From Eukaryota sp. TZLM1-RC (Eukaryota; Protista; Metamonada: BaSk clade): 64,000 nucleotides of DNA. The DNA lies in contig JAUPSS010000008.1 of assembly GCA_040285825.1 (NCBI GenBank), positions 124,001-188,000 on the forward strand. Reading direction: 5' to 3'. Positions 1-64,000 of this stretch are shown piece by piece (positions within the stretch are counted from its first letter, which is position 1; each line of letters opens with the position of its first letter). Both the position numbers and the translations under genes were made by a program. The notes below the pieces were generated by a model. That model worked only from the letters and a program-made list of their open reading frames with translations, made no database searches and was not told the origin of the DNA.

Positions 1-540
1 CTGCTGAAGGAAACACTTTCTCTGAATAATTTTGTTTCTGATGATAGAGGTGATGTATACTGTGATTGGATTGATAATTCTGAAGCTATTGTTGACTTTG
101 TCTCATGTAATGTTGCAAATGATACTTTAGTTCACAGAAGAAAACTTAATCCTGTCACTGCTCTTGATTTTAAAGCAAAAAAGAAACATAGAAAATATGA
201 TAAAGATATTGAAGAGGCTAATGTCGATAGAAATACACAGCTGGTTTTTATTGCTTTCCCATTTTCGATAAATGGAAGATTATCAGTTGAAGCAGAAACT
301 TTTTTGGATGACTTCCAAAAAATGGTGCAAGAAAAAACAATGAAAAGATTTGATAATTTTTTATGGCGTTCACGGATTCAATTTGCCATTATTAATAGAT
401 TACCACGGTTTTTCAATCGAATAAGAGAAGCTTTAGCTAGACAGCAAATAGATCAAGATTTTGTAGAGGAAATCTTGGTTCAATGATAATCGTCCCATTA
501 GTTATGAGTTAATTAAATTAAGTGTGCAAATTCAATAAAT
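1..540 (+). mobile_element. CRE-clade non-LTR retrotransposon, 3' end (RLE endonuclease + 3' UTR), family A
   Basis: Frame 1 is open from base 1 to 486: RGDVYCDW..VDFV..K..KY..FPFSINGRL, the PD-(D/E)xK RLE pattern. Near-identical to 18082-18530 including the 3' UTR. Confidence 0.85.
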
Positions 541-636
541 AATTTGGTCCAAAAAAATTAAGGACCCAAACTTTATTCAACGAATTCTATCAAAGAAATT
601 TTGCCCTCCATACCTTGATTTTTGGCCAGTATTTAA

Positions 637-720
637 GCTGTTTTGATTGGTGTTTAAAATGCTGTTTTGATTGGTGTTTTGATTGGTGTTTAAAACGCTG
701 TTTTGATTGGTGTTTTGATT
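637..720. repeat. Short tandem repeat with 12-bp core GTTTTGATTGGT
   Basis: About 5 copies of GTTTTGATT(GGT) visible; produces the NQNT repeats of ORF 577..861. Confidence 0.8.
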
Positions 721-1449
721 AGAGCCCCAGATTCTACTTTTACTAAGCAAGTCCTCTACATCACAACTACACGTCTCCCCACACACAACTTTTTTGTTTT
801 CAAATACAATCCTTTTTTCATCAATTTTAAATGATTTAGACGGAGGAAATTCCCAAATCACAGTTCCAATACATATTCTTTATTTTATGTAAAGAAATGA
901 GCCTCGAAGCAGTTGTAGCACAACTTTTGTTGGCTTCTAATCACCATATTGAACCTCAACAATGGACAACATATTCATCATCCACCAGGAGTTACTGAAA
1001 CCTTATCTGGTATAAATCACTCAAAAATTCTTAAATACATTTTAAAATAGGCATAATTTAAAAGTTTCCATTTTGTTCATAGCAAAATCAACTTGAAAAA
1101 CACTTGCTGATAAAGTATATAATTATAGTAAAAATTCAATGATACTGAATACTTAACACAAAAATTGAGAATTAAGGTGACAAAATTGTTCGAACCAAGG
1201 TATACACTACATAAGAAGTTTGTTGATCTTCTTTGTGCCTCCTGTTTGACTTGCTTGAAAACAATGGCAATTTATCGCGGAGAAAAGAAATCGGGAACAT
1301 TATACATTATACAATACTTCAGCATCACTTAGATTTTGTTTTCAAACTATTTCCTTGAAGCCATACAAAAAATTTCTCTTTTTTACCAATAGCCCTGAAA
1401 TTTTAAACAATTGTGAAACCTTAAAGCAGACACAGAATGAAACAAATTG

Positions 1450-2100
1450 CCTATTTCTATTAAATCTTTATAATGCTGCTGAGAAACAAATCTGTTTGAT
1501 TGTAACACAAGATCAACAAAGTTGAAGAAGCTCTTATTAAAGAAAACAACTGAAATTGTTGACCCCAGAAATTTATGTTGCAAGTACAAAGTTCCAAATA
1601 CCTTACCCAAATTTTCAAAAAAATAGTTTCAGCCCTTGGATCAAACCTTCCATAGAACATGGTGTGAAACTGAAAAATTGTATCTAGTATTATTCAAGCC
1701 AGAATTTGACTCTTAAACCTCTGAATTTTAGTTTTTTTCACGGGTTTAGTATCAAATTTCGGTAATAAAAGTAGAAGATTTGCTATAGAGGTCAACAATA
1801 GGGGACTTTGATATCATTTTTTTGGCCATCAGTCCAAGGCCCAATGAGGTCACCCTCATTATAATGATGAGGTTTCTTGTTATAATAATACTCTCAGCAA
1901 CGGGAAAGTGCGTGTTTCATTTTGGCATAAAATCCATTGTTTTCAACAGTTTGTAACAACAATCACGAAGACCATTGTGAAAAACTGACTCTTAGTTTAT
2001 TTACTTAGGACAATAAACTGTGTGGTAAATATTTCCAAATTTTTTAACATCACAAATGGATATATAGTCATTATTCATAAATCATATCATAAACATTAAA
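1450..2100 (-). pseudogene. Heavily degraded CRE-type RLE domain
   Basis: Minus-strand pieces VFHNGLRDCCYKLLK (cf. VHDAVRDQLYAMCK), EGDLIGPWTDG and FYGRFDPRAETIFL occur in the expected order. Confidence 0.45.
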
Positions 2101-2499
2101 GCAATTCACTGTTTATTGTTGCACATTGATTTTTCAATGCCATTCCTTTCTTGATTAAAAGGTATTTTAGGACCAATTACTGTTTGAAAATGCGACGTTC
2201 AGCTACTTTTAAACATCAATTGATACACTTTGATACATTTGTGAAGGTGAATCTTTTGCTGTGTTTAATGGTTGTATTTGATTATTTTTCGTTGACTCTA
2301 ATCAATATTTATTTCAGTTCTATCAAATTTCACAAATAAATATAATTACTATTTATCTTGAAATAATATATATAAAATACCTTTTATTGATAAAAAATAC
2401 AATTTTTACTATTAACAATCAAGATAAAATACTGAGCTTGCATCACTGTCGAGCAGCCGCCCATGATGGGATTTTATTATTGTACTTTATTTAACAACC

Positions 2500-2917
2500 A
2501 CATACGGAATTAGTCAGCAGAAAAATACGGTATGAGCAATTGAGAGCCTGGAATGTTAATTCTTTATAGATTATTTTCATATAAGATTTTGAGATGAGTA
2601 ATCCTTTCATCAATGAAATGCAGCAATCAGCAACTATTCTTTTTACTGAAAGTTCAAAAGGAAATGACTCAACCTAAAAATCTAAACTTGACAATAACAA
2701 TTCAAGACTCTGATATTTCGAACTTTTTAATGTATGCCTACTATCTTAATATTGTTCCATCGGTGAAGTTAACTCACAAATTAGAACTGTCGTCCTTCTG
2801 ATTCTCACATATTTTTTGAGATAAGAACCAGATCAGGTCTTAACTCAGTCACAACCAATGGCAAATTTACATAATGATTTGTGTAATAAGATAAATCGCA
2901 ATAAACATCATAATGAT
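2500..2917 (-). mobile_element. NeSL/HERO/R2-like non-LTR retrotransposon, RLE endonuclease part (3' portion, split by LTR element)
   Basis: LRPDLVL...ICELTSPME...KYQSL motifs; continues the WRHD motif found on the other side of the LTR element (~7890). Confidence 0.7.
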
Positions 2918-2921
2918 CCAG

Positions 2922-3110
2922 TGATGCCTGTGGGCTAGAGTCAGACATATGTATAGACAGAGAGTAATTTATTACGACGGGAAATGAGCTATAGTGAACT
3001 TCAATACCGTCACCAGTGAAGTCTCCATCAATGAACAATAAACATTAAGCTAATATACAAGAATAAATAGATAAGTCTATCTACACTCTAGAATAGTGTA
3101 AAGACTAACA
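2922..3110 (-). repeat. 3' LTR (189 bp)
   Basis: Direct repeat of 7658-7846 with a few substitutions; TG...CA ends. Confidence 0.95.
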
Positions 3111-6100
3111 CTACTTTGTCCCCTCCTTTCGACGGTCTTTTCTGGCTCTTCTACGAGGTTGTTTGCAAGTAGGTTGACCAGTAGGGGGTCGAGACTTATT
3201 AGTCTGGAGGAAGGCTCTGTAGGCCTTAGTGTTCTTAATGCGGTCGACAGGCTCAGTGCCTCGTACATCTCCAGCGTATACGACTTGACACTCGTTACCA
3301 TCCTGGCTGAGAACTTCTAATAAAAGATGTTCCTCAGTATCACCTGAGGCCACGATACAATAAAATTCGTCATCAGTGGGCTTATCAAAATGGTATAATT
3401 TGCATTGTGAAATGCTAGCCTTAGATTCGACACCTGTGATTAAATTCTTTATTAATAAAGTTGATTTACTAGGTTTGTCGATGACCAGATATGGGCCCAG
3501 ATAATTCCCATGTAATTTGGAGTTACTAAATGATTTGAGGATTAAGCATCCAACTTCGAATAGCAGGTTACTCATGCTTGGCTTCTCCTCCGGCGATTTC
3601 GATATTTGGGTGATTTCTGCTTTTTCTCGTTTTTCTTTTAATCGATTGTAGTTAGATTGGATATCCAGAATGAAAGTAACTTCAGTGGTAGCCTTTTCGA
3701 TGGTGGAGAAAATTGATAAAGGATCAGCTCTGGGACTGACGTCTGACCCAAACATAAGCTCAAATGGACTGAAACCTGTGACAGAGCTCTTGGAAGAATT
3801 TGTTAAGAGTTGTACGTAAGGTATGTATTCTGACCAGTTGTCATAGGCGTTAAAATCGATTAAGAGCTTCCTAAGATTTTGTAAGATGACTCTATGACGT
3901 CGTTCAACTAGGCCATTTGATTGACTGAAATTTGGAATACTGTTCGTCACGTCGATAGACAAGAATTCGCAGAGTAATTTAAACACGTTGTTGGCGAATT
4001 CTGGGCCGTTGTCACTGTGAAAGCTGTTGGGTATACCGAAGATGGCACATACACTCCAAATCAAAGCGTCAGCTGTCAGCCTTGCGTTTACTTCTTTGAG
4101 GAATACGAGGATTGTATACCGAGTGAAACTGTCTACGAAAACTAAGATGTACTAATTGTCCTCTTGATCTGGAGGAAGAGGACCAATGGTATCCACGTTC
4201 AATCTCACGAAGGGTTTGTCAGCCCAGAGAGATCCGGTGGATGGAGTGATAAATTTGGGGACAGGTGACGTTTTCTGAAATGATGGACAAGAACGCACGT
4301 GGTTCTTTATGTCATCAGTCATACTGGGCCAGTAGTAGTCGCTAGAGGATAGCATGTGTAAACTCTCAGACATACTAGGGTGACCGCCTGATACATAACC
4401 GTGTATGATCAAGAGCGTGTCGTTGATGAGTGATGACGGGATGATGATCTTGCCTGATTCGTTAACGTAGAGGTCAAGATGAATGACGGAACAGTTATTG
4501 AATGAACGTTCGTGAGCTGCAACAGCTAGTCTTTGCTCTGAACGGATTTTAGTCAACCATTGATCGAACATGGGGATTGCAGATGCACATTTCTCCTTCA
4601 AAATGAGGATTTTGTGGGTGTCCGAAAGGTCGTCTGGGTCTGGAAGAGCAGAGTCGTCTGATGGATTATAGTTTCTGATATAATAGATTGGGTGAAACGG
4701 TTCATAGGTGTTCTCGCTCGCTGAAGAATGAGTGTTGCCAGTGTTGATTGTGTTTATGCGTACAGGATCAGTCGTTGGGACCTGTCTGGATAGCATGTCG
4801 GCCCAGTAGTTGTCTTCCCCCGAGGTGTGTACCAACTCGAAGTCGAACTCACTGAGTATTGGTAACCAACGTGTGACAATTCGATTCTTATCAGGGGCTG
4901 TTACCAGATATGAGAGGTTTCTGTAATCTGTGAATATCGTTAGCTTCCTGCTTTTGAGGTAGCTCTCGATTCATGATTCTGTTAGGATGAGAAGTATAGC
5001 GTAAAGCTCTTTTTGCATCGTTGACCAATTCTTTTGGGAATTGGAGAGAATCCTGCTGAAGAAACTAATAGGTCTGACCTTTCGGTCAATGAGAGGAGTG
5101 CCATTGTGTTCACAAGGATCATATTCTTCCCAGATGAAGCCGCCAATAGCAATGTCTGATGCGTCACAACTAATAAGGACACGGTTATCTGTTGGGGGTA
5201 AACTCAATGGCATATTCTCTTTTACGAGTTGCTTGATCTTGTTGAAACGGAGTTCATGAACTGAGGTCCACTCGATACGGCGGGGGTTTCCTCTAGTAAG
5301 CTCGATGATAGGAGATATGATTTCGGATACCGAAGGCAGCCAGTCTCTAATGTAGTTGATGGATCCTACAAAGCTTCTGACGTCTTTCACTGTCTTGGGA
5401 GCTGGAAGCTGGACCAATCCAGTTAGTCGTGAGGGATCGATTTGGCGTGTACCATTGACGAAGATACTACCGAGAATCTTGATTTCATGATCTTTAGACT
5501 TGAAATGGCATTTAGGTAGGCCAAGTCTGACCCGTTTTTCTCTAGCGCGCAAAAGGAATTTTTTAAGCCTGTCGATGAATTCAGGAAGGGTATTACCTAT
5601 GATAATGATATCGTCGATGTAGATAAATACGCCTTCGATGCTAAAGATGCTGGACATTACGTTTTGAAACATTGCGGGGACGTTTTTGAGACCGAAACAC
5701 GCCCTGTTGAAGCTGACGCTGCGACCAGGAATGCTGAGTGTGGTTTTCTCGATGTCTCTTTCGTTGATCTTGAGTTGCCAAAATGCTTTTGGGAGATCAA
5801 GTGTTCCATGTAATTAGCTTGAGATAAGAACTCTAATACGTCAAAGATCTTTGGAAGGTTTGGAGCGATGGGGATAGTGTTCGCATTGACTCCATTCGGA
5901 CCACTGAAATCGTCTGTAAGGCGTGGTTTCCGATGATCAGGATAAACTACAAGAACAACTGGGGAGCTGAATCTGCCATTGGATTCTGTGGCGAAACCAG
6001 ATTCGATTAACTCATCGAAGATTTGGTTGGCGATTTTGAGTCGTTCAGGGTTTAATTTGCGAGGTGGACGATAAACAACAGTGTCTTCATTGTAGAAATC

Positions 6101-6660
6101 GAAGTCCATGGGGTTGCAGTCGATGCCGTCTTCATGGGGTTTCAACGTAAAACCATCTTTGAACTCTTCGAGAGTTGCGAGGAGCTGTTGATTTTCTGAT
6201 TGATTGTTGAGCTTTATTTGACAACCTGACGAGTTGACGTGATCTTCGAATGTTTTTGACACCTTAAAATCAGATATCTGTGAAATTCTGTGGTCAAACT
6301 CAGCTTCAGGTAACATTAGTGTTCTGTGAAGCTCATCGAGATGAATGTATACCCTGTCGTTGTTCATGAGGCCGAGTTCATATAGAATGTCTATTCCTAT
6401 AATTCAAATGTTGTTGCCTAGAACGATTGGTAACGATTTGGTAAGAGGCGCAACTTTGACAATGCTACCGACATTGAAGGATAGGATTCCTTTGGCATTG
6501 CCGTCAGAGTTTGATGGTTCTCCGTTAACACCAATAAATTTGACAGATTCAGGGTTGTGTTCCATCTTGCATTTTGTGGATAGGTCTCTTGAGATGACAG
6601 ATATGGAAGCTCCACTTGTCAATGAGACCAGATACCTCTATGTTATTAATTTGTAACCAG
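3111..6660 (-). pseudogene. pol: gypsy pol (protease, RT, RNase H, integrase with GPY/F and degenerate chromodomain-like tail), frameshifted
   Basis: LID/SGAS protease, YIDD RT, CDASD/KELYA/ADMLSR RNase H, GH..C zinc finger, VDTIGP/SDNGPEF/VERRH DDE triad, YLGPY; several frameshifts and stops. Confidence 0.9.
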
Positions 6661-7657
6661 AGTTCTATAAACTTGGGACAATCAATTGATTTATTGGCAC
6701 AAACAGAAGACAAACTAAAAAATCTATTGATATTTGAAGTTTCAGTGTGGGGATCAGATGTGCTCAAAAGATTTAAGAGGCGTTTGGGAGGAGAAGTGTC
6801 GAGATCCGAAAGGGACAAATCTCCAGAAAGGGGTTTGGGGATGGAGGGATCAGGAGAGAGAACGTGACTTCTGGGTACCCAGAAAACGCATGGGTTACCG
6901 TCTTCATCCTCACCATGAACAGCTACTTTCTCTTGACGAGAAGGTATGGGAGTGGTTTCGGGATTAGTTGGGAGACTTCTCAGAGTAGGAGGGATTTCCA
7001 ATGAGTTCCATGCTCTCGAGAGCTCCTGACCGTAAGCACTACGAGCGGCGAAAACTTGGACTGGATTAGATTCGACTGCTGATTCTCTGTCCAAACGGAA
7101 TGAATAGAAATCCATGAGACAATCCGGATCTAAATGAGTCAATGGATCATAGGGTTGGGGCATCAGCAAGAACTTAAAATTGTCTCCATCTTCTTCAACC
7201 GAAGGAATCCGAGGAGGAGACTCGTTTAGAAACATCTGAATCATGAACTGCTCGAAGTGGTCCTTAGAAGCACAAGTAGCAAGTTCTAGCTTCAAGGCGA
7301 GTAGATCCAGAAAGTTCCATAGTTCTAAATCCCTACGGAATTTGTCCATGGTATACTGCCATTTGAATTTAGTAGGAGTAGATACCTTTTAGAAGGAGAG
7401 GAGGGACGAACCTGACCAGTAGAATCTGTCGACTCCTTGGAAGCCGTAGAGGTAGACTCCCCTTTCGAGGTGTCTGCGTTGGCTTCTTCAGGAGAAGAAA
7501 AATCCTTGGCAGGAGTGAGAGGGTCCCCCTCTGAATCCTGAGGATTGTTGGCGAGATGGGAGGCGGAATTCCTACGGCCGAGGTTGGTTTCACCCGGAGG
7601 TGAGGCAGCATCCAGAGAAGCCTGTTGTTCGTTAGCCGATGAACGGCCAATAATTAT

Positions 7658-7846
7658 TGATGCCTGTGGGCTAGAGTCAGACATATGTATAGACAGAGAG
7701 TAATTTATTACGATGGAAAATGAGCTATAGTGAACTTCAATGCCATCACTAGTGAAGTCTCCATGAATGAACAATAAACATTAAGCTAATATACAAGAAT
7801 CAATAGATAAGTGTATCTACACTCTGGAATAGTGTAAAGACTAACA
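7658..7846 (-). repeat. 5' LTR (189 bp)
   Basis: Direct repeat of 2922-3110. Confidence 0.95.
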
Positions 7847-7850
7847 CTAG

Positions 7851-9550
7851 GAAAGAAAGTAAGAGGTTAAAAAAATGATTGAAAATTGAATCATGTCTCC
7901 ATTTAGGTCTATTGTTTATTTCGGGGATTTGATAACTTGGACAACTGCAGAAAATGTGACACAACGTAGCTGGTCCAAATTGACATAATGATCACACAGG
8001 ATACAATAGTTTAGATCCTTCTGGTATTTTCCGACAAAATTTCCATCGATAAAGATTATCAGAAGTAGGTAGTGCAATCAAGGAAGAATTAATTGCAAAC
8101 TTAATGAATACACGTTGAAAATCAATCAGCACGGACATCCAATGATGAACAGTGTTCATATTTTCTGAGTTCAAAATAAAATTGTTCATGCAAGATTGTG
8201 CTTTACATTTATGAATGTGTCCATTTTTCGTAAATTTGCTCATATTCAAATTTGAAAACAATTTTCTTACGAATTTGAATATTTTTCAATTGATTACTTT
8301 CTTCAACCGATAGAGAACATTTTTCCAGTTTTTTTATTGGATTCAAATTCAATTTTCAATTAGATCTTCTTTGTTTCATTATTTTCCAGTAAATTTCTCA
8401 AATTAGGATCTAAAAATTTAGCAGAATGTGGTATTTATGAATATGACATTTATCATACAATAGGGTAAGACCAGGAAAACCAGAACCAAACTAACATTTG
8501 GATAAATATTAATAATTCACTTCAGCAGTTTTAGTAACATCTAGCCTTGATTTCAACGTTCTACTCAATAGGTAATAGTAGTTTCAATAAATGTAATTGG
8601 AGATAATGTACTTGTAAATATCAACGTAAAAATTGTGGAAAGCATAATTCAATCATTGTTGCATTCATTGTTTGATTAGGAAACTGTTTCATCATCTATT
8701 TAATCTTTGACGAAACACAATTGGAAATAATAAGAGCATTACAAGTACCTGTTGCATATTGTGCCCTGAAACGCATTTTTTATCAACGAAGTAATTTCAA
8801 AATCATTACTTAAGAACTAGATATTGTAAATTTGTGATTAATTTTAGAATAAAAAACGGCACCAAATTTTTCTACAGCTGCAACTAAAAAATTAGTTCCT
8901 TCTAGCCCACAGAGTTCTTCTGTCTGCTTAGTTTGATATTATTTGGGAGAGCAAGAAGACAGATGATTCTGATCTACCGAATAAATTAATGTCATCAGCA
9001 AAAGCACTATTTGTTTTACGAAGACCTGATGCAAGTGTTTTATGTTTGGCAATAATGTTCGAATCATTTAAAGAAATTAGTGCTGTATTGATAAAAATAA
9101 GAAATAAAATAGGATACAACATGTTCCAATTCTAAGCCAAACCGGAGTTATTGAATACATGAAATAGTGAAATTAATGAAGTTGATTGGAAATTTATAAA
9201 ACCTGAGAACAAAATTAATCAAAGACTGATCCTAATGCATTGGCTACATCTGTCATAATTAAATAAAATTTTGACCTAGAATTATTTTTGACAGCTCAAT
9301 TTACGCTAGCAAAAACGAATTGGTTTTCAATACAACCGCTTATACCAGGTAAAAACCTCTTTTAAGATTTAGATATTAAATTATTGAAAATCATATGCTT
9401 TATGGCAAATTTGGTAGTAAAAATGTTAGATTGACAGGGTGTAAGAAAAACAGGTCTACAATTTTTCAAAATTTTACATTTTTTGACAAATGTCAAATCT
9501 CAAGACAGTTCTGCAAAACAGATCTTGTAAACAATTGATTTGCATTTTCT
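7851..9550 (-). mobile_element. NeSL/HERO/R2-like non-LTR retrotransposon, degraded RT and CCHC region
   Basis: GF.PGISGCIEN, DVANA.GSV, PILFLIFIN, AFADDI, LPTSDNLYRW, ATLCHIFCSCP, WRHD in order on the minus strand with many indels. Confidence 0.7.
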
Positions 9551-9555
9551 GGTTA

Positions 9556-9730
9556 AATACAATTGTTTTGTGCATTTTTAATTCTATTCCAACCATGATG
9601 CTCTTTTAGCTATTGGTGCAGAATATGAACGAAATGCTGTGAGTAGGTTCAGCAATTGTGATGCTTGTTTCGAGGATATTGAATATTAGACAGAATTTTA
9701 GATCAATAAAAATATAGTTATTCAAAAAAA
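9556..9730 (+). mobile_element. CRE family C 3' fragment
   Basis: Matches 37010-37140 and the reverse complement of ~22620-22760 (AIGAEYERNAVSRFSN...FEDIEY*). Confidence 0.75.
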
Positions 9731-10240
9731 ATTTAAACTTCTGGACCAAAGGCCTAGTGATAAGAGGATTTGTAGATCGAAATATATTATTAAAGTTGGA
9801 ATTGAAACAAAGTCCTATAATGGTAAATTTGATATGTTTCTGTATATCTGATTTCATCATTTGGTCAATTTTCTCGGAAATTAAATTCAACTCATCAAAC
9901 AATTCTTTGGTCCTTCATAATTGTTTCCTAAAAACGAAACCAAATGACTTGCCTTGAAACTTAATTCTATCAACTATCGTTGAAACTGGAGAATTTGAAA
10001 GTTAAACACTTTTGAGCAAGTTAAGTTGCAGACCATGAGTGTTGATTATTTGTTGTTTTTCAAGTGTCGTCAATATCTTGAAATAGACCCAAACTAGGGA
10101 GCGAAGAAGTTAATACTCCTACCAACTGTTATTCATCTGTTGCTTGAAAGCAATAGTAATATCCATCATTAGTCACGGAGAGTTAGCTCAACGACTCTCT
10201 TTTGTCTCATAAATTAAGATTAGTGAAATAATAACTCTAT
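9731..10240 (-). pseudogene. Degraded CRE RT-thumb fragment
   Basis: KHIKFTIIGLCFNSNFNNIFRSTNP resembles KHIKFFILKICYSGKFTHILRSTPP of other copies. Confidence 0.5.
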
Positions 10241-10249
10241 TTATTTAAA

Positions 10250-12004
10250 TTATCCTAAACATTCAGCACAGTCGTTACAGAAAAACAATTCTGGCTCATC
10301 GGTATATATCTTACCAACACAATGAAAATGAAAAGTTGAATCACAAACTCCCTCACACTCAAGTTTAGCCCATTTAGATTCAACTTTCCATTCATTCATG
10401 TGACAAATAGGACAATAGGTTTCATCAACCTCAAATCCATTGTCTGAGTCTTTGTTAGATGTCTCGTTCAATGTTTTAGATTTTTTAGGTGATGAACAAC
10501 AACACTTTTCCATTTTGGTTTTTTCTTCAACAGCGCTATTGTGCTTTACTACAAGCCCTTCTGATAATGTACTCAAAAGTTCAGTAACCAAGCCTTTGGG
10601 TGACTGGAATAACTCTATGCCGTTTTCCACCCACTGGCCCTTAAGTTGTATCATCCTGGACATCAATGGTTTAAGATATATATCATTGATTCTATATAGT
10701 CCTTTTTCTATTTCCAATGAATCTTCACGATCTTGATTGGTAGTTAATTCATGAGTTGCTTCAAAGAAAGTTGAACAATTGACCATTGCTCTTCTTAAAA
10801 GTAAGCGTTTCTCCTTTTTATTTACTTCCACATGCTCAGGCTTTATTTTGAGAAAAGTTGTCAACTTCTTATCCAGTTTGGCCAATTGTCGTTTTTCAGC
10901 TATTACTGCACATTTCTCTTCAAGAATATTGTGAATTTTCTTATCAACTTTTTCGTTTTGGTTGCTGCGTTTGGAAGTCTTTTTTATTTGATTGCGGTTT
11001 GTCTTTACCTTTTCAATAGGCTTTAATTTTTGGTCACCCTTTTCTACAACAGCATTAGATTTTTGCATTAGATCCGTTTTAAAAGATGCGTCTTTTGAAG
11101 AAACTTTGTGTCTAGTAAATCCTTCATTCTTCAGTTTTTCATCGTTCTCTCTGACTATTTCAATTTCTTGAGGGAATTCTCTGTCTTGATCTACACCATC
11201 AATATCAACTAATTCATCAGGATTGAACACATCTGAATCTCCACTATCTGTGTCTGTAGAAGAATCACTCGACAATTCACCAAGTTTTGCCGGCTTCCCA
11301 AAGTGTTCAGGTAAATAGTTCAAATCTTGAATTAATTGCCTAGTTGCAACTCTTGAAGCCAATTGAGCAGTATTTGATCTATTTCTTTCAGACATTCTTA
11401 AAGTGTTTGTTACACAATAGTTTTCGAGGTAGTCACTGGCCTTTGTTACAGTTTTAGTAACAAAACTCTGTAACTGGTCCAGTAATTCGTGTTCCAAGGG
11501 CATCCCATTGACAACATCTTCGTCTATTATAAGAAATTTGACAACATCAGATGTTTTGGAGTCTAAACAAGAAATTGATGGTGCACTTATAATGGATTGT
11601 AAGACAAGATGAGTGGTACGTTCACAATTTTCAGCTTCATCCTCACTTTCTTCCATTCCAGATTCACTGACCGTCTCATATTCATAAATTTCATCATATT
11701 CAATTTCGAATTCCTGGTCTGGGATTGCAGTAATCGATTCAGGAGTAATGGAAGTAGTTTCGCAAGTTGGAGTACCTGGAGCATAGAGTCGCATGGACTG
11801 GGAATTGTTTTGTGATAGTAGATCTTGAACATTGGAATCAGTAGTACAGACTGTGGATTGCTTAATCGGGGGTTCCGAGGATGAAGTGAGCCCACTGGCA
11901 AGACGTGATCGCATGACAATGGAAGAGATGGATTGTGCAGGGAAGATTCCTTCCCTACACAATTTTTTTTCTTTTTTGATTAAATCTTTTCTGCACCGAC
12001 TCAT
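10250..12004 (-). CDS. 584-aa protein with acidic low-complexity regions and a C-terminal PHD finger
   Basis: Long intact ORF; C4HC3 pattern CPIC..CEGVC..HFHC..CNDC at the C terminus. Could be transposon-derived. Confidence 0.7.
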   Translation of the reverse strand: MSRCRKDLIKKEKKLCREGIFPAQSISSIVMRSRLASGLTSSSEPPIKQSTVCTTDSNVQDLLSQNNSQSMRLYAPGTPTCETTSITPESITAIPDQEFEIEYDEIYEYETVSESGMEESEDEAENCERTTHLVLQSIISAPSISCLDSKTSDVVKFLIIDEDVVNGMPLEHELLDQLQSFVTKTVTKASDYLENYCVTNTLRMSERNRSNTAQLASRVATRQLIQDLNYLPEHFGKPAKLGELSSDSSTDTDSGDSDVFNPDELVDIDGVDQDREFPQEIEIVRENDEKLKNEGFTRHKVSSKDASFKTDLMQKSNAVVEKGDQKLKPIEKVKTNRNQIKKTSKRSNQNEKVDKKIHNILEEKCAVIAEKRQLAKLDKKLTTFLKIKPEHVEVNKKEKRLLLRRAMVNCSTFFEATHELTTNQDREDSLEIEKGLYRINDIYLKPLMSRMIQLKGQWVENGIELFQSPKGLVTELLSTLSEGLVVKHNSAVEEKTKMEKCCCSSPKKSKTLNETSNKDSDNGFEVDETYCPICHMNEWKVESKWAKLECEGVCDSTFHFHCVGKIYTDEPELFFCNDCAECLG

Positions 12005-12046
12005 TGTGATCTTGTCAATATCTTCTAGAATTCATGTCTGTAATGA

Positions 12047-14568
12047 ATGTCGTTTGCTGTTTCATTTGATACTGATAATACGGGCCGTTTGCAGTCCTTA
12101 TTGAATATCAATTATCCACTCGTCGTTTCGCTTAATGACTACCTAACACACACCGGTGTCTACCTTGTGAACGACCCAAGTTCTAAACTTTTGTACTTAT
12201 TGAATACTTCCTTTATCTGCTTCACTGATGTATCGCCTTCTTTTCCAATTTGGCAAGAGGAACCAATAATGGATTACATTGTCTTTGTACAATCAGTACT
12301 ACAAGAACTGCCTAATTCCTCTGCTTTAAATGCCCTTCTTGAATCTTCATACTTTGTCGAACTGTTTAACGTTGTCGGAAGCAAGCTCTGTCGTCATATT
12401 CTTACATCTATTCTTTTTGTCCCTGGTTCCATTCTTTCCAATAGAAATTCTTCTTTTCTTGTTGCCCTTAATCAATTTTCAAGAGGTTGTCGTTCAACTT
12501 CTTCAAGTCCGTCTAAATCGAATTCTGAAACTATTTCAATCAACAGAATACCACTTTATACTTTTCATTCTTCTTGGCCACCAAGTATTTTTAAAAAGAA
12601 TAGTTGTCTGTTTGAATTTGTCTTTAAAACCAAACTCCCAAAGAGAATGAATAATTTAATGAAAGGAATGTTTAACATGTTAAAATCTCTCCAGACCAGA
12701 GTTTTGAATGGAGGCCCTTTTCTTCTTCGTATTTTGGACGAAGTCAATAGTCTCAATAGTAACAGTAGTTCTGTCTTGGATTCAAATGTTTCTGCAAGTT
12801 CTTTGTTACAATCCAAAGTATATCAAATTGTTTTAAGATGCTTTAATCGAATTGTCCATTTTTCTTTATTTGGAAAAAATAATAAGGCGGCTATTCAAAA
12901 AAATTATTTAATTTTGTTTTTAGATTGAAATACGAAGAAATTTCAATTGACCACCTGGTTCATGGACTTAAACTTAAAGAAATCCCTTGGTTGCATTTCA
13001 ATCAAGGTTCTGTGAATAGAACTGGATATCATCTACGAAATCAGTATTTTTTAAAGTTTATTGGCTTTTTATTTAACTATATTGTTAATCCTATACTTTC
13101 CTTTGTTTTTTATATAACTGACGTTGCTTCTTTTGGTCGTAAAATATTTTTCTTCAGTCATCACTTTTGGAAATCTGTGTGCAGGAAGTTTTTTCATTCA
13201 AATCTTATCAGGGTCAAAAAATCATTACTTATTGACTGTTGTCATTCAAGAAGTTTAAAATGGTCACGTTTACGATTTTACATCAAATCAAATGGTCAAA
13301 TTAGGCCCATTATTGACCCAATGTCACGTGTTTCGTCCAAATTAAGACATTTTCATTTAGGATCCAGAAATTCTAGGAGAGCCACGTCTACTATTATGAA
13401 AGGCAATGATCAAAAATTTATCAATTTAAATGATTCATTGTCTGTTTTGTTTAGAATACTGTCGTCGATTGCTGGCTTCTATTCCGAAAATCTGCCAAAT
13501 AGTAGCTCAATTTCCTGTTTGTCTAATTTTTTGAATGGAATTGTTGACTTGAAACATTCATATCCAAACGCCAAATGGTTCGCTGTTCAATTGGATATGA
13601 AGGGTGCTTTTGATAACATTAAACATGATATTTTGTTTGAAATTGTCAGCAAGTACCTGTATAAAAGTAGTTATAAACTTCAAGAACTTTTAATTTTGAA
13701 AAAATCTAAAGGAAATTCTGTTTCTTTTCATCGGGATTATTATTTGCTAGACAATTGGCGTAATTCAACTCTTCGAAATTGTGTTGTCTTTCCATCTGAG
13801 AATTATAAATTTTATTCCAGACCAGAATTGCTTACCTTATTTAAAACTTTTTTAAATAATATTTTTGTTGAATTAAATTGTAATTGTTGCTATAAGTTTA
13901 AACAAGGTGTTCCTCAGGGTTTCAAAGTTTCTTCATTACTTTGCTCACTATTTTATTACGAAATGGAACAACGTTTCTTGCATAAATTTCTCAATTCTAC
14001 CAATAATTCTTTCAAATTATTTAGATTTGTGGATGATTGGATATTTTTAACTATTAATGAAACAATTGCCATCCAGTTTGTTCAATCTCTTTGTCATGGT
14101 TTTGGGCGATTTTGTTCAATTATCAATTGGAATAAGACAAAGTTGAATTTCTCGCCTCTTTCCAAAAAAATTTTTGATTCCACTACTGTTAGTTTTTGTG
14201 GATATTTGATCGATTCTGATTTGAATTTGACGGCCTCTTCATTGATCAATTTTGACCAAGGTAATCATCTATCGTTTATCAAAGTTCCTTCAACAAAAAT
14301 TGGACGGTTTTTGTTAAATTATGTTCGTGGTCTGAATCTTTCTTTTATAACAAGTGACAGCAATAGTCTAAATTTGATTAATTTTTTCCATCTAAATTGT
14401 TTAAAACTAAAAGTAACCTGTTTTAAACACTGTATTTCACAGAGATTTTTGAATTCTTTAATTAAAAAACTATACCAACGTGTTTGTCAAGTATGGAATC
14501 CAAACCAATCCACAAAATTTAAGCTTTGTGGTATTGTTCGAATGGTATTACGAAATAAAATAAAATAA
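12047..14568 (+). CDS. TERT: Telomerase reverse transcriptase (ORFs 12047-12928 and 12925-14568 joined by a 1-nt frameshift at the A7 run 12897-12903)
   Basis: TEN-like start, QFP region, T motif (FYITD...IFFF...W), motifs 1/2 (RLRF.IK...RPII), A (LDMKGAFDNI), B' (GVPQG...SSLLC), C (LFRFVDDW), E (FCGYLID). Confidence 0.93.
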
Positions 14569-14622
14569 ATCAATACTGTAATACTAGTTTTTTATTTGCT
14601 CAGTATGTGGTGTATATACAAC

Positions 14623-15385
14623 CTAGTCCCGTTCAGCAATAGCAGTAAGCAAGTTTTCAACCTCTGGATCTGTCAAATAACGAACAGTGCAATCCTCAAC
14701 ATTACAAGAAACAATTTCAACATCCATGGCTCGAACAGATTCTCCAAGCAGTGTAATCATTATTTCAAGGCAGGATATAATTGTCCAGTCACTACTCCGA
14801 TGCCCTTCTTCCAATCTAATTTTCTTTTCCAGAAGGTTCTGGGCTTCAAGATCTTTCGATCCGGCAGCAATTCCGTGAAAACCAGCAACATGACCAGAGG
14901 GATCGACACGATAAATCTTGGCACCATCCACTGGATCACAACCGGCAAACAGGGCAATTAGTCCAAAAGGTCGGATCCAGGCGTATTGAGTATAAACCTG
15001 TGCTCTGCTGCCCATTTCGTTTGCAAGTACATCAACGGGAATAGAATAACCCCACTTGTGTTTGAAGGAAGATGCAGTATCTCGCGCATAGTGAATGAAT
15101 AGTTGAGCATCAGAAGATCTTCCAGTGGTACAGCACACGATAGATGGTGTGATTTGGTGAATTGATGTGACAGTGGAAGGATCGACCAGCTTGTCCTAGG
15201 ATTAAAATGTGACATGTACGTACAGGAATCTTCTTCTGTGAAACAAGACAAAAAGAGGTGGAGTCTCGGATTCCTATGCTGGTGAGACCAGCGTTTTTGA
15301 CTGCATCGAAAGCATACTCAACTTGAAAGAGTCGCCCTTCGGGAGAAAAGACTGTGATATGACGATCGTATCCTGAGGAAGCCAT
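14623..15385 (-). CDS. PSMA6: 20S proteasome subunit alpha1 (PSMA6 type); one 28-nt intron at 15196-15223
   Basis: [22 protein letters not shown] signature; removing GTACGT...CCTAG joins QKKIP to DKLVDP in frame. Confidence 0.95.
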
Positions 15386-15629
15386 AAGGATGAAATGCTT
15401 GTTGAAGTAATTACTTGTCTAGATCAAATGGATGGATTTTTTTCTGAATGACTGATAACGAATCTATTGACGTTACTGTTGATGTATTAGATTTTGAAGA
15501 ATCCCTTCAAACTTCATCGGCAACACTAACTTCGCCAAAGAAGAAAAACATTTCGTGTTGAAGGTATGGTTAAAAAACGATGAAATTAAAGTCCATAAGA
15601 CTCTGAAATCAAAAAAGTCGAATTTTTTT

Positions 15630-16305
15630 TACCAAAATTTTTATTTATTCCAACAAAAACAAACTATACGACAAGGTTAAAATTCTATGTCTTCATAACC
15701 CAAATCAGCCAAGAAGAATTGACTGGAAGTTTTTCTTTCATAAAAGCGTTCAAGAGATAACATAGCTGAAGATAAAAAGGGACCAACACCCTTGAAGATT
15801 GAAAATACGATTCTGTTTTCCCAAAAACTCTTGTCAAAAACTCTTCCAGTACGTTGTTTCACAATTTCAACAAAATCATCCAGAAAAGATAAAGCAAGAG
15901 GTCCAAGCGTTCCATAAAGGGAAACTGCAAAAGGACAGAGGACATAATGAGTATGCGATTCTGCATTCAAGGATAACAATTTTGCTTTACATTTGTCAAT
16001 TTTGGCTTTTTCGGATACAGTCAAGGGGTCTTTACATTTTGATTGAGCCATTGGAATAAAGGAATCATTACAGACATCAGTGGATCTCAAATCTGTAATA
16101 ATGGTAGTACCTTCAAGACCTTCAAGCATTAAATCACCACTATTTCGACCAAACGAATTCAAAGTATCTTCATCAACCAAACGGGAAAGTAATAATTCTA
16201 AATATGAAACAATTCTATGTGATTTTGACATACAATAGAGTTAATCTCTTACTGCATCATGAACTTTTGATCGGAAAGTAATAAAATGTTTACAATTGAA
16301 TAAAT
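15630..16305 (-). mobile_element. 5'-truncated CRE retrotransposon (RLE), family D
   Basis: FNCKHFITFRSKVHDAVRD, GDLMLEG, PFAVSLYG, WENRIVFSIFK, ends GYEDIEF*. Confidence 0.85.
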
Positions 16306-16309
16306 TTTT

Positions 16310-18530
16310 TTTTCTTCCTCTACATATAACCGTTTAACTTAAAACCTGGCTGAACCGCGATCATTGCTTCTAATCTTTCTTGTTGATGCCTGAATCAGTT
16401 TCAGATTCTAATGGAGTCAAAAGAAAGAACGATAGACAACAAGATGCTCAAGACGTCCTTTCCACCTCTCCTCCTCAACCTTTTCTCTCTTCATTTTTGG
16501 ACAAAAAAAATTCTGATCAAGAATTTTTAGACAATCACGATGAAAACAAAGTTTGTTCAAAAACAAAGCCACGCTCCTACAAATGCTCAAAGTGTCGACA
16601 ACAGGGACATAATGCTCGAACATGCCCCAATGTTGGAAAAAATGATGTGGCAAAATCTGAAACAAAATGTAAAAGAAAATTTATTAGAAGGAAAGAGTCT
16701 AAGGTAGAACCCATAAATGATGCTCCACACGTTGTTGCAAAACCAGTGAGCAATCGATTGAAGCACAAAACTTGCAACAATTGTGGTATTTCTTTTAGAA
16801 AAAATGCAAAAGGAAAAACTTCTGATCGCTGCTTGAAATGCCGCATAGTTGATAACTACCATCCTCCTATAAGAATACCTCAAGAAATTCATCCAACCAA
16901 ATGCAATGAATTTGCTTTCGTTTTTCAAAGATTTTTGGATCAATTATGTAAAGGAAAGTATGCTATCAATATTATTTGGGAATTTTTTGGTTCTTTTTGT
17001 CCTCCTTTTGAACAAAATTTCGTTAATATTTCCGAAGATTTAACTAATATAGCACCGAGAAATCAGTCATCCGAGAAATTAAGTGAAATTTTTGAAGACA
17101 AATGCTTTGACAACAAATGGTCCAAGGCTTTGTCAGCTTTAAGTCCCGGAGTTAAAGCACCGAACAATGAAAATACAATAGATAAACTGAAAATACTTCA
17201 TCCTTATGAAGACCCTATAATGGAGCAAAATTTTTACGGCACATACTGGGAAAATTATCCATTGATGCCATCAGAAGTTTTTTCGGTTATCAAAAAGAGA
17301 CCTCGTGGTAAATCTGCCGGACTTTCTGGTATTACTATTGATCATGTAAAAGCCGCGATTATTTCTTCAGAAGTTTGCCTTGGTTTATTGACCAAATTTT
17401 TCAACCAAATATTATCTGGTCAACGCAAATACCCAGAAGAATTAAGAAGTTCTCGTTTGACTGCACTTGTCAAAAATTCACAAATGGATGTTCGTCCTAT
17501 TGCAGTCTCTGAGAGCTTACACAATATTTTTTCTGCATGTTGCTTAAGCAGGTTCAATGAAAAAGCTAAAAAGATTTTATTACCCTTTCAATATGGTATA
17601 AATACTACAGATGGAGTCTCTTCAGCGATTTTTGCTACTGATGTCTTATTTCGTCAAAATGAATCCAATGTTTGCATGTCATTGGATTTTAGTAATGCTT
17701 TCAATTCACTAAGTCGTCGCAGTATCCATGGTGCTCTATTGCAATATATGCCGGAATTAATACCATATTTTCAATCAACATATTGCACATATTCTAATTT
17801 ACATTTTGGTAACAACATTTTGAGTTCATCAAGTGGCGTAAAGCAAGGAGATCCGTTGGGACCTCTTTTGTTTTGTTTGGCCATTCATCCTATTCTACTG
17901 CAAATTCAAGAGATGTTTCCTTCACTAAAAATGATTGCATATATGGATGATGTTGTGCTTATTGGTGATTTAAATATTGTGAAAAAAGCAACTGTATGTT
18001 TTAAAGAATTATTTACCAAAATTGGTCTCCGACTTAATTTACTTAAATGTGTTTTGTTATCGAATTCTCCAGTTTCCACAAGTTTGACTTTGTCTCATGT
18101 AATGTTGCAAACGATACTTTGGTTCACAGAAGAAAACTTAATCCTGTGGCTGCTCTGGATTTTAAAGCAAAAGAAAAACATAGAAAATATGATAAAGAAA
18201 TTGAAGATGCAAATGTCGATAGAAATACACAGCTGGTTTTTATTGCTTTCCCATTTTCGATAAATGGAAGATTATCAGTTGAAGCAGAACTTTTTTGGAT
18301 GACTTCCAAAAAATGGTGAAAGAAAAAACAATGAAAAAATTTGATATTTTTTTATGGCGTTCACGGATTCAATTTGCCATTATTAATAGATTACCGCGGT
18401 TTTTCAATCGAATTAGAGAAGCTTTAGCTAGACAGCAAGCAAATCAAGATTTTGTAGAGGAAATCTTGGTTTAATGATAGTCGTCCCATTAGTTATGATT
18501 TAATTTAATCAAGTGTGCAAATTCAATAAA
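16310..18530 (+). mobile_element. CRE retrotransposon with N-terminal zinc knuckle and RT, joined at ~18080 to a family A RLE/3' end (internal deletion or fusion)
   Basis: CSKCRQQGHNARTC, CNNC..CLKC, VRPIAVSE, LDFSNAFNS, GVKQGDPLGPLLF, YMDD; then an abrupt jump to sequence matching 92-540. Confidence 0.9.
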
Positions 18531-18990
18531 TACGATTGAATAAATGATTTGGAGATATTTTTGATCCACATTTACAAATCAAGTTATGAGGCACGTTATC
18601 AGGCCAAATAAAACAACGAAGGCGCATTGTACAAGAAAATTCAATATCATTTAAAAGGAGACCATAAATTTGAGGAATCTGAGTAATTAAACACGAAGAG
18701 GAACTGTTTTGGGCATCTAACAAAAAATTTGCGAAAGCGGGATTATCTTTTTTGGTCGAGCCAAGACGAACAAATCCAAACCTTCAAAAATTATTTTTAA
18801 CTTTTGTTGCAATTTTTTAACACAGTACCTCAAATTAACTAGTGCTCTAGATGGTATTTCCTGCACATTGTCGGGAAAACATTTACTCCAGATTTCGGAG
18901 GACAAACAATCAAGAGCATTTTGCAGGTCTCTAAGAAAATTATTGCTTGTAGAATTCAATAAATTAACATCATTGGGAAAACGGTTGCAA
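18531..18990 (-). mobile_element. CRE fragment (post-RT linker to zinc knuckle)
   Basis: MRLRCFIWPDNVPHNLICKCG...HLFN, homologous to other copies. Confidence 0.75.
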
Positions 18991-19924
18991 AAAAAGTCGA
19001 ATTAGTTTGTTATGTTATAAATTGTAAGTAAAATGTTTTGTTGACACCTACATAAGAAATACATAATATAATATAACATTTTTTCAATCACTTAATGAAT
19101 AAAACAAACCACTTCGAGCAAATACTGCTACATTGTCAAAAAAATGTTTCTAGAATTGAAAGGTTGATTCTGTCAGTTGTTTTTGAGGTTCATGTTGTAT
19201 GAAACTGTGCGACGAAAAAGTTCGCTAAAAGAGGAACCAAGAAACATTCTGGTAACCATGGCTGGTCGCTGTGTCGCTGGCAAGATGGAGTTGGACATGC
19301 TTAAGTAAAGGTGAATTGAAAAAGCAATGATGTATAGAAACCTTGAGACACCTTCTCACAACTTGTGTAGTACACGAGAGTGGAAATGGAAATGGAACCC
19401 AAAAGGAAAAAAAGTAATCTTGTACCCAATAGTTGGTCTATTAATAGAACTCCCTTGATGAATTTGGTAGACTTAACAGACTTTTTTCCGAGCATGAGAA
19501 TGAGAGAAATGGTGTTTCAAATTCTGTTTTGGCTACGAAACAAGCGTATTCAAAGTTTTGTCACCAATGACAATCTTGTCGTGTTGAAATTGAAATTCTA
19601 TTTGCTTTAAATCTATTTTTACAAATACATTCTAGAAATCAATATCTTCAAATCAAGACAAGACTTAGTCATAATAATGAGTAAGAATGAACAAAGACGT
19701 CTAGCAATTGCAGAATTAGTAGAATCATCAGAAAGTGCAACTAACAAGAGAACAAGAAAACAAATTTCAAAGCTCTTGGAAAAGGATGAATTGGGCAACT
19801 GAAATGTTCAGTAAGTAGTTCCATGGGGTTTGAGATAGTGTAATCAATGCAAAACTTTCTGGAATCGAGATACTAAAAGATCTGATGTTGGCTGAAGACA
19901 TTCTGGATGGGAGAGAGAAATCAG

Positions 19925-20066
19925 AGGTGTTCAATTTGCAATACTTCAACCACATACATATTTAGTGGATATGTATGTAGTTGAAGTATGGATATTATCC
20001 ACATGTCTAAACTTAACCATCCCGAGATGATCGGCTTAGATCAAAATACGTAGGGTTTGAAGACTC
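19925..20066 (-). ncRNA. Candidate Fanzor omegaRNA scaffold
   Basis: Directly 3' of the Fanzor stop. Hairpin UCUAAGC-C-GAUCAUC-UCGG-GAUGGUU-AA-GUUUAGA, a 21-bp hairpin at 19941-19989 and terminal motif AAUUGAACACC. Homologous to 40430-40530. Confidence 0.6.
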
Positions 20067-20720
20067 TTACTGAGGTCTACTAAAAGCTAGGGGTCTTGTG
20101 TTCAAAAAGTACTCGCTTACTGCAATCTTCCACTGGTTTCTCGATGCAGAGATATCTCTTGACCAAACCACCCTACATTCTGGACATGTAAAATAGGCTT
20201 TAGGCTTTTCATTTCTCCATTCTCTACAAAGTAAAGGTCTTCATGGAAAACTTTGCAACACTTCACTTTGTCAATGTGTAGTATTCATCGCCATTCTTCA
20301 CGGTTGGAAATCGAGCATGGAGATACTTAAGAAAACGCTTTCTTGGTGTTTTCACTCTTTGACGGGATGATCCATCACCTCCTTTCTCAAACCAAATAAT
20401 AACTTCACGATTTTCAGGTTTGTTTTTGATTTTCTGGACAAAATGGCTGAATCTCTTTTGGCGATGGATAAAAAAGTCGAAGCGATTACGGCGAATAGTT
20501 TTACTTTTTCCTTTATGTAGATGGTGGTTCAATAAACTATGTCTTTCAGTGCTGTCTCTGTGAGGATTCACATTAAGCCACTGTTCCTTTTCAGTATGTT
20601 GAGTAACATCAACCAACTCTGTTGCCATTGCAATCAGATACTGATAATAGCGCTGAACAGTAGTAGGAGTTTGGAGTCGGTTGGCTCAACGGAGGAGGAG
20701 TTGTTATCGAGCGAGGCCAA
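20067..20720 (-). pseudogene. Fanzor (TnpB-like) nuclease, C-terminal half, frameshifted (subfamily X)
   Basis: RRNRFDFF..RQKR, VIIWF..GG, KTPRKRFL, GDEYYT (RuvC-II), KCC..CPEC zinc finger, WSRDISASRNQ (RuvC-III), RPLAFSRPQ*. Confidence 0.8.
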
Positions 20721-20752
20721 CAACTCTCTCCTCAATTTTCTCTATGTCTTTT

Positions 20753-21482
20753 TTTTACAAATTGAAATTTATTTTCAACGCTAACAAAACATTAAACAAA
20801 AAGCTAGAACTCAATATCCTCAATGCACGCATCTACATCATCAAATCTTTTCAGCGCGCGATTTTCATACTCTATTCCTAATTGTAACAGTGCTTTGGTC
20901 AACATTTCTGGAATTGCTTTAAGAATACTAAAAACAATTCTATTGTGCCAGAAATTGAAGTTCAATTCTTTTCCTGCACTTTCTTTTATTAAACTTCTGA
21001 AATCTTCAAGAAATTTAATGCCAGATATTCCAATGTTACCAAAAAGAGAAACAGCAAATGGAACCAACTGGTACTTGACATGCTCAACACGTCCTAGCTG
21101 AGATAAGGGTTCATTGTACTTTTTGATTTTGCCCTTTTCAGCAAAGCAAAGTGGAGTTTCATCTCTTTTAGCAAAATCAATTGCTGAGTCTTTACAAACA
21201 TCAACAGTAACAACATCAACAACTCTAATAACACCATCAGACGCAGGGGTAATTAAATCAGCACGGCGTTTCCCAAAAGTATTTTCATCTTCATTTTCAG
21301 ATGACAACCTTCGCACAAGTGGTTCAGCAAAAGCTTCAATGTGATGACTTTTGCACATAGCGTATAGTTGGTCTCTAACAGCATCGTGAACAACTGAGCG
21401 ATATGTAATATTAAATTTGCAATTAAATAAATGATTCAGATTAATGAGCTGACCACAACGACAAATCAAATCATTTGGCACA
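20753..21482 (-). mobile_element. 5'-truncated CRE family B insertion with 11-bp TSD
   Basis: Intact RLE ORF (CRCG..HLFNC, HDAVRD, RRADL, VVDV, KKY); A-rich tail; TSD CTATGTCTTTT at 20742-20752 and 21483-21493. Confidence 0.92.
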
Positions 21483-22372
21483 CTATGTCTTTTATCACGG
21501 CTCTCCTTATATTCTCACTTATATTCTCAATTGAAAAGTAGCCTTTACCAAATCAATTTCCAAATTTGTTTAGCGGTTCCGGCTGATATAGAAAGTAAAT
21601 TATTTCTCAGAAGTTTTTTCATTAAATTAGTACAATTTCAGCAGAATAAGTAGTAGCTTAAAACATGAAATAAGAACAAAGGTTGTTAGAGTTTGCAATT
21701 CGGCACAAACCAGAGTTTACAAACCAAATACTGACTGGATTGATCTCAATTCATGTTGATTTTCACTTGAGGTTTTTACTAAGATTGCAAAGTTCTATTA
21801 GTGACAACGCAATGATCTATTATTTTTGCATTAAATGAAGAAATTTTACAAAGTGGACACTGAAAAATAAAAAGTGGAATCGATAATTTCCTCAATCACT
21901 CAATAGTAGTGTTCCTGAACAAAATTATTTTATTTTAAAATCCACGCTTAGAACATTGCAGGAACGAAAGACCAAAATGTATGAAGCTGATCTTATTCAA
22001 ATTGTATGCAGCTCAGCTGTTTTAGCTCAAGATCCTCATTCATTACTATTAGAAAAAAGTGTTTGTGAGAACAAGTCATCAGACTCATCACTATTTGTCA
22101 CCATTGTACCACAAGGTTGGGGCTATGTATGAAAATTTTGTGACAAAAATGATAATATATCTGTTTCACCATTGACCAACTTCTGTGAGAGCAACATGTT
22201 ATTGTTATAATTCATTGCAGTTCACCTTACGTCATGGTTTTAATTGTCCCAAATTGATAACTTGTCGTTCTTGATTACATGTTGTTAATTCTTTTCCGTT
22301 TTTCATAAACGGAAGACTGTCAGTAGAAGCAGAAAATTTTTGGAATGATTTCCAAAAATTGGTTAAAGAAAA

Positions 22373-22679
22373 AAATGATGATATTTGATTTCTTTTCATG
22401 CAGCTTTCGAATTCAATTCACCATAATTTTTTTAACTGGAATATTTATTGAGATAAAAAAACATCTATCTAGAATTCAATAACCTCCAAACAAGCATCAC
22501 TATTGCTGAACCTACTCACAGCATTAAATGATGATATTTGATTTCTTTTCATGCAGCTTTCGAATTCAATTCGCCATAATTTTTTTAACTGGAATATTTA
22601 TTGAGATAAAAAAACATCTATCTAGAATTCAATATCCTCCTAACAAGCGCCACTATTGCTGAACCTACTCACAGCATTA
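22373..22679. repeat. 153-bp tandem duplication spanning the tail-to-tail junction of two CRE fragments
   Basis: AAATGATGATATTTG...CACAGCATT starts at both 22373 and 22526. Confidence 0.85.
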
Positions 22680-25600
22680 CGTTCATATTCTACACCAATA
22701 GCTAAAAGTACTTTTGAAATCATTGTTGGAATAGACTTGAAAATGCAAAAAACAATTCTATTTAACCAGAAAGTGGAATTCATTGTTTTACCAGACCTAT
22801 TCAGTAACACTGAATAGTGCAATCCTGAAGGTCCAATATTGCCAAAAAGAGAAATTGCAAACGGTACAAACTGATATTTCACATGTTCCACTCTACCTAA
22901 CTGTGCCAAAGGTTCTTCATATTTTTTTATCTTCTTTTTTTTCGGCGTTAGATAACAGCGAATCAGCGGAATACACTAAACGAGCAGCAGAATTTTTGCA
23001 AACATCAACTGAGGCAACATATACAACATTGAGAACACCATCGATCCATGGAGCTACTAAATTTGCCTTTCTTTTACCAAAGGAATCATCAGTTTGATCT
23101 GAAGACAGCTTACGTACTAATGGCTCAATAAATGCCTCTAAATTGAAACTTTTGCACATGGCATATAATTGATCACGAACTGAGTCATGAACAAATTTCA
23201 AGATTTTTTCTGCAATTTTGCAAAAGTCAGTGGTAAGGAGAGCAAGCTTCTTGAAGGAAGATCCACAATATCAGAGAGGAAACATTTAGACCAAATATTG
23301 GGTGAAAGAGTTTCAATTTCCTGTTGCAAAGAAATAAGATAAGAGCTGCCACAATCTTCAATGAGATCAATTTTTTCAGGAAAACGATTCACAAATTCAT
23401 AAATAAAATTCTTTCCACCTCCAATAAAGGCAGCTTTACAAAGGTAGCTTGATTTATGAAAATCAACACCACCAAAATTTGTACCACAAAAAATGTGGCT
23501 TCGTAACTGAGATGCATCAATTTCCAATAATTTTGCTAAAAAATTGGTTCTTTGTTCATTAAAAATGCGACAAAACTCCAAAGAAATTGATGGTGATGTT
23601 GATCTCAAAATATGAGTAAATTTTCCAGAATAACAGATTTTTAGGAAAAAGAATTTCAAATGTTTCTCAATATTTAAATTTTCTATTGATTCTAATTCAT
23701 TTCCAAATTGAGTCAACAGAGTCGAAAGTTGGCCTTTGACTTCATCAATATTTCCGAGATAACAACCCAAAAAACGAAAACCAGACTGATCATAATTGAT
23801 AAAAGGGACATTGACATCATTAATGAAAAAATCAATTGGTTCATGGCCAATAATCAAACATTTGGAGATATTCAATGAGAGACCAATATCTATATAACGC
23901 TGTTGAATAAAAGTTGCTATTTGTTTGAGAATCTATCATTTTTATGGGAAAGAATCAGATTTAATTTATAATTCATTTGGTCTTAAATCATCTTCTGGTG
24001 TGAAGCAAGGTGATCCTTTAGGCCCATTATTGTTTTGTTTAGCTATTCACAAAATTTTAAATATCATTAAGCAAAAATAACCTTCTATAAAAATAGTTGC
24101 TTATATGGATGATATATCCTTGATTGAATCATTTGATTTACTAGAATTGGTTGCTCAAGAAATTGCCGATTCATATGAAAATATTGGGCTTTATCTTAAT
24201 GCAAGCAAATGTCTTCTGATTGGCTCTTCTGCTCAAGATCTTGCGATAAACGATTCCATTGTCCCTTTTACTAATTATAGTAGTGATGCTTTTAAGTTCC
24301 TTGGTTGTTGGTTAGGAAACGTGCCTCAAATTCAGAATGAATTGCAAGTTATTTTGGAAAAAATGAAAATTGAACTTGATTCAATTTCTTCTTTAGATAT
24401 AGAAAAGCATATTAAATTTTTCTTGCTTAAAATTTGCTACACTGGGAGAATAACCCACATTTTGAGATTTTGTGCTCCTTCCATAGCATTAGATTTTCGT
24501 CGTTCATTTAATTCATTGAGAACAGAATTGTTTGCTGATTTATTGGATGTAGAACCAGGAATGTTGAAAAATCACTTATTTTCTTCAGCAAATTTGGGTT
24601 GTATAGGATTTACTAAATCTTCTTTTTTTGTCAATCAGCTTTTTTGGGTGGAGACAAGAATTTTATTTATGATTTTTTTCGTAGATTTCCTGATGATTCT
24701 CATTTGTTAGTTCCCAGTTGCAGTCCATATTTGTATGAGTTATTTTGTGAACTTGATAGATTGCCACCACAAATTTGGACCAAATCTTTTCCCCAATCAA
24801 TTCAAGAAATTCCAAACCGATCTCTTTTTAATTTACAGTTTTGGTGTAAAAAGTTTCAACAAAAATTGTCAAAGATTTTTGAAAGCTTGGATTTTGATGT
24901 TAGACTTTTCTTGGCCAAGAAAAAGAATCCCGCTTTTGCAAATCTTTTACAAGATATGTGTGACAGTACTTCTTCTGCCTAAGTAACAACAATTCCACAA
25001 GTTTATGGTACTCTCTTATCCGATTCTGCTTGGACTCTAAATATGAGATTTCGTTCCTTTATCTGGCCTGATACTTTACCTCATAATTTAATTTGTAAAT
25101 GTTCTCGAGAAATTACAACTACTCATTTGTTAAATTGTAAACATTTTATTACTTTTAGAAGCAAAGTTCACGATGCTGTAAGAGACCAGTTATATTGTAT
25201 GTGTAAATCTCATAGAATTGAGTCCTTCTTGAAACCTCTGTTGTCAAGTCTGTTTGATGCTGAAGATGATTTTCATAAGAATAATAGAGGTGATGTTATA
25301 TTACCTGGATTAGATGGAAGTTTCATTTTATTGGATGTAATGTCTGTTGATCCTTGTAATACCTCAAATGAAAGGCTAGTTAATTCTGAAATTCATAATC
25401 CCCTTTCAAATGCTGAAAATTTTAAATTCAAAAAATACAATGAACCTTTGTCCAAATTGGCCAGTCTACAGCATGCAAAATACAATTTTTTATCCATTTG
25501 TATTTTCCCTTTTTGGTTCACTTGCACCAACTGCTTTACGTTTTTTGGATGATTTTGAAATGATTGTAAAGAGAAGAACTGGCAGAAATTTCAACAGATT

Positions 25601-26125
25601 GATTTGGCAAAATAGAATTGTGTTTTCTATTTTTAAGGGGATGTTGAAGATGGTTTCTGATGCTTTGCTTTCTCTTGGATCTCACTAAGAGCGAGTTGCA
25701 TCTAGTGTTTTTGTTCTGGGAGAGATGGATTTTTTAGATGTTGATTTATAGGTTTGAATAAAATTAAAATTTTGGTCAAAAAAAACAAAAAAAATTTGTT
25801 TGAGAATTGTAATAGGAGCAATTACAGAAATGTCATCCATATATGCTACAATAACTATTTCTGGGAATTTTTCTTTTAATTCGCACATTAATGGATGAAT
25901 TGCCAGACAAAAGAAAAAAGGACCAAGTGGATCGCCTTGTTTCAACACCTGAAAAAGAAAGCAGGTCAAAGTTTTCATAGAAAAATGCTGATGATTTTCC
26001 ATAAAATTAATAGAAAAAAGGCTCAACTTCAGGAAAATGCTTTCACAGCAAAGGCAAAATGGAAGAACGAGATACAGAATTAAAAGCATTCTTAAAATGT
26101 AAATTGAAGATGTAATTAGAATCAC
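22590..26125 (-). mobile_element. CRE family C element (RT to RLE, degenerate) interrupted by a family E insertion
   Basis: NAFNSV, KQGDPLGP and YMDD at 25810-26100 continue at 23918 into the thumb and RLE regions. Confidence 0.85.
23933..25793 (+). mobile_element. 5'-truncated CRE family E insertion with 14-bp TSD
   Basis: GVKQGDPLGP, YMDD, CKC..HLLNC, HDAVRD, RGDV..LDV; A-rich tail; TSD ATTTGTTTGAGAAT at 23919-23932 and 25794-25807. Confidence 0.92.
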
Positions 26126-26362
26126 TAGAATTAAAATAAATCGCCATAATTAATAGATTACCTCAGTTCTTTTATCGAACAAGAGAAGCAAGGGAAAAAA
26201 GACAAACATATCAGGATTTTGTAGAGGAAATTTGGTCAATTGAATTTAGTCCCATTAGTTCTGATATAATCTTATTAAGTGTTATAGTTCAATAAAAGCA
26301 AAACTTGTTTTGTTTGACCCACTGAAATCCTCATCATATCGACCAAGAATGCTTTATCTGCA

Positions 26363-26444
26363 GCAAGCGTGACCGAGTTGGTTATGGTGTTGGATTCAAG
26401 TCCCAATGGCGTCAGCCGCGCGAGTTCGAATCTCGTCGCTTGCA
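26363..26444 (+). tRNA. tRNA-Leu(CAA)
   Basis: Acceptor stem GCAAGCG/CGCTTGC, D loop AGTTGGTT, anticodon loop TTCAAGT, long variable arm, GTTCGAATC T loop, oligo-T terminator; one A:C mismatch in the anticodon stem. Confidence 0.9.
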
Positions 26445-26483
26445 TTTTTACTTCAATATTCGATTTTTCCCATGGTAAGCCGA

Positions 26484-26750
26484 GACCACTTGCTTTATCC
26501 TTCGTTGATAATTTTGTTGAAATTGTAAAACAACGTACAGGCAAAATTTTTGACAAAATGTTTTGGCACATCAGAATTGTATTTTCAATTTTAAAAGGTG
26601 TTGTCCCCTTAATATCTTGTGCTTTATTATTTCTTGGTCTTTTTTATGAAGGAAAAACTTCCAATTAATTCTTTGTGGCTGATTTGGAATACCAAGATTT
26701 AGAATTTGAAGTTTGTTGTTTAGTTTCTCAGTGGAATAAATTAAAAAAAC
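26484..26750 (+). mobile_element. CRE family D-like 3' fragment
   Basis: PLALSFVDNFVEIVKQRTG..FDK.FW..RIVFSI, homologous to 15677-15900. Confidence 0.75.
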
Positions 26751-27753
26751 AGGAAAAAGTATTCGAACAAAAGTCTTGTGTTGTGTTTCTTTCCTGATGT
26801 AACCGTGTTTCATAATATGTTTTAGGCGCCAAAACTTTTGGGCGATTTGGGCGACCAAGGAAAAATCGATCAATTTTCTCATCATGGCTCTGATTCTTGT
26901 TTCCAAAAGCAAAATTGGCTGATAAGAAAAAAATGGCCCAATCAATAGGCGCCCAACATTTTAGGAAACACAGAAGCATGTATGAAATTATGTTCGAAGA
27001 AATAGTCGTTTGAGTTGAAATCCTGCTGCTTGCTCTTTGGTAATTGATAGGACTCTGTAGGGTGTTTTATGAATTGATTCGCACGTTGAATATGTGAAAC
27101 AAGTGTTGTAGTTTTTTAGTTTTCGGTGTTGCTCTGGACGAAACCGAAACATTGAAACATAGATCATTGATATTATTGAGTAGCATTAAAGACGAAACCT
27201 TAAATGGATTGCTCCAATTGCGCTATGAACTCCGAACAGTTGTTCTAGACGATCGATAAGACAAGAGAGATAAGGTTCTTATATGAATTGTTATACTGTC
27301 GTTGTTGACTTTTTGAAGTAAATGTTCTTGTGATAAAAGTGCAATAAAGTACCTTATTTCTGACCAATTCACACAATATTTTGATTTTTTTAATTTTTTT
27401 AATTATTTTTTTAATTATTTTTTTTGAGTGAAAAGTATATTGGACAAATATTACGTAGTGAGCAATAAATATACTGTGGAATACACAAAGATCTGATTTA
27501 AACACAACTCAAATAAACATTCATTCTTTTTCTCTTTTTATCTCTATGGTCAATAGATTTCTGGTATTAAATGATACTGTTGTGACAACAGAAAGTCAGT
27601 TGAAGCTGTTCACTTTTTGCACACCACAGACAATCGAAGGGAATTATTCAATCAAGAAGAGCACAAATGTTTATAAATGTTTTGAAAACAAAGGCAGCTT
27701 GAAAAAGTACATAATTACAATATAATACAAAAATCTCAATAAATCGCCTGAAA

Positions 27754-30714
27754 CTACTTTATACTATCTCTAGAAAAGAAACCCTCCAATGCCTTTAGAG
27801 ACCCATTATAATCAACACCTTTGCCAGATTCCACCATGGATAAACGTTCGCCTAGCTTCCCCATGCGAGACCTGAGAGAATCATCAATTTCCCTGATAAC
27901 AGTTGCAAGTTCCGAATAAGAGCGTTCATTTACAGTCAAAGAATGCGCTAGTTGATCCACGTGGTTCTGTAGAATTTCGAGTTGGTGTGGGAATTGTTTT
28001 AAATTTTCATAATTTTGATCGTGTTTGAAAGTCATTTTTAATGCTTTTGAACTTTCTTTCTGAACCGCATCAAGAGTAGCTGATGTAGTTTCAATAGAAG
28101 TCAGGAGATTTTGATGAATTTGACCTATTTCTGATCCTAATTTTTGAACCTGTGCAGAAATTCTTTGAAAAGGCGCAAATTGATTAAGGCACTTTGCCAA
28201 TTTACCATTTTCAAATACCAAAGAATCACAAAAAGTATCAATTATGTAGGGAGTATCAAATTTATCCAATTGAGCAGGAATAGAGCCTTGTAGTTGTGAC
28301 AAATGGCCGGCTAATTCATCAATTTTGGAAAAACATTCTGAATATTGATCTTTTAGTCCACGAACTTCCCTAGATACTGATGCCAGTTTTGAACTAACAT
28401 CTTCCTTCATAAAATTGATCTTCTCAAACTGATCTAGGCGATGATGGATTCTTTCAAAGACAGACAATTTAGAAGTAAGTTCTACAACTGAATGCTTGAG
28501 ATGATCAACATTGGCCTCTGTATCATTCATTCGACTGTTCAATGCTTTTCTGATTGATTCAGAACATTGATTGCTTGAATTCTCAACAAATCTAATACTA
28601 CTGGATAAATTATCAACATTTGATTGAAGCTGATTGAATTTTGATTGAAGTTGATTGCTTTGGGACAGTGATTCACTTTGAAAAAGTTCAAAATTTGATG
28701 TCAACTCAGAAAGATCCTGACCAAATTTATTAATATTTAAAGACACTTCATCTGAAATTTTTGAAAGTTTGAGACATTGAGATTGTGATTTAACGTCCAA
28801 ATTTTGAGCATAATCGTCCAACAAATTACTCAATACTTTCGTTTTGTCATTAAATTCATCATAAAAATTAACCAAATCATCATTGATAGCATCAACACGT
28901 GAGGAGAGATCATAAAATGAGCTGAATTTGACCTCCAAATCTGACTCCCTCTCGCTCAATTCATCCACTTTACTAGTTAAATTTTTAATTAAGATTTTAA
29001 TTTTAGTTGAACATTCTTCTGTACTGGAAATTTGAGTATCTAAATTTGACTTGGCTTCTGTCAAAGAAACGACTTGTTCATTTAGTTTGGTGTATTTGGA
29101 GTTTAAAGTTAGGTCAAGAGAATTTAAAGAGCTTTTAATGCTGTCTAATTCGAAAGTCAATGCTTGGTAATTGTTCGAAATTGAAGAAAATTTTTCATTT
29201 AAATCTTCAGTAATTTCTTGACTTAATTGTTGTTTTAAATCTTCAGTAATTTCTTGACTTAATTGTTGTTTTAAATCTTCAGTAATTTCTTGACTTAATT
29301 GTTGTTTTAAATCTTCAGTAATTTCTTGACTTAATTGTTGTTTTAAATCTTCAGTAATTTCTTGACTTAATTGTTGTTTTAAATCTTCAGTAATTTCTTG
29401 ACTTAATTGTTGCTTTAAATCTTCAGTAATTTCAGGACTTAATTGTTGTTTTAAATCTTCAGTAATTTCTTGACTTAATTGTTGTTTTAAATCTTCAGTA
29501 ATTTCTTGACTTAATTGTTGCTTTAAATGTGCAGTATCTTCAATAACATTAAACGAATTTTGACCAAACTTTGACACCTTGCTCTGCAATATTCTTAAAT
29601 TTTTCCGCAAGTCGTCTGCAGTTTGAGGAAAATCATTCTCTAATTGACGAACCCTAGAAGAGATCATCATGAGATCTCTTTCTAAATTTTTAAATTTTGA
29701 AGCGTTTCTGACATGTGATTCATCATCAAGGTCATTAATGTCGAAAACAGAGGGAGAAGTCCATTGGCTTCCAGAATGATGAACTGAATTTTGAACTGGT
29801 GACGTCACAAATGATTGATTGGGTTTGATTGCTTCAAATCCCATCAATACTGAACAAGCAGAATCCCTAACCGACTTTATCTTGTCCGATTTCAAGACAT
29901 TGAGGGACAAGCAAACCTCTTCATAGTATCTACTTCCTTCTATCCCCAAACATTCTGGGATTCTACCCAAAGCCTCCACAGCAGCAAACCTACATTTCCA
30001 GGACCTATCATGGATAGCGGAGACCAAACAGGCGACTATGGGTGATAAATGGGGAATGATGCTAGATTCACAAACAACTATCAAGACTGCAAAACAATGG
30101 CAGAGGTTAGCCTTAGCAAAAAGAGAAGGTAACTTAAACTGCTTAACTAGCTTTACACAAAGTTTGTCAAGAACGGGTTCCAAAATCTCCCTTCCGGAAC
30201 CTTTAAATACTGCAGCCAGGCAATCAGCAACACCTTCCTGGACTGATCTGTTTCCATCTGAAAGTTCTTTGAACAGGGGTCTTAAGATGAGGGAGAGAGA
30301 CCAAGGATCTTCGCCAGAATTAGGATATATTAAGCATTGGGTGAGGGTGTGGATAGCTTTTGACACAGCGATAGATGTCTGATCGTCGGCATCAGAGAGT
30401 CGGTGCAATAAGATTGAGAGAGATTTTAGAGTAAGTTCAGGAGTGAAGGAAGAATGGTGATTGGAAAAGGTTTCTTCTAGGGCAGCTACTTGGACACGGT
30501 AGCACATTGCAGGGGCATTGGGAGGTACAGAAGCAAGGGCTGAGATGTATACTGGTAAAGAAGTAGGGGTGACCTTCGAACAAATAAAGGAGAACGAATC
30601 AGCAGCAGAGTCCTTTGTGTCGCGATCACTGAGTTTTTGACATGCAGAAAGAGTTCGTGTCTCAATCCATCGTAAATAATTGGACGAGTTGAGATCAAAA
30701 GTGGGAGAATCCAT
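27754..30714 (-). CDS. TORTIFOLIA1/SPIRAL2-like HEAT-repeat protein with a long coiled-coil C terminus
   Basis: 986-aa intact ORF; KLSDRDT, VQEGVADCLAA, FAKANL, WKCRFAAVEAL and DKIKSVRD recall the TOR1/SPR2 N-terminal HEAT domain. Confidence 0.72.
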   Translation of the reverse strand: MDSPTFDLNSSNYLRWIETRTLSACQKLSDRDTKDSAADSFSFICSKVTPTSLPVYISALASVPPNAPAMCYRVQVAALEETFSNHHSSFTPELTLKSLSILLHRLSDADDQTSIAVSKAIHTLTQCLIYPNSGEDPWSLSLILRPLFKELSDGNRSVQEGVADCLAAVFKGSGREILEPVLDKLCVKLVKQFKLPSLFAKANLCHCFAVLIVVCESSIIPHLSPIVACLVSAIHDRSWKCRFAAVEALGRIPECLGIEGSRYYEEVCLSLNVLKSDKIKSVRDSACSVLMGFEAIKPNQSFVTSPVQNSVHHSGSQWTSPSVFDINDLDDESHVRNASKFKNLERDLMMISSRVRQLENDFPQTADDLRKNLRILQSKVSKFGQNSFNVIEDTAHLKQQLSQEITEDLKQQLSQEITEDLKQQLSPEITEDLKQQLSQEITEDLKQQLSQEITEDLKQQLSQEITEDLKQQLSQEITEDLKQQLSQEITEDLKQQLSQEITEDLNEKFSSISNNYQALTFELDSIKSSLNSLDLTLNSKYTKLNEQVVSLTEAKSNLDTQISSTEECSTKIKILIKNLTSKVDELSERESDLEVKFSSFYDLSSRVDAINDDLVNFYDEFNDKTKVLSNLLDDYAQNLDVKSQSQCLKLSKISDEVSLNINKFGQDLSELTSNFELFQSESLSQSNQLQSKFNQLQSNVDNLSSSIRFVENSSNQCSESIRKALNSRMNDTEANVDHLKHSVVELTSKLSVFERIHHRLDQFEKINFMKEDVSSKLASVSREVRGLKDQYSECFSKIDELAGHLSQLQGSIPAQLDKFDTPYIIDTFCDSLVFENGKLAKCLNQFAPFQRISAQVQKLGSEIGQIHQNLLTSIETTSATLDAVQKESSKALKMTFKHDQNYENLKQFPHQLEILQNHVDQLAHSLTVNERSYSELATVIREIDDSLRSRMGKLGERLSMVESGKGVDYNGSLKALEGFFSRDSIK
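29199..29527 (-). repeat. Intragenic 36-bp minisatellite, 9 copies (LKQQLSQEITED)
   Basis: Near-perfect head-to-tail repeats, in frame. Confidence 0.95.
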
Positions 30715-32266
30715 AGGTGGAGCTGGTTCACCAAGATGTAGAAGACAGTAGTATGCAATTTCTATTCAGCAACTCCGAATAGGATACATTTGATTTATAA
30801 CAATTCAATTCATCATTTTAATTTTTTCATGAAATGATGTCCCCTCATCTAGTTTGTATGTTTATTTTAAAGTCACGCAAAAGAGATATAAAGTATGTCT
30901 AGCTGCATTTTTGGGATGTCATAGATTCATTAACTTCCAATAAAGAAGAAAAGAATTTGCTCCGAAGATTGTTGAAAGATTATAGAGATTTGGGTTATTC
31001 AATGCAGAAGCTCTAAACAATGTTTACCTAAACTCATGATGAAGTAAATAACTTTATCAATGAATTAAACAATTTTGAAGACGAGAAGGGTTTGAAATTG
31101 AAGGGTTGGATAAAAATAATAATGATTTTCCAAAGCTCATTCTGAAAAAATTTCAAAATATTCAATTTTAAAAGAATTAAATTTAATTAACCAGATTCTA
31201 ACTTTCGTTTTTAGTGTTCAATGGGGTTTTTACACTACAACGAAAGTAAGTTTTGAACAATTTAGAATGAATGAGGTAGCAGATTGGTTGCATCATTTCG
31301 AAGAAAAACTTTAACTGGCACAGTGCTTTTAATTATATTCTTCAAAAGAAGGGAGCAGAACGTCAGTGTTGGTAGGTAGTGCTATTTTAGTTTTCAAATA
31401 TATTTTTTTTAATTTTTAATAGAAGTGAATCGTATCAAAAACTGTACCCTTCCACTTACAGCAAAAGATTTTGTGAGTTTCTAATGTTCAATTATTTATT
31501 TTTTTGGGTCAGTCACACAACTGATCACAGCGATGACCACTCAACTGACCACAAAACCACTCTGACACCACAATTGTTAGATTAATTGTCCCAAAATGGA
31601 TTTTAAAGATTTGACCAATGATTGTGATTAACTGAGATTATGTAACGCAACAAATATCTAAAGAGTACCCTATCCATAGTCATGGGAAGAGATAATCTAT
31701 TAAAAGAAATTTGTACTTACATATATTTTGCAAAATGTCTCAACGACGCCCTGGAATTCATTGACCATTAACTGATTATGTGAAACTTACTGAAACAACT
31801 TCATCAACAAGTCCAAACACTATCCCTGTTTAGAAACAAATAGTGTTACTGAGAGTTGTGACTTCATTGATTAAATGTTGAAATTGTTTTGGGACATTAA
31901 TTTTGTTTTTTTGTTCTTCTCTACAATAATTACTATTACTTATATTGACTGGCAATTTAATTTTAATTTCTCTTTATTTCTGCTATTTTTACTGTAATTT
32001 AAGATAAATTCACAATGAATTTGACCAACTGAATTCGTAGTAATTAAGTGACTTAGTTAAAAAGGTAGTTGAGAACATTGTCGTGTATTGAGAAATTACT
32101 TGAAAGTTAAAAATAAAATAAAAGATAAAATAAAACGCAGTTATTAATCAAACAACATGGGTTAGATTTGACCGATTATTCCAAAGATTAAACATGTTGA
32201 TGAAAACAAAATACAAATTAAAGGAAAAAAAATACAAAAATACATACCAATTCCAGGCAAATGGCA

Positions 32267-32719
32267 CTAGTCTGTGATAGCTTTCAACTGCTCTTCCTGC
32301 TGTAGTAAAGATGCGGTATCTATATCATGAATGGAAAGAAGTTCTGGTTTAGACAGCAGAACCTTTAACATTTTTCTTGAATGTTCAATTGCAGCAGACT
32401 GACAAGACCTTATGGATCCTCCTGTGTGAATGACACGGATTGTACATCGCATATCCTGAACAGCTCTAAGAACTGTTAAGGCAGTCCAAACCATCTCAAA
32501 ATGTGCCCGTGGTGCTCTAGCAATGCAAAGATTGGTAACATTGTTAAAATATTTAATGTTGAGTCCAGCAGCACACAAACCTGCACCATAAGTACCAAAA
32601 GAAGAGAGAATAGAATGTTTGACAGATTGCTTGAAGACATTAGAGTCCACTGTGGGGTTGCAAAATCCATTGTCCCAAATGAGTTCACATAGCAAGTAGC
32701 GATGCTTAAAGCGGACCAT
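32267..32719 (-). CDS. POP5: RNase P/MRP subunit POP5
   Basis: MVRFKHRYLL start (ATG 32719), FG.YG, IKYFN..T.LCI.R, VW.ALT, G.IRSCQ. Confidence 0.92.
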   Translation of the reverse strand: MVRFKHRYLLCELIWDNGFCNPTVDSNVFKQSVKHSILSSFGTYGAGLCAAGLNIKYFNNVTNLCIARAPRAHFEMVWTALTVLRAVQDMRCTIRVIHTGGSIRSCQSAAIEHSRKMLKVLLSKPELLSIHDIDTASLLQQEEQLKAITD

Positions 32720-32848
32720 TCCCACAAGTAATGTCAATAACAATACAATAAGAGAGGTTGTGAGAGCAAATCCAAATGCATTTACCAAACCTACATTAGA
32801 AATCCATTCTTCATTACAACTCCAGACACTATTGAGCTGCCACATCGT
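32720..32848 (-). ncRNA. Possible omegaRNA of the upstream Fanzor1, occupying the POP5 5' region
   Basis: Located 3' of the Fanzor ORF; possible helices AGUGUC/GACAUU, GUUGU/ACAAC, GUAAAU/AUUUGC. No second copy in the window to confirm. Confidence 0.3.
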
Positions 32849-33905
32849 TTAAGATGGACTGATATCTTCTCCTACAGAGATCTTCTTGACTACTCTCTTT
32901 TTAGTTCCTCCCTGTCTTCCTTTAGCACCCAATGAGGATGTGCTTGTTTCAGGAACTTGCGATTGACAGTTTCTTCTGTTGTGGCCTTTTCCGCGACATT
33001 TACCAAATCTTTTCGGTTTTTTTGTCCTTCTCAGCAGTCTTCTTTTTCTGATCTCTCTGTGAAGTAGATGATCCATTTTTGAAATCTTTTGTTTGAGTTT
33101 TTGGTCTCTCGAAAATGGATGGTGTACCTTCACCGTTGATTGGAGATGTTATAATGGAATATATATTTAGGGCAGAGTTGAAGTCTCTATTTCAACACGT
33201 GCTGCACGTCTGACACTTCACTAAACCCCACGGTGTTGATTTTGCTTTTTCTTTCAGTGAATCCTTCTGTTCACCCCATTCTTGTTGAAAATCTCTTTCT
33301 CTAGTAGGATTGTTTTGATTAAATAAATCAATTTCTTGATTTAATTTTTTTTTGCTTTTCTTTTTAGTTGTCGTTTGCCCTTAGGACCTAACATTTTAAT
33401 ACTAGAATCGTTGACACTTTTTTCAAAATTTCCTTTGGCAGCACAACTGGAACAAGATTTACTCGTTCTATATTCATCAACTAGGAAAATTCGATAACCA
33501 AATCTTCTTAATAGTTTGCGAATTTCGGTTCCTCTTATGGTTGTCTTTTTTCCCTTCCCTGTATTTCCTTTCGAGCTCCAGTCACCATAACCAATAACTA
33601 CGTCTTCAGGGGTGCCAAAGGTCAGTTTGAATCTTTCCAAGATGTTTTTTTCACTTCTTTGGTTATTCGAATACGTTTGAAATTTTCTTTTTCTGAACCA
33701 TATTTCTTGGTAAAAAATATTCATATGAACATTGTATCGCTCAAATTCCTTGATGTAATGACCAAAATGTTGACTGAAACAAGATTCTTGTTGTCTGTTT
33801 GATACAGATAAAGAAAATTGATTTAAAATATCCTGACCTGAGTAATCACCATCAGGTAATTGTACTTTACAATTTTCTTTTTTCCGTTGAACGATATTTT
33901 TTTTC
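32849..33905 (-). pseudogene. Fanzor1 nuclease, C-terminal part (canonical subfamily), with a possible C-terminal CCHC knuckle
   Basis: FRKRKFQTY.N.QRSE, FG.PEDVVIGYGDWS, FLVDEYRTSKSCSSC, then after a frameshift WGLVKCQTCSTC*NRDFNSALNI...TPSIFERP, then K.FGKCRGKGHNRRNC. Confidence 0.88.
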
Positions 33906-36570
33906 GTAAATTGTCATTTATTCATTTAATAAAGAAAATCAAAACATAAAATACACAACTAAAGCTCCACATCCTGAAAACCTGCCTCCTTGACATCAAA
34001 ACAATTAATTTCCAAAGATTCAGAAAATTTCCCAAAAGAAGACAGTGAATCAGAAATCAGTTTTACCATTCCCTTAAAAATAGAAAATACAATCCTGTTT
34101 TGCCAGCCAACATGATTGAAATTTCTTCCAGTTCTTTCCTTTCCAACTACATCAAATACCGCAAGGAAAGCCATAGTAACCTTACTTAGAGATAAACCAA
34201 AGGGACATAAATTATATTGGGCATGAGAATTTTCATTAACCGAGGAAATGGGTTTCGCATATTTAGCAATTTTATATTTTTCGCCTGCAAGAAGAGGATT
34301 ATTTACATCTGAGTTAATGAGATGTTCGTTAGAGGAATTACAAGGGTCAATAGACATGGCGTCCAGAATAGTAAAACTACCATTTAAACCAGGAACAACT
34401 AGATCACCTCTAGTCAGACCCATAGAAGCTCTGTTGTAACGCGTACTATCAATATTGGGATCATCAAGAATTAATTTTGATAACAGCGGTTCTAAAAAGG
34501 AATCTACTCTATATGATTTGCACATTACATAAATTTGGTCCCTGACGTTATTATGCACTTTGCTTCTAAACGTAATGAAATGTTTGCAGTTCAAAAGATG
34601 AGTAAACAAAAGAGGTTTACCACATTTACAAGTTAAATGATTGGGCAAATTGTTTGGCCACAGAAAACAACGAAAACGCATGTTTAGAAGCCATTCATTG
34701 TTTTTTAACAAAAGTCGATAAACAGAGGGAACTTGAGTTACTAAAGCAGCAGCTGAACTATCACGAATATCCTTTAAAAAATTACCGAAAGCGGGATTTT
34801 TAGTTTTAGCCAAGCCAAGTCTTACTTCATAATCCAAGCCTTCATATAATTCAACCAGATGGTGCTGAAGCTTTTTCAAGCACAAACGTAAATTTGGAAG
34901 TGATCGGGTGGGAATTGCTTGAACATTTTGAGGAAAACACTGAATCCAGATATCACTAGGCAAATTTTCTAATTCAAATTGCAGTTGATTCAAGTAAAAA
35001 TTTGATTCACCATTGATCAGATGAACATCAAAAGGGAACCTTTGGAAAAATTCAAAAACAAAAATTTTACCACCTCCCAAAAATGCTACTTTACACAGAA
35101 TCGAAGATTTGGTGAATCCAATTCCACCCAAATCTGCTGAACAAAATACATGACTTCGAATTAAAGATTCATTTACTTCTAATAAAGAAGAAAAAAATTT
35201 GACTCGAAGTTTGTTAAAAGATCTGCAAAAATTGAGAGATACCGATGGGGGAGTTGACCTTAAAATATGAGTGAATTTTCCAGAATAACAAATTTTTAAA
35301 ATAAAAAATTTTATGTGTTTCTCAATGTCGCATTCAGCAATAAAACTAAGATCCTTGTCAAACTTCTCCAATAAATTGTTTAACTGGGAATAAATTTCAT
35401 CCAAATTGCCAAGCCAACATCCAAGAAACTTAAAAGCTTGTTGGTCATAATTGATAAAAGGAATCTGAGCTCTACCAATCATCAAAGATTGTTTTTCTCT
35501 ACCAATCAAGAAACATTTAGATGGGTTCAAAGCTAAACCAATTTCTTTGTATTTCGCCGCAATGTCTTCAGAAACCCTAGAAATGCTTTCAAAAGAACCA
35601 ATAATAGAAATGTCATCCATATAGGCAACAATACGCAAATCAGGGAAATCTTGTTGTGTCATTTTAATAATATTATGAATAGCCAAACAAAACAGCAAAG
35701 GGCCAAGAGGATCACCTTGTTTCACACCAGAAGAAGATTCAAGGGTAAAGGAGTCAAAAATTAAGTCTGATTTTTTTCCATAAATTAAATAAAAATATGC
35801 AGAAAGTTCAGGAAAATCATGAAGAAGCACATCAAAAATACAATTACGTTTCACAGAATTGAAAGCATTTTTGAAATCCAAATTGAAAATATATTGATGT
35901 TGTTGACTATTGAAAAAAACATCTGAAGTCATTGAAGCAACAGAAGCACCTTCAACAGTTTTTATACCAAATTGGAAAGGCTTCAAATAGTCCCTTGCTT
36001 TAGTAGAAATTCTGTTAAAAATAAGCGAAGAAAGCAATCTGGTTAATGACTCTCCAATAGCAATTGGTCTAACTCCATCAGGTATGTCACCTTTACCAGG
36101 TTTAACTAAAGCAACTAAACGGGCAGCAGTCAATTCAGGCGGAGGAACATAATTCAAACACATTAAATTTTGAAAATAGGAAGCAAGATCCTCAACAATT
36201 TCAGGAGCATTTTTACAGGCAGTTTTCAACAAATCAAAGGAAATGCCTGAAGGACCAGCAGCTTTTCCTTTTGGTAATTTAGCAACGGCATTCAATACTT
36301 CTTGAGCCTGAAATGGATTTTCGAGCCAATATTAACAAATAGAAGGCTTACTGGGGCAAAAATTTTCAGTTGGATGGAGGGATTTCAATTTTTCAACAGT
36401 TTCGAGATTGTTATCAGCCAGTTTTCCCGAAAAAATATTTTTTAAACCGCTTCCATATCTACCTCTCAAAAACAATTTTCTTGCTTGAAAAGATGAATTA
36501 GCTTTTCTCTGTTTTGGTTTGTAATTAATTTTCTTCTTCTTCAAAGACACAGTACAACTTGGACGCCGTG
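33906..36570 (-). mobile_element. CRE family F retrotransposon with a 778-aa uninterrupted RT+RLE ORF (33959-36295)
   Basis: KAAGPSG, RPIAIGE, LDFKNAFNS, QGDPLGPLLF, YMDD, CKCG..HLLNC, HNNVRD, RGDL..LDA, KYA; 5' part broken. Confidence 0.93.
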
Positions 36571-36619
36571 ACAGAAAGTGAAATATGAGAGGGTTGACCA
36601 GGGGAGGGAGAAAAAAAGG

Positions 36620-37525
36620 TTTCAATATAGAGGCATTTATTGAGCCATTAGTACGTAAGCTGTCTTCAGATCAAACTGATGATTCCTTTGGTAAAAGAAA
36701 GGCAAATTTACTAGCTCCATGGATCGATGGTGTTCTCAATGTTGTATATGTTGCCTCAGTTGATGTTTGCAAAAATTCTGCTGCTCGTTTAGTGTATTCC
36801 GCTGATTCGCCGTTATCTAACGCCGAAAAAAAAGAAGATAAAAAAATATGAAGAACCTTTGGCACAGTTAGGTAGAGTGGAACATGTGAAATATCAGTTT
36901 GTGCCGTTTGCAATTTCTCTTTTTGGCAATATTGGACCTTCAGGGTTGCACTATTCAGTGTTGTTGAATGGGTCTGGTAAAACAATGAATTCCACTTTCT
37001 GGTTAAATAGAATTGTTTTTTGCATTTTCAAGTCTATTCCAACAATGATTTCAAAGGTACTTCTAGCTATTGGTGTAGAATATGAACGTAATGCTGAGAG
37101 TAGGTTCAGCAATAGTGACGCTTGTTTGGAGGATATTGACTAGAGGTGATCTAGTTGTTCCTGGTTTAAATGGTAGTTTTACTATTTTGGACGCCATGTC
37201 TATTGACCCTTGTAATTCCTCTAACGAACATCTCATTAACTCGGATGTAAATAATTCTCTTCTTGCAGGCGAAAAATATAAAATTGCTAAATATGCGAAA
37301 CCCATTTCCTCGGTTAATGAAAATTCTCATGCCCAGTATAATTTATGTCCATTTGTTTTTTCTTTGCTTGGATCTCTAGGTAACGCTGCTATGGCTTTCC
37401 TTGAGGATTTTGTTGTAGTTGTAAAGGAAAGAACTGGAAGAATTTTCAATCGTGTTTACTGGCAAAACAGGATTGTATTTTCTATTTTTAAGGGAATGGT
37501 AAAAGTAATTTCTGATTCACTATCT
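36620..37525 (+). mobile_element. Fused RLE fragments of CRE families C (36620-37139) and F (37137-37525)
   Basis: Near-identical to the reverse complements of ~22630-23150 and ~34040-34420; joined over a TGA microhomology. Confidence 0.85.
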
Positions 37526-37617
37526 GTGTGATTCACCTGTGGTCAATAATAGGTGAATTTTAATTCTCACCTCACAAATTTCTCACATCTTCTTTTTACT
37601 GTCCTTTATTCACTTCT

Positions 37618-37790
37618 ATGGGGGCCACTATCGACTTATTGTTGTCTGGTAATGATCTTAGGCGCCTCAAAGTACACGCTAGCGAAGACACAAAGATTCG
37701 TGCGGTGTACACCTTAGTCTTCCTTGAGAAAACACAACAAGACGTTGCTGAATACTACTGCGTTGCACAATCTACGGTATCTATATCTAT
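37618..37790 (+). pseudogene. N-terminal HTH fragment of a Tc1/mariner-IS630-like transposase
   Basis: HASEDTKIRAVY.......QQDVAEYYCVAQSTVS fits a transposase HTH; truncated at a (CTATAT)n run. Confidence 0.5.
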
Positions 37791-38595
37791 ATCTATACGG
37801 TAGATAGTAATAAAGTTGGATTTGTACGGAATTGGGTGTACCAGATGCAACTAAAGACATAATATTTATGAAAGTGAATGAAATGTGAGGTGAATGTGAA
37901 AGAGGGAGTGATATCTATTTGAGATGAAATTCACAGATCTTCTTTTGGGAAATTTTCTGAATCTTTAGCAATTAATCGTTTTGATGTAGGGGAGGCAGGT
38001 TTTGAGGATGTGGAGTTTTAATTGTGTATTTCATATTTGTTGTTGAATAAAAATAAATATATATAGTTTCAATTTGCAGCAATTTACGGCGTTGAATAAA
38101 ACAAGGAAAAAATAATTCGTCTGTGTTGTAGCCAATAAGTAAACCAGGCGTAACCTTACTCAATAAGTCAAAAACTGAAGTAAGCATAACTTTCTCTGAT
38201 GAACATAAGTGGATAGAACAGTGCTCTAATTAAGGAATCGCTTTTGTGGAGAAGATAGGTGACTCTTCCGAATCTTCATATATAAATGCCCAAGTAATCA
38301 TGAGGGAATCTTCGTGAGGATTTGGCAGTAGTTCCTCTCTGTATGCTTCGTGTTCATCTTTAATTTTAGGAATTTCGGCACCTAGTTCTTGGGGCAATAC
38401 AATGGGTTCTTCAAAGGAAAAGTTGAAATTGTTAGGTGACTTTTGCGATTTTGAAATAATATTCACATCAAAACGTTGGCTGTTGGTAATGACTCTTCTA
38501 AACGCCAAAAGACAATGTAGCGGACGAGGAGCTTGAGAGACATTTTCAAGAGTGCATAATTGTCTTTTGTATTCGGAAGTGAGTCTAGATCCAGA

Positions 38596-39691
38596 TGTTG
38601 TTGTTACTGATGAACTCACTTGGTAGACAGATGATGAATTTACATGATGACGTGGCACTTGTTCAAGAACAAGTATTTTTATTAATAAAGCTCTTTTCTT
38701 CTTTTCTTCTTTGGTATTTCTGCCTAACGGCATCAATAATTATTGGCCCTCATTACAGATGATATATACTCGCGTACTACATCCGTCCCTTGCTTCTATG
38801 AAAGTGGATGATGTTCTGTTGTTCCTACAACAGTGGAAGGTGTACTCTTCTGTTACACCAAAGAAGGAGCTTGTTCCAGGAAGGTTCCTCGTTGAAATTT
38901 TTCTTGTTAGAATCATTGGTTCTCACAAGACCTGGGGTTGATTCATCCGATGAGGTGTTTCTGGATCATTTGAGATCCTCCATCTCGTTTTCCTCGTACG
39001 AGGAATTCAACTTGGTGATGTCTGAGTTGAACGTTGATGTCCGTAAGCGCGACGTCCGTGAACGTATGTCCTGCTACCTGAGACGTTATCTTCAGGCGAA
39101 AAGCAGGGCTTCCGGACGGAAATTGCCTGACTCAGCCTTCATGATCAGATTCGCTAAGGGTATTCTTTCATTAGGACTGCATAATCTCTGATTTCTCGAA
39201 TTCGGGACGATGTATTCCCCGATTTTCCTACATTGGTAAATACCGCAGAGGATGAACTACTTGATTGCACGCGAGTAGCTTCTTGGAACAGGTCTTCAAA
39301 GACTGTTTCTGAAAATACTGACTCTGTGCGTCAAGCTGGTATGAAGTCTCGTTAATCCCATAGGTCCCGCAATTTGACTGACGGGACATGTTTCAAATGT
39401 CATCAGAAAGGTCATCTAGCTCGTGATTGTCCCTCAAAAGTTAAGCACGAAGTAAATCATTTACACCACATGCTTCAGTATCTCACAAATATCCTATCTT
39501 CATTATGCTAAATGGTTTACGAAACTGTTGAACGAAAATGGGAAGAAGTAGTGCTGTTGTTACTGATGAACTAACTTGGTAGACAGATGAGGAATTTACA
39601 TGATGACGTGGCACTTGTTCAAGAACAAGTATTTCTATTAATGAAGCTCTTTTCTTCTTTTCATCTTTGGTATTTCTGCCTAACGGCATCA
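38596..39691 (+). mobile_element. 1.1-kb non-autonomous LTR element (TRIM-like) with a gag remnant
   Basis: 140-bp LTRs at 38596-38735 and 39552-39691 (TG...CA), perfect 4-bp TSD CAGA, PPT GGGAAGAAGTAG, zinc knuckle CFKCHQKGHLARDC at ~39390. Confidence 0.93.
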
Positions 39692-40429
39692 CAGAGTGAG
39701 AATAAAGTTTGAGAATAATTTCAGAAAATGTGTAAAGCAGCGGAACAAAAGGTTTTTTGTCTTCTTTTGCACTAGGAAGAGGTAAAGAGTATGAAATGGT
39801 AGGCGACTCAATTCCCAAGTTCAGCGACACAGGTGGTGTGTATGACATGTAATGAGAATTATGAGCTTCTTTATCAAATTTTGCACTTGTCAACCCATTT
39901 TTGAATTCTGGTTACCACCCTGATTTTCGTTTTGGAAGGTTTTCACTTTTCCCTCACTTTTTTCTTTCCTTTTCTATTGTTAACATTGTTGACAGTTCAT
40001 TTTGTGTAAATTCTTCTTGTGTCTCACAAGAGCTAATCCCATCACCATGACAAGTTGATGACTGTGTCACTCAACATGAACAAGGCTTACAAGAAAGTTA
40101 CAATCATTCTAGAAGAATCAGATTTTTGGCAATGATGTGGAGAAGATAGTTTTTGTCTATTCTCAACACGTTGGTCAGAATCAAGACTCTCGCAAGTTGA
40201 CATCTATAGTCCCATTGAAAGATTTCTTTCCTAAATGACCTTTTTTTGAACCTTCAACGTTAGCTCGCTATAGATATACTGGTGTATCTCCCCATTTACA
40301 TTTGCTGTTTGCACAACACGACATGTTTGTGTTGGTCTATTTGGGTCAAAAATAATCCCCCTCAGAAAACCCCTGGCCTCACTCCCCCTGGAAATTTCCC
40401 TGGCCTAATTCTTTTAATTTTTGCTGTTT

Positions 40430-40560
40430 TAGACTTTTCATTGTTTCAACCACATCCACATTTCTAAACTCAACCATCCCGAGATGATCGGTTTAGATCA
40501 GAATACATTGGAGTTAAAAACTCTGTATAGCTCTTCTTAAAGCTTGGGGGCCTGTAGGCT
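40430..40560 (-). ncRNA. Orphan Fanzor 3' end / candidate omegaRNA
   Basis: About 70 nt homologous to 19997-20066 with the same hairpin (stem UCUAAAC/GUUUAGA); preceded only by RPPSFKK, the last Fanzor motif. Confidence 0.55.
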
Positions 40561-41462
40561 AGTGTTTATATATATGTTCTTATATGTTGCTTAAAATACT
40601 TCATAAATGTGTCAAATCTGCAACTTTTGGAGTTGAATCGGGTTCTCTTGCAGATTTATTTTTCTGATCATTATAAGCCAAGTTTAGAGAGTCACATATT
40701 TTTAGGGCAATATTTTTTATTCAGAAACCTTTTTCCTTCTTAATTCAACAGAATTGTTGTTCTGTCTGTCTACTAACATCTTTCAAAAAATGTGCTGCTT
40801 TGTAAACACATAAAAAACAGGGAATTTGTGTAAGGAATTTGTGTTAATAAAGCAGCAGCAAAACTATCACGAATGTCCTTTATAAATATTGAAAAATTTA
40901 TTAATCTATATTTCAGAAAATGGAAGTTGAAGAAGAGATGAAATGTGAGAAGTCTGTTTGTCGTTGGATGTCACGTCAACTCAAGAATCTATTTCTTCAA
41001 ACTAATCGTAACAATTTTCCGACTACTGATGATCAAATTGGTAATTTCATTAAACTTTTTGATGATGAAATCTTGAACGACGACGATGAAAATTGTTTGA
41101 ATCAATCAACAAAAACTGTTATTATAGACAGTACTCATTCCCAAAATTTGTAAGTTTTCAAAAGATGAAAATTGGATGAATTCAATTTTTCCTAGCTATT
41201 TCGGGATGATTTGGATGTTGAATTTCTATCATCAAAATTACTATTTATTTTATTAAACACAATTTTGAAGTGGTAGAATAATTTGCTTTGTAAACACATA
41301 AAAAACAACACTTAATAATTGATTTTCATGCTATTTCGGTTAAGTTTCATCATCATCATCACATTGAAAAAGTTTTTCGTTTTGAATCATTGTGATAAAT
41401 CATTGAATGCAAAATACAACTGTATATATGATATTACATACATATTCTTACTACTGTCAAGT

Positions 41463-41548
41463 GCCAAATAGAGCCCCCAAAATTACTTATGGGCTCTATT
41501 TCGATGGGTTCTATCACAGAGCCCCTGAAGAAAAGGACTCTATTTGGC
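41463..41548. repeat. MITE-like palindrome cluster
   Basis: GCCAAATAGAG...CTCTATTTGGC terminal inverted repeat with internal AAATAGAGCCC/GGGCTCTATTT. Confidence 0.5.
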
Positions 41549-42185
41549 CCAACATTCAACTTAAAGCCTATATTAAAAATGAACTAATGCACATTTTAAT
41601 TAATTTTAAGATTGTAGAGGAAATTAAAAGAGAGTTAGAGTTTATGATAACAATACACATTTTGGTTCATGTTCGAAGAAAAAATTATGCACAAATTATG
41701 ATTTTTATTCCTGGCACAGTCAAATTTTACAACTCAACAACAAACCTTAACTACTACTTTTTCTACTACAAACCCCATCAACTAAATGACGGTAGATTTT
41801 CGCTATTCACTTGTTTAGCAACTCGATTGTTATAAAACTCCGTCCTATTATTCAAAATGGAGTTACTATAACGAGAAAGAGCTTTAAATAATGAAAACAC
41901 GATTCTGTTTTCAAATCAAGTGTGCGACCATATCGGTTATGATTTAACGTGTATGATTTGTACATAAGATTCAATTTGTCATAACACCATGACAGAAGTG
42001 TTGATTGTCATGACGTCATGTCCAGGTATCATTACAAATGTGTCTATTTATCAGTTTGTGCACATTTCATTGTTTTGTGGATGTAAGGAATTGAAAATAA
42101 ATCAAATTTTTAAATTAACTGAAACTGAGAAATCAATCATTTCTGATTGTCTGCACCTTCCGTTTTCAGTAAGGTTTATGCAGTC

Positions 42186-45128
42186 ATGGACACGTGCCTG
42201 CTCCTTTCATCAGTTCTTTGAGCGGCCAGTGTGTGATTACATTGATGGACAGCTGACCAGAGTTTCCTGAAGACAGCCATTTTCTGACTCAGCATCAATT
42301 CTGAATCCATTGTCTTGACTTTGTGGCGGTCTCTAAGCCAAAAGTCAGACATCCATTCAACAGACCTAGCAAAGGCCATGTGTATGAGAAGCTCGAGCAA
42401 ATCTCTACACCATGACCGATTGCTGTCTTGTTCTTGTCAAGAACAGGTCGTAATCATGCACTTCCCACTAGGTGGCCTCTACAACAACTAGTGGATGCAA
42501 TGTGTTTGCCAGCAGCTTTTTGCTGATGGTTTTGTGTCGTGGAAGGTTAATTTCTTTCGCTCGTTTGCAATAGGTCATAACTGCCCTGCACCAGCCACTT
42601 ATGCTGGCTCTGTACTTCACAACAACGCCAACTTTCGGGAACCTCTTCTTTCTTGGTTCAACACACACCATACCATGGCTCTCACTCTGTTTAACTTCTT
42701 GGTTGGTGATCCTCAAAGATACAACACTCTTCTTTCTTCCCGAAGAGTGACTCTTATTCAAGAAAATAGTAGCTACAACTTTCGTTGCGGCTTAACATTC
42801 AAAAACCATCTGGAGCAAGCCTTCCACATACCTTTAGACGACATAGACTCACTCCCATCACTAATTTGAAACCTGCTTTTGTCCCTTTTCCTAATGGGTT
42901 GTCAACCATTTTATCTCCAAAAACACATCATCAACAATTTTGAAAAACCCTTATTTATTTTTTAAAACAAAAGCTCATGACTACACCATGTCTTCTAATG
43001 GTGATAGTATCCGTAAAACTTTTAAACCGCACCCCAAAGCAACACGAGTGAGATTGTCCGGAGAAGCCTTGGCTGATAAGAGAACGGTCAAGACCTCGCC
43101 AGAAAGCAAAAGCTACTGAGTGACAGGCACCTGATGATGAAACGTAAATGGTGTTCTGTGCCATCGACCCCAACCACTCAAATCTATGTAATTCCAGCAT
43201 TGGAACATGTTCAGGGCCCACCCTATCCAATATCTTTTCGGCACCAAAGCGACGAAAAATTCATCACTCCGCCTCAATGACCCACAAATCAATAGATGAT
43301 TATGACGTGCAGAAATTGAACCATTATCTGCTTGAAATATCAAGTATCGGTGACTATAAGGATTGTGAAGGTAATAACGTAAGACAAACATTGCTAAAGC
43401 AGCAAATATATCTGAGTGCTCGAGATGCATTGAGGAGAAACACATTTGTTAGTCAGGGAAATTTACTCATATTTTACGATCAACATCACCATCTATTTCT
43501 CTCGAATTTTGCAGAATTTTTAATGAATTAAGAACAAAATTTTTGGCTAATTTGCTCGATATTGATTCTTCTTTTTTACGTACTCATATTTTTTGTAGCA
43601 CAGAATTGGGAGGCCCGGATTTTCACAAATCAAAAAATTTATGTAAAGCCGCATTCATCGGTGGAGGCAAAAATTTCGTTTTTGAATTTTTGAAACGTTT
43701 TCCTGAAAACCAACATTTAATAGAATGTTGTGTTAGTGACTATTTAGTGTCCTTGCAGAGTGAAATTGAATGAAAAGAATCCCGTTTTTGCAAACTTTTT
43801 AATTGACCTTAAGGAAAGTAGCTCAAGTTGTCTTATTTCCCAGATTCCAAATGTATTTGGTCTATTATTAAAGGATCATCAATGGACAACTGCCTTCAGG
43901 ATGAGGTGTTTTCTGTGGCCATGTAGTGTGCCAAATGATTTAATTTGTCGTTGTGGTCAGCTCATTAATCTGAATCATTTATTTAATTGCAAATTTAATA
44001 TTACATATCGCTCAGTTGTTCACGATGCTGTTAGAGACCAACTTTACGCTATCTACAAAAGTCATCACATTGAAGCTTTTGTTGAACCACTTGTGCGAAG
44101 GTTGTCATCTGAAAATGAAGATGAAAATACTTTTGGGAAACGCCGTGCTGATTTAATTACCCCTGGGTCTGATGGTGTTATTAAAGTTGTTGATGTTGTC
44201 ACTGTTGATGTTTGTCAAGACTCAGCAATTGATTTTGCTAAAAGAGATGAAACCCCACTTTGCTTTGCTGAAAAGAGCAAAATCAAAAAGTACAATGAAC
44301 CCTTATCACAGCTAGGACGTGTTGAGCATGTCAAGTATCAGTTGGTTCCATTTGCGGTTTCTCTTTTTGGTAACATTGGAATATCTGGCATTAAATTTCT
44401 TGAAGGTTTCAGAAGTTTAATAAAAGAAAGAGCAGGAAAAGAATTGAACTTCAATTTCTGGCACAATAGAATTGTTTTTAGTATTCTTAAAGCAATTCCA
44501 GAAATGTTGACCAAAGCACTGTTACAATTAGCAATAGAGTATGAAAATCGCACGCTTAAAAGTTTTGATGATGTTGATGCGTGTTTTGAGGATATTGAGT
44601 TCTAGTTTTTGTTTAATGTTTTGTTAGCGTTGAAAATAAATTTCAATTTATAAAAAAGAAACACATTTGACTTCTTTAAAAGAAAACAAAAAAGACAGCT
44701 CAATTATCAACAAAGTGAAAAAATTTGCAGACGGTCGAGAAGTAAAGGTGTGGTACGGCAATGGAGGTGGTGGTACATCACGTCAAAAAGTGAAAACTCC
44801 ACGTAGGGCGTTTCTCAAGTTGTTACAATGTTCATTTGTTAATGTGAAGATCGGAGATGAATATATGACATCTGCAAAGGTGAACTGCTGCAAGATGCTA
44901 CACCAAAAGATCTATCGAGAAGTAGAAAGTGAAGTTAAAGTTCACAACGCCTATTTCAGTTGTCCGGAATGTAATCAAGTATGGTCTAGAGACATTTCTA
45001 CATCACTAAATCAGCTAAAAAATGCAATTAGTGAGCACTACTATGGAACAAGACCAGAAGCGTTCCAGACCACAAAGAAACTACCTTCAAAGCTACATAT
45101 TGTTCTAGAGGAGAAATGGGCTCACTGA
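42186..45128 (+). pseudogene. Near full-length Fanzor gene (subfamily X), degenerate, split by a CRE insertion at 43449-44656
   Basis: N-terminal region, FHIPLDD, MSSNGDSIR (TDGVS-like), AIDPNHSNL (RuvC-I D, 43166), RRNT|FDFF across the TSD, GDEYMTS (E, 44859), NCC..CPEC, WSRDIS (D, 44991), RPEAF. Confidence 0.85.
43449..44656 (+). mobile_element. 5'-truncated, internally deleted CRE family B insertion with 13-bp TSD
   Basis: TSD AGAAACACATTTG at 43436-43448 and 44657-44669; RLE ORF 43760-44605. Confidence 0.93.
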
Positions 45129-45250
45129 GATTGGTGGCCAATTATCCGAAGATTCTAGAACATCTGTGAACGATCTCACCAAGAATGAAAGTTCTTGGAA
45201 TAAGATTGAATGATGCTTGATGAAAGTATGCATTTCAATTGAAAACCACA
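45080..45250 (+). ncRNA. Candidate Fanzor omegaRNA scaffold
   Basis: Long hairpin closed by UGUUCUAGA/UCUAGAACA (45101-45162), two GAAA-tetraloop hairpins (45179-45198, 45205-45239), end GAAAACCACA; covaries with 61081-61161. Confidence 0.7.
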
Positions 45251-45262
45251 GATAGTACATAC

Positions 45263-45796
45263 ATGTCCTCCATGTTGTCGCCTGTGGATGTGTATCTTCC
45301 TGATCTTTTTCCATGCGAGAAGTCAATCCTTCGCTTTATTTCTCCATTTGCTTTTGCAAACATCGGGATAGCTCTTTGTATATTCTTGTCTGTGCTAGGT
45401 GCTTCTACAGGTATTGTCATGACTGGAGTTTCCCTCTTAGGTGCTGGTATAAAGAACCCCAGAGTTCGATCTCGCAACCTTATCAGCATTATATTCTGTG
45501 AAGCTGTTGCCATCTTTGGTGTAATCATTGGCATTCTTTTCATTAATAAAGAAGAGTTTGCTGATGAAATGGATTGTTACTCTGTGGTGACCACGTCCTA
45601 TGCTATTTTCTTTGGTTGCTTGACGGCAGGCCTAACCAACCTTGTATGTGGGATTGCGATTGGTAAGGTGGGGAGTTCGTGTGTTGTTGCTGATGCTTTT
45701 AATGAACAGTTATTCGTCAAGGTGTTCATTGTGGAAGTTTTTGCTTCAGCATTTAGTATTTTTGGCTTTATTGTGAGTGGTATGATCTTTGTCTAA
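45263..45796 (+). CDS. VMA16: V-type ATPase proteolipid subunit c'' (VMA16/ATP6V0B)
   Basis: LSVLGA..GI..TG.SL.G.GIK.PR...NLISIIFCEAVAIFG, LFVKVFIVEVFASA; first ATG at 45263. Confidence 0.93.
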   Translation: MSSMLSPVDVYLPDLFPCEKSILRFISPFAFANIGIALCIFLSVLGASTGIVMTGVSLLGAGIKNPRVRSRNLISIIFCEAVAIFGVIIGILFINKEEFADEMDCYSVVTTSYAIFFGCLTAGLTNLVCGIAIGKVGSSCVVADAFNEQLFVKVFIVEVFASAFSIFGFIVSGMIFV

Positions 45797-45892
45797 TTAA
45801 CTCTAGTAATGCAAGGGAGTAAATTTAGGTTTAGCTAAAATCAAAAATTAAACAATTGTACGTAGCTTCATTAATTTATAATTGGTTTTAAT

Positions 45893-46738
45893 TCAAAGTT
45901 GAGATAGCGCCCAATTCAATTCATCTTTTTTGGAAAGTAATCGAGAATAATCAGCCACGATTTGATTGTATTGATCACCAGTGCGGCTATAAAGTGATAA
46001 ATCAGTGACTACTGATTTGAGTTCAATATCTAAAGACTCCAAAATGGTGAGAATTTCAGATCTAATGCAAGAAAGAGCCTGAATGGCATCAGTATCATAC
46101 GTTTCGAGTAAATATTGATATTTTAAAAGTTTCATCTTGGCCAAAACTGCATTGCTCCTATTCTTTAATTTGGACAAGTTTGAAGTAAATAATTCATCAT
46201 TATTGTTGCTAATTGTGGTTTTAATGTTCGACATTACAAATAAAGAAGATATAATACATGTAAATAATTTGTTGAATTGAGAAAAAGAGCGTTGGCTCAG
46301 AGTCTTTAATTCATTAATAGTATCTACTAGCTTGTTTTTCATGACATTGATGGTCCAAAGGGAGTGTTGAAGTTCTGATGGTTCAACAAAGGAAACAATG
46401 TCATCATGCATTAACAACAACTCATTCTCAACTAGTTTTCTGATCTCGTGAGCTTGCTGCACAGAAAATAGTGGCTTTGTCGAACTGTGGAAGTGTTGGT
46501 GACGTAAGAAATTGACGAGGTAATCTGCTACAGATGAATGTAGTTCAGAAGCAGGATCAAGCTTTTCAAAAATTCGCAATAGACAGTGGTAGATTATAGT
46601 CTGCTCTAGAAAAGAACTCCTTGAGGAAGAAAGAGTCGAATTCTCACTAATGTCTTTGAACGATCGAGGTAGACAAGAAAGGGGATGGTAATGTTTAGAA
46701 AAAAGGCACCTCACTAGTTGTGAGGCATGAGGGAACAT
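45893..46738 (-). CDS. HAUS4: HAUS augmin-like complex subunit 4-like
   Basis: C-terminal LLETY....AL..IR..I...L..Y...G.QY..IV.DY..L......WAL..L pattern. Confidence 0.65.
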   Translation of the reverse strand: MFPHASQLVRCLFSKHYHPLSCLPRSFKDISENSTLSSSRSSFLEQTIIYHCLLRIFEKLDPASELHSSVADYLVNFLRHQHFHSSTKPLFSVQQAHEIRKLVENELLLMHDDIVSFVEPSELQHSLWTINVMKNKLVDTINELKTLSQRSFSQFNKLFTCIISSLFVMSNIKTTISNNNDELFTSNLSKLKNRSNAVLAKMKLLKYQYLLETYDTDAIQALSCIRSEILTILESLDIELKSVVTDLSLYSRTGDQYNQIVADYSRLLSKKDELNWALSQL

Positions 46739-46859
46739 TGAATCTGGAAACTCAATAAAAACTCCAATAACAAATTTTAATTGTTTTGATTCTTTTTTAA
46801 AATCATCCAGTGTTGTTAAACAAGGAAATACCTCAGCACTCTCTTTATTTTGTCTGGTC

Positions 46860-47220
46860 GTTCATTTCAATTTTAAAAGACATAGAAGACGCTAATGCTG
46901 ATAGAAACATACAACTTGTGGTTATTGCTTTTTCATTTCTTATAAACGGAAGACTATCAGCAGAAGTTGGCAATTCGTTTGAATGAATTGCAAAAAATTG
47001 TTGAAGAAAAGACAATGAAGAAACTTGATATCTGTCTATGACGCTCTCGGATTCACACCCCAAAATTAATAGATTTCCATGATTTTTCCATTGAGTAAAA
47101 CAAGCAGGGGCGAGAAAACAAGCAGATCAGGATTCTACAGAGGAAATATGGTTTAATGTGTTTCGTCCTATTAGTTCTGAGTTTTTTGATTAAGTTTTGG
47201 TGCTCAATAAAATATAAATC
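46860..47220 (+). mobile_element. Degraded CRE family A 3' fragment
   Basis: Homologous to 200-540. Confidence 0.7.
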
Positions 47221-47919
47221 TTGTTCACAATGTATATTGTTACTACCATGCAAATCTGTTAATTTTTATGGATCATTGATGGTGAGTATCCATTGGATTT
47301 CAGCCCAATATTATGGACCAATAAATACAAATATAAACAACAAAAAAACCACTTAACATGACTTGAGAAAAGTATTTATAGTGAATGAGATTGAAAATTT
47401 TAAAGTTCCTTTGAACAACAAAACTTGAAAAAATTTGATGTACATCGACCGTTTGAGATATGGGACTCCCCTATTTGCACGAATATCAACTAATGGTTTC
47501 CATAGACCTCCATTACTGTATTTTCAGTAATGTTTGCAAATTTTGAGAATAATTTGAGCTTAAATTATGAAACACATAGCAATCATTTCTTAAGGGCAAT
47601 TTTGACTCAGAAGATCTGTTGATAGAAATGGACAAACTCGATAGAAATTGTTTTAATCAAATGTTACCGTCCCATTCAAGCAACAGAAGAAAGTGATTGG
47701 AAATATATTTCGGTTTTCCAATGTCAAGAAATAAAGAGATATATAGTTTTACTTAATTTTTACTTTTTTTTAATTAAGGAACAAATATTATATTTTATAT
47801 CATTTCAAATAACAGAAAACTAAAAATTTTGTTAATTATCCCAAACACAATTATTCTGATTATCTTTTTCCAAATAAAAGCTTTTTGTTATTTAATATGT
47901 TTTATTAAAAACATATAAA

Positions 47920-48230
47920 TCAACATCTAAATAATTTATTTCTCTCAAAACAAAAACACTAGATGAACTCTCTCATAGTGAGATTCAAGAGAAAGCAAAG
48001 CATCAGAAACCATCTTCAACATCCCCTTACAAATTGAAAACACAATTCTATTATGCCAAAATAATCTGTTGGAATTTCTGTTAGTTCTTCTTTTTACAAT
48101 CATTTCAAAATCTGCCAAAAAACGCATAGCCGTTGGAGCAAGTGAACCAAAAAGAGAAAATACAAATGGATACAAATTGTATTTTGCATGCTGTTGACTG
48201 GCCAATTTGGACAAAGGTTCATTGTATTTA
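47920..48230 (-). mobile_element. CRE family E 3' fragment
   Basis: KYNEPLSKLASQQHAKYNLYPFVFSLFGSL matches 25435-25750. Confidence 0.8.
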
Positions 48231-48699
48231 ACCAAATAAAAACTGCCAGAGTTATTTCTATAACCAACCATTTCTTTGATAGTTGGCTTCCTTCATCGAT
48301 GAAGAAACATAGGACACAAGTTCAATAAACACACATTTTAGTTTGAATTTAAGATCACCTTTGCAACAGACACTAAATCCGATCTGGGCTTTCATCTGAC
48401 TAATAGAAATTTGGATAAAATCCATTGTTTTGTCGTCACTAAAATGGATTGAATGGATTACAGTGAGTTCTCTATATCTTCTCGGTCTTGGGAAACCAAG
48501 CAAAATCGAGAACTTATAGAAAGGTAAAAGTTATCCAATTTCTTGATTACAATCATTACACCAATTTAAATTACAAGTTTATTTAATATCAATAACTTCA
48601 CATGTAATTTCATTCAACTCGGATGTTAGAAGGTTTATCAACGATATTTGTTTCTTTTTCTTTAGTCTAATTGTTTCTAACTCACTTTCTACTTCATTC

Positions 48700-49262
48700 A
48701 GAATAGAAGGATGTTAGTAAGGAGTGAGGATGTTTGTGGTCAAAATTGTGCAACAGTTGTCAAATTGTGATGTTGTTGTGCCCTCGTTTGATGATGTCTT
48801 GAATGTTGTGATGTCGTAACAGTGGATGTTTGCAAGAAAAATGCCTTGAGAAATGCACAATCCGAAGTATCTCCCCTTGATGACTCCGAATTGTGCAAAC
48901 GAAAAAAATATGCAAATCCTTTGAAAGAATTGAAACATGTTCGCCATGTAGATTACCAAATTTGCCCATTTGCTATATCGTTGTATGGTCGTCTTGGATA
49001 AACTGCTATGAATTTTATTGATGATTTTGAAAACCTTGTAAAAAGAAGAATGAATAAGCGTTTTGATCGTCGTTTGTGGTTAAATCGTATTGTTTTTACT
49101 ATTTACAAAACAATTCCTAAAATGATTTCGAAAGCTTTGATGTCTGTCAGTGCACATTACGAAGACATTGCTGCTGTACGGTTTGATGGTATGAAAGGTT
49201 GTTTTGAAGATATTGACTTTTAGACTGTGGTTTAAAACATAAATTAATATACACCAAAAAAA
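48700..49262 (+). mobile_element. CRE RLE 3' fragment, family G
   Basis: DVVVPSFD..LNV, CPFAISLYGRLG, WLNRIVF, ends CFEDIDF*; A-rich tail. Confidence 0.75.
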
Positions 49263-49591
49263 TTGTGTATATCATAAGTTTCGATAATCTGCAGCGCATT
49301 GTATGCTTCTATTCTGCAAACTCTTAATCTAGACTCATCTTCTTCATGATGAATTTTCAGCATTCTAGATGATGAGTATTGACTGTTTGACACCTATCTC
49401 TAATGGTTTGCGTTTTCGTGTTTGTGACAAGAAAAAACGAGAATTTATTGAGAGAGAAATTATATAGCGAGAAAATATAGAGAGGTTATTGTAGAAAATT
49501 GTTTTTTAGAAATTGTTCTGCGTTCCAACATCCTCCATTGCATTGTCTTTTAAAGTCATGAATTAATGTGGAATTAAACATTTTTATTGCT

Positions 49592-52500
49592 CTACATAAA
49601 CAAAAATCCCACCCCAACTAATCCAATTATTAGAAATAAAACACTCAAGCTATGACCGAGAGCACTACTGCACTCAGAAGAGATGCTCAAATCATCGATA
49701 AGATACACTTCATCGTTCGACATTTTAAATTCAATTCTATTAGTCATTGTTGAATTAGACAACCAACTAAATCTACCCTTGCGAAGGGAAACATCACCAG
49801 GTCTACAGGAAGCAACCTCCTCACCCGTAACAAAGGCTTGAGACAAAACTTCTTGATCATTAATAACCAACAGTCTAAGTGAAGAATTTGAATGTTGGGC
49901 TTCGTAAATAAAACTAACATTGAATTCAAAAGCAAAATAATTTAAATGCAAAACAATTTCATGACCCTTTTCTTCTTCATTTCCAGCACTGATGGTTCCC
50001 AATCTTCTGTCTTGTAATTCATCAGTTTCAACACACAGTTTACTAAGTTCATTTGAGACAACCATTATCCCAGCCAAAGAACTATCAACTGATCGAGCCC
50101 GTATTCTATTCACAGGACCTCCAAAAGTAATGTTGGTACTGTCTAACACCGCACGTGAAGGCGTAGGATCACCATTAGACGTAAAATCAAAAGAGATCAC
50201 GTAGGGATCAAGGTCGAAAATTTCATCTTGACAATCAATGTTTGAACAGTAACCGCCTGAAAACCCTCGGCTACAATCACAGCTTCCGTCAGTTAGATTT
50301 CCTACTCCAAAACAATCAAAATTGGGAAATATTGTTTCATTTGAAGTAGCGTAATAATATAGTTCAAAACCAGACCGTTCAAGGCTTCCATCACTGGAAA
50401 ACTCAATAAAAACTGTATTGGAAGACGAAACAATAGGAGGTGAAACACCTTGACCTGACAGCAAGGCAATGCGTGGTGAATCACGTGAATTACCATCATA
50501 AATAGCAACAAAATCAAACCCTTCTTCTGTATCAAGTTTTGAAAACTCAATTACTATTCTATAATCTTGAGGAACATTTGGAGAAATGATCCACCCGCAA
50601 TTCATGTTACTAAGATAGGTACCTAGTCCTTCAGGCCCTGAATGGTCTGAAATAGTAAAGTTTAAAGCTTCAAGAGTGACAACATCTCGGCAGAAACCAA
50701 TCGAACAATCAAATTGGGAATCAAACCCTGGATGGCAGTCACATTGATTGCCTTCACAGACACCGGAATTACAACTGTTATGGCAGTTTGATAATTCACA
50801 AGCAAATCCTGTGTACCCTTCATTACATTGACAAAGACCATTAGAGCCACAACTGCCATGATTTGAACAATTCAACGGACATTGTGAAAGAAAATCTTCA
50901 ACAATTGGATCATTGGTATTGACAACTTCACCTTTGAAACCAGTAAAGGCAAGAGCGAAAGGTTGGGGCTGAACAGCTAGTCTTGAAGCAAAAACTCTCA
51001 ATCTGTAAACTCCAACGGTGGCGGAAGGAACTACAATTTCTTGGTTATTTAGGACATCATGATAATGCCCCATATTGCCGTAATAAAGATTGTAATCAGG
51101 GTCAACAACAATCAAATCAAGGTCATTAACTAACGTGAAAGTTGCCGACAGCGAGGCAGGGGGATCTACCCAAGTTAAAGCTACTTTAATGGGAAAATCT
51201 TGATTAACTTCATCCATTCGAATAAAATAGTCCAAGCCAACTCCACTTGAACTAAAAGAATGATTTGAATCAACAACCCATAAGAAATGACTATTGCTCA
51301 AAGGCAAAGATCTCGTAAGATTCAACCTTCCATTACCTTGAGCTGAAGAAGGGATGGAAGGAATGTTTATCATATCAGCATCTTGGTCTACATTAACACT
51401 TCCAATGACCAAAACAGACTTAATCAGAGCAGAAGAAGGTGAAAAGGAAGTTTCATTATAAAGCCCCTTGATAAAGTATTGTCTGCAGATAACAGCAGCT
51501 CCAGCTACCAAGGGAGTAGCCATTGAAGTCCCTTGGAAGTACACTGGACCAGAACAATGGTCAGAAGAAGTATCAAGACTTTGAGCTGACCCGAGGGGAC
51601 CACCAATACCTAATATATCTGGTTTAATTCTTAAATCAAGTGTAGGACCTTTACTTGAATAAGTAGCAAGGTTTTCATAGCTAAATCTGAAAGGACTTTG
51701 CTTCATTCTGTCATAATCACCACAACAAGTGTTACCAGCACAACAAGCTTCCAAATGTCCTTCTGTCGATGTACCAGTAGCACCTACAGTCAAAACATTC
51801 TTTGCATTAGCGGGCGCACCCAAGGTATTGTAACCAGATCTACCTTCATTTCCAGCAGCAAACACAGCTAAGAAATCCTTGTGATCCCAGGCAAAGGAGT
51901 CTGCATCTCTTGAGTGGCTAGTGTAAAGGGGTGCGGTCGTGCCCCACGAATTACTGTAAACCTTGACATTTACTTCTTCATAATGTGAAAGGAACAAATT
52001 ATTATAAAGATCACTAGGATCTACTAACAATGATCCTCTTGCAATGTCTGTAAATGCAATCTTAGCACCAAAAGCAATTCCATTGTGATCATTAGATTCA
52101 TTAAAAGGACTCGAATCTCCAGCTAGGGTCCCACCAACGTGGGTTCCATGGCCATCTGGATTATCTTCGTCATCACCTAATGTTCTATAGGTAACTACTT
52201 TCCGATGATTGGTATTGATTGAGTCGAAAGGAAACTGGTGATGATCATCCCTGAAATAGCATGAATGACGGTCTAATCCTGTATCAGACACTCCAACAAC
52301 TTCACCTTCCCCATTCAAACCTGATTGGTAAAACTTGGTTAGGTCATCACTTGAACCGAAAGAAAGGACCGTTCCTTGGTTGTTGTTGGTGAAGAGGGTG
52401 GGCGAAAGCTCCAGCCAGTGAACAAAAGAGTTTTTGGAGAGAGAATCAATGGTGGAAGAGAGATGTTTGGTTAGGGTCTGGACAGTGAGTCTATCACGTG

Positions 52501-52993
52501 AGATGACGTTTACATCTGATAGGTAAATCATTTCTGAAAGAGACTGGGCAATTTCTTGGACAGTCTTTCCCCTTATTGAATGAGGAACCAAGACAACATT
52601 GATAGAAACACTAGAACTATCATGCTGAGTAGCAGCAAGAGTTCTCGATCGAAGTTCAGGAGACACACGAAGAGAAGGACCGAACTCCATTAGGTACTTT
52701 ATCCTGTCATTGGACTGGAGAGAGGTAAGGGAGGAGGATGAACGAAGAAAGAGAAGGAATGAGTTGACAGGGATGTAGTCACCAAGAACGATGTTGGGAT
52801 CGGAGAGTAAGGAGGAAAGGTGTGAAGTGTTTTGAAGAGAGACGATCAGCTGAATAATAGATGGATCTGGAGATTCGACAGCGTAATTTACACTGGATCG
52901 GGGTGAATACTTTGTTGTGAGAGTGGAGTTGAGAGTCAAAAGATGTATTTCTGAAAACGACAATGACGCACACAGCAGTAGTAATAGAAGCAT
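49592..52993 (-). CDS. Membrane-anchored S8 subtilisin-like serine protease (KP-43/TagC-like) with EGF-like and CUB domains
   Basis: Signal peptide; catalytic motifs VSDTG, HGTHVGGT, AAGN, GTSMATP; NDLDL; EGF repeats; CUB (Y.SNMNC.W, DTEEGFDFV, FSSDGS..RSGF); hydrophobic C terminus. Confidence 0.93.
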   Translation of the reverse strand: MLLLLLLCASLSFSEIHLLTLNSTLTTKYSPRSSVNYAVESPDPSIIQLIVSLQNTSHLSSLLSDPNIVLGDYIPVNSFLLFLRSSSSLTSLQSNDRIKYLMEFGPSLRVSPELRSRTLAATQHDSSSVSINVVLVPHSIRGKTVQEIAQSLSEMIYLSDVNVISRDRLTVQTLTKHLSSTIDSLSKNSFVHWLELSPTLFTNNNQGTVLSFGSSDDLTKFYQSGLNGEGEVVGVSDTGLDRHSCYFRDDHHQFPFDSINTNHRKVVTYRTLGDDEDNPDGHGTHVGGTLAGDSSPFNESNDHNGIAFGAKIAFTDIARGSLLVDPSDLYNNLFLSHYEEVNVKVYSNSWGTTAPLYTSHSRDADSFAWDHKDFLAVFAAGNEGRSGYNTLGAPANAKNVLTVGATGTSTEGHLEACCAGNTCCGDYDRMKQSPFRFSYENLATYSSKGPTLDLRIKPDILGIGGPLGSAQSLDTSSDHCSGPVYFQGTSMATPLVAGAAVICRQYFIKGLYNETSFSPSSALIKSVLVIGSVNVDQDADMINIPSIPSSAQGNGRLNLTRSLPLSNSHFLWVVDSNHSFSSSGVGLDYFIRMDEVNQDFPIKVALTWVDPPASLSATFTLVNDLDLIVVDPDYNLYYGNMGHYHDVLNNQEIVVPSATVGVYRLRVFASRLAVQPQPFALAFTGFKGEVVNTNDPIVEDFLSQCPLNCSNHGSCGSNGLCQCNEGYTGFACELSNCHNSCNSGVCEGNQCDCHPGFDSQFDCSIGFCRDVVTLEALNFTISDHSGPEGLGTYLSNMNCGWIISPNVPQDYRIVIEFSKLDTEEGFDFVAIYDGNSRDSPRIALLSGQGVSPPIVSSSNTVFIEFSSDGSLERSGFELYYYATSNETIFPNFDCFGVGNLTDGSCDCSRGFSGGYCSNIDCQDEIFDLDPYVISFDFTSNGDPTPSRAVLDSTNITFGGPVNRIRARSVDSSLAGIMVVSNELSKLCVETDELQDRRLGTISAGNEEEKGHEIVLHLNYFAFEFNVSFIYEAQHSNSSLRLLVINDQEVLSQAFVTGEEVASCRPGDVSLRKGRFSWLSNSTMTNRIEFKMSNDEVYLIDDLSISSECSSALGHSLSVLFLIIGLVGVGFLFM

Positions 52994-53454
52994 CACTGCT
53001 CAGCAAAACAAAAGCACAAGAATTGGTGATCACGGCATCTTCTACTTGACTGTGCAGCATGATACCTTCTTTGTCAAAGAGCTTTGACATGCATTGCAAC
53101 CAATCAGTGTTAGAAATCCGACAGGTCACTGACCTAGGTCGGGTCGGCCGACATAAGTTGAGAGTTGTGAAATAAATCAAATATTTCTTTCAAACCCAAT
53201 ATCTAATAATAATGAAATAAGAAATATATTTAATATTGACCAGCTATTACAATGTATAATACATCATTTCACCAATGGAATTTGTTGAAGATACATCCAA
53301 AAGAAAACATTCCTCTGCTGCTTTAGAAACCGATGGTATTACCCCAGAACTCAAGCTGCTCCTCTCAACTGAATGCACACGTGAGGAAATTTACGCTTAT
53401 TATAGAATTGTTTTTTTTGATCTAGAATCTTTTCAACATCAAGTGAAGATTGGT

Positions 53455-55370
53455 AAATGCAAAAATGCACGCTTAATTGCTTTAAAAAAGAATGAATCAA
53501 AAATAAGGCCTATTGCAATTGGTGAATCTTTGTCTCGTATTCTTGCTTCAGCTGTGTTTGGTAGGATTGGTAAAAAAGCTAAAGATTTTCTTAGTCCTTT
53601 CCAATTTGGAATTAAAACAGTTGATGGTGCATCTTCTGCAGCACTCTCTTCTGATGTCTTTTTTAATTCAAATACTTCGAATTATATTTTGAATTTAGAT
53701 TTTAAAAACGCTTTCAATGCAGTGAAGAGGTCGTCCATCTTGCCCTTGCTTCAAACTCATTTTCCAGAAGCTGTCGTTCTTTTACAATTTTTATGGCTCA
53801 CAGTCGACTCTTGTTTATGAGGAATTCAATCTAATATCATCATCTGGTGTCAAACAAGGTGATCCATTAGGTCCTTTTTTTTCTGCCTTGCTATCCATCC
53901 TTTAATGTGTGAATTAAAACAAGAATTTCCAGATGTTCATATAACTGCTTATATGGATGACATATCAATAATTGGTCCAATTGATTCATTGAGAACAATT
54001 GCTGAAATTGTTCAACAGCGCTATTATCAAATGGGTCTTTCTCTAAATATTTCCAAGTGTTTATTGATTGGTAGAGAGCCTGCTGATCTCATTATTGATG
54101 ATCAAAGTGTTCCTTTTATCAATTATTTTGAATCAGGATTTCGTTCTTTAGATTGTTATTTAGGCAATTTTGATGAAGTTCGAAATCAACTTTCCTCTCT
54201 TTTGGATAATTTTGAAGAAGAATTGATGGTTCTTTCAGATTTAAACATCATAAATCAAAAATAGAAATCAGATTCCCAAAAGTTTGATTTCCTTGAAATT
54301 TGCATACGCTAAATTGCAGAAAAAGATATTAAAAGTTTTTGAAAACTTGGATTTCACTGTTCGTCTTAGCTTGGCTAAAGAAGAGAATCCCGTTTTTGCA
54401 AACTTTTTAATTGACCTTAAGGAAAGTAGCTCAAGTTGTCTTATTTCCCAGATTCCAAATGTATTTGGTCTATTATTAAAGGATCATCAATGGACAACTG
54501 CCTTCAGGATGAGGTGTTTTCTGTGGCCATGTAGTGTGCCAAATGATTTGATTTGTCGTTGTGGTCAGCTCATTAATCTGAATCATTTATTTAAATGCAA
54601 ATTTAATATTACATATCGCTCAGTTGTTCACGATGTCGTTAGAGACCAACTATACGCTATGTCCAAAAGTCATCACATTGAAGCTTTTGTTGAACCACTT
54701 GTGTGAAGGTTGTCATCTGAAAATGAAGATGAAAATACTTTTGGGAAACGCGGTGCTGATTTAATTACCCCTGCGTCTGATGGTGTTATTAAAGTTGTTG
54801 ATGTTGTCACTGTTGTTGTTTGTAAAGACTCAGCAATTGATTTTGCTAAAAGAGATGAAACTCCACTTTGCTTTGCTGAAAAGAGCAAAATCAAAAAGTA
54901 CAATGAATTCTTATTTCAGCTAGGACGTGTTGAGCATGTCAAGTATCAGTTGGTTCCATTTGCTGTTTCTCTTTTTGGTAACATTGGAATATCTGGCATT
55001 AAATTTCTTGAAGGTTTCAGAAGTTTAATAAAAGAAAGAGCAGGAAAAGAATTGAACTTCAATTTCTGGCACAATAGAATTGTTTTCAGTATTCTTAAAG
55101 CAATTTCAGAAATGTTGACCAAAACACTGTTACAATTATGAATAGAGTATGAAAATCGCACGCTTAAAAGATTTGATGATGTTGATGCGTGTATTGAGGA
55201 TATTGAGTTCTAGTTTTTTGTTTTTGTTGGCGCCTTTAGGCTTAAATAGAATAAGGGCAAAATAAATCAACTTTATGTCAATCATCTTTATCTCAACCAC
55301 TTTTGCAACCTAAGGCAAAATTTAATGTTTTGTTAGCGTTGAAAATAAATTTCAATTTATATAAAAAATA
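53455..55370 (+). mobile_element. CRE family B retrotransposon, degenerate with internal deletion
   Basis: RPIAIGE, LDFKNAFN, QGDPLGP, YMDD, RLE near-identical to 43775-44605; ~100-bp insertion in the 3' UTR (55225-55320). Confidence 0.9.
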
Positions 55371-55456
55371 CACAATTTTTTTTGATCTTTGACATTATAT
55401 ACCATTACTCGATAGACACCTTTTTTTGTCAATAAGCCATATCTTGAGGTTTACTT

Positions 55457-56992
55457 ATGCCTCAGTCGCAGCATCCCGTTCGACTGACACAATCCTTATT
55501 TCCACATCGTTACTCAACTGTCGTGTTTTTAAGTGAACACGATGACGATCAGGATGTTCCATCCTTCCACATCAGTGATAAACCTGTGTACTTCAAGCAA
55601 ACCACCAATGTTAGGCTTATCAAGAATATTTTCCTACTCTCTGGCTGCACTTCTACTAAAAAATCAAACCTTTTCTCGGTCAAATATGGTAAAGTTCCTT
55701 CTCCTGAATCATTTAAGAAACTTCACAAGTTTCAAAAAGTCAATCACTTCCCGGGAACCTTTCAACTAGGTATTTCCTCACCTATTCTCGCTCCTAACCC
55801 AAGGTAATAAGGCTTGTCTCTCCCGCAACATGGCATCTTTGTCAAGGCGGCATGGCAGAAGGAACTTTGAATTTGTCCCCAAGACCTTTCTGCTACCAGA
55901 AGAAGCTTCTGCTCTTAAAAAGTTTGTAGATTCAAATCGCTCTCAAAAGTGGATCAAAAAACCTAAATCAGGGTCAAACGGGGTTAATATACGAATGGTG
56001 CCGAATATTAATGAGTTGAATTTTTCAAAATTGAACTGTATTATGCAGCAATATATTCAATCTTATTTGATTGATGGATTTAAATTTGATTGTCGTTTAT
56101 ACGTTTTGGTTACTTCAGTTGACCCTTTGAAGGTTTATGTCTTCAACAATGGTCTTGCTAGGTTTGCGACAATGAGATATTCTAAAAATAGTAACAACAA
56201 GTTTATGCATCTGACCAACTTTTCGATACAAAAAAATAGGAAAGGCTTCATTCCAAATCATTCGGTTGAATCTGATGGTCAAGGTTCAAAATGGTCTTTA
56301 CAAGCTCTGATGAGTCGTCTCGAGTCAATGGGTGTTGACGTGGGGTTGGTTTGGTCTCGTATAACTGATTTAATACTCAAGACCATTATCTCTGCTGAAG
56401 GAGAAATCAACACTAGATTGAAAATGCTTTCGCAATTACCAGAACCCTGCTTTGAATTATTTGGTTTTGATGTTTTACTAGATCGTGAATTGAAACCTTG
56501 GTTGTGTGTTTTCTTTTTATTTCTCATTCTAGGATAGAGGTTAACACTAGTCCATCAATGAATCAAGCCTCGCCGATCGATCGGCACATAAAGTCAACTT
56601 TGTGGTCAAGTATTCTGACCTGCTTAAGAGTTTCTCCTTTTGATTCTGCCATGATTGCTATGGAAAGAGAAGAACAAAAGAAACACCGCTTGCTTTGCTC
56701 GACCAAACGAACTGGAAGGTTTAATAGAACCAATTTCAACATGCACCAGGGTAATTCATGGTTAGAAAGACTCAACCCTAATGAATTGGAGGTCATTTGT
56801 AACTATGAAGATGAGAAACGATTGGCCAGAGGCTTTTCTTCTTTGTTCCCCACTCTCAATAGTCGATATTATTCCTTTTTCTCTTTTACACGACATAATA
56901 ATACTTTGCTTCGAAAATGGATGGAGCTAAAAAAGGACATTTCTTCCGCTGTAGCTTTAGAGAGATTAAGAAACATTGCATCTTGTATCTAA
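55457..56992 (+). CDS. Tubulin polyglutamylase TTLL4/5-like; introns at 55770-55803 (34 nt) and 56504-56532 (29 nt)
   Basis: QKVNHFPGTFQLG|NK, WIKKP, KFDCRLYVLVTS, GLARFAT, HLTNFS, FELFGFD, PWL|IEVNTSPS restored by GT-AG splicing. Confidence 0.93.
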
Positions 56993-57140
56993 CTTGTCAA
57001 TTTATTTACTATTCTATTATCTGAAAAATACCAAATAAGAAACAATTGTTACTTATACTTATTGTCAGAAAAGCCACAATAAACATTTACATTTATTAAC
57101 CATTTACTACCAAACCACTCCTTTTCTTTAAAAAGTTGTT

Positions 57141-58370
57141 TTATTCTTTGACTGGATCCTCTGAAATAGAAGTCATTTGTTCAGGTTCAGGAAGACTTGT
57201 TCTAAAAACACCTTCGCTGAAATTAATTACCAACAGAAAAATGAAAATGAAATGAAAAAGGTACACAGTCAACAGAGAAAATACTGGTTCATTAAGAGGA
57301 CTAATGATTAATCTTGCAATGCTGTAAAAACAAAAGAAAATTCCAAACAGTGTACAAAATAATTTCAACTTTCGCGAAACCTTATTCAAAACATGAGATT
57401 TTGTTGGAATAAATGTTAAGTTAAACCTAGAAAGTGCACCAGAAGTAGGAAAGTAATCACTACTTAAATTGAAAAAATAACCAACAATGAAAAAAGTTAT
57501 TCCAAAGATAATTGAATCAACGACGATATTACCAATAAAGAAAAATAAAAAGGAAAAACTGATGATAATGCCAATAATTGTAGAGACGATAACTGTTAGA
57601 ATTTTTGATTTAAAAATTACATCCTGATCTCTTGCTAAATCATCATCAATATCAGAAAAATAAATGCCCAGTAACAAAGACAATGTACCACCAACCAAGA
57701 TTCCAAATCCAAGGGCAGTGAAAAATAGAAAAAATCCCAAACCATTTCCTGTTCCATTGGCATGATGAAGATAGGTCTGAGAAACCCATGCTGCAATGTA
57801 GGTGAATAGAAGAGTTCTGGTAAGATAGCGATCAAATGAAGTGATGTCCCGGGCATTACGAATGAACCTACCTCCAACGTGAAGAATTAGTAAAAAAGTA
57901 AATGCAATCAAAAAGGCAGAGTGAATAAATAAGGAACCTTCAAACGACAGAGAGAAATACCCGGTTGGATTCCGTAATGTGTACCTGCACGTTCCTCTCG
58001 TTCTGTCACCCTGTCCGCAGTTCATGATGGTGATCTGCTTCATTCCGTCAGATGGAAAGTTGAAAAAGACATTGTCAACTGTTTTTCCGGAAACTGAAAG
58101 CCGACCGTACTCAGAAGGAAGAGAATCGCAGTTGTGAAAGGAGAATCGCATATCGGAGCGGTCGTTCATAACCAGTACCATATTGTTACTGTTGCCGTCG
58201 AACTCACAGTGGACAGAGGCAGAACCTGAACTATCAAGACCAAAAATTATATCAGAAGAAGAGTCTTTGCGTAAGTTGAAGCTTTTCTGGACATCTTTGC
58301 CAACTAAAGCTTCTCGTGCAAATAAGTGAGTAACAAAGAGTGAGAAACAAAAGAGATGAAGGGGTGACAT
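57141..58370 (-). CDS. Signal-peptide, multi-pass (about 7TM) membrane protein, GOST/GPR107-like
   Basis: Signal peptide, ~130-aa lumenal domain ending LRNPTGYFS, then about seven hydrophobic segments. Confidence 0.55.
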   Translation of the reverse strand: MSPLHLFCFSLFVTHLFAREALVGKDVQKSFNLRKDSSSDIIFGLDSSGSASVHCEFDGNSNNMVLVMNDRSDMRFSFHNCDSLPSEYGRLSVSGKTVDNVFFNFPSDGMKQITIMNCGQGDRTRGTCRYTLRNPTGYFSLSFEGSLFIHSAFLIAFTFLLILHVGGRFIRNARDITSFDRYLTRTLLFTYIAAWVSQTYLHHANGTGNGLGFFLFFTALGFGILVGGTLSLLLGIYFSDIDDDLARDQDVIFKSKILTVIVSTIIGIIISFSFLFFFIGNIVVDSIIFGITFFIVGYFFNLSSDYFPTSGALSRFNLTFIPTKSHVLNKVSRKLKLFCTLFGIFFCFYSIARLIISPLNEPVFSLLTVYLFHFIFIFLLVINFSEGVFRTSLPEPEQMTSISEDPVKE

Positions 58371-58852
58371 AGTAACGTTCACTACTAAACGTTACAAAGA
58401 AAACTAGTGTCTGTGTGTAAGTTATATGTTGGGGAAAATTCCCCAAAAGAACACTTAAAAGTAGACAATTGTACGGAATAATTACAAATAATATCTACAA
58501 TTCAAATTAGGCCTTTCATTAACACTCATTTTGGCTTCAGCAACTGCGAACAAATTAAGAGATGCCCGATTGTTTCTATTCAAAATCCTTCTTGAATCGC
58601 TATTAATGGGTACAATTGGAAATATTACAAGACAAGTTCATAATTTATGAATCATAAACCATGACACGTAGTCTCTTATAGAATCTGGGATTGGCTACAA
58701 TCAAAAAGGTACAAATAACTTGAAAACAGCCAGGCAACTTTGCTAAAACGAAAGCTTCAACACTCAAAAACAAATTAACAAGTGATTTTATTGATAGAAA
58801 TATGTACAAATAGCAAATAAACACAAAGAAAAAACAAAAACATTGCATTGTG

Positions 58853-61027
58853 CTATATGATAGTTTGAATTGGTAATTTGAAATGCTGATCCTTGTATTT
58901 GGTAGGTTTGATGGTTAACTTTTTGAACTTCAGAATCCTAGAGCAATCAACCACAAACAAAGCTTCAGAATCAGATTCTATTTGGATTTCATTAATAAAG
59001 TGCTCCAAGTAAACATCTTTGCTATCTTTGAAAACTTCAGGAACACAAGACAATAAAGACAAGGAAAGAAACTCATCGGATAGATTAGGAAATATACTTC
59101 CAATATAATCTTTGTGGATAAATGAAGAGGAAAAAAGGCTACTAGTTGAATTATTCCTAAAGTGATTAGAAATAGATAGAGAATAAACAGCACCAGAGTA
59201 GGTTACATCCTTACTGTGTTTACCGATAGAGTTCACTAGTGAATACCTTATATTGAGAGAAATGGAACTGTGATCAAACTCCCTTATTGCTCGTATCTCA
59301 TCAAGGCTAAGTTGATCCGAGTTAAATAACCAAGACTCAGAAGCTATATTGGATGCTAAAACTGAAGCCAGACAGCCAATATCCAAACAAGATACCATAT
59401 AATCAACGTTTGGTGTGTAACTTGAGTCATAGGATTCAATTGTCCACAAAGGAACATTGAGGGAATTATTGCCCAGAAGAAGGTAATTTGATAAAGAAAA
59501 TGATAAAAACGTATGGATTGATTGATCATAATCAGAGTTCTGTTTATAACAATTTTCTTCATTAGTGGAATTATAGAAACAAAAATTGCTATATCTTGGA
59601 AAAAATAATGGAGTTGGTATTAGGGAACAAATGCCGAGAAAAGGATGATAAATAAAGTGTGCATAGATAGAATCTATTTCAGACAGGCATTTAGCTATAT
59701 TAAAACATCCTGGATTCTCAGGTAAAACCCTTGGAATATAAAATATTTCTATATTATTAAGAAATAAGTCACGGCAAGAATCTAAGCAGTTGAACAAAGC
59801 AGCTCCAAATTCCGAAATACTGACGTCATCACCGCTCAGAATTAACTTGACTTTAGAAGACTTTGCAGAATATGAGAGAAAAAGCAAATGGTCAGCCAAA
59901 GAAGTATGATAAGAAATACATTCAAGCATTAACACCGGAAAGTTGATAATCATTGGTATAGATTGATTGACTGATTCTTTGAACCTTTTCAATATTAAAC
60001 CACCACTTTCTGTTACATTGTGGTCTTGAGTGGAATTTAGTAGACTTTCTAATAAAGAAGTGTGGGAATCTGTGAAAAAATAAAAGGCAAAGTCAGTTTT
60101 TGTTAGAGAATTTAGGTCAAAAAGGTAAGGAAACTGATCAAAAATGATTGATGATGTGATATCTCGTGATGAGGTGACATTTGATTGATTACCATTAGAT
60201 TTAAAATTTGCCCATCCAATTAGTCGATGGACCAGCTTACTAAATGGCCTAGCAAATTTTAAAAGAAGGGAATTCAAAAAATCCAGAAATGATTCATCAA
60301 TTTGACAATACAAACAGGACAATAACAGATAAAGCAAAGAAACTCCAAAAGAAATCTTTGTTCCTTTGCTGAAGCAAAACCTTAAAAACTGTATTATATG
60401 ATTATTATCAAATTTATTAAAACTACAATTATAAAGAATTGAACCACTGGCTGCACGTCCAGAAAGAATAACTGAGTAGTAAAAATGGGAGAATAATCCA
60501 TCAACTAATTGATTTGCAAAGGTAAAGGAAGGACAAAAAGAATAAGAAAAACGGTGTGATGATTTTACAAAATGATGAAACAATTCGAGAGGACCATTTG
60601 ACTGATTGAACGGAAGGAAAAGGGGGGAATCATGATGAGTTAGAAGACTGTTGAGCAGTGCACTTAGTTGAGTCAGTGCGGGATCGTGGAAGAAGATAGG
60701 ACCAGTTAAATGTAGGTAAGAAATTGTACAAGAAAGTTGTAAAGCCAGGGAACGAAGATACGAATCTAAAGCAGAGAAGGAAATAGGTTTAAGTTTATTC
60801 AATGCTTTGGAGTCCATTGCTAGAGAAAGAACGTCATGTAGAGGGGTTGAGGGGTGCTTGTTTAATAAGATTGAACAAAGCGACGCAATTACTGAAGAAA
60901 GAGCAAATGTAGCGGAATCAGGACGTTGAAATACCGTGGACCAAAAAGTCAATGACTGATGGTAAGAGAACCTTTCTTCAGATGTACTAATGGCAGATTC
61001 CAACAAGGAAGCAATATCGGTAACCAT
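58853..61027 (-). CDS. 724-aa protein, possibly PI3K regulatory p101/p84 (PIK3R5/6)-like
   Basis: Intact ORF; KLILSGDD, IEIFYIP, LSEIDSIY and terminal LPIQTI recall p101 motifs in the same order (recalled similarity only). Confidence 0.45.
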   Translation of the reverse strand: MVTDIASLLESAISTSEERFSYHQSLTFWSTVFQRPDSATFALSSVIASLCSILLNKHPSTPLHDVLSLAMDSKALNKLKPISFSALDSYLRSLALQLSCTISYLHLTGPIFFHDPALTQLSALLNSLLTHHDSPLFLPFNQSNGPLELFHHFVKSSHRFSYSFCPSFTFANQLVDGLFSHFYYSVILSGRAASGSILYNCSFNKFDNNHIIQFLRFCFSKGTKISFGVSLLYLLLSCLYCQIDESFLDFLNSLLLKFARPFSKLVHRLIGWANFKSNGNQSNVTSSRDITSSIIFDQFPYLFDLNSLTKTDFAFYFFTDSHTSLLESLLNSTQDHNVTESGGLILKRFKESVNQSIPMIINFPVLMLECISYHTSLADHLLFLSYSAKSSKVKLILSGDDVSISEFGAALFNCLDSCRDLFLNNIEIFYIPRVLPENPGCFNIAKCLSEIDSIYAHFIYHPFLGICSLIPTPLFFPRYSNFCFYNSTNEENCYKQNSDYDQSIHTFLSFSLSNYLLLGNNSLNVPLWTIESYDSSYTPNVDYMVSCLDIGCLASVLASNIASESWLFNSDQLSLDEIRAIREFDHSSISLNIRYSLVNSIGKHSKDVTYSGAVYSLSISNHFRNNSTSSLFSSSFIHKDYIGSIFPNLSDEFLSLSLLSCVPEVFKDSKDVYLEHFINEIQIESDSEALFVVDCSRILKFKKLTIKPTKYKDQHFKLPIQTII

Positions 61028-61080
61028 AATTAAAAGATGTTGAAGTGACCTTGAAAGTTTCTAGTTGAACTGATTCAATT

Positions 61081-61161
61081 TGTGGTTTTCATTTGAAATG
61101 CATACTTTCGTCAAGCATCATTCAAACTTATTCCAAGAACTTTCATTCTTGGTGAGATCGT
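61081..61161 (-). ncRNA. 3' half of candidate omegaRNA (copy of 45170-45250)
   Basis: 81-nt inverted copy with three substitutions, all structure-preserving. Confidence 0.65.
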
Positions 61162-61164
61162 CCA

Positions 61165-61830
61165 TCAGGGTAACCATCAACTTTCCGGCCTTGTTTTAAA
61201 TCCAAAGGCAAAGAATATTATTCAACCGCCTGTCATGACCCATGCATCACCAAATTGCCTTCTCGTACAGAATTTCCGCGAATATTTATATGAAATAGCA
61301 ACGCCTTTGATGTGGGTACCGACACAGGAAGAAATCAGCAATCCCAACTTCCGTCCGAGAACTATATTAGACCAACTGCTGATAAATGAAGATCGCCGAG
61401 TCCTGCGCTGCAACTAGTTTGATTTTTTCATAAAAAGGCAAAAAGAATAATGGGATTTATTGAAAAAATTAAACAGACGGCTAATGGAAGAAAAATTATA
61501 ATTTAGTTTGGCAGTGGAGGTAATGGGCCATCAAGACAATCTGTGAAAACCCCAAGGAAGCGCTTTTTGAAGGAGATTCAGAAACATTTTACATATGTGA
61601 AGCCTAATGGAGATGAATTCTACACATCTGCCAAAACGAATTGCTGTAAGGTGTTCAATCAAAAAGTGTATCACGATGATGGGAGGGTGAACAATGATAA
61701 GTTTGTATGCCTTCAATGTCAGACACTCTCGTCGAGGGACATCTCAGCTTCCAGAAACCAACTGGAGATTGCCATAAGTGAGCACTACTACAATAAAAGA
61801 CCGGAGGCGTTTCGGAGACCACGTAGATAA
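61165..61830 (+). pseudogene. Fanzor C-terminal half (subfamily X) with two in-frame stops
   Basis: FDFFIKRQKR, FGSGG, KTPRKRFL, GDEFYTS, NCC..CLQC, SRDISASRNQ, RPEAFRRP. Confidence 0.82.
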
Positions 61831-62000
61831 GTGCTTTTCCATGTATTGCGTACCTGTACGCGTATTGTGATGTTGCTGCTTTAACTATCATTTGATCGTG
61901 ATATCATATAGTGATAGAACTAAAGTGTGCTTAACGTCTATCAAGATTGCCTGAATTGGTCAAAAGCCAAAAATGTGTTTTGATAGAAATTCAAAAGTTC
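61831..62000 (+). ncRNA. Candidate Fanzor omegaRNA scaffold
   Basis: 3' of the stop; CGUAUUGUGAU motif, long hairpin (GAUGUUG/UAACGUC, GCUUUA/UAAAGU, CUAUCA/UGAUAG), second hairpin CUAUCAAGA/UUUUGAUAG. Confidence 0.5.
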
Positions 62001-62569
62001 AACTCAGGAAGAGGAAGTGGAGGTGGGGGAGCACCAGAAAAAGTACGAGGAGGGGGTGCAGCTGAAAGGGGTGGCGCAGCACAAGTTCTTGGCGCAGCTT
62101 GGGATGGAAGATCTGCAGTAGACTCGAGTTAAGACTCAAGAATAGCCATCAGTGCCTATACAGGCTGTCTTTTGTTAGTTATCTCCGCTAGTCCATTTTG
62201 TGGGATCCAATCTTTTATAGTCAATGTGTGAGCGCACTGAACGAAACCCATAATCTCTATAATAGAAAAGCCAATAATTTTAACAAGATCACTGGCGAAC
62301 TCAAATATAGTTGAATGAGGAGCAAAAGGTTCTTGGTCAAAGAGGGAAAGAAATGGTAAGGAAGAAACGGCTGTTGTGACTTGCCTTGGTAACATGTTTG
62401 TACTGAATAAAGGAATTAAATTGTGAAATTTTAGGAATTTATTAAATCCACAAACACCCTTGATTAAACGAAAAACTGCTTTGACTAACAACAATTTCAT
62501 CAAATTTCACATCAGTTTACCCTTTTTGGAAAAGAAAATGCTTAAATCAGATCCAATATCTATTATAAA

Positions 62570-63795
62570 TGTGCTGACATATCAATTTGTCCATGTTCTT
62601 TTGATTTGTGGATGTAAGAAGTTAAAAATAGACCAATTTTGAAAAGTAACTGAAACTCAGAAATCAATATTTCTGATTGTCTGTGCACCTTCCGTTTTCA
62701 GAAAGGTCTATGCAGTCATGGACACCCTTCATCGAGCCTGCACCCTTCATCAGTTCTTTGAGCAGCCAGTGTGTGATTATTTTGATTGACAGCTGACCAA
62801 GGTCACCACCATGGCTCACCTGGGCAGCTTGCTGGCCAGAGTTTTTGCTGTGCGCTTCGCTGAAGACAGTCATCTCCTGACTCAGCATCAATTTTGGATC
62901 GAGTGTTTTGACGTTGTGGCGGTCTCTAAGCCAAAAGTCAGACATCCATTCAACAGACCTAGCAAAGGCCATGTGTATGAGAAGCTCGAGCGAATCTTTA
63001 CATCATGGCCAATTGCTGTCTTGTTTTTGTCAAGAACAGGTCGTAATCATGCACTACCCACTAGTAGGCCTCTACAAAAACTAGTTGCTGCAAAGTGCCG
63101 CCAGCTGCAAGGCAACTACCAGCAGTTTTTTGCTGATGGACTTTTGTCGTGGAAGCTTAACTTCTTCCGCTCGTATGCAGTAGGTCATAACTGCCCTGCA
63201 CTAGCCACTTAAGCTGGCTCTGTTCTTCACAATAGCACGAACTTTCGTGAACCTCTTCTTTCTTGGTTCAACACACACCATACCATGGCTCTTACTCTGT
63301 TTAACTTCTTGGTTGGTGATCCTCAAAGATACCACACTCTTCTTTCTTCTCGAAGAGTGACCCTTAATCAAGGGAATAGTAGCTACAACTTTCGTTGCGG
63401 CTTAACAATCCAAAACCATCTGGAGCAAGCCTTCCACATACCTTTAGACGACATAGACTCACTCCCATCGCTAATTTGAAACCTGCTTTTGCCCCTTTTC
63501 CTAATGGGTTTTCAACCATTTTATTTCCAAAAACACATCATCAACAATTTTGAAAAACCCTTATTTATTTTTTAAAACAAAAGCTCATGACTACACCATG
63601 TCTTCTAATGGTGATAGTATCCGTATAACTTTCAAGCCGCACCCCAAAGCAACACGAGTGAGATTGTCCGGAGAAACCTTGGCTGATAAGAGATCCAGAG
63701 GGGAACTTGATTACTATGAAACCACTCGGAATAGAAAACATACCTTGCAAGTCAAGGTTGAACGACCAAAACCTCGCCAGAAAGCAAAAGCTACT
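62570..63795 (+). pseudogene. Fanzor N-terminal half (subfamily X) plus conserved upstream region; probable ATG at 62718
   Basis: Close paralog of 42030-43116; RACTLHQF...MAHLGSLL...FWIECF, FHIPLDD, SSNGDSIRITF; truncated before RuvC-I. Confidence 0.78.
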
Positions 63796-64000
63796 AATTA
63801 TAGTAATTATAGTATTTGCCAAAAAATTCATAAATTCATAATTTCTTTTTGGTAGAAATTCACAATACATTTGCAAAAAGGACACTTATTTCGTTGTTAC
63901 AGACAACATCTATAAGAATGAGTGAATATCTGAGTGGTGGGCTCAGATAGCTTAGTTAATGTTATTAAGATGTTGTAATCATGAGTTGAGGCTTCAATAT

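What the first reader, a model, noticed from the sequence alone, without database searches (positions are those of the whole stretch)
42030..45250. Reconstructable divergent Fanzor RNA-guided nuclease system hidden by a LINE insertion
Seen: excising the TSD-flanked CRE insert joins 42186-43448 to 44670-45128; with paralog 62718-63795 filling deletions this gives roughly 600 aa. All three RuvC acidic residues are present (AIDPN, GDEYMTS, SRDIS), followed by a structured RNA candidate. Shared unusual features across copies: DPN for DPG, W(F/Y)GxGG, SRQxVKTPR, adjacent CC instead of the first CxxC, DISAS.NQ instead of D.NAA.NI, SNGDS for TDGVS. Known: the DE..TS position of the catalytic Glu matches Fanzor1. 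Inference: an undescribed, diversified Fanzor lineage with four gene fragments in this window alone, so intact copies may exist elsewhere. All copies here are pseudogenes.
Basis: partly seen in the sequence, partly recalled or inferred. Interest (0 to 1): 0.88.

Follow-up and report, generated by a model that had tools for sequence, protein, structure and literature searches.

The report
Promoter-docking Fanzor1 elements of Skoliomonas
This is a broken copy of a previously undescribed family of eukaryotic RNA-guided DNA nucleases (Fanzor1) from the free-living protist Skoliomonas; intact copies exist elsewhere, and the elements carrying them sit just upstream of host start codons, with junction scars that may record the nuclease's own cuts.

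Summary
Confirmed. The window is from Skoliomonas litria (TZLM1-RC). A 5'-truncated RLE-type LINE (43449-44656, 13-bp TSD) splits a decayed Fanzor gene; LINE-free paralogs exist (L003; run X1). About 29 near-full-length relatives with the D-E-D triad occur in three Skoliomonas species and nowhere else searched; they form one long-branch clade (100/99). A predicted model matches SpuFz1, PpFz1 and GtFz1 best: Fanzor1. No paper linking Fanzor to Skoliomonas or Metamonada was found. Their target duplications start at the right end and follow (T)TG: 13 bp with one mismatch here (41431-41443), 6-13 bp in truncated copies, 2 bp in two apparently full-length ones. Twelve of 14 right ends lie within 70 nt upstream of a co-oriented host ATG (null 0.05). 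Best reading: a one-ended DNA element kept by Fanzor homing (TAM about TTG); LINE-driven retrotransposition is the main rival. Nuclease activity and omegaRNA expression are untested. Other first-stage notes on this genome had already flagged the Fanzors and the start-codon docking.

The parts
41430..41443 (+). Left target-site duplication of element A (14 nt counting the shared G; one mismatch to 45251-45264), preceded by AT (ATG|)
   Evidence: 2 matches in the window, 0.03 expected; shuffle frequency 0.004
41444..42029 (.). Mosaic left part of element A; unrelated to the left parts of L003 or copy B; contains a repeat also seen in L001 and L003
42186..43448 (+). Fanzor1 pseudogene A, N-terminal part (REC/WED region with SNGDS at 42994; RuvC-I Asp codon 43166-43168); several deletions and frameshifts
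43436..43448 (+). 5' copy of the LINE TSD (13 bp)
43449..44656 (+). 5'-truncated RLE-type non-LTR retrotransposon with A tail; about 96% identical to copies at 20745-21485 and 54377-55377
44657..44669 (+). 3' copy of the LINE TSD
44670..45085 (+). Fanzor1 pseudogene A, C-terminal part: RuvC-II Glu codon 44859-44861, CC..CxxC zinc finger, RuvC-III Asp codon 44991-44993 (open frame runs to 45128 only through a 2-nt deletion at 45067)
45086..45251 (+). Candidate omegaRNA scaffold and precise right end (TATGCAT..TGAAAACCACAG); the terminal stem closes on the last bases
   Evidence: searches (z -3.4 for 45105-45252; z -4.3)
45252..45266 (+). Predicted guide = right TSD = 5' UTR and ATG (45263) of the host gene
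   Evidence: guide role inferred from Fanzor1 architecture (PMC10432273, PMC10711439)
45263..45796 (+). Host V-ATPase proteolipid (subunit c family) gene, co-oriented, ATG 12 nt after the element end
   Evidence: (PF00137)
62059..63795 (+). Paralog B (same subfamily, about 91% identical to A over aligned bases): left part and N-terminal coding region, no RuvC
61184..61830 (+). Paralog C: RuvC-half fragment of another subfamily (85% identical to P0072)
61080..61164 (-). Solo right end of the A subfamily, 53 nt upstream of the co-oriented ORF 58853-61027(-)
19922..20716 (-). Paralog D: RuvC-half fragment of a further subfamily with a hairpin-rich 3' end (probable right end 19922, ATG about 20 nt on); cut upstream by another copy of the same LINE

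Best explanation
A Skoliomonas-specific Fanzor1 lineage carried by non-autonomous, TIR-less, one-ended DNA elements. SHOWN: Fanzor1 fold; D-E-D triad in many intact copies; a fixed right end after a structured 100-165 nt segment; variable mosaic left ends; duplications that begin at the right end and follow (T)TG; right ends docked 6-70 nt upstream of co-oriented host ATGs. INFERRED: (1) the right end is transcribed as the omegaRNA scaffold and the next ~15 nt (host 5' UTR/ATG) are the guide; (2) a transposase acting in trans (unidentified; HUH type most likely) inserts full-length copies at TTG^NN in core promoters, leaving at most 2 bp duplicated; (3) the Fanzor RNP cuts element-free alleles (TAM about TTG plus guide) some 14-17 nt past the TAM; (4) the right broken end copies the element leftward from the sister or homolog and is joined by end-joining to the left broken end, which still carries 6-13 nt of target. 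This yields long TSDs, truncated or mosaic left ends and solo right ends. Copy A is such a repaired insertion at the V-ATPase gene, later inactivated by deletions and a LINE.
For: Fold. Triad in 29 near-full-length proteins. Young dispersed families at 94-99% identity. Shared right-end motif in 3 species and 6 or more subfamilies. Terminal stem above shuffles in most copies. TSDs: L004 13 bp, L007 11 bp, A 13 bp with 1 mismatch, L005 6 bp (weak), all after TG; L006 and L012 share one left end with TTG plus 2 nt equal to their own right flanks. Background TG frequency is 0.07. L007's left junction carries a 10-nt filler reading as TTAGGG-like repeats, as expected at a healed break. 12 of 14 ends lie within 70 nt of a co-oriented ATG against a null of 0.049. 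Fanzor1 non-target-strand cuts at 14-17 nt: PMC10432273. The same signature (intact 3' end, TSDs of 7-19 bp only in truncated copies, after a fixed motif) marks the Chlamydomonas Fanzor-Helitrons CRe-1,2,3 (PMC3627910). Restorative homing: PMC13565253.
Against: No transposase or autonomous partner was found in any of 12 loci. Only 3 TSDs are statistically strong, and several copies show none (L001, L008-L011). The 2-bp full-length pattern rests on two copies. The genome's LINEs make 9-14 bp TSDs and also tend to nick after T. No empty allele was seen, no RNA data exist, and a sequence-based alignment gave no consensus structure or covariation. The model has pTM 0.48. L003, W61, L011 and L010(-) did not beat shuffles for the terminal stem.
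Confidence: 0.5

Rival explanations
1. The elements are retrotransposed in trans by the genome's abundant RLE LINEs. A Fanzor transcript trimmed to the base of the terminal stem (..CACAG) is copied by target-primed reverse transcription, giving 5' truncation and 7-14 bp TSDs; the shared G is priming microhomology.
For: 5' truncation with a fixed 3' end; TSD lengths overlap the LINEs' 9-14 bp; LINE nicks are mostly after T; no DNA transposase nearby; the LINEs are young and abundant.
Against: No A tail and no carried-over old guide at any right end. The LINE insertions seen lie in repeats and inside Fanzor genes, not at start codons. Two copies share one left end with only 2 bp duplicated. Left parts are mosaics swapped between subfamilies. 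No retroelement-borne Fanzor is known (PMC13565253).
Confidence: 0.25
2. Ordinary non-TIR cut-and-paste elements (Mutator-like) with a promoter preference. The transposase makes the TSD and Fanzor is a passenger; left ends decayed after insertion.
For: Mutator elements prefer gene 5' ends and make 9-11 bp TSDs (own knowledge). A Ulp1-Fanzor fusion in S. sp. RCL recalls Mutator-type cargo. One unverified scan note reports a Mutator-borne Fanzor in this genome.
Against: TSD length varies from 2 to 13 bp; TSDs abut different left ends, so truncation occurred at insertion or repair; orientation is strict; no TIRs.
Confidence: 0.15
3. Docking at start codons reflects selection or domestication rather than targeting: copies survive only where the right end supplies promoter or splice-acceptor function to the downstream gene.
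For: Strict co-orientation; the end reads YAG like a 3' splice site; the host's promoter is displaced by about 2.6 kb.
Against: Neutral insertions into the 55% repetitive genome should also survive but are not seen. Host introns are 25-38 nt, so a kilobase intron is unlikely. Copies decay freely.
Confidence: 0.1

Closest known systems
Fanzor1 (SpuFz1, PpFz1, GtFz1; PMC10432273, PMC11423790)
   Same: About 600 aa; whole-length structural match; D..E(alt, DE..TS)..RD triad; TDG-like WED motif; DPN as in SpuFz1; C-terminal RP..F.R; structured RNA at the element's right end closed by a terminal stem.
   Different: About 12% identity to solved Fanzors, and not found by sequence or profile search of the PDB. 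CC-K-x-x-H replaces the first CxxC. GxGG and SRQxxK in place of GNW/GDW. The helix after RuvC-I appears replaced by a proline-rich coil (low-confidence model). No TIRs.
Chlamydomonas Fanzor-Helitron2 elements CRe-1,2,3 and Mucor MCi-2 (PMC3627910)
   Same: No TIR, intact 3' ends, variable 5' ends, variable TSDs starting at the 3' end after a fixed motif, extra captured sequence at 5' junctions.
   Different: The motif is (T)TG, not TTTT. No Helitron termini or RepHel partner shown here. Docking at host start codons is not reported for them. Protein lineage is distinct.
IS200/IS605 and IS607 TnpB restorative homing (PMC13565253)
   Same: Guide equals the right flank; TAM equals the insertion motif; cutting of the empty allele favours retention (inferred here).
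   Different: Eukaryotic; no TnpA; duplications and ragged left ends instead of scarless insertion.
Replitron-1 of Chlamydomonas (PMC10288648)
   Same: Orientation-specific insertion after a dinucleotide (RG), variable TSDs; the author suggested Fanzor cutting as a cause.
   Different: No terminal direct repeats or Rep gene here, and the fuzzy end is on the other side.

Membership tests
Fanzor/TnpB | D-X(125-275)-TS-XX-[C4 zinc finger]-X(5-50)-RD motif | tested here: met
   D375, E536/TS, RD577 in P0107. First cysteine pair is CC rather than CxxC; PF07282 hit E 2e-5 to 2e-6, mostly just under the cut-off
Fanzor/TnpB | RuvC fold of TnpB/Cas12 type | tested here: met
   AF2 model of P0107; residues 360-604 match Cas12, TnpB and Fanzor at Z 11-14
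Fanzor1 | Rearranged catalytic Glu (DE..TS next to the zinc finger) | tested here: met
   (hhalign 99.4% to canonical Fanzor1-like proteins); shared with Fanzor2, so not diagnostic alone
Fanzor1 | Long Fanzor1-type REC/WED half with TDG motif; closer to Fz1 than Fz2 structures | tested here: met
   Fz1 entries E 6e-8 to 1e-3 over the full length, ApmFz2 E 0.13; GtFz1 Z 13.8 over 387 residues; T/S-D/N-G motif
Fanzor1 | Phylogenetic nesting within Fanzor1 | tested here: inconclusive
   Skoliomonas clade 100/99 on a long branch among Fz1-like metagenomic proteins; no Fz2 or TnpB outgroup, midpoint root, C-terminal 160 columns only
Fanzor1 | omegaRNA expressed from the right end with a ~15-nt flank guide | not testable with these tools
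   No RNA run available; structure predictions only; no Rfam match
Fanzor1 | TAM-dependent RNA-guided DNA cleavage | not testable with these tools
   Needs RNP assay; TTG predicted from junctions
Fanzor2 / IS607EU | Serine recombinase partner, ~450-500 aa, no TSD | tested here: not met
   No recombinase among called genes in 12 loci; 590-660 aa; TSDs present
Helitron2-borne Fanzor1 | Asymmetric TIRs, 5' hairpin and an autonomous RepHel partner | tested here: inconclusive
   A hairpin lies at the shared left boundary of L008/L009; no RepHel found; genome not searchable as a whole
TIR (Mariner/MuDR/hAT)-borne Fanzor1 | Terminal inverted repeats and fixed-length TSD | tested here: not met
   no TIR beyond CTG..CAG in one family; TSD 2-13 bp
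CRE clade (inserted LINE) | RT phylogeny placing it with CRE | not tested
   Only RVT_1 and R2-like best solved match for a longer related LINE

The most novel reading that the evidence does not exclude
A class of Fanzor1 elements that spreads into new host core promoters with its own RNA-guided nuclease as part of the insertion reaction (Fanzor cut plus RT- or DNA-templated copying), without a dedicated transposase, so that each new guide covers a host start codon: natural RNA-guided gene insertion in a eukaryote.
Probability: 0.15. Interest if true: 0.92.

Novelty: new variant of a known kind. Interest (0 to 1): 0.68.

Why it matters
It extends Fanzor1 to Metamonada (no report found in the library) with at least ten subfamilies at 30-50% identity and dozens of intact genes: a new pool of compact RNA-guided nucleases with a predicted TTG TAM. 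The junctions bear on a question open since 2013, and raised again for Replitrons in 2023: whether Fanzor cutting causes the variable TSDs of one-ended elements. The prediction (TAM = motif before the TSD; TSD no longer than the non-target cut distance) is testable in culturable protists with long-read genomes. Oriented docking at start codons was not found described for any Fanzor element in the papers read.

Tried and rejected
phmmer of the C-terminal piece and a family profile against PDB sequences found no Fanzor. The search for related loci found no relatives in metagenome, viral or prokaryotic contigs, nor tblastn in plasmids. Rfam was blank. MAFFT alignments of right ends gave no consensus fold, and my hand-drawn helix was out of register, so covariation is not shown. 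The 87-nt match 45167-45253 / 61078-61164 was first read as a TIR; rejected, as it is a second right end facing its own host gene. A spliceosomal-intron model was disfavoured because host introns are 25-38 nt. TSD candidates in L003 (8 nt) and L005 (7 nt) are individually within chance (0.12-0.13); L005 is kept as weak because it lies at the homology boundary. The sigma-70 scan is irrelevant to a eukaryote.

Full report
Source. A window protein (27754-30714) maps exactly to contig JAUPSS010000008.1 of Eukaryota sp. TZLM1-RC. Contig sizes match the N50 of Skoliomonas litria, a free-living metamonad with a 31.9-Mb, 55% repetitive genome (PMC11316075); the name assignment rests on that match.

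Observation. The insert 43449-44656 is flanked by an exact 13-bp duplication. It is a 5'-truncated, A-tailed retroelement with near-identical copies in the window; a longer relative has an RT domain whose best solved match is R2. Paralog L003 aligns continuously across the junction, and a contig in run X1 skips exactly 1221 nt. The motifs lie at 42994, 43160, 44853 and 44985. Copy A is dead beyond the LINE: about ten indels against L003, and the frame to 45128 comes from a 2-nt deletion at 45067. Three other fragments and one solo right end are in the window.

Protein. The stop-free C-terminal piece hits PF07282 weakly. Among 1.84 billion representatives it finds full-length proteins from S. 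litria, S. sp. RCL and S. sp. GEM-RC1 (E 4e-42 to 6e-19), then canonical Fanzor1-like proteins; one of the latter hits SpuFz1, GtFz1 and PpFz1. A profile search returned 36 clusters, all Skoliomonas. Several subfamilies have many dispersed copies at 94-99% identity with open frames; 29 near-full-length proteins keep D, E and D. P0070 is the uninterrupted member of copy A's subfamily. An AlphaFold2 model of P0107 (pLDDT 64.5, pTM 0.48) gives Fanzor1 structures as the top seven Foldseek hits, with Fanzor2 at E 0.13, and GtFz1 first in the wide search (Z 13.8, 387 residues, rmsd 11). Language-model neighbours are Fanzor-like clusters of Nucleocytoviricota. Profile comparison with canonical relatives gives 99.4%. 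On a tree of the C-terminal 160 columns the Skoliomonas proteins form one long-branch group, 100/99, unrooted and without Fz2. Real peculiarities are CC-K-x-x-H for the first CxxC, GxGG/SRQ, and a proline-rich stretch after RuvC-I. DPN is shared with SpuFz1.

Element anatomy. Homology between copies stops sharply 75-170 nt after the stop codon, at TATGCAT-N5-8-TGAAA-N2-3-CACAG or close variants, in at least six subfamilies of three species; here at 45251. This segment folds better than shuffles in most copies (z -2.3 to -4.3). In four of five subfamilies with a clear result the last bases pair with an upstream CTGTG-like arm, as for the terminal stem of Fanzor1 omegaRNAs (PMC10711439). Covariation could not be shown. 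Left ends vary, are mosaics of other repeats, and are shared between unrelated subfamilies. No TIR or transposase was found. The flank right of the end recurs at the left boundary: 13 bp in L004, 11 bp in L007, 13 bp with one mismatch in copy A (41431-41443; 0.03 expected), 6 bp in L005 (weak). L006 and L012 share one left end preceded by TTG and two bases equal to their own, differing, right flanks. All six junctions have TG directly before the duplication; the background is 0.07, and the G was part of the search seed. L007 carries a telomere-like filler at the junction.

Target. Twelve of 14 right ends lie within 70 nt upstream of a co-oriented host start; a random oriented intergenic position does so 4.9% of the time (binomial 1e-14; 0.006 even at a null of 0.5). 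The sample favours intact copies but includes two solo ends. Here the host gene is a V-ATPase proteolipid, ATG at 45263, so the predicted guide covers its 5' UTR and start codon.

Mechanism. Fanzor1 enzymes cut the non-target strand 14-17 nt past the TAM (PMC10432273). If an empty allele is cut and only the right end is repaired by copying from an occupied allele, the left end keeps the TAM plus up to that many target bases. That predicts a TSD starting at the right end, preceded by the TAM, variable and capped, with a ragged left end, as seen. The same pattern marks Chlamydomonas CRe-1,2,3, where the authors asked whether Fanzor causes it (PMC3627910); Craig raised it for Replitron-1 (PMC10288648). 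Primary insertion needs a transposase in trans that I did not find. The main rival, LINE-driven retrotransposition, fits the TSD lengths and the nick after T but not the missing tails, the 2-bp class or the promoter targeting. All mechanistic steps are inference.

Novelty. No paper holds Fanzor with Skoliomonas or Metamonada (the library is incomplete). First-stage notes on other windows of this genome had independently flagged Fanzor abundance, missing transposases, start-codon docking, a retrotransposition idea and multi-copy HUH Rep genes. They are unchecked and not counted as support; I tested docking and TSDs myself. Verdict: a real Fanzor1 pseudogene from a new, probably still active lineage with an unusual element architecture; new variant of a known kind; interest 0.68.

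Noticed in passing
proteins P0140, P0143, P0152 (S. sp. RCL; KAL0220472.1, KAL0218073.1, KAL0220407.1): A multi-copy Fanzor1 subfamily of 910-977 aa has an N-terminal Ulp1/SUMO protease domain (PF02902, above cut-off) fused to the nuclease.
   Followed up: partly
proteins P0075, P0086 (L008/L009:6001-7992): One S. litria subfamily begins with a CxxC..H..C zinc knuckle; L008 and L009 share AATGA right after the element end, and their shared left boundary begins with a short hairpin.
   Followed up: no
L007:4167-4190: A 10-nt filler reading as TTAGGG-like telomere repeats lies between the left TSD and the element body, suggesting telomerase action at a break.
   Followed up: partly
L001:1344-7982: Two near-identical Fanzor elements lie back to back as an inverted duplication and share the same right flank.
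   Followed up: no
L010:8188(-) and window:61080(-): Solo right ends without a Fanzor gene face host genes on the opposite strand, back to back with another Fanzor element at divergent promoters.
   Followed up: partly
window:12047-14568(+): Telomerase reverse transcriptase (Telomerase_RBD plus RT), split over two ORFs.
   Followed up: no
window:3111-7774(-): Decayed Ty3/Gypsy-like LTR retrotransposon (RT, RNase H and integrase-like ORFs; repeat pair 2922-3113 / 7658-7849), judged from translations.
   Followed up: no
window:15677-26945, 33959-37531, 46876-49220, 53275-55377: Many nested RLE-type LINE fragments of several subfamilies with 9-14 bp TSDs; the same subfamily hit two Fanzor copies (43449 and 20745).
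   Followed up: partly
window:29189-29542: A 36-bp coding tandem repeat (12-aa unit) inside the 986-aa HEAT/TORTIFOLIA-like gene.
   Followed up: no
window:49592-52996(-): Subtilisin-like protease with EGF and CUB-like regions and a C-terminal membrane anchor, judged from the translation.
   Followed up: no
protein P0036 (ENA, 747-nt contig): A non-Skoliomonas fragment shares the CC zinc-finger variant and RDVSA, a possible outside relative; long branch.
   Followed up: partly
L006, L010-L012, L008, L009 host genes: Skoliomonas spliceosomal introns inferred here are very short, 25-38 nt, GT-AG.
   Followed up: partly

Follow-up and report, generated by a model that had tools for sequence, protein, structure and literature searches.

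The omegaRNA of SpuFz1 is encoded between the stop codon of the nuclease gene and the right end of the element, and its 75-nt scaffold has two stems and a linker; the omegaRNA is encoded by the same region in all TnpB and Fanzor systems that have been characterised (PMC10432273). Loci that lack a nuclease gene but carry an omegaRNA also exist, as in the 'ghost' element Spu-1 (PMC10432273). In Fz1 there is little constraint on the stem-loops beyond SL1 (PMC11423790). In Fz2 and TnpB a 5' segment pairs with the final nucleotides ahead of the guide, forming a pseudoknot without which Fz1 structures have been reported (PMC11832414). No paper in the literature searched links Fanzor with metamonads or Skoliomonas, and the Skoliomonas genome paper makes no mention of Fanzor.

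The DNA analysed here, referred to hereafter as the window, is a 64,000-nt stretch of contig JAUPSS010000008.1 of assembly GCA_040285825.1, with Eukaryota sp. TZLM1-RC as source organism. TZLM1-RC is the type strain of Skoliomonas litria, a soda-lake metamonad (PMC11603281). A preliminary description of the window had drawn attention to an 81-nt repeat next to a Fanzor gene and had read its base changes as the mark of a functional structured RNA. We argue that the 81 nt form the final portion of the right-end tail of a Fanzor1-type family, that this tail is probably the template of an omegaRNA scaffold, and that the copies in the window are relics.

Two copies of a structured repeat in the window

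The near-identity described for 45170–45250 (+; copy 1) and 61081–61161 (−; copy 2) was confirmed, 78 of the 81 nucleotides being the same, and the three differences were found where they had been placed, at 45205 (A/T), 45221 (T/C) and 45239 (T/A). The stretch shared by the two copies is in reality 87 nt long, running from 45167 to 45253 (+) and from 61078 to 61164 (−). Folding of either 81-mer gives two hairpins (z-scores −3.0 to −3.8), and the first of these, hairpin 1, has the same letters in both window copies, as had been noted. A search of the window against Rfam at the gathering score gave a tRNA-Leu (26363–26444) as its sole match, and an E-value search of 44800–45300 gave nothing with an E below 0.06; neither a tRNA nor a snoRNA was found in the repeat region.

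Copy 1 forms part of a longer tail (45085–45252, +), a candidate omegaRNA scaffold at the right end of a Fanzor family that we call F1; the 81 nt are the last part of this tail. Copy 2 (61078–61164, −) is an orphan 87-nt stub, with both hairpins and the terminus; of the parts described below, the long hairpin A is missing, as is the greater part of the closing helix's 5' arm. It has neither a nuclease gene nor the upstream half of the tail, and it matches the covariance model of the F1 tail at positions 68–149 only. Similarity of copy 2 to the family begins at 61164, 9 nt from a + strand Fanzor-derived segment that starts at 61173. The possibility that copy 2 is the left end of that + strand element, i.e. 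a terminal inverted repeat, was rejected: no copy has an inverted partner upstream, and the segment at 61173 is itself truncated relative to loci L006 and L010.

One old Fanzor family with a fixed 3' boundary

Nine further copies of the tail were found in the genome of S. litria TZLM1-RC, giving 11 with the two in the window. They were reached via annotated protein fragments of the neighbouring ORF, which led to paralogous loci, and the 11 are thus a sample and no genome-wide census. The proposed association with Fanzor 3' ends was upheld, since nine of the 11 copies run straight on from Fanzor ORF remnants; one of these nine, at L007, is cut at its 3' end. At a twelfth locus, L011, the ORF is present and the tail lost. 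Ten copies match a 154-position covariance model of the F1 tail, with E-values of 1e-34 to 1e-43. A tree of the copy bodies is star-shaped, its end branches measuring 0.016–0.053, which indicates a single burst of spread with independent decay afterwards. The ORFs of the copies are frameshifted relative to one another, and ORF substitutions fall on codon positions 1, 2 and 3 in the neutral-like numbers 72, 43 and 58. We conclude that all 11 copies belong to one old, mostly dead Fanzor family, which spread in one burst and later decayed.

The fixed 3' boundary that had been predicted, and whose absence was to count against the proposal, was present, with a shared terminus in the 11-copy alignment and unrelated flanks after it. 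All untruncated copies end in C(C/U/A)A(C/A)A(G/A)A, past which they diverge; the base after CCACAG/A was A in 10 of 10. The sharp edge seen in the two window copies is therefore real to within 1–2 nt, and the place of the edge needed correcting: the terminus of the family reads CCACAG/A with an A after it, at 45251–45252. The guides that had been predicted from it would, if real, start 1–2 nt later than proposed.

Subsets of unrelated copies share 4–9 bases immediately past this boundary, and their flanks differ further out. Nine bases, ATAGTACA, are common to copy 1 (45252–45260) and L010:7093–7101; ATTGTT follows the terminus at both L002:5825–5831 and L003:5881–5887, and AAAT at both L006 and L009. 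A subfamily origin of these shared bases was rejected, as copies that have them in common are not sisters in the star-like tree. They could have been left by spread to look-alike sites under the direction of the guide seed, or they could reflect a target preference. On the left side the copies begin at different points, nested in other elements, and no inverted partner of the terminus was found at the upstream side of any copy.

LINE-type reverse transcriptase ORFs abound in the region as a whole, as do Fanzor fragments from several families. Among retroelement ORFs at 12925–14568 of the window lies a TERT-like ORF, with a telomerase RNA-binding domain and a reverse transcriptase. A 36-nt tandem repeat of ~14 units (29117–29613) lies inside a 986-aa TORTIFOLIA1/HEAT-like ORF (27754–30714, −).

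The neighbouring gene is a decayed Fanzor1-type nuclease by sequence comparison

The F1 copies carry the motifs AIDPN, GDEYMTS, CPEC (a CxxC zinc finger) and SRDISAS. The RuvC-I Asp, RuvC-II Glu, zinc finger and RuvC-III Arg-Asp motifs are visible both in the copy translations and in protein P0006, and in an alignment of 15 full-length relatives of P0006, collected by exhaustive search, the Asp, the Glu, three Cys and the Arg-Asp are invariant. P0006 alone reached 25.8 bits against Pfam TNB (cut-off 26.3), had no match in the PDB and showed no direct similarity by BLASTP to the other Fanzor1-like gene in L003, so that a profile search was needed. A profile of the P0006 relatives matched SpuFz1 (8GKH) with an E-value of 6.5e-69, PpFz1 with 3e-55 and GtFz1 with 1e-48; matches of the same profile to ApmFz2 and TnpB were far weaker (1e-8 to 1e-4). 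A language-model search agreed with the Fanzor identity. Judged by these motifs and profile matches, the gene family is of the Fanzor1 nuclease type. A separate, apparently intact 629-aa Fanzor1-like gene at L003:7227–9116 matches PpFz1 (E 4e-17) and SpuFz1 (2e-13) directly.

In copy 1 the nuclease gene is broken. Its front and middle (42017–43448, +) carry a 66-nt in-frame deletion at 43083, and they are separated from the rest by a LINE-type insertion of 1,209 nt (43449–44657, +), which is 5'-truncated, has an A run at its 3' end and lies between the two copies of a 12-bp target duplication, GAAACACATTTG. L002 and L003 lack this insertion and join the equivalent of 43448 directly to that of 44657; near-identical 3' parts of it are found at 54377–55377 (+) and 20745–21485 (−). 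The C-terminal ORF piece (44667–45128, +) retains the RuvC-II Glu, the zinc finger and the RuvC-III Asp, with a Pfam TNB match below threshold (E 3e-4). That the 66 nt are missing because copy 1 is a retrocopy was considered and rejected: the segment is coding, in frame and without GT-AG.

The F1 consensus has a TAG stop at the equivalent of 45082–45084. Copy 1 reads TAC there and has a 2-nt deletion; the G-to-C change and the deletion remove the stop, and so the ORF runs on to 45128. It follows that the non-coding tail proper of the family measures ~168 nt (45085–45252), as against the 122 nt seen in copy 1.

An intact nuclease ORF was found beside neither window copy, since the gene of copy 1 is broken by the LINE insertion, the deletion and a frameshift and copy 2 has no gene at all. 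Both window copies are relics. The word 'functional' in the preliminary description is therefore not supported for these two copies, and a present function of copy 1 in cis is unlikely.

Predicted structure of the F1 tail

RNAalifold applied to the nine long copies gave a consensus of 56 pairs, made up of hairpin A, a closing helix, hairpin 1 and the lower stem of hairpin 2. Just past the stop lies a motif, ACGUAUUG (ACAUAUUG in copy 1; 45095–45102, +), that is common to several Fanzor families. Hairpin A (45102–45161, +), a long hairpin with 22 predicted pairs in the consensus, is the best conserved part of the tail: 98% of its pairs are kept, it is nearly invariant, and its substitution density is below that of the ORF. 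The 5' arm of the closing helix (45164–45169, +; consensus CUGUGG, CUGUGA in copy 1) pairs with 45246–45251. Its 3' arm, CCACAG, plus one A (45246–45252, +) forms the end of the element in the 11-copy alignment, where unrelated flank comes next. The predicted closing helix encloses hairpin 1 (45179–45198, +; 8 pairs, GAAA loop), a 5-nt linker and hairpin 2 (45204–45240, +), whose lower stem contains the pair 45205:45239 and whose upper part is variable and prone to deletion.

Over the 11 copies hairpin 1 shows one A-U to G-U change (five copies), one broken end pair and one GAAA to GGAA change. The top of hairpin 2 is deleted in three of the 11 (L003, L008 and L010), and a deletion-prone hairpin 2 fits the little-constrained stem-loops of Fz1 beyond SL1. 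Cells of the alignment that are paired in the consensus fold were complementary in 96% of cases, as compared with 35–52% after the partners were slid, although there was little variation among them. When RNAalifold was given the 81–89 nt alone, it returned hairpin 1 only; hairpin 2 drops out of this short alignment on account of the deletions. The lower stem of hairpin 2 is present in the minimum-energy fold of copy 2 as well as in the nine-copy consensus. In copy 1 on its own, the A at 45205 makes a competing helix and the minimum-energy fold loses this stem.

Base changes within F1 are weak evidence of selection

The case for a functional RNA had been built on two compensatory changes between the window copies. 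The double change at 45205:45239 is real and lies in the lower stem of hairpin 2, although taken alone it is weak evidence for a functional RNA. This pair reads U-A in seven of the 11 copies, U-G in two and A-U in one, with one copy truncated there; the U-A majority indicates that it is copy 1 that holds the derived double change, from U-A to A-U, the one true double change in F1. The second change, from U-G to C-G at 45221–45226, was thought to close a GAAA tetraloop. In the RNAfold prediction 45221 lies within a loop of 5 nt, and the position is U, C or A across the copies, A being unable to pair with G, so this change is not compensatory.

By our own calculation, the chance of a complementary double hit between two copies with three differences is ~0.007, and the ~60 within-copy substitution pairs over the 11 copies lead to an expectation of ~0.14 complementary doubles by chance. 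Three pairs show two-sided change, a number reached by 17 of 500 shuffles, and the covariation score was reached by seven of 500; two of the three pairs depend either on a column in the flank or on forcing the truncated L007 copy into the alignment, and such shuffle values can be reached by related sequences without any structure. Single changes in stems kept 3–4 pairs and broke 5–6. Copy 1 itself also carries two pair-breaking changes, which affect hairpin A and the closing helix.

In the enlarged set of copies the changes in hairpin 2 look neutral. Diversity over the 81 nt was 0.074, as compared with 0.067–0.070 in the decayed ORF, and hairpin 2 was the most variable part, at 0.10. Lower variability was confined to the front of the tail (45079–45203), a partition chosen after the data had been seen: substitution events per site numbered 0.176 there and 0.308 in the ORF (permutation p 0.004).

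There is about an even chance that the A-U/U-A swap arose by coincidence, or by template switching in a DNA hairpin during replication, in a relic that was decaying neutrally. Template switching in hairpins is an established mutational mechanism by which a change in one arm can be transferred to the opposite arm. In the star-like tree the end branch of copy 1 is the longest (0.053), which suggests that the swap probably occurred after insertion, with the nuclease gene dead; ~0.14 such doubles are expected by chance across the sampled copies, the other changes in copy 1 break pairs, and the codon-position counts of the ORF are neutral-like. Against this, the same pair is U-G in two other copies and, under a pairing-defined alignment, C-G in a second Fanzor family, F4, which fits a real helix that tolerates pairing states only. 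The swap is in keeping with the lower stem of hairpin 2, and alone it is no proof of selection; the argument that a compensatory change proves function is not carried forward as it was put.

Comparison between Fanzor families supports the predicted fold

Tails of other Fanzor families in the genome share with F1 the post-stop ACGUAUU, the first hairpin and an ending (U/C)C(A/U)CAG, and the composite tail pattern occurred once only outside Fanzor tails among 261 GTATT motifs. The closing helix is CUGUGG/CCACAG in F1, CUGUGA/UCACAG in F2 (L003:520–615) and CUGAGA/UCUCAG in F4 (L004:5499–5601), so that two of its positions are changed on both sides across these families, in few sequences and an alignment partly made by hand. 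The ends of F2 and F4 were chosen by similarity to F1, independently of complementarity, and we estimate the chance that the changes coincide and complement each other at below 0.01. The minimum-energy fold of each of the three families gives the same layout, and the lower stem of hairpin 2 is kept with differing sequence (UUUGAA/UUCAAA, GGAA/UUCC and ACACAA/UUGUGU). As far as predicted folds can tell, the comparison between families is stronger structural evidence than the changes within F1.

Two more tails lie in the window. That of F3 (61841–61997, +), which follows a C-terminal ORF fragment (61543–61830), has no predicted closing helix. That of F5 (19902–20051, −) keeps the layout, with the first hairpin and then a helix of an internal segment with the 3' end; it provides no independent test, as its end was chosen partly by complementarity. 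The F1 covariance model finds diverged tails weakly (L003:525–617, E 1.2). A cross-family alignment by MAFFT leaves the 5' arms out of register and is thereby unsuited to RNAalifold. Short termini resembling Fanzor tails were also seen, at 37913–37937 (+) of the window and at L012:9505–9529 (−), with the endings …UGAAAUUCACAGA and …UGAAAAUCACAGA; the one in L012 is 55 nt upstream of a co-oriented 130-aa gene.

Tails lie in front of host genes

All 11 tails precede a host gene on the same strand, and in eight of them the first ATG past the terminus, at +12 to +79 nt, is the host start. Co-oriented genes lie downstream of the tails in the window, across 45252–45262 and 61027–61080, and at L002, L005, L007, L008, L010 and L012. 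Copy 1 is followed by the gene for a V-ATPase proteolipid subunit (45263–45796, +), which starts at the first ATG, 12 nt past the end of the tail. The host ORF after copy 2 (58853–61027, −; 724 aa) likewise starts at the first ATG, 53 nt past the end and on the same strand.

Such an arrangement would be expected if the tail were kept at these loci as a promoter and/or 5' leader of the downstream host gene, the RNA structure being a leftover. We estimate that uniform insertion into intergenic regions of a few hundred nucleotides would produce the placement of all 11 copies, with eight of the first ATGs at host starts, with a probability far below 1e-4. Moreover, the orphan copy 2 has kept exactly the last 87 nt beside its host gene and lost what lay upstream, and variability is lower in the front of the tail than in the dead ORF. 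However, hairpin 2 and the terminus, which are nearest the host gene, are the most variable and deletion-prone parts, the copy at L007 precedes a host gene without having a terminus, the distance from tail to ATG ranges from 12 to 79 nt, and a preference for insertion sites would give the same picture. We regard reuse as a promoter or leader as possible but rather unlikely; it can be compatible with a guide-RNA origin of the tail.

The wider proposal is that, in this gene-dense protist, the tails came to lie directly before start codons by strand-specific insertion, or were kept there as promoter or leader, with guides that would read into host 5' ends; we consider it unlikely. The position of the tails before co-oriented host starts bears on how RNA-guided transposons choose insertion sites or survive, and also on the reuse of transposon ends by host genes. 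As a pattern, it may matter more than the scaffold itself.

At L005:6118–6195 a Fanzor tail of another family, similar to the one that precedes a GPAT-like gene in L001, stands between an F1 tail and the host ATG, so that Fanzor ends seem to stack before the same host gene. A second Fanzor copy, in L001 (L001:4183–4190), ~2.8 kb beyond the end of the window, has a 5' part 85% like 42027–43117 and a different tail; only 4 nt separate the TAA of its 449-aa ORF from the start codon of the host gene that comes next.

The tail as a likely omegaRNA scaffold

The ends of IS200/IS605 elements carry subterminal hairpins that are recognised by the transposase. If the hairpins and the terminal inverted segment of F1 likewise acted as DNA, as a transposon end recognised by a transposase, the exact element boundary would fit; the folding energy of either strand lies well below that of shuffled controls (z −2 to −5), and covariation cannot tell DNA hairpins from RNA hairpins. 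We consider this very unlikely, because the terminus has no inverted partner upstream in any copy, several invariant G-U pairs exist on the sense strand only, sense folds are 6–11 kcal/mol more stable in four of five families (the strand test by folding energy being itself indecisive, as the two strands have similar z-scores), none of the copies was seen to contain a transposase gene, and the corresponding region encodes an omegaRNA in every characterised TnpB or Fanzor (PMC10432273).

A derivation of the F1 tail from a guide-RNA (omegaRNA) scaffold is likely, given its position, the fixed boundary, a layout like that of SpuFz1 and the paired changes between families. In the mechanism that we propose, a Fanzor1-type family would have spread through S. 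litria in one burst, its copies decaying thereafter, and the ~168-nt tail would have been the DNA template of its omegaRNA scaffold. The scaffold would fold into a long hairpin, after which the internal CUGUGG would pair with the terminal CCACAG to form a helix surrounding hairpin 1 with its GAAA loop, the 5-nt linker and hairpin 2. The guide would be host sequence, beginning right past CCACAG(A). If the tail is an omegaRNA scaffold, then Metamonada have, or had, a compact Fanzor1-type system, for which a testable scaffold model would consist of hairpin A, the closing helix and two stems, the top of hairpin 2 being dispensable.

Comparison with known systems

The right end of IS200/IS605 elements with a TnpB reRNA offers a general parallel. 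There the transposon end doubles as the template of the guide RNA and the flank serves as the guide, as proposed here for F1. The F1 family differs in its eukaryotic host and its decayed nuclease genes, and neither TnpA nor a defined left end or target-adjacent motif was found.

Copy 2 resembles the ghost locus Spu-1 (PMC10432273) in having a two-stem module and a terminus without a nuclease gene. Spu-1 forms units of ~550 nt with both inverted repeats, in 134 copies, whereas copy 2 is an 87-nt stub. As a complete ghost element copy 2 would be expected to have an inverted or left-end partner; none was found, and it abuts another element at 61173.

The closing helix recalls the guide-adjacent pseudoknot of TnpB and ApmFz2 (PMC11832414), where the pairing of the nucleotides before the guide forms the core of the scaffold. 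In F1, CCACAG likewise pairs far upstream, with CUGUGG ~80 nt away, and the pair covaries between families. The closing helix of F1 is predicted to be nested, with no pseudoknot, and the protein is closer to Fanzor1.

A further likeness is to the SpuFz1 omegaRNA of Spizellomyces punctatus (PMC10432273). F1 departs from it in an extra conserved long hairpin, in a closing helix that uses the last 6 nt, in the 30-nt terminal inverted repeats, which were not found, and in its metamonad host. In both systems the tail lies downstream of the nuclease stop and reaches the right end, and a variable flank follows a fixed boundary. The two-stem layout of F1 resembles the SpuFz1 scaffold, which is ~75–80 nt long with two stems and a short linker, and the dispensable top of SpuFz1 stem 2 has its counterpart in the top of F1 hairpin 2, deleted in three copies.
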